A stretch of 44,645 nucleotides of DNA from positions 1 through 44,645 of the forward strand of contig RBNJ01000066.1 in assembly GCA_003990765.1 (NCBI GenBank), given 5' to 3'. A program made the position numbers and the translations under genes. How positions within the stretch are numbered: position 1 is the stretch's first letter; every line of letters starts with the position of its first letter. The notes beneath the pieces were generated by a model. That model was not told the origin of the DNA, did no database searches, and saw only the letters and a program-made list of their open reading frames with translations. This stretch comes from Jimgerdemannia flammicorona (taxonomy: Eukaryota). Below are positions 1 through 44,645 of the stretch, piece by piece.

Positions 1-211
1 TTTTTTTATTTTCAAACAGCTTTGCTCCTTTAGATAATTTGCTATTTATATATTTATTAAGAATCTCTTTCAAAATACTTATATATAAATAGTTAAAAAG
101 AATATTAATAAGAATATTATACTTATCTAGAAGAGAAGCTGATAATAAACTAATAGCAACTTGAGTGAACAAGAATGGAATGATAGCAATAAGGATAAAA
201 AAAAGCTTAGA

Positions 212-2148
212 TAGATGTCCTGTGATTATCTTCACTTTCTTCTCCAGAGTTTTCTTAAATATTATTAGCCTCAGTTATCTTTTATCCTTATTTCTTGATT
301 GTATCAGTAAGTCTATATCTTATTTACTATCTGAATATGAGTATTTTTACCAACTGGCCAAAGGTTGCATTGATCTTTTGTTGACTGAGATCTTTGAGGA
401 TATTATACTTGAATATCTTGGTCTTGTAAAGCTTCTTCTCTTTTTATCCTTTACTGGCTAGAGTAGTTCCTTGAATGATATCTTGAACAGCCTGTTCTAG
501 TTCTATATCTTGATCTATTTCACCTTGGCTTTCTGTAGCAGTTTTCATCTATTTTTCCACATAGTTCTTAGGTCACTCTAATGGTCTCTTATAGGGTTCC
601 TTTCAGATATCTTTCTTAGTAATCTATACTGGATATATCTCTCATTCTTCTTTATCTGATTCTCCAATCTCCTTGAAGATAATAGTGTTGGCCTATTCCT
701 TATTTCAAGTAGCATTACTTGACTGGGCCTTATATTTGGTTTTGCTTATACATTTATATAAGTAGTGGCCTTCTTCTTTACAAGTATAGTAGGTACTTCT
801 CTTCTCTCTTCTTGTTTGAGATAGCAGCAAACTTCTGAACTAGGCAGCAGTCTCTTACTCTAATTTCCTCTACCATATCTCCAAGATGGGTAGTTATTTT
901 AGCAAACTTCTTAGCAAGTTTCTCTATAGAGTCACTGTTCCTCTGCTGCTCAGTAGCTCTTAGCTGAGGTGTATTTCAATTGATCACTATAGTAGGGATC
1001 ATACTGATTGCCTTGAGTGCTTCAATTCTGACTCTAGTAACTCTTTCCATTATATAGTCTTGTGGATGTCTGGCTATTCAGTATTGCTGGGCAAAGGTGA
1101 CCTTTTGTACTAGATTCAGAACTATTAGTAATGAGCAGATGACCATGACTATCTCTGGGTAAACTCCTTTTATGAAGGTTGCTTTAGCTACTTGATCTTA
1201 GATAGTATCAGTATAATCAGTAAGAATTATCTAATATTGGATTCTAGTATAGAATGTATTTGAGTTCTTGCTCATTTCTTGGTATATTATATTGAGCTGA
1301 TTCTTCAGAACTTACTTAATCTCATCTGTATAGTAAGTGGTTAGAGCTAGGTCTTCTGTGCTGCTAGCATGGCATTATCATTATTTCCTATATAGGTTAT
1401 AGCTATAAATACTACTCTTACTGGTTCTTGGAGACTGAAGAGTATGAGGGCCACTTGCTGTCTTACTGTCAGGGTTCTTACAGCAGTATACTACTTGAAA
1501 TCATCAATGAATATAATGATTAATTCATCTGAAGTATATCTGTGGAATACTGGTGATCTCATATCTATCTTGTCTAGATATCTTGATTCAATTTATATGA
1601 TTGTTTAGATGATAGCAGTTGTTTATTATTTAGCTTGAAAGTGAGAGATGTATCTTAAATCACCAGTCAATGGGCACCAATTTGTAATGTAGCAAATATG
1701 TAACTGTATAAGGTATGTCAGATTTCTGTATCTTGAAAACTTAATCTTCTTTGACTCTATGTCCTCAGGATATAGGAGTGGTTGAGTTTGAAGTATATCT
1801 GCCTATAGGCTTACTAGTTTCTTTGCTTTCTCTTTACTTTGAATTATTTCAAACTGAGGTTTATTTACTCTAGATACTGGAGATATTTATACAAGTTTGC
1901 TAGCTATAAGGTAGTTAAGTTATGAGTCACTTTTTTTAAATATTAAATCCTTAACATCTGCTAAATCTTTGACAATTGCCAAAACTTTAATATCTGCAAG
2001 ATCTTTAATATTTGTGAAAACTTTAATATTTGTAAAATACTATGACTGCTATTTGTAAGGCTATACTATATTTGGGAATTAGATTCAGATACTACAATTA
2101 AATATTAATTCTCCTGATTTGTATTCCTAATTTAGATCAACCATCATA
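212..2148 (-). mobile_element. Truncated, degenerate Ty3/Gypsy LTR retrotransposon (copy A, same family as copy C): 5' LTR, PBS, gag; breaks off just before the protease core
   Basis: Reverse complement aligns by eye with 13891-15843 (LTR ends, TGGTGCCCATTG PBS at about 1667-1679, gag region); many stops from C>T/G>A changes; similarity ends near 212. Confidence 0.9.
1683..2148 (-). repeat. 5' LTR of copy A (about 466 bp), with internal ~18-bp tandem repeats at about 1950-2040
   Basis: Ends match the copy C LTR ends in reverse complement (tgtaatgtagca... at 1683; ...gatcaaccatcata at 2148). Confidence 0.85.
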
Positions 2149-2451
2149 ATACTAATAATACTAAAGAATCTTCTTTTTAAATAAATATATTCATAGATTA
2201 TATCAGTAAGTAATTTTTATTTTTATTTGACAGAAATCAGCTAAAAGTATTAATAAGTAGTCAATTTAAGCTGAAAAATAACTTATTTCTACTAATTTTT
2301 AATATTGATTATATTTATTCAAATAAGATTATAAAATATTATAATATAATATCATTATTTATATTTCTTATCAAGCTTCTAAAACTCATAGAGAATTAAA
2401 TTATTTATATATTATCACTTACATTTCTTAAAAATCTAATTATTTATATAC

Positions 2452-3995
2452 TGTAACAGTAATCTCAAAATGATGACATCAGTATAGGAGACAGCCTTTC
2501 CTCACAAGCCACCAGATCGGAGTACAAGGAGATCATACAGCATATGAGATGAGCAATAATGACCAACTGTGAGTCATTGTGACCACAGTACAAGCATCCT
2601 AAAGAATATAAAAGAAGGATCAAGGAACTACAGTAGTAGCAACCAATAAGAACCACCAATCCCAAAATAGCTCAAAGACTTACTATAAATGAAATGCCTG
2701 CTGCCTGCCAAACCTCAAGGTCAAGGAATTACCAAGGCATCTCAGTCGAGGAAAGGATGTTCTAAGACATCAGAAGAGCTATAAGGACCCACTCAAGAAG
2801 GACTCTTAGTATCAACCTGGGTACTGCAGATCTCTATCACTTTATCCTCTACCACTATGAAATGGAAACAAGGATCACCATTGCTACTGAATACCTCCAA
2901 ATGTGGCAGGAGTATGAAATAGAAAACCTCCTCTGCTGGGAGTTCTCACAGGCCAGCCCTCAAGAGCTACAAGATGCCACTCCTATGGATATATGCAAGA
3001 CAAGAATGGCTAAGAAGATCTATTAGATCTTCAGGCATACACTATGGTCGATCCCCAACTTGGAGTATGTTAGAGTTTCAGACTTCAGAGATCTGTTATC
3101 CTGCTGTATCAATGCACTAGAAGCCAGGGTGACTACAGAAGCCCAGTTCACTATCACCCTCAATAGTGATGAAGTAGAAGACTTCTGGTATCCCATCCTT
3201 CAGGACAACCCAGACCAATTCCTGCAAGGATTGATCTCAGTATTCCAAGGCCCAAGCATCCAGGTTAGACCTCTCTAAGATCTCACATTTGTTCCTTATT
3301 TTGTAGAAGAGAACCTCATAGATTGGAGAGCTTCCAATTTCCCTACCGAATGTGATGACATCATCAGCAATGATGTCATTCTGTGTGACATCGAAGTACA
3401 TGAAAATGATGAATTCATGGATCTCATCTCCTTCAGTGATGATGATGATGATGAAACCCCCATGGTCCTGAACTTTCTGCTCTAAGTTCTTTGTTATACT
3501 GAATAATACCAGTACCAGTATTTTGATGTAACACCAGATAATGTCAATACTGATATTCTGAGGTGATGCAAAATTGTTCCAGCACCAGTATTCTGATATA
3601 ATACTGAATTATACCAGTATTCTGAACCTATACAAACATCAGTATTCTGAACCTATACAAACATCAGTACTGACCCTGGAACTTAGTAGTTTTAGTTATT
3701 GGAATTTATATTTAGCTTTATATCTTAGCAACTATTGAATTATATTTTGTATAAATATTCCTCTTATTTCCTCTGAAATAAAGTCAGTTAAGTTTCAGTC
3801 AAGTTTACTTATACACAATCTCTTGCAAGCAATCTAAGAGATAACAAGACAGTTAAGATAAGAAGTTTGAGGACTATAAGACTTTAGGAAGGCACTCCAA
3901 TAAGAACTTGCTTATAACAATCTTGAGTTAGTCTAAGAGATACACCTTGAAGAGAATCTGGTATATTTGAAGAACTCAGTGACTACTATGTGACA
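2452..3995 (+). repeat. 5' LTR of copy B (1544 bp)
   Basis: Starts TGTAACAG, ends TGTGACA; colinear with 9676-11194; carries an extra ~25-bp tandem unit at about 3615-3665. Confidence 0.95.
2544..3485 (+). pseudogene. LTR-encoded accessory ORF (U3 region), about 310-340 codons, unknown function, acidic C-terminus
   Basis: One frame runs through the LTR (includes ORF-track 3060-3278); interruptions are TGA/TAA/TAG explainable as CGA/CAA/CAG; start codon uncertain (2544, 2559 or 2694). Confidence 0.75.
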
Positions 3996-3998
3996 ACT

Positions 3999-4016
3999 TA
4001 GTACCCATTGGCTGGT
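3999..4016 (+). promoter_or_regulatory. Primer-binding site of copy B (TAGTACCCATTGGCTGGT, eroded from TGGTGCCCATTGG...)
   Basis: Starts 3 nt after the LTR end; matches the PBS of copies A and C; priming tRNA not identified. Confidence 0.8.
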
Positions 4017-4115
4017 AATTCAAGATGAATTCCTCACTTTCAAGCTAAAAAATGAACAACCCCCATAACAACTACTCTGACTACAAGAGTCACCCCTGCA
4101 AGAATTCAAGACAAG

Positions 4116-7100
4116 ATGGAAATACATCCCCCCACATTCTATGGATATACTACTGAAGAGTCAATCCTGACCATCATTGAAGACTTTAAACAATTTGCCA
4201 CCATACAAGCCCTTAGTGTGGATGCTCAATTGGCCCTTCTACCAGTCAGCCTCAGAGGACCTGCCAGAGACAAGTTCAATACAGCCACTATTGCTAATGC
4301 TGGTATAGCCAAACTTGCCAACATGAAGGCCTTCCTCAGAACAACATATTATACTGAAGAGATCAAGCAAGCTCTCAAGGATCAACTTAATACTATCTGC
4401 CAGGGACTTAGTGAAGATTCCAACTCATTCTATATCTAAATCTGCTACCAGATTGTCCTAGCTGGCTATAATGATGCTCTCAAGGAACAAATAGTGGATT
4501 CAACCTTCCTCAAAGAAGTTCACCCTGAAATTGCCCTAGCAATCTGGTCTACCCCAGCTGTACTGACTTTTGATCAGAAAGTGGTCTTTGTATAGAGATA
4601 TTGGACTGCCAGACACCCTGCCAAACACTCAATGGAGAAAATAACTGGCATCAAGATAGAGCTATCAAAGCTATCTAGTATTATATCTGCTACAGTTGTA
4701 AACAGACAACTAACCCCATCTACTCCCAAGATAGCCAAAGCTGATCCAGTGGAGGAACTCGCCAAGCAGTTCGCTGAGATGACTATACACCTTGGTAATG
4801 TTATTAGAGAAGTCCAAAGCACCAACAGGAGATCAGTATAGAGATTTGCAGCTGCTACAGAAGAATACAATATCATATACTTCAGATATAGAGAAGAAGG
4901 CCACTATGCAAAGAATTGCATGACTGAAACAAGATGCAAAGCCCAACCAAGCAATGCTAGCAGAACCAGAGAACAAACAAATGCAGTAGTCATCAAGGAG
5001 ATTGGTGATACTGATGATGAAGAATACTATGAGGAGCTTGAATTCTACCCTACTACTAAAGGTACCAGAACCTGGTCTAAGCCCTATGACAAGAAGAGTA
5101 ACAGCAAACCAGTTGAAAGACTAAAGAAGACCCCAGCTGTCACTATTCAAAGCAAGACCCAACCCAAGGAGATTGATCAAGATATGGAGTTAGATGAAGC
5201 TGCCCACCAAATCATTGAAGGCACTACTCTAGTCTCAGGAGAAAGTGAAAGCAAGAAGGAACAGAAGCTGTACAAGACCAAGATCCACTAATATGATATC
5301 TATAAGGACCTCAAGGAACAGAAGGTCAATGCCACTTTTGGACAGCTAGCTGAAGTCTCTGCCTTCAGACAACAGTTGAGAGTAGGACTTGCAACTACTG
5401 TCAAGAATCAAGAGTATAAGATTGTAGAAGCTCACAATGTACAGGAAGAATCCAAGAACTCAGATGAAGAATCCAAAGACTAGTGCAAGACATCAGCCTA
5501 TATCTCATATCAGATTGAAGACTGTATTTTGATGCTATCATTAATACTGGTGCTGGAGGATGCCTCATGAGCAAGAAGGCAATTGACCACCTAGGCTGGG
5601 ACATTGAAGAGTCCACCAAGATAGTCTATGTCACAGCAGATAGTATATGAGCTACCCACCTTGGCAAAATCTGAGAAGTTCCCATCAAGATAGGAGGAGC
5701 TATTATTCCAGTAGATGTGATTATCACAAGTGCCACCAACTATGACATCCTCATTAGCAACCAATGGCTTCACAAGGCCAAGGCCATCATTGACCTCAAT
5801 GCCCAGAAGATGCAGATCAACTATAGAGGAAGAAAGGTATAAATCTCTATCAATGTTCATAAAGGAGTCCTACCAGATATGGAGGAAGGAGATGAAGAGG
5901 ACACAGAGGTCTTCATGCACTCAGTGAACAAGAACAAGAACAAGACACCCAAGCTCACAGATGAGCAGTGGTACAACAAGATCATTGATAGATATGTCCC
6001 TCAAGAAAGATGCCCCCATGATACTAGGATATACTGCTCTGAACACCTGAATGACTGCTGGTCCTATATCAGTGAAGTCAGAAAAATCTGCCAACAGAAA
6101 TATGAGCAAGAAGCCACTGAAGCAAAAAGGAAAGCTGAAGAAGATGACCAGTCCCCAGAGCTTTAGGCTGACAGTGATGATGAGGAGGAACAAGAATCAG
6201 ACATCACCCTCAAGGTCAAGAAGTTTCACCCTGAAGCCAAGATCCCAGAATACAAGACTGAAGGAGCCATAGAAATGGACCTTGCCAGCATTCAAGATGC
6301 TACCCTTGAACCACAGACCACCACTCTACTTGGCACTGGAATTGGAGTCAAGCTGCTAGAGAACCATGCTGGAATTATCAAGACCAGAAGCAGTCTGGCC
6401 AAAAGTGAAATCTCAGTTAAAGGAGGAGTAATTAATCCTGATTATACTGGCGAGATCTTTCTCATAGTCAGGAATCACAACCCCACCACCTCATTTGAAG
6501 TCAAGAAGTATGACAGAATTGGCCAGATGCTGATCCATGAAATCAAGAAACCCAAGATCATAGAAGCCACCGAACTCATCAAGATAAAGAGAGGAGAACA
6601 AGGCTTTGGATCTACTGGAAGAGGAGTCTATGTTACCACCAAGATTACCAAACTTGAGCACAAGGAAGACAAGGATCAGAACAAGCATATATACACTATT
6701 GGAGAAAACTTTCTCCTAAAAGAACAACTTCTCAAGATCCTACATCAGAATGAAGGAGAATTTGCTACAGACTTCTGGGATATCCACAATCAAAAACCCA
6801 AGTACTATCATGAAGTTGATACTGGTGACACCAAGCCCATCTACCAGAAAGCCAGACCCATACCACCTGCCTATAGAGAGTGGCTGCAAGCAGAACTCAA
6901 GAAAATGGAAGAAGCCAGAATCATCAAGCAAGCTATCAACCCCTGGGCCTCACCTATTGTTCTTGCCCCAAAGAAAGGAAGCAAGCCTGGTATTGACTAC
7001 AGAAAGCTCAATGCCATCATCAAGAAGGATAGGCAGCTCTTGCCAAATATCTAAGAAATCCTTACCACCCTTGGAAGCAAAGCCAAATACTATACCACCT

Positions 7101-9320
7101 TGGATCTGTTCTCAGGCTTCCATCAGATTGGTCTCACTCAAGATATCAGTGAGAAATCAGTCTTCATCATACCTGATTCCACCTATATCTATCTGCAAAT
7201 GCCATTTGGAATGTGCAACGCCCCAGTAAGTTTCCAGTAAATGATGAACAGAGTCTTTAGCAATGAGATTGGAAAATGGCTCTTTGTCTATGTTGATGAT
7301 GTGATCATCTTCAGCAATACTGCACAGGAATATGTCAATCACATACAGCTAGTCCTCAAGAAGCTCAAAGAGCATGGCCTCTACATCAAGCCCAAGAAAT
7401 GCAAGTTTGCAGTCCAGGAAATCACCTACCTAGGACACCTCATCAACCAGACCAGAATCTACACAGATCCCATGAAGATTGAGGCTGTTGCAGCCTACCC
7501 AAGACTCAGAACAACCACAGAAGTCCATGCCTTCCTTGGACTGATTAGCTATTATAGAAGATTCATCAAAAGATACTCCAATATTACAGTACCTATCTAT
7601 GAGCTACTGAAGAAGGAAACCAAATTCAAATAGACTAAGGAGTGCCAAGAAACTCTCAATGAACTCAAGACCAGGTTGACCCAAGCACCTATCCTCAGAA
7701 GACCAGACTGGAACCTAGAATTCATTCTGCAGACAAATGTGAGTACTATAGAACTTGGAGCAGTCCTAGCTCAGAAGAAAGATGGACATGAATATGTCAT
7801 CTCCTATATAAGCTAAGGTACCCATAGAATAGAACAGAACTATGAGTCATGCAAGCTTAAATGCTTAGCAGTAGTCTGGGCAGTAGATAAGTTCCACTAC
7901 TACCTAGTTGGAAAATACTTCACTATTCAAACAGACCACTTCACTCTTGCCTGGCTATTCCACACTCTGAACCCCAAAGAAATATATGCCAGATGGATCT
8001 ACAGGCTGCAAGAGTATGACTATACTGTCAAACACTGCTCAGGAAAGACCAATACCAATGCTGATGCACTCTTAAGGATACCCTGAAATACCCCATCAAG
8101 ACTATTCAATATGAATAAGGAGCTATACTATGGATTAATTAGCTATCTTGAGCAGTAGAAGATGCCTAACCACCTCAAACCCTGGACAATCACCATCATC
8201 AACTGGACTTGGAAACAGTTTGAATTAGATAATATGTACTACACTCAGAAAAGGAGGAAAGCTAGTAATATCTAAACATAAGAAGTATCAAGTAATGAAG
8301 GAAGTATATGAGCAAGGATACTTAGGAGGAACCAACACATATGACAAAGTAAGAAGAACCATATAGTGGCCCAAGATAGAAGAAGACCTGCACCAATTTG
8401 TCAAAGGGTGTGACAAGTGTCAAAAACAGAAATAAGATCAGCAAGACCAGACATCTGGGTCATCAAGAATTGAGCCTATCCCCTTCCACTATATTGCAAT
8501 GGATATCATTGGGCCACTACCAGTAACAATATCAGGAAACTGCTATATTATAGTTATTGTAGACCTCTTTACCAAAGGGATAGAGGCAGGAGCATTACAA
8601 GAAGTCAATATCCTCTCTATAGCTGACTTTCTATACCAAGAAATCATCTGCTGCTATAAGATACCAAAGCAAATCACAACAGACCATGGCATGGAATTTG
8701 CCAATAGATTTTATGAGATAATATATCAGAAATACAAGATCCAGTACATCAAGACCACTACGTATCACTCTCAAGAAAATGGACAGATAGAGAGAATCAA
8801 CAAGACCCTCAAGAATATTCTAGCAAAGATCTCAGAGATATATGAGAATTGGGATAACTATCTCCCAACTGCCCTCTCTGTCCTATGAGACATATGGTCA
8901 CAGAGCACACACTTTACCCCAAGGGAGCTGCTCTTTAGAGAAGAAGATTCTGATGGAACCTCAGCCACAAATCTAGACCTAACTTAGAGACAGGTTGATG
9001 CAGAAATCCAGAGACTACACCAAATCAGGAAGAAGGCTGAAGATTACATTATCAAGTTACAAGCACTGACAAGAAAGAATGCAGAAAAGAATAACAAGGC
9101 CCTAGAACCCATCCGAATTGGAGAAAAGGTTCTACTATATCAAAATATGGTAGAAGCCTCAATGTCATGAAAACTGGAGCCCAAATGGGAAGGACTCTTC
9201 TATGTACAAGATATCAAGAGAACCACCTTCTGGCTTAGAAAAATCTCAGAGACCATACTGCCTACTATGGTATATAGGAACAGACTCAAAAAGTACCACA
9301 AACCTATACAAGAGAAGTAA
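4116..9320 (+). pseudogene. gag-pol of copy B (Gag, aspartic protease, Cys/His module, dUTPase, RT, RNase H, integrase), disrupted
   Basis: Motifs: AII[N]TGAG (eroded DTG), PWASPIVL, IDYRKLN, YVDD, FLGL.SYYRRFI, ADAL, integrase MDIIGPLP/TDHG/GQIERIN, KLEPKWEG; many stops and frameshifts. Confidence 0.95.
6203..6619 (+). other. dUTPase domain within pol of copy B
   Basis: Trimeric dUTPase motifs: (A)IEMDL, RSSLA, GGVINPDYTGEI, DRIGQM, RGEQGFGSTG. Confidence 0.95.
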
Positions 9321-9665
9321 AATGTGATGACTGCCCATGAGGTTCTAGTCTACAAATCATAACAGCATGTCCCGTGACTAGCAGGCTATCTGTCTGGACC
9401 ATTCTCTAAGAGATATGGCACTGGTAACTACTCATTCATGAGACTTTCAAAGTCAGAGAAGTTTGAACCATCAACTGATTGGTCAAGATCAGAATCAGGC
9501 CCTTACTCTATATGAAGGGAGCAATCCTTCACCATCATGCCAAAATACAAAGGAAAGATGCCAGCCCATAAATACCACTTTTTGACCCCTTGCCAGAGGT
9601 TATGGGATCAGCAAATTTTTCAGGACTGGACCAATGAATAAGGATGCTTGAGAAGATCCTTATTC

Positions 9666-9675
9666 AGAAGGAAGA
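9666..9675 (+). promoter_or_regulatory. Polypurine tract of copy B
   Basis: AGAAGGAAGA immediately before the 3' LTR. Confidence 0.75.
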
Positions 9676-11194
9676 TATAACAGTGACCTCAGAATTATGA
9701 CATCAGTACAGGAGATAGCCTTTCCTCACAAGCTACTAGATCAGAGCACAAGGAGATCATATGATATATGAGATGAGCAATGATGACCAATTGTGAGTCA
9801 TTGTGACCACAGTACAAGTATCCTGAAGAATATAAAAGAAGGATCAAGAAACTGCAGTAGCAGCAACTAATAAGAACCACCAATCTCAAAATAGCTCAAA
9901 GACTTACCACAAATAAAATGCCTGCTATCTGCCAAACCTCAAGGTCAAGGAATCACCAAAGCATCTCAGTCGAGGAAAGGATGTTCTAAGACATCAGAAG
10001 AGCTATGAGGACTCACTCAAGAAGGACTCCTAGTGTCAATCTGGGTACTACAGATCCCTATCACTTTATTCTCTACTGCTGTGAAATGGAAACAAGGATT
10101 ACCATTACTACCAAATACCTCCAAATGTGGTAGGAGTATGAAATAGAAAACCTCCTCTACTGGGAGTTCCTACAGGCCAGCCCTCAAGAGTTACAAGATA
10201 CCACTTCTATGGATATATGCAAGACAAGAATGGCTAAGAAGATCTATCAGATCTTCAGGCATGCACCATGGTTGATCTCCAACTTAGAGTATATTAGAGT
10301 TTCAGATTTCAGAGACCAGTCATCCTACCATATCAATGCACTAGAAGCCAGGGTGGCTACAGAAGCCCAGTCCACTATCACCCTCAATACTGATGAAGTA
10401 GAAGACTTCTGGCATCCCATCCTTCAGGACAATCCAGACCAATTCTTGCAAGGATTGATCTCAGTATTCCAAGGCCCAAGCATCCAGGTTAGACCTCTCT
10501 AAGACCCCACATTTGTTCCTTATTTTGTGGAAGAGAATTTCATAGATTGGAGAGCCCCCAATTTCCCCACCAAATGTGATGACATCATCAGCAATAATGT
10601 CATCCCATGCAATATTAAAGTATATGAAAACAATGAATTCACAGATCTCATCTCTTTCAGTAATGACAATGATGATGAAGCCCCAATAGTTCTGAACTTT
10701 CTGCTCTAAGTTCTTTATTACACTGAATAATGCCAGCACCAGTATTTTGATGTAATACTAGATAATACCAGTACTGATATTCTGAGGTGACATGAAATTA
10801 TTCCAGTATCAGTATTCTGATGTGATACTGAATTATACCAATATCCTGAACCTGTACAAATATCAGTACCAATTCTGAAACTTAGTAGTTTTAGTTATTG
10901 GAATTTATATTTAGCTTTATATCTTAGCAACTATTGAATTATATTTTGTATAAATACCCCTCTTATTTCCTCTGAAATAAAGTCAGTCAAGTTTCAGTCA
11001 AGTTCACTTACATACAATCCCTTGCAAGCAATCTAAGAGATAATAAGACAGTTAAAATAAGAAGTTTGAGGACTATAAGACCTTGGAAAGGCACTCTAAT
11101 AAGAACTTGCTTATAACAAACTTGAGTTAGTCTAAGAGATACACCTTGAAGAGAATCTGGCATATTTGAAGGACTCAGTAACCACTATGTAACA
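9676..11194 (+). repeat. 3' LTR of copy B (1519 bp), containing the second copy of the accessory ORF (about 9768-10709)
   Basis: Colinear with 2452-3995; ORF-track 10209-10502 and 10527-10709 are in one frame. Confidence 0.95.
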
Positions 11195-12156
11195 ATACTA
11201 TTATTTATATTTTTCTAAAATTTAGAGAGAATCTAATTATTTAAATATATATAAGCTGTCAATTATTTATATAAAGTTTATTTTAATAAATATAATATAT
11301 AAATATACTTATAATCTTCTTAATTTAGATATATCTCTTCTTTGTTTCTAAATTTCTCTTATTTCTTCATTATAGTAGCCCAGTCAGCATTCAGTCACTG
11401 CTATATCTCTGATAAGCTAACTATACTAATTATTTCAAAAATATTATCATATTAGAATTTTTATAATAATTTCTTAAATTTGATTTTGATAATGACTATA
11501 TAAATCTAAAATAAATAAAATATGATTAGATCTATAATATATAAGTAAAAAATACTCTTATTATATAAACTTACTATAGTGATAGTAAATGCTGATATTC
11601 TTCTATTTAGCATTTTTAATTAATACAATTGAAATAAACTGAATAATATCTTTAATCTATGATATAGTTTATAATTGAGATATATAAAGACTAGTCAAAT
11701 AATCTCTTTAAATATTATATCAGTATTGATTCCATTAACTGTATAGTCCTTGAACTTGGCTTATTATATAACATTAAAGTTAAAGGTCTTGTTAATTAGA
11801 TCTGCTAGAAGGCTGAACTTAGAACTATATTTTTATAGGTAAAAAATATCTTATCAGAATCAAACATTAATTATTTATACTAGTAGTCCTTGTTGAGCTT
11901 ATAAATATTCTAAAGAGCAGAAGTGAGCTCAGAGATAAGTTCAGCATTAACAATATTAAGAGTCTGTCTCCTCATATTACTTGACTAATAGATGATTTAT
12001 AGATGAAAGATAATTAGAAAATATCAAATATATATAAAAGAGAAGAGTATATATAAGTTAATATATCTTCAAATATTTCACAATTTGATCCTTAGTAATC
12101 AATATATTAATATCAAAATCTATACTATTATATATATTTTTTTAAGATATCCTTCT

Positions 12157-12157
<1 letters not shown>

Positions 12158-12188
<31 letters not shown>

Positions 12189-12960
12189 GACTCTTAGCTC
12201 TGCAGATTTTTATTAGAAAAGAACCTAGACTATATAGACTAAAACCCTCTCCTACCTCTCTCTCTCTCTCAAATACTGTACTCTTATTAACTTAGACTTA
12301 TTATTATTCAGCAGCTCTACTATACTAGATGCAGTAGAGCTTAATGTAGTCTATATCTCATTCTATATACCATACTCTCCCTACTACTAGAGAGAAAATA
12401 ATAATATATCAACAACTGAAAACATATACCCAAAACTCCAATATATATATAAGACCATATAAGAGCTAGATAATAAAGTCTCTGCTATCTCAAATAGAAT
12501 AATAGGTAAAGAAAAACTCCTTTAAAAGATATAAAACAGTGGATAGTACTCAGAATAAATCAAATTAAATCAAATTTGCCTCTAATTTAATTTAATTTAA
12601 ATATTCAAATCAAATTGAGGTCCAATTTAATTTAAAGTCCAATTTGAATCTAATTTTTCAAAATTCAATAACTCAACCAAAATATATCTAAATTTAATAA
12701 ATTTTAGCTTATTTAATATATCTTATAATGAAGAATCTAATATAATAAATAATATTAAATTTGGACATATTTCTATAGAGTTATTATGTTTTAAATTTGG
12801 GATAAATATTTTAAATTGAATTAGACTCTAATTTAATTCAAATTCAATTTAAATAACTCTCAATTCAATTTAATTTGAATTAATTTAATTTATTTAAGAG
12901 AACTAATAGTGGATAGAATCTGGTTCTCTCTGATAAAGTAAGTAAAGGACTGACATATCC
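12158..12960 (-). mobile_element. Degenerate 5'-truncated copy of the poly(A)-tailed retroposon family, interrupted by a MITE
   Basis: Poly-T at 12158-12184 followed by the reverse complement of about 36655-37050 (gaacctagactatatag...aaaaccctctcc; cagtggatag...tggttctc...gtaaaggact). Confidence 0.8.
12544..12905. mobile_element. Non-autonomous hAT-like MITE (about 362 bp)
   Basis: Imperfect TIRs (TAGTACTC..AATAAATCAAATT / AATTTATTT..GAGAACTA), 8-bp TSD ACAGTGGA (12536-12543) and ATAGTGGA (12906-12913); the empty site ACAGTGGG is present in other copies of the host retroposon. Confidence 0.8.
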
Positions 12961-13890
12961 TTATACTTCTCTTTATTAAATTATATATTAATAATAATTA
13001 TATATTTAAGTAACTCAAGCTTAGTAGTGTACTCTTAATTAGAATATATATCTTTTAACTTTATTTCTTATTCTCTAAGAAGTTTTAAATAGTAAAGTAT
13101 TATAAGAGAATTTTGAGCTTAAATAATAAAAGATAAAGTTGTTAAATAATAGATATAATAGTAGATTTTATCTATTTTGAAATTTTGACTTATATATTAT
13201 ATAAGTATAGAGATATAATAATAAGTATAAGAGAGGTAAAAAGGGGGAATAAGAGTGAGAGAGGATATATTAAAGAACTATACTTTATATTATCAATGAG
13301 AATTACTTATATAATAATTAGTATATTGATTAATATATGTTGATAAATATATTAGTTAGTATATATTAATAAGCTTAGTATATATAGTTAGGATATATAT
13401 TGATATATAAATAGCTTATATATATATATACTAGTATATATTAGCTAGTATTATATATTAATAAATTATTGATCATATATATAGCTAGTATATATTAGCC
13501 AGCATATACCAGTATATATTAATAAGCTTTCAGTATATGATATATATAATTAGTATATATTTGAGTTATTAATAATAAGCTCAATACAATATATATACTA
13601 AGTCTCTTGAGCTTAAATTATATTATTAACTAGTTATATTGAACTTCTTAATAGGTCTTAAGCTTCTTAAATTATTATGGATTATTACTTAATATAGTAG
13701 TAATTGGAAATTAGTATATTTTAACCTTTTAAGCTATAGTTATATATATAGTATTTATATATATATCTGTTGAATTCTATAAATTTCTCCATATAATAAA
13801 CTTATAAAGATATATATTATAATATAAAGATATAACTGAATGTTGTACTTTTTTTTTTTTTACTTTTATAGTAAATAATATAATTACTAT

Positions 13891-14374
13891 TGTGATGGTT
13901 GATCCAAATTAGTAATATGAAACAGGGGAATCAGACATTTGATCATGGTACCTGAACCCAATCCCCGATATAGTATAGCCTTATAAATAGCAGTTATATT
14001 TCACAAGTATAGAAACTTTAGCAACCGTAGAAATTCTACAGATGTAAAATATTTCATGATTGTAAAGATCTTAACAAATATAGAGGATTTACACTTGTAG
14101 AAATTGACTCACAGGAAATGTAGTCATAATTTAGCCACCTTATAGCTAACAAAACTATATAAATAACCCAGTATCTTCAAGTAAATAAACCTCAGATCGA
14201 AATAGTTCAAAGCAAAGAGATAGCAAAGGAACTAGTAAGCCTGTAGGCAGATACACTTTGAACTCACCCACTCTCCCCTGCAACTTCAAGAGACTCTGCG
14301 AGAGTCAGAACAGTCAAGTTTTCAAGATACAGAAATCCGACATACTTCCAAGAGTAAGCATCTGCTACATTACA
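13891..14374 (+). repeat. 5' LTR of copy C
   Basis: Direct repeat of 20147-20630; about 22 differences counted by eye; internal ~17-18-bp degenerate tandem repeats at about 14010-14105. Confidence 0.95.
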
Positions 14375-14377
14375 ACT

Positions 14378-14395
14378 TGGTGCCCATTGGCTGAT
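14378..14395 (+). promoter_or_regulatory. Primer-binding site of copy C (TGGTGCCCATTGGCTGAT)
   Basis: TGG start (complement of tRNA CCA) 3 nt after the LTR. Confidence 0.85.
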
Positions 14396-14488
14396 GATTC
14401 AAGATGAATCCCTCACTTTCAAGCTGAACAATGAACAACTGCCACCACCTGAACAACCATACAAACTGAGCCCCAATACCTAGACAAG

Positions 14489-17400
14489 ATGGATATGAGA
14501 CCACTAGTATTCCTTAGATATACCTAATATAAATCGATCATCACCTTCATTGATGATTTTGAGCAGTATGCCACTGTAAGGACCCTGACAGCAGCACAGC
14601 AAGTAGCCCTCATGCCCTTCAGCCTACGAGGTCCTGCCAGAGCAGTATTCACAGCCATAACCCATGTAGGAAATAATACTGATGCTATACTGATAGCATA
14701 GAAGACCTGGCTCTGAAATACATATTACACAGACAAGATCAAGCAAGCCCTGAAGAATCAGCTCAATACAATATGTCAAGGAATGAGTGAGGACCCAAAC
14801 ACATTCTATACCAGAATTCGATATCAGATAATTCTTGTAGATTATGCTGCTGCTATCCAAGATCAAATAGTCGAAGCAACCTTCATGAAAGGAGTGTATC
14901 CAGAAATAGCCATGGCCATCCACTCATCACCAGTGATTCTGGATCTGCCGCAGAAGGTCACCTATGCTCAGCGATACTAGATAGCCAGACATCCACAAGA
15001 CCATACAATAGAAAGGGTCACAGGAGTCAGAATCGAGGCACCCAAGGCAACCAGCGTGATCCCTACCACAATGATCAATCAGAACACACCTCAGCCAAAA
15101 GCTACAGAGCAGCAAAAGAACAGTGACCCTATGGAGGAACTTGCCAAAAGGTTTGCCAAAATGACTACCCACCTGGGAGATGTGGTAAAGGAAATTCAAG
15201 GAAGAGACTGCTGCCCCATCCAGAAGTTCGCCACCACTGCAGACAAGAAGAAAGGCACCTGCTATACTTGTGGAGAAGAAGGCCACTACTCTTATAAATG
15301 CATGAGGGAAACCAAACACAAGGCTCAACCAAGTAATGCCACATGAAACAAGGAGCAGGCCAATATAATTACCTTCGAGGAGATTGGAGATTCTGATGAA
15401 GAAGAATGGGAGGCCTACCCAGCTCAGACCACCAAGAAGGATGCTCACAAAGAACCCTACAAGAGACCACCAGGAAGACCCAAGAAGAACCCAGTGGAAA
15501 AGCAGATGGAAACTGCTACAGAAAGCCAAGCCGAAGAGATAGACCAAGATACAGAGCTGGAGCAAGCAGTTCAAGATATCATCCGAGAAACCACTCCAGC
15601 CAGCAAAGGAGAAAAAGAAAAGAAGCTTCACAAGACCAAGACCTTCAAGTATGATATCTTCAAGGACCTCAGCCAACAAAAAGTCAATGCAACCTTTGGT
15701 CAGCTTGCAGAAATCCCAACATTCAGACAGCAAATGAGGTTCAGACTTGTCGAAACAACTAAGGAACAAGGATGGAAGATAACTGAGGCCAATAATGCTC
15801 AAGAGAACTCAGAAGAAGAAAGTGAGGACAACTGCAAAACCTCTGCATATGCAACATGCCAAATCGAGGATAGAATCTTTGAGGCCATTATTGATACAGG
15901 AGCAGGAGGATGTCTCCTCAGCAAGAAGGCAGCAGACTGCCTAGGTTGGGATGTAGAAGAAGCAACTAAGCTGGTGTTTGTCACAGCTGATGGTACAAGA
16001 GCCACACCTCTGGGAAAGATCCAAGATGTTCCCATCAAGATTAGAGGAGCAACCATCTCAGTAGATGTAATCGTAACCAATGCCACCAACTATGACATCC
16101 TCATTGGCAATCAATAGCTTCACAAAGCCAAGGCAGTAATCGATCTCAATGCTCAGAAGATGCAGATCACCTACCGGGGACAGAAGATACGAATTTCCAT
16201 CAATGTTAACAAAGGAGTCCTGCCTGACATGGAGGAAGAAGAGAACGAGCAAGAGGAAGCTTATATGGTAACTACTCCAAAGAAGAAGAAAGTCGGATGG
16301 ATGAGTGAAGAAGAATGGTGTAAGAAGATCGCAGAAGGCTATGCACTACAAGGAGTCTGTCCTCACAGTATCAAGATGTACTGCATGGAGTATATCAATG
16401 ATTGCTACCAGTGCACCATTGGAATCAGGAAGATCCACCAGGAAAGAAGGCAGAAAGCTCTCGAAAAACAGATCAGGGAAGAAAAGAAGGAGGAAGATGA
16501 TGAACCACTAGCCCTTCTGGAGGACAGTGATAATGAAGAAGAAATCAAGGTCAAGATTCGAAAGATCCACCCTGATGCAGTCTTGCCAGAATACAAGTCA
16601 GAAAATGCAGCAGGAATGGACATCGCTACAGTAGAAGAGGCCATACTGGAACCCCAGACAACTACCCTACTTGCAACCAGATTGGAGATGACCATCCCAA
16701 AGGATCATGTCGGGATTCTCAAGACAAGAAGCAGCCTGGCTAGAAGTGAAATTACAATTGAAGGAGGAGTCATCGATTCAGACTACATTGGAGAAATTCT
16801 ACTCATCGCTAGAAATCACAATCCTACAATCCCATTTCCAGTCAAGAAGAAGGACTGATTGGTACAAATGTTGATCTTTCCAATCCTACAACCAAAAATC
16901 ATGGAAGTTAAGAAGCTGGAGGAAACAAGGAGAGGAAAGAAAGGATTTGGATCCACAAGAAGAGGAGTATTCGCTAACATCAAGATCACCGAACTTGAGC
17001 ATAAGAAGGAGAAAAACACAAGCAAGCACAGCTACACCATCGGAAATGAATTTCCACTCAAGAAAGAACTCAAGAAAATACTCCATGAATTCGAGGACAT
17101 CCTTGCCACAGATTTCAAGGACATCAAAGGAAAGACCCCACACTACTATTATGAAGTAGACACTGGAGACATCGAACTAATTTATCAGAAGGCAAGACCC
17201 ATCCTGCCAGCCTACAGAGAATGGCTCAGAGAAGAAATCAAGCAGATGGAAGAAGCCAGCATCATTAAAGAAGTAAGCAGCCCCTGGTCCTCACCTGTTA
17301 TACTAGCCCCGAAAAAAGGTAGCAAGCCTGGAGAATTCACCCCAAGACTCTGTGTTGACTACAGAAAGCTCAACATGGTTACCAAGAAGGATTGCCAACC

Positions 17401-19663
17401 ACTGCCCCTCATCAATGACATCCTCATAACACTAGGAGATGAAGCACAGTACTACAGCACCTTGGACTTATACTCAGGATTCCACCAAATCGGACTCACA
17501 GACATGGCAAGTGAAAAGTCAGCTTTCATCACTCCAGACAGAACCTACATCTACCTATGAATGCCATTTGGAATATGCAATGCACCAGCAAGCTTCCAGT
17601 GAATGATGAACAAAATCTTCTGCTATGACATGGGAAGATGGATGATAGTCTACGTCGATGATGTAATCATCTATAGTAAGACACCTGAGGAACATCTGCA
17701 GCACATATAGCAGATAATGGAGAGACTAAGACAACATGGCCTTTACATCAAACCCAAGAAGTGCAAGTTCGCAGAAATCGAGATCTCGTATCTTGGCCAC
17801 ATCATCAACCGAGATGGAACACACATGGACCCCCTCAAGATACAAGCAGTGGCAGCATACCCAAGACCCACCACTGTTACAGAAGCCCAAGCCTTCATGG
17901 GACTCACCTCCTATTATTGTAGATTTATTAGAGGATTTTCTAATATTGTGGGACTAATCTATGAACTTAACAAGAAGGATACCAAGTTCCAGTGGACTGG
18001 CAGACAACAAGCATTTGACGAATTCAAGGTCAGACTGACCCAGGCACCTATCCTCAGAAGACCTGACTGGACTCAAGAATTCATCCTACAGACTGATGCA
18101 AGCGCACAAGGACTAGAAGCAGTTCTAGCTCAAAAGAAAGACAAAGTAGAGTATGTCATAGCATACCTCAGCTGCGGAACCCAAGGAGCTGAGAAAGAAT
18201 ACGAATCCTACAAGTTGGAATGCCTTGCAGTCATCTGGGCCATAGAAAAGTTCCACTACTACTTGGCTGGAAGATACTTCACCATCCAAATGGACCACTC
18301 AGCTCTCACCTAGCTACTGACAACTGGACAACCCAAAGAAATCTATGCCAGATGGATAATGAAGTTGCAAGCTTATGACATAACCATCGTACATTGCTCT
18401 GGAAGAACTAATACCAATGCAGATGCTCTCTCATGGACACCCCAAAGGACCCCACCCCCACAAAATCGCCATGAATAAGGAGCTCTACTATAGAATTATC
18501 ACATATCTGGGACAGTGAAAAATGCCCCAACATCTGGAAGAATGGACACAAACGATTATCAACAGAACATGGAAACAATTCGAAACCGATGGAGAAACAC
18601 TAAAGAAAGGAAAACTACTAGTCATACCAGAACACAAGAAGGAGCAAGCAATGAAATCAGTACATGAACTTGGCCATCTAGGAGGAACGAATACATACGA
18701 TAAGGCAAGAAGAACAATATGGTGGCCAGGGATGGAGGAAGATATCAGACAATTTGTCAAGACCTGCGATAAATGCCAGAAACAGAAACAAGATCAATGA
18801 AATCAAGCCCCAGGATCAGCACATATAGAACCAGTACCATTTGCCCACATTGTAATGGATGTAATTAGCCCTCTACCCTTGACTTTGACTGGCAACTGGT
18901 ACATAATTGTCATCATAGACCTCTTTACAAAATGGATAGAAGCAGGACCCCTTATGGAAGCCAATGTACAGTCAATTGCTGATTTCTTCCACAAGGAAAT
19001 TATCTGCTGGTTCAAGACCCCAACACAAGTAACTACAGATAGAGGAACCAAATTCATGAACCAGTTCTCTATAAGAAGTACAAGATTCAGTATATTTGGA
19101 CTACAGCATATCATCCTCAAGGAAATGGATAAGTAGAAAGGACCAACAAAATCCTCAAGAACATTATTGCCAAGATCTGCAATAACTACGAGAACTGGGA
19201 TCACTATCTGCTAATAGCATTATCTGCTCTCCAAGATATCCAATCACAAAGTACCCACTTTACTCCTCGAGAAATGCTGTTTGGAGAAGAATGTTCTCAG
19301 AGAACTCTGTCATCCAATGGAGATGCTATATGGAAACATGTGGACATGGAAATATGGAGACTACACCAAATCAGGAAGAAGGCTGAGGATTACATAATGA
19401 AGGTGCAGACACTACAACGGAGGAATGTGGAAAAGACCCACAAATCCTTGGAGATTATCAAAATAGGAGACAAAGTCCTAGTATATCGGAATATGGTAGA
19501 AGCTTCATGGTCACGAAAATTGGAGCCCAAGTGAGAAGGACCTTACCTTGTACAAGATATAAAAGAGACCACCTTTTGGCTACGAAAAACCTCAGGCACA
19601 ATCATCCCCACTACCATCCACTGAAACAGACTCAAGAAATACCATGACCAGCTAACAAAGTAA
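14489..19663 (+). pseudogene. gag-pol of copy C, disrupted by stops
   Basis: CCHC knuckle CYTCGEEGHYSYKC, protease IIDTGAG, dUTPase, RT (LCVDYRKLN, YVDD), RNase H (LQTDAS), integrase HHCC (HELGHLGG..CDKC), DDE core, KLEPK.EGPY; no chromodomain seen. Confidence 0.95.
16544..16960 (+). other. dUTPase domain within pol of copy C
   Basis: AAGMDI, RSSLA, GGVIDSDYIGEI, D.LVQM, RGKKGFGST. Confidence 0.95.
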
Positions 19664-20105
19664 TGCAGCTACCCTCAAGATCACTAGTGCTGCCCAACAA
19701 GCCATAGAGAGACAGTAGTATTCCACCGAACCACCAACAATGGAGGAATCCTTTGATAGTATACAGAGTATAGTCCAGACTCACCTGTTATGAATTTCGC
19801 ACTTCAAGGCCTACCAGATGTGAACCGAGTTCCAGGAGTACTTCAAGCTAAGACAACTACTGAATTCAAATCCGCAGATGGGAAAAGAAGACTGGATCAA
19901 AGAATGCCAGCTCACCTACACTCAGATCACAATTGCCAAGAGAGTGCACAAATTATTTAAAGATGATGAACCAGCTTTAGCTCATCTCTGAGAAGTAATT
20001 CTAAGGGATTTTGGACAAATCAGGAGACAACATTGGAAGAATGTAATGGTACAGATTACACAGTACAAGAAGATACAAATTGTAGAAGCCTGGGAGTTTG
20101 AGTGA
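19644..20105 (+). pseudogene. Accessory ORF (~150 aa) between integrase and PPT, homologous to the LTR ORF of copy B
   Basis: ATG overlaps the integrase end; the frame reads MEESFDSIQ...QEYFKLRQLL...IAKRVHKLFKDD...RDFGQI; stops are C>T-derivable. Confidence 0.75.
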
Positions 20106-20146
20106 ATAGGATACTTCAGAGATGAATCACCTATTTAGGAGGAAGT

Positions 20147-20630
20147 TGTGATAGTTGATCCGAATTAGTAATATGAAACAGGGGAATCAGACATTTGATC
20201 ATGGTACCTGAACCCAATCCCCAATATAGTATAGCCTTATAAATAGCAGTTATATTTTACAAGTGTAGAAACTTTAGCAACCGTAGAAATTCTACAGATG
20301 TAAAATATTTCATGATTGTAAAGATCTTAACAAATGTAGAGGATTTACACTTGTAGAAATTGACTCACAGGAAACGTAGTCATAATTTAGCCACCTTATA
20401 GCTAGTAACACTGTATAAATAACCCAGTATCTTCGAGTGAATAAACCTTAGATCGAAATAGTTCAAAGCAAAGAGATAGCAAAGGAACTAGTAAGCCTGC
20501 AGGCAGATACACTTTGAACACACCCACTCTTCCCTGCAACTTCAAGAGACTCTGCAAGAGTCAGAACAGTCAAGTTTTCAAGATACAGAAATCCGACGTA
20601 CTTCTAAGAGTAAGCATCCGCTACGTTACA
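20147..20630 (+). repeat. 3' LTR of copy C
   Basis: Direct repeat of 13891-14374. Confidence 0.95.
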
Positions 20631-21343
20631 CTATATATATAACTACTACATATTAATTTTTACTAAAATTTCTTATCTTTCATATATAAAAAATATTATT
20701 ATAATGTAATTTTTTTTTATAAATCTATATCAAACTATTAATATGACTATTATCTCAGTTATATATCTTAATAAAAATCCTATATAACTCTTATTAAGGT
20801 ATACTTAATCTACTTAGATGTGACTTTTTCTTGATATCTCAAGATCTACAAAACCTACTCATTTTCATTAAGATTCTGTATTTTTTCTTTAATATAAAGA
20901 GTGGAGTTATATATTTTTTTCATATAGGAGTAACTATTTTTCCTTATTGGCAAATTTGCTTGCTCAACCTAATTGATTAGCTGTAGTTAGCTTGTTGACC
21001 TCTGATTCATCACATTCAGCCTATACAAAAATTTAACTCAGGATCACATATATATCTCACTATGAGTTAATCCTTAGTATGACTATAGAATGGACAAAAG
21101 TAAGTACTTAGAGAAATATGCTAGTAACTGAGGTAAAAGCAAGTATCTGATACAGGAAGTATGTAAGTAAACCTTCTTTCAAAAAACTGTTCTTATACAG
21201 GATACATACAATATAAGTGGCTAAACTATCAAAGATAAGCAAGCCTTTATTTTCTATTTATTTTCAACACTTTATTTAAAACTCTCTTACTCTTACTCAC
21301 ATATCTTTTAACTGGTTTCTTATACTGGTCTTGGTTGCTTTTA

Positions 21344-21389
21344 AGCCAACTGATGAGCCCCTTGAGTAAGAGTAAAACTGGTCTAGGTT
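21344..21389 (+). ncRNA. Degenerate type I hammerhead ribozyme (Penelope-like minimal form)
   Basis: AGCCAA-CTGATGAG-CCCCTT GAGT AAGAG-TAAAACTGGTC-TAGGTT; restoring transitions gives CTGATGA...CGAAACCGGTC with stems I and II. Confidence 0.6.
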
Positions 21390-23739
21390 GTAGTTACACT
21401 GTTATACCTCTTAGCTTTGTAATAACATAGGCATATGACTTTGAAATAAAATATTATATTAAAGACAACACTGAAATATGATAAAGTGTGAAAAGGAGAA
21501 TAGAGAGGTCGCATTCTGCATGTGTCATGCATCCTGTCTATGCAGTTCAACATGGTTGCCTTTGGAGAGCCAAACCTGATCACAGCTTACCTCTGAACCT
21601 ACATCTCCCTCCTAACGTACTCACCACACCTAATCTCTAAGCTCTTCCCACACCTATGCCACTGCATCACCATGCACGCACAATCTCAACCATGGGCACA
21701 AGCTGCAAGATACCCTACGATGGCAATGACCAGCAGGAGACAATGCAATCACCAATCCAGACTGCGTGAGAACATTATTCTGGTGGAGGAGTATGACAGG
21801 AATTGACATACAGGTATGTGCGGGATACGGTAGTGCTAGACCAGGGTGGGTGGGAGCTATATACTTGTGAGAGCGTTGTTCCCCATTTGGCCACTGAGGA
21901 GGCAGGTGGAGATGAAGGGGTTTACCCAATGGGCGAAGAGGTTAGGGTTTGGGGATTGCTGGGATATATCATTTGGCATGTATAGGTTGCATCCCGCCAT
22001 TCCTACACACCACACTCACCCCCTGCATGAACTTTGCACAATAGCGAATCCAACGATCATCAGCCTTGGCCAGCTGCATACCAGCGTGAAGTCCGCCATG
22101 TGTTAAGGCTCTTTATCTGTTGGATGATCATGGTGTTGCAATCCATCGATCATATATGTTTTTGTTTGGGTACTTTTGGGCGCACGGCTAGATGGTACAA
22201 TTGAAATGATTAAATGTCAAAGCCTGGTTTGAGAGGGTACAAAGAATATTGAAATAACGACCTTCGATCGTCCTGTATTCATCAGATTCCAAGACATGGG
22301 TACGTTTAATTTCATTCTGTCACTTCAAAACAATATTCTTGCATCTCCGAGACCAATTCTTTCCCCGCTCTCTATTCTAATTGACACCGCCCCAGTACAG
22401 CCCCCACAAGAACGTCCTCCTTCACACCCTCGATCACATATCCAAAGATTCGAATCTCTCATGCACCCACCTCAATCCCCACTCAGGATTCGTCTTCCGG
22501 ATAGGCATAGGCATTGGCATTGTGTATTTCATCTACTCGTATAAGGGACTCGGATGGACGGCCGGCCCACAAAAAGACATAGAGAGATGTGATAGTTCGT
22601 GATTGAATTTTTGTTCGAGCAATACGCAAAAGAAAGGAGTCGTCGGAAATATGAGGACACTCCGTTCACTTATCCGCAATGAACATTTGATATATATGAC
22701 CTTTTCTACATCTCAAAAATTAGGTGGCACTACTCTGCTGCGACTGGCTTGTCCTTTGGCGCAGTTGTCGTATTGCTGCTCCCGCCAATTTATTACGGCG
22801 AATCATGGTTCTATCTTCTACACTCTGTCGCCTGGCTCACAACAAACATCGTCCAATAGACGATTTTGTAACAATACCTGGCAAACCATGCATAGCTTAG
22901 AGGGAGACACCCTATTACGAATTCGAAATAAATAAAGTGCATATTCTTGTAGATCATCCGCATAAATAATTCTCTCCTAATCAAGGCATGGCGAATGTAT
23001 GGAAAGACCGAGAAGATGGTCAGATGGGTATATTTGCTCTTCGAAGACTTTCAGGAGGGAATGCTCTTGAGTTGCTGAGCGTCAACATTTTCAAATAACA
23101 TTCGCTGGTCGAGTGTCACCTTTCATTCTTACATTCTGTTGTGCGCATTTTTGACTCTTCGCTCGTACGTCACTTCTGAACCCTCATCTCCATCCATTCC
23201 TAAAACGGATGGGCTGGCTGCTTTATGGTAGGTGGGCGATTTATACATTGTGATGATTATTTTGACAATTATTTTCTCGGCGCAACACTCCTGTTGATAT
23301 TCGTTTTGGCCATTTGATTCATTTCTAGCAATTACCCTAGATCCCGTGCTGCCATAATAAATGCACGCATTCAATCAGAACCCTTTTTGCCATTACGTTT
23401 CTCTCTGATTTATACAGCTGTTCCGTCATTTCCCGAGTTCTGACCCCACGGCACTTTGTCGAACGATTATGTCATTGTATTATATTTCATTTTCCCATTC
23501 TAGAGAGGTGTTTAACTCCACACACTACACCTATTCTGACGCCATTGCAGATGGCAGTAACGGCAAACTGGCCCAGCTTGAGCAAGTACCTGCGCGGGTG
23601 GCGATGATGCGGGAGCCCGACAAACTACGAAACGAAGAATATATGTGAGTGCCGGGCCGCGAAAACGTTGAGAACAAAAACAGGTGTTGATGGTAGTGAT
23701 CGCCCGGAGAATCCAACATAACCTTAGAGATATGTGCAA

Positions 23740-24110
23740 GGTCTTAGCTATATCTGGAATGTTTTGTGAGATGAAGCTTTTTTAATTCTACTGGCTGCAA
23801 GTGTGTACAATACCTCGTGTTGATTGTAGGTGGCAAGCATGTCGGCCATGTGGCCGAATTCGACCTTTTCCTCGAGAATATGTTTGTCTTGATTCTTGCG
23901 GCCAAACGAGGAAAATACCGTAATATTTTTACTAGGGCCGTTGAGAGCATTACTAATTTAAAATGCTTTTCGAGGAAGGGAGTGGAGGACAACGCAAGAT
24001 CAACCAGTACACCTTGCAAAAAAGGGAGAGAATGTAATCACCACAGAATTCTCTCTCAAAATATCCTTCTGCCAAAAGATTACATTTCCTTTCGAAGACA
24101 TTTAAACTGA
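23740..24110 (-). pseudogene. Relic of a PD-(D/E)XK-like nuclease/CRN-type family gene (paralog 1)
   Basis: Minus-strand peptides LNVFERKCNLLAEGYFEREF.. and GRKNQDKHILEEKVEFGHMADML; nucleotide similarity to 25340-25460; frameshifted. Confidence 0.4.
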
Positions 24111-24355
24111 AATGAATATATCAGTAAATATATAATGTGAAAGCAATACTGTATCAAGAAAAAAGCGGTAGGAGACACACAATTGTTCTGTTGCTAGTTC
24201 GATCTTCAATTCACCTATACAGTACTTATAAAAACGCATCTGGATCTCTATACCGATTGGCTGTAACATTATACACATGAATATATATTGCAGATTTTGG
24301 AATAAAGCATTCACTTTTGTGAGAACATGCTTGTTGATTTCATGTAAAGTCCATA

Positions 24356-24361
<6 letters not shown>

Positions 24362-24409
<48 letters not shown>

Positions 24410-24432
24410 TTGTTGTTGTTGTTGTTGTTGTT
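24362..24432. repeat. Poly(T) run plus (TTG)n microsatellite
   Basis: Directly visible. Confidence 0.95.
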
Positions 24433-24502
24433 GGAAGAGATATATGTACATAATATTTTTGATATTGGTATTGTGCATGTACTATAGGCAAGATTTATGA
24501 GT

Positions 24503-24662
24503 AGAATTACTTATACAATCATCAAAAAGTTAACCATTTTTTTGGGTCTGAAATGAAAAAAAGCAAGGCGAACTGAAGAGTTATGAACAGAATTACCTAT
24601 GCAATCATCAAAAAGTTAACCATTATTTTGGGTCTGAAATGAAAAAGCAAGACGAACTGAAG
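24503..24662. repeat. Two-copy tandem duplication (~86-bp period)
   Basis: AGAATTAC.TAT.CAATCATCAAAAAGTTAACC...GGGTCTGAAATGAAAAA..GCAAG.CGAACTGAAG occurs twice. Confidence 0.9.
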
Positions 24663-24849
24663 TAGGAATATCCCTTTCCCAATCTCCTTAACCTCTCACC
24701 ATCTTCCGAAGGTCTCCCACGAGGTAGTTGATCAAAGCCTGAAGGAAATGGTGGTGAGAAATGGTAGAGCCCAGAAGACAGCTACGAATTTGGATTCAAG
24801 ACTTACCTGCACATTCCACGCGGCACGAATGATGTCTCCTAACTTACAA

Positions 24850-25460
24850 TGTAAAAGAGACATGAACCGTCTGGAGCAGGTGGAGTCGGTATACCTCTCG
24901 TTTTTCAAGCATGAAAATCTTGATGGTACTCATATGGGTCTACATATAGCGGTAATGAATGTAATTAACTAGCATGCCACAAGGGGATACTATTTCATCA
25001 AAAAATTCTCTTCCAAGGTAAAAGATGTGCCGGATCTTTTCCCCCTTGACGGTAGTCATCATAAAGAGCATTCAGCATACTCTTTATGAAACGGGCAAGA
25101 TGGAAATTTATGCCGTAATACTTGGTTATATATCACACTCTTGGGGTTGGGCTATCAGGCCGCACCAATAGAGGTCGTTCTTTACATGTGGTGAGCAAGT
25201 CGACAGCGTTGCCATGGTCGTAATTCGGAAACGATGCGGAGGTATACCTAGGTCATTGGGAGTATTATTAAATTAAAATACATTGGGAGAAGGAAGTGAG
25301 GAGAAAGTCAACTCTACCTACCATACATATCGGCAAAATGTACCGATATTGAGTGCGCCTTGCAAAAGGGATGTGATGTAAGAAGCAAGATATTCTCCTT
25401 TGACATCCTTCGGCCAAGGGATTTATATTGCTTTCAAACGCATTTAGACTGAAACGACAA
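24850..25460 (-). pseudogene. Relic of the same PD-(D/E)XK-like family (paralog 2), multi-exon
   Basis: Peptides LNAFESNINPL, YDHGNAVDLL, HLARFIKSMLNAL, THMSTIKIFMLEKREVYRLHLL between GT..AG introns; frameshifts. Confidence 0.4.
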
Positions 25461-26167
25461 TTTTAGTTAGTACTATGTATAATCAAACAACACTGCATCA
25501 AAGATTGTCTTGTTGCTCCTTCAATCCACCGGATGACTTCTTTATCAGTTGGGAGAAGGCTTCAAATCGCGCAGGCCTACCCACCGACGTCGTGCTTCAA
25601 ATAGAGATATCTGTTTATAAACAGTGCGCAATTAATATCAAATAAAAATTTACTCTGCAAACGAAGGAAAAATACGCCAGATGTAACCTACCTCTTCAGA
25701 TGTAGTGCTAAAGAGTTGCTTGATGATGGTCTCGATATTGTACTGATTGGTGGTTCCAATATTTGGACAGTCAGCAACGAGGCTTCGCCATTGCCGCTCT
25801 GAAAATTCGAACTGGATTGGAGAGAGAGATCTAGTAAATTTTATATAAAATATTACAGTTTAATTAATATAATCATTTCTAATACCTACTCTGAGAATAT
25901 TGATGTCTGAGCTTGTGATAAATTAAATTAGTGATTTAGTATTTATTCACATTTACTCAGAGGTAATACGGATGATTGAACCTCGACCCATTGCACCCCT
26001 ATATCGGAAACCAACATCACATGTATGTATGTAGATGCCCATCACGAAGCAATCAGTCTGCTGACTACACTCTGACGAAATAGCCATCTCTTGTATAAAG
26101 TTCTCTTTTCCCTCTATACAAGAAACCTCACAAATCTCAACCTCGCTACACCTACTCTTTGTCTCCA

Positions 26168-27340
26168 ATGGGTTGTATTTACGCCGCCTTCCAGAACTGT
26201 GTCCTGTCTTTTGGCACCTTCTGCACCACGTTCATAGTCATGCTATTCACGGTTGTCCTGTTTCTGTACGAGCTGGCGCTGGGTGTGATGGGACTCAAGG
26301 AGAAGCCGAGGAAGCCGAGGAAGCCGAGGAGCATTCTCATAACCGGTGCTTCGTGAGTGCTAGGCAGTGGTTTGGATTATCTGTTGAATTATTATTATTA
26401 TTATTATTTGTTTTTGACGAAAATAGAGCTATATGACATTTCTTATTGCCCATAGATCTGGTATTGGAAGGCAGCTCGCGTTGGAATATGCGGCTCCTGG
26501 AGTCATACCAATCTTACTGCCGAAAGATGGTGGTATGTCGAAAGCAAGTGTTAGCAGATCAAAAGAGTTATTGAGTGAATTTTGAAATGATATACTTTGG
26601 CCAATACATTAAACCTTTTTTTTTAGACCACCTTCATGATATCGCCAACCGATGCTCCACCCAAGGTGCTGAAGCTATAGAAGGAAAGCTCGATCTCTCA
26701 CGTGGCGACAAATTGGAGAATCTTTGGTTGAGGCAGCCAATAGGTATTATCGCTCAATGCGGTCATAGAGAATTTATCGATTTCTTCATCTGATCAATGG
26801 AGTACTTTGCTCTCTCCACCATAGATCGATCATGTCATCGCCAATGCTGGAAGCTCTGCCCTCGATTTGCGAGCTTATATGTGGCATGATATGTACAAAC
26901 ACATTGTGGACATCAACATCACCTCTGTTTATGGGGGGAAGAACGATTTTGTACCACTGATTTGCGTACAGAATTTTTGATGATGCTAAAGTCTTTTGGC
27001 TTGCATTATTTTTAAGCGACCATTATGCCTCTTCAAGATGGAGATGGCCAAATTTCCATCATCAGTTTATCACTTTATTCTATGGCATGGCCAACATGAT
27101 TTGTATAATCAAAGCAAGTCAGCTCCCACTGCATTTGCTCGTGATCTCCATCATATTGGGAAAAAGAGCAATATCTGGGTCAGTGGTAGGTTGTGCACGA
27201 CTCATACGGGGCCAGTTTATTGAAGTTATAATATTCCTATTATGGTGTTGGGAAAATCTAACCTCACTCGCCTATCTGGGCGTGACAGTTGTCACACCTG
27301 GACTCCCCTTTCAATCGAGTTGCAATCCAGTTTGCCCTTG
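26168..27340 (+). pseudogene. Short-chain dehydrogenase/reductase (N-terminal TM segment), probably degenerate
   Basis: ILITGAS|intron|SGIGRQLALEYA (TGxxxGxG), IDHVIANAG, VTVVTPG; later exons lose frame; 3' end approximate. Confidence 0.75.
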
Positions 27341-27654
27341 ATGATGTATGTCAATTCTCGTCATGTGCAAAATATATAATAAAATAAATATTGATGAAAA
27401 ACCTTATCAAAAACAATCGTATCAGATGATTTAAGACACACTTTATGGTGAGCTAATTATTCTATTTGGTTACGGCAATACCGACTTCTTCCCTCGGGAC
27501 TTCAATCCTTCAACTATTATCACGTTCCCACCCGTGAGTTCGGAGAGTCGACTTTGGCAATGATCAAATACACAAATTTCCGAGATCTATTTTGGTCACG
27601 TCTGCTGTCATCTCGGTTTCACAATGTAGCTGCCAAAGAATTCGTAAAGTTCTG

Positions 27655-28160
27655 ACAAACGTACCGAAGAGATTCAACTTCGTCAAGGTCATGTTCAGAG
27701 ACGCTGGTAGGGCTCTGGCGCCCCGCCGATGTTGTTCACTGAAGTTAAACAAAACGAGTAAACAGTGAAAATCGTGAGCTTGATTGCATTATACAGTTAT
27801 GGACGATGGTTCACACAGTTCCGACATACTTTGGAGCTTCGACTTGTTCAAAGTCGTGCTCCGCTTCAGAGATTCAGTTAGGTTATTAGCCAACACGGAT
27901 CGAGCAAACACGTGCAGATCAGACAGCTGCAAACAATGACTCCCAAAGTTTTAACTTACATACATCCGAGAACCAGTTTTGTCAAGGTCTATGAATAGGA
28001 AATGTGAGTACCAATTTGCTAATAAAGAATTAGTGAGCATGCACAAACCATGAGAATACTTCCATCACGCAATTAGAAACAACGGTTCACAGTAATATCA
28101 TGCTGGTCGCCTTCTGCTCCAGATTCTCGCCAAGGGCGTGGGTGAAGCTTTCCTCTAAAC
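27655..28160 (-). pseudogene. Fragments of a ribonuclease-inhibitor-type LRR gene (short exons)
   Basis: NNIG..GARALPASLNMTLTKLNL, LTESLKRSTTLNK, TLTKLVLG, each followed by a GT donor. Confidence 0.45.
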
Positions 28161-29326
28161 GTATAGTGGCAGTTAGCTGTTAGTCAATTGTAGTTAGCCA
28201 CTTTGCCAATCTGTCATTCCGCATCCAGTCTCATTCACCACCGTTACCTTCGATGAAACAATAAGTAAAACACAAATGCGCGCTGGTTAGCGAATGTGAT
28301 TATGCTAACTGTGTGGCTGTGACGCTACATCCTGGATGTACAAAAGTGTAGCATCGGTTTCTGGTGTAGCGCCCACTCGGCGAAATTACAAAATCGACAC
28401 TTTGCAAGGCCTACCAAACTAGCTACACATTCAATCAATTGAATGTAGACTTCAACAGCACTGTCGGAGTCGACATTCCAGCAGCTTCGGATGACATTGT
28501 TGAATGCTGTTGGCGCACCAGGGAACAGCTAGTCACCGATGGCGACACCTTGTTGTGGGACACCGACTATCGACTGCCACAGCAGGCTTTATAAGTCCAT
28601 TAAAATTAGGCTGCTTAAGCCACGACGCGTGCGTGATAGAGCTGATAGAGAATCGTCGCGTATCAGACCAACAACTGAGGCCTATAAAGAGTAGCATTTG
28701 TTTACATTCGCAATTCCAATTTATTAAAATAAACGGTTCGAAAATACATATTGCTTGATTATCAACGATTCCGAGGCAAATCGAAACAGCCACGCGCATG
28801 TGTGCCAAGCAGCACTTTTTTCAGGACATGTACTAGGTGAACATTCCCAAAGACCATGGGGGCCAACGAAGTTGAAAACAAGACATCGACCCCGGCTGCC
28901 TTGGGAACGTCGAACGAAGTATGGCAACGTGGGACACGATGCCACTTGCCGTGGGATGCGGCGGAAAAGTTCCGATGGCAGCCGTGAATAGGTGCGTGCG
29001 AGCTTGACAATCGATTCAGGTGGCAAGCGTTGCATTATAAAGTTCAGCGTTTTTGGCGCTGCATAATTACCGTTTTTTCGATTTTCGATTTCGATTTCGA
29101 TTTTTTCTTTTTTTTTTTTTTTTTTCGGAGAGGCGGAGGAAGCATAGGTGATTTATTTGAAGACAAGGTGATAGGCTAGATCGGTTAAATGACGTGCTTC
29201 ACATTTTAGTTAAATCAGTGTTATGCATTTTCTAGAATGCGGTGAAGTCAAAAATATAATTTGTGTTTGTTTTTACATAATTATATTACACAATTACACA
29301 ATCGCTGCGCTATGCCGTTCCCACCT

Positions 29327-30188
29327 TTACAACGACGTGAAAGTGTACGAGTCAAACACGCCATAATTCGGGTATCTCGTGATACCTTCGGGGAACACTG
29401 GGGGGTTGCCATAATTTCCCATCCACCACAAGTTCTCGAGTGAGCAGAATGGTGTGAACCCGCCAGTCATTCTGGAATGGCCCCAAGCCTGCTTGGACTG
29501 CTTGACTTGGTTGCCGTTGATGAACCAGGTGGCGAGCCAGGAGCCGTTGGCGATGGTCTCGAGGCGGATGGAGAGGGTGTACCAGTTTTCGGAGGCGATG
29601 GAGATCCAGGTAGAGTCATTATTGTCCCAGTTGTCGCCCGAAGTCGATTGTGAAGTCATCACGCAGGTCATACGTGTGCTAGTCCTACTGAGGCCGAGCG
29701 AGGCGCGTGTTCTGGGAGAGCCATAGCTGTGGGTGGGTAGGGGGTGAACGTTGTTCAATATTTTGGTTCATTGTTAGCCTTGTCGACATTTTTTGGGTTG
29801 GAATATCTGATCCGAAACCTTACCCACACTCGAAGTCGAACTCCCTGTAATCGTTGTTGTGGATGAAAGCACCGATGCTGGTGATATCCCCCGCGTCAAA
29901 CAGCGGGATATACACACGCCAGCTATGCGTCCCCGCAAGCATGGTCGACCTAGTGTACTTGATCTTTGGTCTACAAATCGAGAACGGATCGACCTTGAAC
30001 ACGACAGCGGCGCCGTCGTTAGTCCCGATTTGGTCCAGTTGGATGCTATAGTTGCTGGGCCCGCCGCCGGCCTGCGATCCGTCCGCCCAGTTATCGAGAT
30101 TGTGGAAGGTTTCGTTAACAGAGACCGCCAACGCTGGTGAGACAGGAAGCGGCCAGAGCAAGATGAGAGTGAAGATTAGATATTTGAC
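29327..30188 (-). CDS. Secreted GH16-like glycoside hydrolase, 2 exons (about 30188-29824 and 29726-29327); start codon not found
   Basis: Hydrophobic signal-like N-terminus, EFDFE (ExDxE) catalytic motif, GT..AG intron 29823-29727 joins ECG|YG in frame. Confidence 0.75.
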
Positions 30189-30519
30189 AGTTTAATAGTT
30201 AATTGTTTTGGGCCGTGTCGTTTCACGGGGTTTTACAATTCACCATAAATGGGACAGCCTTATAGCAACTGCGTCAAATGGATAAGACGATCTGCGCTGT
30301 CATATTTGAAGCTTGTGAAAAGATTTCGCGTCGCCGTTCACGCAAAGCGCTACAATATCGTAATAATGGAGCGCCGAATGCAAGTCTGCTGCTACCTATA
30401 CCGCCAATTAAGGATTCTTTTATAAACAGGGCCGACTGTGCGGGCCATGAACAATATATAATGTATATTATACAATGCCCAGAGATAAAGAGCTCAAGAA
30501 TAGTATGAATAGAATAGAA

Positions 30520-31500
30520 TATTGCTTGCTTATAATTTCTGTTATAATTTTGAAGTATTTCAAAGATAGTAATAGTATTTATTGATAATACGTATCAAGA
30601 AAATAAAACAAGTTAGTATATTTTACTTCAAAAAAACTTGATACTGTAATATATACATATATATTTAATATCTTACTTATATTACATAATTATCTTATAG
30701 CCCAATCGTTAGTCTTTAAAAATAAAAAGGAAATAAAATATCAAAATTACAATATTTAAATAAAAATTAAATTTATATAATTAAATAAACTCAAAAATAA
30801 CACTTTAAATTAAATTAAATTATTGATTTTGAGATATTTTAAATTTAATATATTAATATATTTAAATAATATATTAAAGTAAAATATAAACAAAAATAAA
30901 TATGTAATAATAAAAAATCAGAATTCTATTTAGAAGTAAATTAATATTTAGTTTATTTAAATTTAAAATATTTATTATTAATTATAATATTATAATTGTA
31001 ATGAACTATTATAATAATTATTAAAAACATTAAACTATTACAATATTTTAAAAATAATAAATTAAAATTAATAACATTACTTATAATAATTATTATTATT
31101 ATAAATATACTAAATTTCTAAAAATTTATCTATCAGATAATTAAATAGCTTTTAAAATGAATTATTTTTAATATATTAATTCTTTATTTTTTATTTATTT
31201 ATTTTTTTAATATTTTTAATTAGTAATATTTTATTATATCTCAAAATTAGATTTATATAATTTTAAAATATTTATATATTATTTATATAATTTTAAATAT
31301 AATATAATATGGTTTATGTAAATTTCTTATTTTTAATATTCTAAATATTTTCTTTTGTCTTTTTTTATTATAAATAATAATATCTGAATAATGTCTACTT
31401 TACCAAACTACTTATTATTATCTTATTATTTAATTTTGAAAAATCACTTTTTAAAGCTATTTATATAAAATAGTCTATAATTCTAATAAATCTAACTCTT
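30520..31500. other. Extremely AT-rich block, probable hypermutated repeat relic
   Basis: Almost no C/G, sharp boundaries with normal-GC DNA. Confidence 0.6.
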
Positions 31501-32967
31501 GTAATGTAGGTAATGCTTAATTAATAATCAAGCAGCTACACCCACCTTCACAGCACCTGAATGATGTTATAGCTGACGCCACGCTAATCCCAAAAATAGA
31601 ATTTCACGTGATTTGCATTTTTCACAACTGGTTTGTGTCGTGTGTGGGCTGGCCGATTGCCACCAGCTCCGGCGTCCACTCTTGTACGTCACTAGACATA
31701 ATACAGTGAAGTTTTGGAGGGATTACGTAGATTGGCGGTTAATTAGGACGATCATTCGTCCCCTTGGTGTTAGTTACTAAGATATAATGCAGCGCCTAGC
31801 AGCGGGGGAGAGGTACGGTGACCTGGCAGCTGTCGTGGGGAAGGGGGTTCTGTTGATGTGGGAGATAGGGTCCGAGATTCTGATGTGCGGAGAGGGCTGG
31901 GCGGAGGTTCTGCGATGTATGGGGAGTGAAGATAACAAGGAGTGGCTGGAGCATGTCCTGAGAAATTCAGTAGTTGTGCTGAATCTGTGGCCTTGCAACT
32001 GTTCTATTTTTTATTTATTTTATTTTATTTTATTTGTTTTTGCCTACCGTCAAAGCATTAGCTCGCATTAAATTTTAAAGTCCATAATAAAACTTTTTGT
32101 CTCACGCTTTCGTTGCAAACATTTTCAACCCCTGACAATTCGTGTAATTATGCTTACGAATAGCAATCTTTCAAGGTTCGTCGATGTCTGCAGGATAGCA
32201 TAGCCCCTACCCCCTCCGATCGTTTTGTGCCACACAAGAGATATTAACTATTGATTCCATGGAGGAGCCTAGCAACGGATGCTAGAAGATGTAACTGCAC
32301 AGCCCCTTTATTTTTTGTGGAGAATAACGTGGTGCAACAGTACTTGCGCTGCCATTAAGTGATGATCGGCAGGGACATTGATCAACAATGGATAGCGGAA
32401 ATCGGGACAGTGGTACAGATGACGAGAATGACGAGTAAGTTGAAGGACAGGAAAAATGGTGCTAGTGGCTAATTGGTGGTTTTTTGCTGATGCGCGAGAT
32501 ACAACTTTCATATATAATTAGATTCAGGAACAAAATCGGTGCTAGCCTTCGATGCGGGAAGGATAGGAAGCCACTGTGATCCAATACGGATAATCTTTGA
32601 CATTTGCGGACCTGGTGTCTCGGCCATTTGACATCCTTGATCGCTAATGCGAATTTGACATTTCATTATTTCAGTTAACAGAAACTAAAAAAATCCCAAA
32701 TTCGAGCAAACAGGAACGCGATGCGATCATAGGATAAATAAATGCAATGCAATATAATATTGATTAGGTCCGGACCTTAAAAAATAGGGGGTTGTAAGCC
32801 ATTTTGCCCAACATGTTTGGCATCTGAAATTTTGAAATATCGTTTCAAGCCACAGAGTTACAATGTGATATCGATCAGAATGGCTTGTACAACATTTTTG
32901 ACTAGGTGAGCATAAAAGACCCATACCCGTTTGTTTCAACACTCTCATTATCGATTGTTCATACACA

Positions 32968-34108
32968 ATGAAACTCACCACATTCATCCTCGCCCTCGCT
33001 ATCTATGGCCTCTTCATAGCGACAGCGACAGACGCGGCCAAACCCAAGTACAAGTACAAGAAGCCCGTGCCGAGAAATGGGACGGACGTCTACCAGGGCA
33101 GCTCGTTCTTCGACAAATTCGACTTCTTCACGGCTTCCGATCCGACTGACGGGTTCGTCAGATACGTCAATGCGGACACCGCGCGCTCGAATAATCTCAC
33201 GTTTGTGAAGAACGATACCATCTACGTCTACTCGGATCACACAAATATCGCTCCCAAAGGCCGCATGAGCGTTCGCCTAAGCTCCAAGTCGAAGTACAAC
33301 AGTGGCCTCTTCATCTTCGATATCCTCCACATGCCCACCGGATGTGGCACATGGCCAGGTTTGTGTTATTTTGGTTATGTTGCGAGATTTCCGCTGTCGA
33401 ACTTGAATGAAGCTGATACGACGTCCCATCACGCCTTCCCAAACCAGCCGTCTGGACGTTCGGCGACGACTGGCCGAACAACGGCGAAATTGATATCGTT
33501 GAGGGCGTGAACAACCAAGCTAAGAATGCGATGACGCTGCACACGAACGCTGGCTGCACGATGAAAATGGTGGAGCTGCGCGAGTCGGGGACAATGGTCA
33601 ACGCCAACTGCGACGTCGGGAAATCGGACCAGGGCTGCAGCGTGACGGACAAGCGCACGAGCTCGTACGGCACCAGATTCAACGAAAATGAGGGCGGCGT
33701 ATTCGCCGTCAGGTGGTCGAGCTCCGGCATCCAGGTCTGGTTCTTCCCCAGGAATAGCATCCCCCAGGACATCATTGACGGCACCCCGAAGCCCACGTCC
33801 TGGTCCCTGCCTAGTGCTGACTTCCCATTCAAGAGCTGCACACCGTCGTATTTCAGGGGCCATCGGATAGTGGTCGATAACACGTTCTGCGGTGGTAGGT
33901 GGTGTTCTCTTATCTGATTCGTCGACATATCCAGCCCTTGAATAATCGAACTTGACGTGGTTTTCTTCCATCTTCAGATTGGGCCGGTGACACCTTCAGT
34001 GAAATGTGCCCTGGGAAGGGCAGCTGTGCCAACTATGTGAAGAATAATCCCCATGCTTTCAAGGAAGCGTACTGGGCCTTCAGGTCATTCAAGGTTTACA
34101 AGGTGTAA
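32968..34108 (+). CDS. Secreted fungal GH16 endo-1,3(4)-beta-glucanase (Lam16A-like), 3 exons (about 32968-33358, 33448-33894, 33978-34108)
   Basis: Signal peptide, FFDKFDFFTASDPTDGFVRYV, HMPTGCGTWP|AVW, WPNNGEIDIVEGVN, NTFCG|DWAG, FKEAYW; canonical introns, intact frame. Confidence 0.93.
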
Positions 34109-34724
34109 AAATTTGTCGTCATACCACTGCATCTGAACCTTGATTATTTTTGACGCCATGGATCCGAAATTGCTGGTCAATGGACGGAATTTTGAGCGCA
34201 TACACCGTAGTAGTTCTATAGGGGATGGTATTTAGCCACAGTGCTGCCTTGCGCATGGGGCAATGTAAAATAAGTTCATGTTTTATGGGCGAAATCAAGA
34301 ATAAAAGACATCCGTGATAACTTCTCAATACTGCTTCATGATACCCAGCGCTTCTCAACCTCACGGCTTCCGAATTTTTTTTTTTTTGGTATTCTCGATC
34401 ACGCACTCCTCCTTTAACATCGACATCCTCTCTTTCACGAACGCGACAACATACAGTGCGGTCCACACATCCTGGTTCCAGTCAACTGAATCCTTGAGTT
34501 TCGTTTGGCTAAGAAACTCATTGGCTCCTTTGAATCCTAGGAATTTCGCTAGGACCCGTCGAACGACTGGAAATTAATTAGCTCGTGTAGGTCCTGAATG
34601 CTCGGCGTCACCGATATCACCCTAGGCGCCACCCATAGATCATCTCCGGCCAGTGGGACGACGTCATCCCTCGCCGTCCATTCACCCACTTCGCTGAGGG
34701 GGGCCCGCCACGGAGCGCTGTATT

Positions 34725-34916
34725 CTATCTTTGGAGCCTGGGCGTGACAGAGGGAATGTTAACTTGGAAAATCTGCCGCATCACGTTGCATCCAGTGCGC
34801 CTGTCAACAGCAACGAAGGATGTGTGATTCGATGCCAGCGAGAACCGAAGTCCCATCATCACAATCTCGCGCTTCCTCGCTCTCTCCAACAAGATCGTTC
34901 CACGCGGCTTCTGCAT
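34725..34916 (-). pseudogene. Fragment resembling the C-terminal part of a VIT/VWA-domain (VWA5A-like) protein
   Basis: EIVMMGLRFSLASNHTSFVAVD motif; no intact upstream part before the AT-rich block at about 35270. Confidence 0.5.
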
Positions 34917-35877
34917 ACTACCAGCCTTTGAGTGAGCAAGGATTACTGGGATGTAATGTGGGAGTCGGCACCGCGAGCCCCGATGGATTGGTGACAGTAA
35001 TTACATCTTTGTCTGTGCATTGAAGAAGCTGAGCATCTTCGACTTCGGTTCTGACCTCACCTCTTCGCCTATCTTCTCTGACACCCCACGCACATTGATT
35101 CACTCCTCATCTGTAGTCGGTGGGCTGCAAAACGTTCGTCAGTATCTGCTCTCAAGCCGCTCCGTCTCCAGTTCTGGAAGAAATAAAATGCAATCAAGAA
35201 CATCTAGCATCCAAGCTTACAATGAGAACCTTATATTATATATGCATGTCAGAATATCTGAATCAGCTCTAGATTAATAAAATATATATGAGAACATATA
35301 TGAATATTATTTATTGTTTAGGAAACGACAGTTAGTCATCTTAGAATATTTTTGAAATAACTTATAGAGAGTATATTATAAGAGAACCTGATGGACTACA
35401 TTTATTTATACTAGCCTAATCTGAAATAATATATTAAGTTTATATAATACTTTAATAATTTATTATAAATATTTATATTTAATATTAAAAATAATTTATA
35501 AGATTAATAAAATAAAATAAATAATAATAATAATAATATACTAAAGCTGAGATATAAATAATTGATTTATAATGATAAAGTAGATAAATAGAATATTTTT
35601 TATTATTAATTATTTTAAATGATAATATATTAGATAATTATTATATATCTCTGAGAATATTTATTAAGAAATAAAACTTATAGTAATCTCTATGCTAATA
35701 TCTAGTAAAGTTTAATATCTACATTAGTCTAGTGCTAATTATGGAATACTTTTCAGATATTTAAAATTCTCTTTTAATATATTTTAATTATACATACATG
35801 TGTATCTTATATTTTAAATATATTCTATATTTCTTATAAAAATTGCTTACATCCCTCATTTATAAGTAGTATTATAG

Positions 35878-37047
35878 ATGTTGCTTCTTTCTCTGCTACC
35901 TTACCAGTCACAAGGTTTGGTAGGCAACCTTCTGAGTCCCCTTTCCCCTAATATTACCCCCTCTACCTTGGGTTGGTTTGCTGTGCCTGCAGGGGTATGG
36001 TGAGAGGAGGGCAATAGTGATGAGTTGCCCCTTTATTGGTGTCAGATTGGTGCTTTCTCTACTTTTTCATGGATTCTGGTGCCTTCAACTGTATCTAGGA
36101 TATACCCATTTTGGTGCAGCACCTTCTTCCTTTTGCCATCACCAATAAGGTGTTGTCTTGGTACATCTCAGGCTACATAGGGAGTCAGCTGACCTTGGGT
36201 GTCAAGTGCTTAGTATAGGTTACCTGCAGGTCTTCGGTATCTGTGGTGGGGCCCTCTGGCTTTGGTGAGCTTCTCAGTAAGCATGGTTCTGGCATAGGTA
36301 ACTGCTTTTCAGGTATTGTCAGGATGAGAGGGGAGATGGCCATCACAGATAGGAGGAAGGGCAATAACGGTGAACCAGTAAGGTGCCAGGCTGAGGGTGG
36401 TCATTGGGGCTGGGGCAGATACTGCTTCAGTGGGGCCTTTTGATTGGTGCAGTGTGGTTAGGTGGTAGGTGTCACTCTCAGCTTCTTTTGGCAGTCAGCA
36501 GGGTTGGGCCCCAGTCATCAGAGGGGGTTAGGGGGCCTGAGGCTACCTATTTTAGATATCTTGGCTGCACTCAACTAGAACTGGGAGCTGATATAGCAAT
36601 GTGATTGAGGCCCACAGGCTTGAGTAGTGGGGTATTGGGGGCTTCCTTCTGCCTCATGTATAAGTCCTTTACTCACCTCGACTAGGAGAACCAGGCCCTA
36701 CCCACTGTATTGTGCTTTGATGAGGGTTTTTCTTTGTCTGTTATTCTCTTTGGAGTGATAGGGGCTATTCTATTTGGCTCGAGTGTGGTCTTGTACATAT
36801 GTTGGGTTCTCAGGCATGTACTTTCAGTCATTGGCATATAGTTGGGTTTCCCCTGGTAGTAGGGAGAGCATGGTGTGCAGAATGAGGTACAGGCCAACAT
36901 AGGCCCTGCTATACCTGATATAGTCGAGCTGCTAGACAATAGCTAGCCTAGGTTAATAGGGGGGCAGTACTTGGTGGGTAGTGGGAGAGGGTTTTGGCCT
37001 ATATAGTCTAGGTTCCCTTCCAATAAAATTCTGCAGGACATGAGTTC

Positions 37048-37090
<43 letters not shown>
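35878..37090 (+). mobile_element. 5'-truncated poly(A)-tailed non-LTR retroposon copy (G/T-rich 3' region)
   Basis: Colinear with 43525-44645; AATAAA at 37022-37027; poly(A) 37051-37090. Confidence 0.85.
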
Positions 37091-37092
<2 letters not shown>

Positions 37093-37800
37093 TGATTGGT
37101 GTAGTAAAACTTCGTCCTCTGAAAAAATCCAGGGGTGGAAAAAATCAGATTGAGGGGAAAAAACAGTAGTGCTATAAGGTATCTGATGATCAATCCAAGG
37201 AGATCTCGACCAATACTATAACATTGCCATTCAGTTGTCTACCTTAGTCTGTTGTCCATCCTTGTCTATTATTCATCAACAGTCTATTATTGCTAAGTTT
37301 ATTGTGTCCCAGCAATTTATTATTCTAATTTATCAGTCAATCATTACCCCAGCCTGCTTAGTATGTTTAGTCTGCTTATTTAGTATATTTAAGTCTATTA
37401 TTTTCTTCAAGAATTTATTTATTATTAGTAAAGAATAAAATATTATTCAGTTTATTTACTTTAATACTTTTAATAAATTAAATTGATTATTAATTCAATT
37501 TAATTTAAATAGTTTAAATTAATAACTATCTCTTAACCCATAGTCACGTGTAGGCAAATTTACATGTAGCCCCCCTATTGGGCAGAATTTGGTGACATCA
37601 CCTTTTTCTTCATAAATAAATATTCCAAATACTGCCATATGCTACTGAGATCCACGCTCAACACATATCTCTACCCTGCCTTGTATTTCCTGTGAGTATA
37701 GTAATAGATATTTCAGTGGGTTCAGAGAGCCATGAGAGCCTGCTAGGTGAGCATGCTCTTCCTCCATTTCTCTTGTTAAACTTCACTCAAATGTAGCAAA

Positions 37801-39899
37801 ATGAGCGACGACACCATTGAAATCCCTAACGTATCTCCGTTTTTCGTGAGCGTACCCTGGCATGAGTGGACCTGCATCAAATTTCTGAAATTCGTCCAGG
37901 GTGGAAGAAAAATTGACCTTAGTGAGAAGACATCCCTACATCAAACCTATAAGCAATGTCTTAGACATATCCGATCTACAGATATACCACAGTATATTAA
38001 GGAATATATCGAACCATTTGAACTCAATTTGGTAAATAATACATTCGTTACTTATATTCTCAATTTCTAGTACCATCTGTATGATGTTCACACTTAGTTA
38101 TCTTCGTTCTCAGGATAATTCAGAGGTTAAAAGATTTTGGAAAGATATTAAATTCCCAAACATATGTATCTTTTTTTTTTTTTTTTTTTTTCATATTGCT
38201 GGACGTGACACAGCTATCATGATAATTTGAAGGCTAACAAATACGAATATAATTGAAAGTTAAACATAGCAGACCTGAACGATTATGTGTTGCGTACTGG
38301 ACTCAATATTACAGAGTTAATGCTTAGGGAGGAAGATGCTATAGTCAATCTTTCCGGCAAGAGTCGGATCATCTCAACAGAAGAATGGCAAGAGATGCAG
38401 GATGATTTCCAACATATGTTGGCCGCACTGGAAAACGACATTCCGGCAAATTACCAAAAAGTCGTTGAATTTCTCTGTGAGAATGGAGTAGGTATTTCTT
38501 TTATCTCACCGTCTTTTTTTCTTTAAAATTATGAGACATTAGGAATGATATGCTATCTTCTTTAGAGCAATAGCATACAAATGATTCGAAATTTGGGCAA
38601 AGGATATCTATATATGCTATGTGAAATTGGCGAAGCAGACAATTCACCTGATGTTCGTGAATTGACCGGACTTCACATCGCTACTCAGAACATATATGTA
38701 TTGACTTTTGGGCCTTTCCACTCCTCGTTCCTCATCAGCCTCGCGGACTTGGCAATTCAGCAGCTTGGGGGTTGCCTGTCGCCGGGTGCAGGTCCACAAA
38801 TTCTGTGCTCTGCTCGCCCCTGGGCATGCCACCACTCTATCTATCATAACCGATTTCATGTGTTTTTTTTTTTTTTTTTTTTTTTTTTTTTGAGCAAGTG
38901 TGCATACCTATTTAGAAGGGCATACAATTTCTGCTGAGGTTTCCAAAGCTTCATTTGTCATTCGGTTTTTTTCGCCGATATTCGAGAAAACTATAATGGG
39001 TTTATCTGATAAATTGATATGGAAGTGGTAAGTTGTCCTCGCCCTGGCAGAATGAACCTTGCTCCTAATAGTGAAATTTTAACAGATTATTCTTATCTTA
39101 ACCATAGGGGGGAAAATTCACTCATTGCCTCTGCGGCAAAACAGAATAATGAAATTGAAGAGGAAGACTGTGTACAAATAGGTCAGAGAACAGATGTTAT
39201 CAGATCTCTCTATTCGAATCAGCTAGATGTTATGCTTATAGAATTTGCACCCCCTGGTGAGCAATTATATGGAACCAAAGCACGTGTTGATAAATTGAAA
39301 CTAATGCGAGGCATGAAGCATGCCTTAAACAGATTGTTGTTAACTTCATTGAAAGGGTCCAACCATCAGGATCTGCAAAAGGTTTTTGTCCTCAGTATCC
39401 AGATCGTTGGTATATTGATGGACATTTGTTATTATTATTAATGCTAATCTGATATAAGATATAATTCTCAATCAATAGGTTGTCAAGTCATGGTCTACGC
39501 CATCAACCTTTCATATAACTATGTGTATAGGTTTCAGGAAATAGACCATTTCACATTTCCGCTGAATGAGCGTAGTGTGACATATTTACTCAAAGTATTG
39601 TTAGAAGGGTTTATATGATTGAGGGTAAGTTTCTGATATCAGTTTTCTCTTTATTGTTATCTATGAACGAGTTTCCATTATTCATTATATTCCATTTGTA
39701 GTTTTTCATAGATCATATGATCGGTCATTTAGAAAAACTTTTCAGGTAGTATGCTGGACGATCAGAGCTACTCCAGAAGAGTGTTGTTGAGCAGATGACA
39801 CAACGTCAAGCACCAATAGCTCAACTAACTCAACAAAATTCAGATATAAAGGAGCGACCGCAAATGCCACAGAAAAAGCAGAGGACCAATACCAGGTGA
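37801..39899 (+). pseudogene. Multi-exon gene with a PD-(D/E)XK-like (restriction-endonuclease fold, CRN-associated type) C-terminal domain; premature stops
   Basis: GENSLIASAAKQN..IGQRTDVI..VMLIEFA..KARVDKLKLMRGMKHAL..VLSIQIV|GCQVMVYAI..YRFQEIDHFTFP; GT..AG introns; in-frame TGA (~39617) and TAG (~39746). Confidence 0.65.
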
Positions 39900-39909
39900 T
39901 ATACGGTGA

Positions 39910-40255
39910 TGCGCAGGAGCTGTAGTGCTGACATGCGTAGAGGTTGTAGGGCTGATATGCATGGGATACGTTCTGATATGCACAGGCCCTAAAATTCTCA
40001 CCTGCACGGGGTTGTATTGCTGACATACGCGGGATACGTTCTGACTAGTGCAGGCACTATAATTCTCAACTGCGTGGGGTTGTATTGCTGACATATGTGA
40101 GATATATTCTGACTAGCGTGGGCACTATGATTCCACATGCGCAGTACAGAATATGTGCAGGTACTACAGGGGCTATAGTGCTGATGTGCATAGGTATAGC
40201 ACTGACATGCGCGGGATATGTTCTGACATGCGCAGGTGCTGACATGCATATATGG
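39910..40255. repeat. Degenerate tandem repeat array (~62-68-bp units built on TGCTGACATGCG..GGATA.GTTCTGA)
   Basis: Repeated motifs directly visible between the two convergent genes. Confidence 0.85.
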
Positions 40256-40542
40256 ACTCTATAATTCTGACATCTGTTTTCTTCAAGGTATGCTCGCTCT
40301 CATTTATTTAGACAAGGTCCATGATGCATGTTCGTGTGATGTATGATTGACAAGGTCTACAGTGCTTAATGTAGGATTGAGGTATGGCGTATATTGGTGA
40401 TATCCGATAATATCTGACATTGAAAGTCTGGGGCGTATGTAAGTACCAATTTCAAAAAAAAAAAAAAAAAAAAAAAAAACGATACTCCATCTATCTTTTA
40501 CTCAAAACTATTCTTAGAATGAATATGCAAAAATTAATACAA

Positions 40543-42714
40543 TCAATCTTTCTGTATATGATATTCAGCAAAGCAGCTACGTTGCTTATTGATGCATAGT
40601 GCGATATTACAAGACTGACAGAAAATATTGCTTTGAGGTGGATTCTGTGAACTAATCTCAATGCGACCTATCTTCCCCAGATAATGACACCAGATGCACG
40701 CTTCACGTTTCTCTTGATATCTCGGAAGATATTCACCAGGGGTAAGTCGGGTGGGATCTAAGTTGTGAGATTTGGTAATGCAATATTTTCTTGATGGTGG
40801 ATCTGGTATCATCATTGATTCTTCCCTTACATGATTGCATGTTTTTCTTTGTATTTCGTTTCCCCTTTCCTTTTCATTTGCAAGTTTTATAAGATCCCAA
40901 GCTAAATCGAGCTAAAACGTATCCTGAGTTATCGTCAATCTGGCCGTCTGATACACCAGGTATGAATTGATAATTGCCGTATCTAATAACCAAAAGAAAA
41001 GTGGTATCTAAGTCTGAATGGCCATAATCTGTATATTGTAATATCCACGACGTTGGTTAGCAATGTCGACTCCTCCCATATGATGGTTATAATCATCAAT
41101 AACTTTTGGAATCGCTAGTTCCTTTCATGCATTGTTTCCCCAGGTTTCTTGAACTTGCGTGGCATTATTGATAATAGGTCTTAGATGGCGCCTATTACAC
41201 ACGATCTTCCATTCGGCTCCAACAAGTTCATGAATGGTCGTTAACATGGTGACCATGCCATTATCTACCCATAGCAATACTAGAACATTATCAATGATTA
41301 TGCCCAAGGTTGTATTCCAATCATGCGTAGCTTTTTTGCTAATCTTAAGTTGTTCTGGGAATTTTTTTGACCTCTGTCTAACTGTTCTGCATGCTCTGAT
41401 TCCCTTTGATCGTAGATATTTGAATAACGCAATGCTGGAGAAGTAATTGTCCATATAGATATCGAACACCTGTGTATTGAGTGGCAACTGTTCAACAAGA
41501 TGAATGACAGTAGATGCTGTTTTACTAAGCCCCTTAATTGACTCGACTTCTCTATTATTGGCAGTGCGCGAAGTTGGGAGAAATGCCCACGTATAACCAT
41601 AATCGCATAGCACATTAATGTTGAAGCCTTCACAGATTGGTTTACATTTATATCAGTACGTATCTTTGCTTTTGCCTGAAAATCGTACTATCATCTCGTT
41701 GACGGCTACATTGGAACTTAGGAGATAGATTGATTGGGAAGTTTTTCAGATGTGGGAAAGCAGCAGTTCGAGCTTCGCGTAATAGTTGCCATTGTGAATG
41801 CCATACAGGGAGATGTGAAGGTATCGTTTGATTTGTTGAAACCGATAACAGGATATATATTCAAGTATTCTATATACCAGTTTTCGAACATCGTTATTCC
41901 ATATCCAGTCTAGATCTCTGCCCGCATGGAAAATACCGAAGTATATGCAAATAGCAATGAAGATGATGAGCTCTGGTATTGTCAGATCTTTCTACGTTCT
42001 GCCAATCTCTCTGGTACCTTTGACTGCGGTATAGTAATTCGTATTGATGACAATGGTTTTCAGTATGGTATCAGAAAAGAAGAGATAAAAAATATCGATA
42101 ATGGATGGGTTTTCACTAAGATGATCAGGAAGGGCAGAGCGTCTTAGGAGAATAGGTTTCGTGTGTTTGAGCCGCGCAAATTCAGGAACTGCAGGTAAGT
42201 CCTTTTTATCGGGGTCTTGAACCTCAATCGTTACTATTGATGATTTGTTTTTGGTCTCCTTTGGTGTCACTGTCGATGACTTATTTCGGGACCCCTTTGG
42301 TCTTCCTCTCTTTCGTTTGATGCTTTCGTTGACATTTTGTGCCTTCTGTTTTCCCTTTCCTTTGGACTTGCCGATGGATTTGTCAATAAATTTATCTTCA
42401 GATTCTTTATCGGGGTCTTGAATGAAGTCATCATGCTGCTCAAACTGCTCGCTGTCAGTGTCGTCATTGGTATGTATCATCACTGTCGATGATATGTTTT
42501 TAGCCCCCTTTGGTCTTCCTTTCTTTCGTTTTTCATTGACATTTTGCGCCCTCTGTTTTCCCTTTCCTTCAATGGATTTGTCAACGGATTCATCAATATA
42601 GTCATCATCATCAGAGTCTTCAGTGAAGTCGTTGCCATCAGTTTCAAATTCGGAATCATCATGGAGGATGCGAGAGTGAAATCTCACTATAGCCTTGGCT
42701 TCCTCTTGAAACAT
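40543..42714 (-). pseudogene. piggyBac transposase (PGBD-like) with AT-hooks and C-terminal Cys-rich domain; inactivated
   Basis: V[N]EMIVRFSG, DIYMDNYFSSIALF, YNHHMGGVDIA[N]Q, CIWC..CQSCNIALC..CFAEYH; stops present. Confidence 0.92.
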
Positions 42715-43329
42715 GAGGATAATGAAGATTATATGAAGTTGGTAGTTATTCTCTTTATTAGTTGCTCTATCTGTTTTTTTGGTAATCACGTTAATATGTA
42801 GCTCATTTCTCCATTGTTTAGGGAACAATACAGCCAGCAATAAGATAGGTTGGCTTTATTTGGTAATCATGCCAATGCCTCACTTGTTTCTTCTTTATTA
42901 AGGAAATAATGGGAACTATAGCTATCTATAATCTCCAAATAATTTCCGGTAAGCTTTCATCTATTTTTAGCCATTCTTTGCAAGCATGATAGTACAGATA
43001 ATGACCTCACTAACTCAATATGGTTAGTTTGTTTCCTGACTTAAAAAGGCAGTTACTTGACAATTGCGATGAGCATCGAGTATTCTCCTACATACCTCTC
43101 TTGACAATAATAGCAACAGAAGGTATGTATATCGGTTTTAGTGCTTAGTGCTTTCTCTTAGTTTTGAAATATTTCGCTCTCCTCAATTTGCCTGTCTTGT
43201 CACCACTTCACTGCTCTACTGCTCCACCTCTCCTCTGTTCACCGCTCCACTCACTGCTCTACTGTTTACCTTGAGCCAGGCTCAGATAGACAGATTTGGC
43301 CATTAATGGCCATTATTAGCATCATATCA

Positions 43330-44645
43330 TCATAGCCCAACTTGTTGCACGCCGAGGCTCCCTGAAGACTGCAAAAACAGAGGGCTTCCCAAAGCCTTGA
43401 GCCTTAGCAAAGTGAACGATCGGTCCCCACTGCCATGGCTGCCCTTGAGGTCTGGAGCGAGTACTGAGGGAAAGGGAGGCTGAGAGGTTATTGAGGACAC
43501 TGCTGAGATTACTGAGGAGAGTTGCCGATGCTCCTTTCTCCGCTACCTTACCGGTCACAAGGTTTGGTAGGCGACCTTCCGAGTCCCCTTTCCCCTAATG
43601 TTACCCCCTCTACCTTGGGTTGGTTTGCTGTGCCTACAGGGGCATGGTGGGAGGAGGGCAATGGTGATGAGTTGCCCCTTTATCGGTGTCGGATTGGTGC
43701 TTCCTCCACTTTTTCGCGGATTCTGGTGCCTTCAGCTGTGTCTGGGGTGTACCCGTTTTGGTGCGGCACCTTCTTCCTTCTGCCGTTGCCAACAAGGAGT
43801 TGTCTTGGTGTGTCTCGGGCTATGTAGGGAGTCAGCCAACCTTGGGTATCAAGTGCTCAGTGTAGGTTACCTACAGGTCCTCGGTGCCTGTGGTGGGGCC
43901 CTCTGGCTTTGGCGAGCTTCCTGGCGAGCGCGGTTCTGGCGTAGGTGACTGCTTTTCAGGTGTTGTCGGGATGGGAGGGGAGATGGCCGTCACAGATAGG
44001 CGGAAGGGCGTTTACGGTGAACCAATAGAGTGCCAGGCTGGGGGCGGTCGTCGGGGCTGGGGCAGGTGCTACTTCGGTGGGGCCTTTTGATTGGTGCGGC
44101 GCAGTTAGGTGGTAGGTGTCACTCTCGGCTTCTTTTGGCGGGTAGCGGGGTGAGGCCCCAGTCATCAGGGGGGGTCGGGGGGCCCGAGGCTACCCATTTC
44201 AGGCATCTTGGCTGCACTCAACTGGAACCGGGAGCTGACACGGCAACGTGATCGAGGCCCACAGGCTTGAGTAGTGGGGTATTGGGGGTTTCCTCCCATC
44301 TCACATGTAAGTTCTTTACTCATCTCGACTGAGAGAACCAGGCCCTACCCACTATGTTGTGCTTTGATGAGGGTTTTTTCTTTGCCTGTCATTCTCTTTG
44401 GGGTGGCAGGGGCTATTCTATTCGGCTCGGACATGGCCTTATATATACGTTGGGTTCTCAGGCGTGCACTTTCGGTCGTTAGCGTATGGTTGGGTTTCCC
44501 CTGGTGGTAGGGAGAGCATGGTGCACAGAATGAGGTGCGGGCTTATTAGCCCTGCTGCACCTGGCATGGTCGAGCTGCTGGACAATAGCTAGCCTAGGTT
44601 AATGGGGGGGCAGTGCTTGGTGGGTGGTGGGGGAGGGTTTTGGCC
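43330..44645 (+). mobile_element. Less-mutated copy of the poly(A) retroposon family, running off the window end
   Basis: 43525-44645 aligns with 35878-37000 and retains CpGs; 5' boundary approximate. Confidence 0.85.

Follow-up and report, generated by a model that had tools for sequence, protein, structure and literature searches.

An orphan gene inside the long terminal repeats of a decayed Gypsy-type retrotransposon

Each of the two long terminal repeats (LTRs) of a decayed Gypsy-type retrotransposon, here called element B, carries a 263-codon gene for an orphan protein. This is probably an accessory gene of the clade to which the element belongs, and in the lineage of element B it appears to reside in U3. 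Little is understood of the accessory genes of LTR retrotransposons, which excerpts of the literature place in the internal region. With a conserved orphan gene wholly in the LTR, the LTR would be a carrier of coding sequence too, beyond its role as a promoter and terminator module. Such coding capacity would be doubled in every element and kept by solo LTRs. The window (the whole stretch of 44,645 nucleotides that was analysed) offers a natural comparison: a homologue of the gene is found inside the LTR in element B and outside the LTR in its sister, element A. LTR-borne genes are known from MMTV, and the comparison allows their origin to be tested in a simpler element. What appears to be new is an accessory ORF of an LTR retrotransposon that has been relocated into U3, as post-pol accessory ORFs themselves were already known.

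Results

The carrier element

Comparison of the window with itself gave three long direct-repeat pairs, one of which (2454-3996 / 9678-11195, 89.0% identity over 1543 columns) delimits element B. The ends of these repeats, the target-site duplication, the purine run, the PBS-like leader and the order of the interior domains (Table 1) show that they are genuine LTRs of an element of the Gypsy type. Between them, coding sequence for a CCHC gag is followed by that for protease, dUTPase (about 6233-6619), RT, RNase H and integrase, and the Pfam matches come in the order RVP_2, dUTPase, RVT_1, RT_RNaseH, Integrase_H2C2 and rve. The Pfam search found no chromodomain in the gag-pol of element B, and no pol relative was found to be more than 43% identical. 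Element B is a Ty3/Gypsy-type LTR retrotransposon that is old and dead, and its 3' LTR lacks one 25-nt repeat unit that is present in the 5' LTR.

Within the window, element B is represented by just these two LTR copies, with no further copies or solo LTRs. Searches of the window for tRNA genes and Rfam families found none, nor were Pfam domains found in the 28 ORFs of the region from 20.6 to 35.9 kb. The third long repeat pair (35882-36999 / 43529-44645) is without an open frame.

Table 1. Features of elements B and A in the window
Feature	Position	Strand	Remarks
Target-site duplication ATAC, element B	2448-2451 and 11195-11198		4 bp, read directly
5' LTR, element B	2452-3995	+	1544 nt, TG..CA ends; 89.0% identical to 9676-11194
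TATA-like TATAAAAG	2607-2614; 3' copy 9831-9838	+	identical in both LTRs; consensus match only
LTR ORF, 5' copy	2694-3485	+	263 codons plus stop; pseudogene; database-only profile match 343 bits
Repeat array, (T/C)ACCAGTATT(C/T)TGA-type, ACCAGTATTCTGA-like	3513-3664	+	between ORF stop and downstream TATA
TATAAATA + AATAAA module, 5' LTR	3750-3757 and 3777-3782	+	module and spacing also in element A LTR
PBS-like leader, element B	3996-4020	+	abuts 5' LTR; homologous to element A leader at 14375
Decayed gag-pol, element B	4056-9320	+	Pfam matches; 24 in-frame stops (TAA, TAG, TGA)
Polypurine tract (PPT) AGAAGGAAGA	9666-9675	+	abuts 3' LTR of element B
3' LTR, element B	9676-11194	+	1519 nt; first dinucleotide now TA
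LTR ORF, 3' copy	9918-10709	+	263 codons plus stop; pseudogene; database-only profile match 348.8 bits
TATAAATA + AATAAA module, 3' LTR	10949-10956 and 10976-10981	+	copy of the 5' LTR module
Element A, related dUTPase Gypsy element	13891-20630	+	484-nt LTRs 13891-14374 and 20147-20630; TSD CTAT
Element A homologue, N-terminal half	19635-20072	+	profile positions 8-152; decayed, diverged; between pol stop and PPT

The reading frame in the LTRs

The initial annotation had described one reading frame in each of the two 1.5-kb LTRs of element B, and the 89.0% identical repeats indeed hold a single open frame. Between 2757 and 3482 this frame contains 3 stops in 242 codons, compared with 9 and 23 in the other frames of the plus strand and 8, 11 and 28 on the minus strand. 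Dinucleotide shuffles had 15.0 +/- 3.5 stops on average, and any plus-strand frame with three stops or fewer appeared in only 1 of 2000 shuffles. The two copies of the ORF, both 792 nt long, are not separated by any indel. A profile made from 13 database proteins alone aligned its positions 1-279 with 2694-3482 and with 9918-10706, each in a single frame. Stops occupy 3 of the 263 codons in each copy (1.1%), a density like that of the element's own genes (gag 7/515, pol 12/900, integrase 5/356, or 1.3-1.4%), whereas the same-frame flanks within the LTR are stopped at 6 of 80 codons upstream of the ATG and at 14 of 170 and 12 of 161 codons downstream (7.5-8.2%). The start methionine, the span of the profile match and the stop densities thus speak for a gene of 263 codons that is intact to the same extent as the other genes of the element.

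In element B this gene lies wholly inside the LTR. Its ATG follows the LTR start by 242 nt, and the frame does not extend upstream across the boundary between PPT and LTR, with 4 stops in 119 same-frame codons before the LTR and 6 in the 80 codons from the LTR start to the ATG. The length of 310-340 codons originally given was an overestimate, since the profile and the start methionine delimit a coding part of 263 codons; the additional 50 codons upstream (2544-2693) are non-coding and belong to the LTR stretch in which stops are as dense as in the flank. The acidic stretch DLISFSDDDDDE, which had been taken for the end of the protein, is present, but the protein ends nine residues later, with ..VLNFLL.

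It is very improbable that the frame is open by chance in a compositionally biased LTR and that there is no gene. Equally open frames are rare in shuffled sequence (1 of 2000), both copies match the profile of the 13 independent database proteins over its full length with 343 and 349 bits, and stops are as frequent as in gag and pol, all of which outweighs the facts that the sequence is AT-rich and decayed by transitions and that the 50 codons claimed upstream turned out to be non-coding. The data support a genuine protein-coding gene, and the LTR anatomy together with both profile matches bears out the earlier view that it is present once per LTR of a bona fide Gypsy-type element.

Decay of the gene

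Transitions account for 145 of the 150 differences between the LTRs. Among these differences, 39 of 86 C/T sites precede A and 41 of 59 G/A sites follow T, and CpG has been nearly lost from the LTRs, with one conserved CpG. In ascomycetes, repeat-induced point mutation leaves a bias from CpA to TpA as its signature. When changes in the ORF were polarised against close relatives, 26 of 29 were C>T or G>A; they affect 14 codons in each LTR, and 7 more codons could not be polarised. Decay of the gene by C-to-T and G-to-A transitions is as advanced as that of gag and pol. Differences between the two ORF copies are distributed 32/18/27 over the three codon positions, with 24 synonymous and 46 non-synonymous codons, a pattern that is as expected from neutral decay after insertion and is uninformative on earlier selection.

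The in-frame stops are located at 2763-2765, 3024-3026 and 3276-3278 in the 5' copy and at 9987-9989, 10131-10133 and 10500-10502 (codons 24, 72 and 195) in the 3' copy. The suggestion that they are derivable by C>T holds for all four distinct stops, which fall on codons that are glutamine in the other LTR copy or in intact relatives. An alternative code, in which TAA and TAG would stand for glutamine, was rejected because the stops differ between the LTR copies; the disruption of gag-pol by TAA, TAG and TGA also speaks against it.

Two of the three stops in each ORF copy are common to both LTRs. Eighteen stop-prone codons are intact in both copies, two are stopped in one and two are stopped in both; under independence, 0.06 codons would be expected to be stopped in both, or roughly half a codon with higher per-site rates. 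At 21 further residues, both copies differ from the close relatives. As two thirds of the stops are shared, the ORF may have been broken already before element B inserted. The shared stops may stem from a source copy that was already broken, from sequence exchange between the LTRs, or from hot spots. If the ORF was dead before insertion, this would show that it is not needed in cis.

An orphan protein family

A word-indexed search detected 5 relatives and a profile-seeded search 11, and the union of all searches comprises 13 distinct proteins of 87-342 residues. They are 25-86% identical to the ORF and form four subfamilies, with pairwise identities of 21-87% overall, 61-87% within and 21-55% between subfamilies. 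Five relatives extend to the N-terminus, and all of them start with the same methionine (MP(A/P)..), equivalent to window position 2694. The C-terminal LN(F/I).. motif is reached by seven relatives, five of which stop exactly where the ORF in the window stops. Some database members are truncated or frame-shifted (P0026, P0027). Frames that are open at 25-50% protein identity suggest constraint, with the proviso that databases list open frames only.

The product of the ORF belongs to an orphan protein family. An exhaustive profile search of 1.84 billion protein representatives returned 5 matches, all of them members of the ORF family; among these representatives no cellular homologue outside transposons turned up, though the contexts of the family matches are not visible. 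A Pfam search with the two copies in the window gave no family at E up to 1, one with 11 members gave two chance-level families, and no PDB sequence matched the ORF protein at E up to 10. No relative was found in PHROGs, where one match had an E of 0.093, or in the ESM Atlas, where all matches stayed below the lead threshold (best feature score 0.83, TM <=0.33) and where the Atlas's own model of P0004 has a pLDDT of 0.35. In 185,579 prokaryotic genomes, 199 pattern matches were obtained, none of which was confirmed as a family member. Kinship with gag was considered and discarded (hhalign probability 0.09%).

The product would be a soluble protein. Among full-length close relatives, the N-terminus is basic, the centre is conserved and the C-terminal third is strongly acidic. 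The first 60 residues of P0004 have a net charge of +8, and in most members the last third has a net charge of about -14 to -20 around the conserved motifs DLISF and LNFLL. Judged by this composition, a nuclear regulatory or adaptor protein is the favoured but tentative possibility. The basic N-terminus could then serve in nuclear or nucleic-acid targeting, and the acidic tail, studded with hydrophobic residues, could be an activation or recruitment module whose target is the LTR of the element itself or host silencing.

An Env-like or Sag-like membrane protein for cell-to-cell spread or surface signalling would have its gene in a fitting place, as env-like additional ORFs are situated downstream of pol (excerpts of PMC7264820) and the MMTV Sag gene also lies in U3 (excerpts of PMC9412291). 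The protein itself, however, makes such a function highly improbable: a hydrophobic segment that could span a membrane is absent from 6 of 6 proteins (highest 19-residue hydropathy 1.07), their overall pI is 4.2-5.9, and there is no Pfam match whatever.

A homologue outside the LTR in element A

The interior of element A is 71-78% identical to that of element B and has the same domain order, dUTPase included. In the LTRs of element A, neither the ORF nor a homologue of the family was found. A decayed and diverged homologue of the N-terminal half of the ORF is present between the pol stop and the PPT. It scored 19.7 bits, where the best of 2000 shuffles reached 9.3 and the reversed sequence 1.9; the E was 4e-7 in a search of 6 sequences. 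With the profile from database proteins only, the score was 11.1 bits, and the next best in the six-frame translated window was -6.2. The hhalign comparison was collinear over 112 columns, at a probability of only 25.6%. A further A-like fragment occupies 232-2163, on the minus strand.

The homologue in element A suggests that the gene family belongs to this element clade and that it occupies two positions relative to the PPT. Since the copy of element A is outside the LTR, residence in the LTR would be a variant position of a post-pol accessory gene and not a fixed trait of the family; element B is the one element for which this residence is shown. The location of the homologue between pol and PPT further relates the gene to the post-pol accessory ORFs, a known class.

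The 40 nt that end in the PPT are homologous in the two elements (score 31, shuffles 20.8 +/- 2.5, 2 of 1000 as high), so the LTR boundary looks orthologous. An origin of the long LTR by a PPT shift, with plus-strand priming moved upstream of a former ORF3, is not supported in view of this homology. A likeness between 9321-9675 of element B and the post-pol region of element A (0 of 500 shuffles) vanished when the PPT-proximal 40 nt were left out (271, 273 and 88 of 500), and the similarity between the U3 of element A and the part of the U3 of element B that follows the ORF was not significant (36 and 185 of 500 shuffles).

These comparisons also bear on the alternative that the ORF is a passenger, i.e. 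a fragment of a host gene or of another element that was captured in U3 and amplified with the LTR, without a role and without selection. The U3 of element B is about 1030 nt longer than that of element A, and the two share the PPT-proximal 40 nt and the part from the TATA box to the end, which looks like an insertion; the two stops common to both LTRs would fit as well, as transposition may have continued with a broken ORF. Yet terminal inverted or direct repeats around the ORF are absent, for which reason a nested transposon carrying the ORF was also rejected. No cellular relative and no relative in other elements was found, the 5 representatives among 1.84 billion all being members of the ORF family. 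Even at identities as low as 25-30%, the four subfamilies agree in start and blocks and often also in the end, and a homologue is found in element A at a different position. A passenger is therefore unlikely, and an accessory gene of the element clade remains our preferred reading.

Position within the LTR

The ORF lies upstream of the TATAAATA motif, with 265 nt from the end of the ORF to the motif. The alignment of elements A and B from this TATA box to the end of the LTR and into the PBS was matched in quality by 5 of 500 shuffles, and we infer that TATAAATA and AATAAA form the promoter and poly(A) module of the element. As the ORF is followed, after 265 nt, by a TATA/AATAAA module that element B has in common with the short LTR of element A, it would lie in U3, as the initial annotation had proposed. 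The repeat array between the ORF and this module may be enhancer-like, and the TATAAAAG motif, 80 nt before the ATG of the ORF, is a candidate U3-internal promoter.

If the genomic RNA started at TATAAAAG (2607) instead, the ORF would be part of R, and it would be the first cistron before gag as well as being present at the 3' end. That the TATA box 80 nt before the ATG has been kept in both LTRs is in line with such a start, as is the observation that the ATG of the ORF is the first ATG after TATAAAAG in the 3' copy. However, the downstream TATAAATA-AATAAA arrangement, spacing included, is also found in the 484-nt LTR of element A, which has no ORF, and an R of more than 1.1 kb that bypasses the poly(A) signal of its own 5' LTR would be unusual. 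We consider a location in R quite unlikely.

With the gene in U3, each genomic RNA would include it after pol, at the 3' end, from where it would reach both ends of the element by reverse transcription. Expression would most likely take one of two routes: a short transcript that begins at TATAAAAG and is terminated by the poly(A) signal of the LTR itself, or a subgenomic RNA of the element. The former would resemble the U3 promoter P2 that drives the LTR ORF of MMTV. A further step would be to regard the LTR as a self-contained cassette of TATAAAAG at 2607, an orphan regulator of 263 amino acids and its own poly(A) signal, which we find doubtful. If it were true, every LTR, solo LTRs included, would be an independent expression unit and would spread a transposon-encoded nuclear factor through the genome, either a transactivator of the LTR or an antagonist of host silencing. 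It would then be a non-retroviral counterpart of MMTV sag/naf that arose via a post-pol gene relocated into U3.

Discussion

According to excerpts of PMC9412291, MMTV has its sag/naf gene wholly in U3, downstream of the U3-internal promoter P2, and also encodes a dUTPase, which supports the MMTV LTR ORF as the closest architectural analogue, as had been suggested at the outset. In both cases, a gene of about 0.8-1 kb lies wholly in U3 (by inference in element B) and is present at both ends. Element B has a TATA-like TATAAAAG upstream of its ORF, a candidate by consensus match, and a dUTPase is found in both. Sag is a membrane glycoprotein, whereas the protein of element B has no membrane segment, no Pfam match and no sequence homology to the retroviral superantigen. 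On these grounds, the ORF is not a member of the Sag family. The carrier differs too, being a Gypsy-type retrotransposon without env and not a betaretrovirus.

Elements of plants, fungi and rotifers have an accepted class of sense additional ORFs (aORFs) that follow pol, and excerpts of the papers concerned describe aORFs in the internal region only (PMC7264820, PMC6431247, PMC5408684, PMC2864245). The gene of element B resembles the aORF-3S of plant Athila and Bagy2 and the ORF3s of bdelloid rotifers in being sense, post-pol and family-specific (excerpts of PMC7264820, PMC6431247, PMC5408684): its 3' copy starts 598 nt after the pol stop (9318-9320), on the same plus strand as gag-pol. The homologue in element A sits exactly at the internal position of an aORF-3S, upstream of the PPT. 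Unlike an aORF-3S, the gene of element B is downstream of the PPT, inside the LTR, and hence duplicated; and unlike env-like aORFs, it encodes a protein without a transmembrane domain. Conservation of the aORF type may extend over 13 database proteins in four subfamilies, whose contexts are not visible, and the two elements of the window.

Accessory proteins that are orphans and are suspected of a nuclear role have been described in excerpts of PMC7264820 for gene23 of maize Grande, which has its own promoter, and for brtn of Botrytis Boty. The ORF protein of element B is similarly an orphan for which composition tentatively suggests a nuclear role. Its gene is sense and in the LTR, in contrast to gene23 and brtn, which are antisense and internal. 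Gypsy elements with a dUTPase include PosPlaTy3-5 and the rotifer elements Juno and Vesta (excerpts of PMC2864245, PMC5408684, PMC6431247). Element B has its dUTPase between protease and RT, like the dUTPase Gypsy elements of basidiomycetes, Tuber, rotifers and planarians, but its best pol relative found is no more than 43% identical, and a chromodomain was not detected.

A literature search for LTR-located ORFs in retrotransposons, with most subscription journals outside its scope, gave retroviral cases only (MMTV and others). The nef gene of HIV/SIV and bel2/bet of foamy viruses overlap the start of U3; they begin upstream of the PPT and run into U3. The accessory gene of element B is like them in using U3 sequence at the 3' end of the genome and unlike them in starting 242 nt inside the LTR and lying wholly within it. 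Since pipelines that mask LTRs would hide such genes, their annotation calls for caution.

Decay of element B and its surroundings

Decay is strand-asymmetric between the two LTRs (2452-3995 and 9676-11194) of element B, the decayed Gypsy-type retrotransposon. Differences of C/T preceding C are many in this pair (23 differing vs 52 conserved), and the complementary class, G/A following G, is not frequent (5 differing vs 35 conserved). The sole sizeable indel separating the LTRs is a tandem duplication of a 25-nt unit, CAGTATTCTGAACCTATACAAACAT, of which the 5' LTR carries two exact copies at 3615-3664; the duplication is absent from the 3' LTR (compared region 10720-10845). The PBS-like sequence of B (TAGTACCC, 3996-4015) differs from that of the related element A (TGGTGCCC, 14375-14394) at G-to-A sites, and since it does so the putative primer-binding site of B has itself decayed.

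Both Gypsy elements carry a dUTPase domain, and no chromodomain was found downstream of the integrase in either. Because the LTR start of a minus-strand A-like element is just 290 nt away from element B, the two belong to a cluster of transposons. The block separating B and A (11200-13890) has a G+C content of only 20-23% and is possibly an older repeat with heavy transition decay. A marginal Pfam match to HTH_Tnp_Mu_2 in the post-pol region of element A (19662-19820), which scored 21.8 bits at E 2e-4 with none of its stretches passing individually, is probably due to chance.

Features located in the window
Feature	Positions	Strand	Remarks
Truncated A-like element	232-2163	-	5' LTR and part of gag; 77% identical to 13876-15825
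dUTPase domain, element B	6233-6619		flanked by protease and RT; Pfam E 6e-25
dUTPase domain, element A	about 16580-16960		flanked by protease and RT; Pfam E 2e-25
Third long direct-repeat pair	35882-36999 and 43529-44645		86% identical; cut by window end
piggyBac-like transposase fragment	41128-41652	-	Pfam DDE_Tnp_1_7, E 1.4e-19

Other features

The stretch 32900-34500 is G+C-rich (49-55%). Overlapping ORFs, 166-220 codons long, occur there on each strand and had no Pfam match; the stretch may be a host gene or another repeat. The third repeat pair holds no open frame, and the piggyBac-like fragment sits between its two copies. Downstream of the first copy come an AATAAA motif and a run of ~40 A (roughly 37040-37085).

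Follow-up and report, generated by a model that had tools for sequence, protein, structure and literature searches.

We favour, with somewhat better than even confidence, the view that positions 19644..20105 of the DNA analysed here (a stretch of 44,645 nucleotides from Jimgerdemannia flammicorona, hereafter the window) represent, in decayed form, a genuine third gene of a Ty3/Gypsy retrotransposon, that a diverged member of the same gene family lies in the U3 region of a sister element, and that the overall explanation developed below accounts for both. We call the first element C, its sister B, and the gene ORF3 (C-type and B-type, respectively). The preliminary description of this DNA had proposed that the sister elements share an uncharacterised third gene, and this proposal holds up because uninterrupted relatives of each type exist, because the profiles of the two types match with an hhalign E value of 3.9e-5 and a score that 0 of 200 controls reach, and because two bridging proteins connect the types.

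The two host elements and their copies of ORF3

Elements B and C both have the organization that defines Ty3/Gypsy elements (Metaviridae), namely gag (CCHC)-PR-RT-RNase H-IN between LTRs, and their LTRs, 4-bp target site duplications (TSDs) and polypurine tracts (PPTs) were confirmed. The domains matched in C are zf-CCHC, Asp protease, RVT_1 (E 3.6e-32), RT_RNaseH, Integrase_H2C2 and rve; those matched in B are RVT_1, rve and Integrase_H2C2. No Chromo match was found in the translated IN C-termini of either element, which places both outside the chromoviruses as defined by this domain. The clade of Ty3/Gypsy elements to which ORF3 belongs is narrow, and its members encode a dUTPase but no chromodomain. 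Neither the Rfam scan nor the tRNA scan of the whole window gave a hit.

Element C, like all features reported here, is on the forward strand. Its 5' LTR (13891..14374; 484 bp, TG..CA) and its 3' LTR (20147..20630) are 95.5% identical and are flanked by the TSD CTAT at 13887-13890 and 20631-20634. Its ORF3 spans 153 codons plus a stop, from the ATG at 19644 to the TGA at 20103-20105. Relative to pol it is in the +1 frame, and with the pol TAA at 19661-19663 the two frames overlap by 20 nt. It is thus a sense ORF downstream of pol and upstream of the PPT and 3' LTR (the aORF-3S type), and its composition resembles that of pol. Five premature stops (TAA 19653, TAG 19716 and TGA 19791, 19821 and 19989) interrupt the frame, which is why this pseudogene is missing from the list of ORFs. 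Recoding of TGA was considered and is out, since the in-frame stops mix TAA, TAG and TGA and frameshifts are also present. As a separate observation from motif spotting, splice-site words occur in C (two GTAAGC in U5, and a CAG 16 nt before the ORF3 ATG), in a pattern found six times in the element.

The LTRs of element B are much longer. The 5' LTR (2452..3995) measures 1544 bp and reads TGTAACAG...TGTGACA, the 3' LTR (9676..11194) is 89% identical to it, and their limits are marked by TG..CA, by the PPT and by the TSD ATAC at 2448-2451 and 11195-11198. The presence of TATAAATA at 3750-3757 and AATAAA at 3777-3782 in the 5' LTR identifies the region upstream of about 3750 as U3. Because ORF3 sits in the U3 of this 1.5-kb LTR, B has two copies of it: one at 2694..3485 (263 codons plus a stop, with premature stops at 2763, 3024 and 3276) and one at 9918..10709 (premature stops at 9987, 10131 and 10500). 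An HMM built from B-type relatives scores 464.6 over 2757-3482 and 466.0 over 9981-10706. Both copies are contained within the mapped LTR limits, exactly as the preliminary description had it, and upstream of TATAAATA and AATAAA. A complete ORF within U3 is therefore found in B only. Whereas C has its ORF3 between pol and the PPT, that of B begins 242 nt inside the LTR, a location uncommon among genes of retrotransposons. Repeats are present in the U3 of both elements (B 3492-3669; C 14006-14110).

The length of the B reading frame is weak evidence when taken alone, because the open run of 122-123 codons now present, or of 170 when only the stops common to both LTRs are counted, compares with 84 +/- 18 and a maximum of 187 in shuffled LTRs. 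Two premature stops are common to the LTRs (9987/2763 and 10500/3276), and these imply either that B transposed with a broken ORF3, which would then be dispensable in cis, or that parallel mutations arose at CpA sites. Every premature stop in the ORF3 copies of the window falls where relatives have Q, R or W. The copies in both elements are dead.

Homology of the C-type and B-type proteins

The preliminary description had aligned the two ORFs without gaps as QEY-x10-[P]Q-x19-AK-x22-DF, and the C and B strings it quoted are present letter for letter with this spacing. It had also restored a P in B, where the codon is TCA in the 5' LTR (2946-2948) and CTA in the 3' LTR (10170-10172). The restoration is right, because relatives P0004, P0005, P0006 and P0029 all have P at this site.

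Viewed in isolation, the pair could be explained as a chance resemblance between two unrelated, lineage-specific ORFs. Over the 62 gapless residues, C shares 12 identities with the 5' copy of B and 10 with the 3' copy (BLOSUM62 scores of 29 and 24), and the local scores of 41 and 37 are not significant, being reached by 54/500 and 78/500 shuffles. The claimed frame pair is also not the top-scoring pair among the 36 available for each LTR copy (best 48 and 44; medians 32 and 30.5), and plain HMM searches give weak cross-hits between the types (i-E 0.1, 0.78 and 2.9). However, we consider chance an improbable explanation once the relatives of each type are brought into the comparison. The profile-profile alignment that had been suggested as a check was run with hhalign, and it matches the C-type to the B-type over 100 columns in the proposed register with a probability of 70.5%, an E value of 3.9e-5 and a score of 38.7. 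Column-shuffled controls have a mean score of 14.2 (sd 2.6, maximum 22.1; 0/200 reach 38.7), and a reversed profile scores 17.9. The same register is recovered when only database sequences are used (E 1e-4, probability 57.6%), and these probabilities of only 58-70% come from profiles of low diversity (Neff 1.5-1.8).

Additional evidence against chance is provided by proteins that lie between the types. The bridging protein P0024 matches the C-type at 79% (E 1.6e-5) and the B-type at 92% (E 5.6e-7), and a second bridging protein, P0026, matches the C-type at 95.8% (E 6.8e-9); together they link both types. MAFFT recovered the register three times, with an 88-column core across 21 rows that is continuous except for truncated ends and an indel of 1-2 residues at one site. 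Furthermore, when the window was searched in six frames, the best non-self hit of each type's HMM was the locus of the other type in the right frame, the one exception being a hit of similar weakness that the C-type HMM made at 35659-35745. Derivation of ORF3 from gag was tried as an alternative origin and rejected (hhalign probability 0.1%).

The family so defined comprises 11 representatives among 1.84 billion proteins, none of which exceeds 342 aa. The B-type has relatives whose ORFs are uninterrupted, 215-271 aa long and 53-76% identical (4/364 candidates), and C-type relatives have 68-82% identity and reach 153 aa (11/12 candidates), with P0008 representing the full length of 153 aa. No member comes from the NCBI or UniRef proteomes, and hits are named only ‘hypothetical protein’. 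All 22 of the members scanned yielded no Pfam family at E values up to 1 beyond scattered sub-threshold hits, NCBIfam and PDB sequence searches likewise gave scattered sub-threshold hits only, and PDB profile searches gave nothing below E 0.036. The sole hit to a DNA-binding family was HTH_Tnp_Mu_2, which does not amount to a match (E 0.016, 15.7 bits against a cutoff of 20.5) and occurs in 2/22 members outside the conserved core. The Pfam matches likewise include neither superantigen-family nor envelope families. The earlier statement that the protein has no transmembrane or envelope features was also borne out, given that the maximal 19-residue Kyte-Doolittle mean is 0.19-1.05 in 11/11 members tested.

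The members share a core, about 90-110 aa in length, that follows the pattern [QH]xY..G..L ... A[KR][KR][IV][HY].[ILV]F ... L..V...D[FI]..[LV]S. By a crude scan of helix propensity, this core is helix-prone and the tails are proline-rich. Most full-length members have a proline-rich, strongly acidic C-terminal tail, with a net charge of -19 to -29 on the C-terminal half in 6/11 members tested and of -11 in P0026. The C-type protein lacks the long acidic tail, and the C-terminal half of P0008 carries only -3.

The two types differ far more than the elements that carry them. B and C are 50% identical in gag, 61.5% in PR-RT-RH and 66.7% in the IN C-terminus, and about 20% in ORF3, whose clades are separated by about 3.8 substitutions per site on the tree. 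Because ORF3 is so much more diverged than gag or pol, we conclude that B and C probably acquired or exchanged modules that were already diverged, rather than diverging in place. Recombination within the variable U3/3' region is one way in which such an exchange could have occurred. In a fungal LTR element, U3 has a modular, recombinant make-up (PMC10787394), and different retroelements have ORF3 modules in common (PMC5408684).

The same unequal divergence might suggest that both ORFs are passenger DNA, that is, fragments of a host gene family that play no role in the life cycle of the element. Consistent with this view, the composition of B ORF3 is unlike that of B pol (it is poorer in A, with an AT skew of +0.08 to +0.12 vs +0.25), B may have transposed when ORF3 already held two stops, and the differences between the LTRs within ORF3 look neutral (24 synonymous and 44 non-synonymous; 32/18/27 by codon position). 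However, any LTR is expected to decay neutrally once inserted. The family has only 11 representative clusters among so many proteins, with no member in the NCBI or UniRef proteomes, and the core pattern is kept down to about 15-25% identity. In C, moreover, the ATG overlaps the pol stop as is expected of a resident gene, and the composition is pol-like. We therefore regard the passenger explanation as unlikely and retain the reading of ORF3 as a gene of these elements.

Position of the gene relative to the PPT/LTR junction

If ORF3 is one gene family, its location on different sides of the PPT in the two elements needs to be explained. The preliminary description had the LTR/PPT boundary move relative to the gene. 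On such a model, ORF3 would have stayed in place while plus-strand priming in B shifted to a new PPT upstream, and the lengthened LTR would have swallowed it. This model has the merit that one step accounts for the roughly 1 kb by which the B LTR exceeds that of C (1544 vs 484 bp), and it agrees with the order pol-ORF3-R in the RNA, which is identical in both elements. Nevertheless, the junction sequences speak against it. The junction block of C (20103..20167) comprises the ORF3 stop, a 31-nt spacer, the PPT AGGAGGAAG at 20137-20145 and the start of the 3' LTR, TGTGATAG, at 20147. That of B (9635..9697) comprises pre-PPT sequence, the PPT AGAAGGAAGA at 9666-9675 and the LTR start TATAACAG at 9676. 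These blocks are homologous over 63 nt, from the ORF3 stop of C through the PPT to the first ~20 nt of the LTR, including about 30 nt upstream of the PPT, with a score of 36 vs 17.0 +/- 2.4 for shuffles (0/500 reach it).

Considered separately, the pre-PPT part has a score reached by 12/1000 shuffles, and the LTR-start part is not significant by itself (275/1000). This homology rests on 63 nt, and related RT and IN enzymes could keep the PPT and LTR terminus alike. Farther inside, the LTRs of B and C do not align (nucleotide scores of this comparison, and of a search of the B spacer for a relic of ORF3, were reached by 63-199 of 300-500 shuffles), and a proposed homology of their TATA/poly(A) regions is unsupported (126/500 shuffles reach the score).

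Additional features of B weigh against a boundary shift. No relic of a PPT or LTR start was found downstream of B ORF3, and the junction block of C has no second match in B. Between the pol stop of B (TAA 9318-9320) and its junction block is a spacer of 314 nt (9321..9634) with no detectable similarity to either type of ORF3, no HMM match and no Pfam match, and a further 242 nt of LTR precede ORF3, whereas ORF3 of C overlaps pol. We thus judge that a moved boundary is unlikely to be the explanation. From these alignments, the PPT/LTR-start junction is probably ancestral and conserved between B and C. The gene of C precedes this homologous block and that of B follows it, and it is probably the gene, rather than the boundary, that has come to occupy different sides of the junction. 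The placement of ORF3 is taken from one element copy of each type.

Proposed role and comparison with known systems

A helix-prone core combined with acidic tails hints at a protein that regulates in the nucleus and may be a transactivator. As a tentative proposal, drawn by analogy with the layout of the foamy-virus protein Tas, the ORF3 protein might regulate the expression of its own element. Its folded N-terminal domain would bind DNA or chromatin, and the acidic tail would activate. In the genomic RNA of either element, ORF3 would be located at the 3' end. Its expression in C would require a subgenomic or reinitiated message, and in B its transcription could begin at a separate TATA word within U3 and stop at the poly(A) signal of the LTR. 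A candidate for this promoter, recognized by motif only, is the word TATAAAAG at 9831..9838, 80 nt upstream of the B ORF3 ATG; the word is also present in the 5' LTR at 2607-2614. If B ORF3 has its own U3 transcription, then even a solo LTR would be an expression unit, as would every other LTR.

A more speculative extension, to which we assign a low probability, is that ORF3 encodes a transactivator and would be the equivalent, in fungal Ty3/Gypsy elements, of the regulatory genes that complex retroviruses carry. In the B lineage it would have become a self-contained unit of transcription in U3, made up of its own TATA, the ORF and the poly(A) signal of the LTR, and elements would swap ORF3 modules by recombination. 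If so, each LTR, including solo LTRs, would supply a trans-acting factor to the whole family.

An accessory protein with some other job, such as a Rev/Rex-like factor for RNA export or packaging or an antagonist of host silencing, should also be entertained as a minority view. Its attractions are the arginine-rich N-termini of the B-type (RRAMRTRSRR-like), the fact that nothing ties the ORF3 core to DNA binding, and a 3'-end location that recalls the accessory genes of retroviruses, the functions of which are reviewed in PMC7264820. However, the arginine-rich stretch is not conserved in the C-type or in distant members, and the acidic, hydrophobic C-terminal tails better fit activation domains, which are part of the regulator proposed above.

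Whatever its function, the finding of one protein family on either side of a conserved PPT junction lets one study, as in a natural experiment, how retroelements come by, relocate and express accessory genes. The family defined here is small and lends itself to direct tests of activity in transcription or on chromatin. If the host is an arbuscular mycorrhizal fungus, this family could be relevant to how the abundant, methylated Gypsy elements of that host are regulated.

LTR retrotransposons with extra genes are known, and to our knowledge almost none of these genes outside env has an assigned role. Precedents include the sense aORFs that plant elements have between pol and the 3' LTR (PMC7264820), the varied ORF3s of bdelloid rotifer elements (PMC5408684) and an ‘additional ORF with unknown function’ listed in a legend of a fungal Gypsy survey (PMC2864245). 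ORF3 of C resembles these genes in being sense, post-pol, lineage-specific, uncharacterised and apparently exchanged as a module. Unlike them, the ORF3 family has no TM or env feature, enzymatic domain or Pfam match, and the B copy is inside the LTR.

With regard to the proposed role, the closest likeness is to foamy-virus Tas (Bel1). PFV Tas has an N-terminal DNA-binding domain at 80-210, a C-terminal activation domain at 250-290 and its own internal promoter (PMC12282171), and ORF3 would likewise be a small 3'-end gene with a predicted N-terminal core, an activation-type tail and possibly its own promoter. ORF3 differs from Tas in that there is no sequence similarity (no Pfam match) and in that the C-type member is almost tailless.

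Our search of open-access full-text literature found no retrotransposon with a complete gene inside its LTR and no description of the ORF3 family, although this is not proof of absence. The best-known complete genes inside LTRs are retroviral, as in MMTV, whose sag is a complete ORF located upstream of the TATA box of an LTR more than 1.3 kb in length and is thus present twice per provirus. Sag, which comes from a vertebrate retrovirus, is a type II membrane glycoprotein, whereas ORF3 has no hydrophobic segment, Pfam hit or env partner and is carried by a retrotransposon. Like sag, however, the ORF3 of element B is a complete ORF in the U3 of a long LTR and is present in two copies per element.

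The third open reading frame and its decayed hosts

A small third gene had been proposed at 19644-20105 of element C in the preliminary description, and this observation is confirmed. The frame, here called ORF3, runs exactly from ATG to TGA on the + strand (153 codons, +1 frame relative to pol), overlaps the end of pol (TAA at 19661-19663) by 20 nt, and carries five premature stops. Its proposed counterpart in element B lies on the + strand inside both LTRs, from an ATG at 2694 to a stop at 3483-3485 in the 5' copy and from an ATG at 9918 to a stop at 10707-10709 in the 3' copy. The strings originally quoted for C and B recur letter for letter, the spacing QEY-x10-[P]Q-x19-AK-x22-DF needs no gaps, as claimed, the TCA and CTA codons in the two B LTRs were read correctly, and relatives carry a proline where one had been restored in B.

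Self-comparison of the window and reading of the element ends revealed two complete but decayed LTR retrotransposons, both on the + strand. The LTRs of B (2452-3995 and 9676-11194; TGTAACAG...TGTGACA) are 89% identical, with the TSD ATAC and the PPT AGAAGGAAGA at 9666-9675, and those of C (13891-14374 and 20147-20630) are 95.5% identical, with the TSD CTAT and the PPT AGGAGGAAG at 20137-20145. Gene order in both is gag(CCHC)-PR-dUTPase-RT-RNase H-IN, as in Ty3/Gypsy, and a chromodomain was found in neither element. Flanked by protease and RT, the dUTPase domain (PF00692) occupies 16550-16860 in C (E 2e-25) and 6230-6620 in B (E 1e-25); such a domain is known in some fungal Gypsy elements, according to PMC2864245.

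Other repeats accompany these elements. A third element, the C-like fragment A (minus strand, 232-2163), shares 77% identity with the 5' LTR and gag of C; the 3' end of A, the expected site of an ORF3, falls beyond the window. Two direct repeats of 1.1 kb (35882-36999 and 43529-44645) share 86% identity, the second being truncated where the window ends. Between them lies a piggyBac-like transposase fragment (40546-41652, minus strand; DDE_Tnp_1_7, E 1.4e-19) that also has a sub-threshold zf-Tnp_2 match. An inverted match of ~390 nt and 73% identity joins the AT-rich spacer (12158-12546) to the end of a 1.1-kb repeat (36698-37077).

Both B and C are full of TAA, TAG and TGA stops, and C has two frameshifts in addition. 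We therefore rejected the idea that their genes are recoded, since mixed stops and frameshifts indicate dead copies. LTR-to-LTR differences are nearly all transitions (145 vs 5 transversions in B, 20 vs 2 in C), and the CpG observed/expected ratio is only 0.04 in B and 0.25 in C, compared with 0.96 in 21000-35000. This decay, dominated by transitions, and the extreme CpG depletion are compatible either with deamination of methylated cytosines or with a RIP-like process at CpA. In the 20%-GC flank at 11200-13890, the CpG ratio is 0.00.

Wherever an ORF3 copy has a premature stop, relatives carry Q, R or W. Comparison of the two B copies yields 24 synonymous vs 44 non-synonymous codons, with differences spread 32/18/27 by codon position, and thus points to neutral decay of B ORF3. 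Two premature TAA stops are common to both B LTRs (2763/9987 and 3276/10500), so either ORF3 was already broken when B inserted or the stops arose in both LTRs by parallel mutation at CpA sites.

A shared and narrowly distributed gene family

The B and C frames are very probably homologous, and the evidence for this comes from profiles of their relatives. The preliminary alignment did not exceed shuffled controls when judged on the window pair alone. Over 62 gapless residues there are 12 identities with the 5' copy or 10 with the 3' copy, local scores of 41 and 37 were matched by 54/500 and 78/500 shuffles, a chance level, and other frames outscored the claimed pair (top scores of 48 and 44 among 36 pairs). 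Protein collections, however, hold uninterrupted relatives of both types: four for the B LTR frame (53-76% identity, 215-271 aa, from 364 candidates) and eleven for C ORF3 (68-82% identity, full length 153 aa, from 12 candidates).

When profiles built from these relatives were aligned with hhalign, the two types matched over 100 columns (probability 70.5%, E 3.9e-5, score 38.7) in the register first proposed, with an upstream extension. None of 200 column-shuffled C-type profiles reached this score (14.2 +/- 2.6, maximum 22.1), a reversed-profile control gave 17.9, and the link was kept without the window sequences (E 1e-4, probability 57.6%). P0024 (C-type 79%, B-type 92%) and P0026 (C-type 95.8%), both distant database proteins, form a bridge between the two types. 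MAFFT returned an identical register, and the 88-column core alignment of 21 rows is interrupted only once, by an indel of 1-2 residues. Uninterrupted relatives of each type, together with a profile match above controls, support a shared uncharacterised third gene of B and C, one copy of which sits inside the LTR.

This narrow ORF3 family is real, and the libraries searched contain no description of it. Among 1.84 billion representative proteins, searched exhaustively by HMMER with the joint profile, 11 match at E up to 1e-3, and since all are 49-342 aa long, none is fused to pol. A word-indexed search with the wider alignment matched 18 of 6518 candidates; each derives from a JGI or ENA contig (515-3003 nt), while NCBI and UniRef contribute none. 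Sequence searches of Pfam, NCBIfam and PDB gave only scattered sub-threshold matches.

Position relative to the PPT and LTR

A gap of 31 nt separates the end of C ORF3 from the PPT, while B ORF3 starts 242 nt into the LTR and ends ~265 nt upstream of TATAAATA (3750-3757) and AATAAA (3777-3782), which places it in U3. The boundary between PPT and LTR had been thought to have moved relative to the gene, and alignment of the two junctions argues against this. B 9635-9697 and C 20103-20167 align with a score of 36 (shuffles 17.0 +/- 2.4, 0/500 reach it) across the C ORF3 stop codon, the PPT and the first ~20 nt of the LTR. Taken singly, the segment before the PPT is matched by 12/1000 shuffles and the LTR start by 275/1000, the latter not significant.

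When the C block was scanned over the whole window, its best match outside C was the B junction (36); within C, the 5' LTR start scored 34, and the next best score was 24. Downstream of B ORF3 there was no second match. From these alignments, the junction looks ancestral, with ORF3 on opposite sides of it in B and C. The B spacer at 9321-9634 bears no resemblance to either ORF3 type, and the LTR interiors of B and C do not align.

The B U3 has its own short repeats at 3492-3669 and 10716-10890 (a family of 35-nt repeats, and 2.2 copies of a 25-nt unit), and four or five GTAGAAAYT-like words were spotted by eye in the C U3 at 14006-14110. Both sets lie downstream of the LTR start and could act as enhancers or binding sites.

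Probable module exchange and a possible regulatory role

Divergence between B and C is uneven, with identity of 50% in gag, 61.5% in PR-RT-RH, 66.7% at the IN C-terminus and ~20% in ORF3. In an 87-column tree (long branches, quick method), the ORF3 clades stand ~3.8 substitutions per site apart, and C ORF3 is A-rich like pol, whereas B ORF3 is not. The simplest reading is that B and C would have acquired or exchanged ORF3 modules that had already diverged; alternatively, ORF3 may have evolved very fast in place. Acquisition or exchange would resemble what PMC5408684 describes for bdelloid ORF3s and PMC10787394 for crapaud, a fungal element whose U3 is modular.

The gene had been described as lacking TM or env features, and a hydrophobic segment is indeed absent from all members tested, so ORF3 is not env-like. 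A crude propensity scan marks the shared core as helix-prone. In most full-length members the C-terminal half is both proline-rich and strongly acidic (net charge -19 to -29) and includes bulky hydrophobic residues; B-type C-termini read ...LNFLL, and a lysine-rich stretch precedes the acidic end of one distant member. We infer a regulator-like architecture; the protein may instead bind RNA, counter silencing or be a passenger without function. In both LTRs of B, the word TATAAAAG lies 80 nt upstream of the ORF3 start codon, and no other ATG falls between ~9860 and that codon. By analogy, ORF3 could tentatively be a small nuclear regulator, since its layout resembles that of foamy-virus Tas, which according to PMC12282171 has a DNA-binding domain (80-210), an activation domain (250-290) and its own internal promoter.
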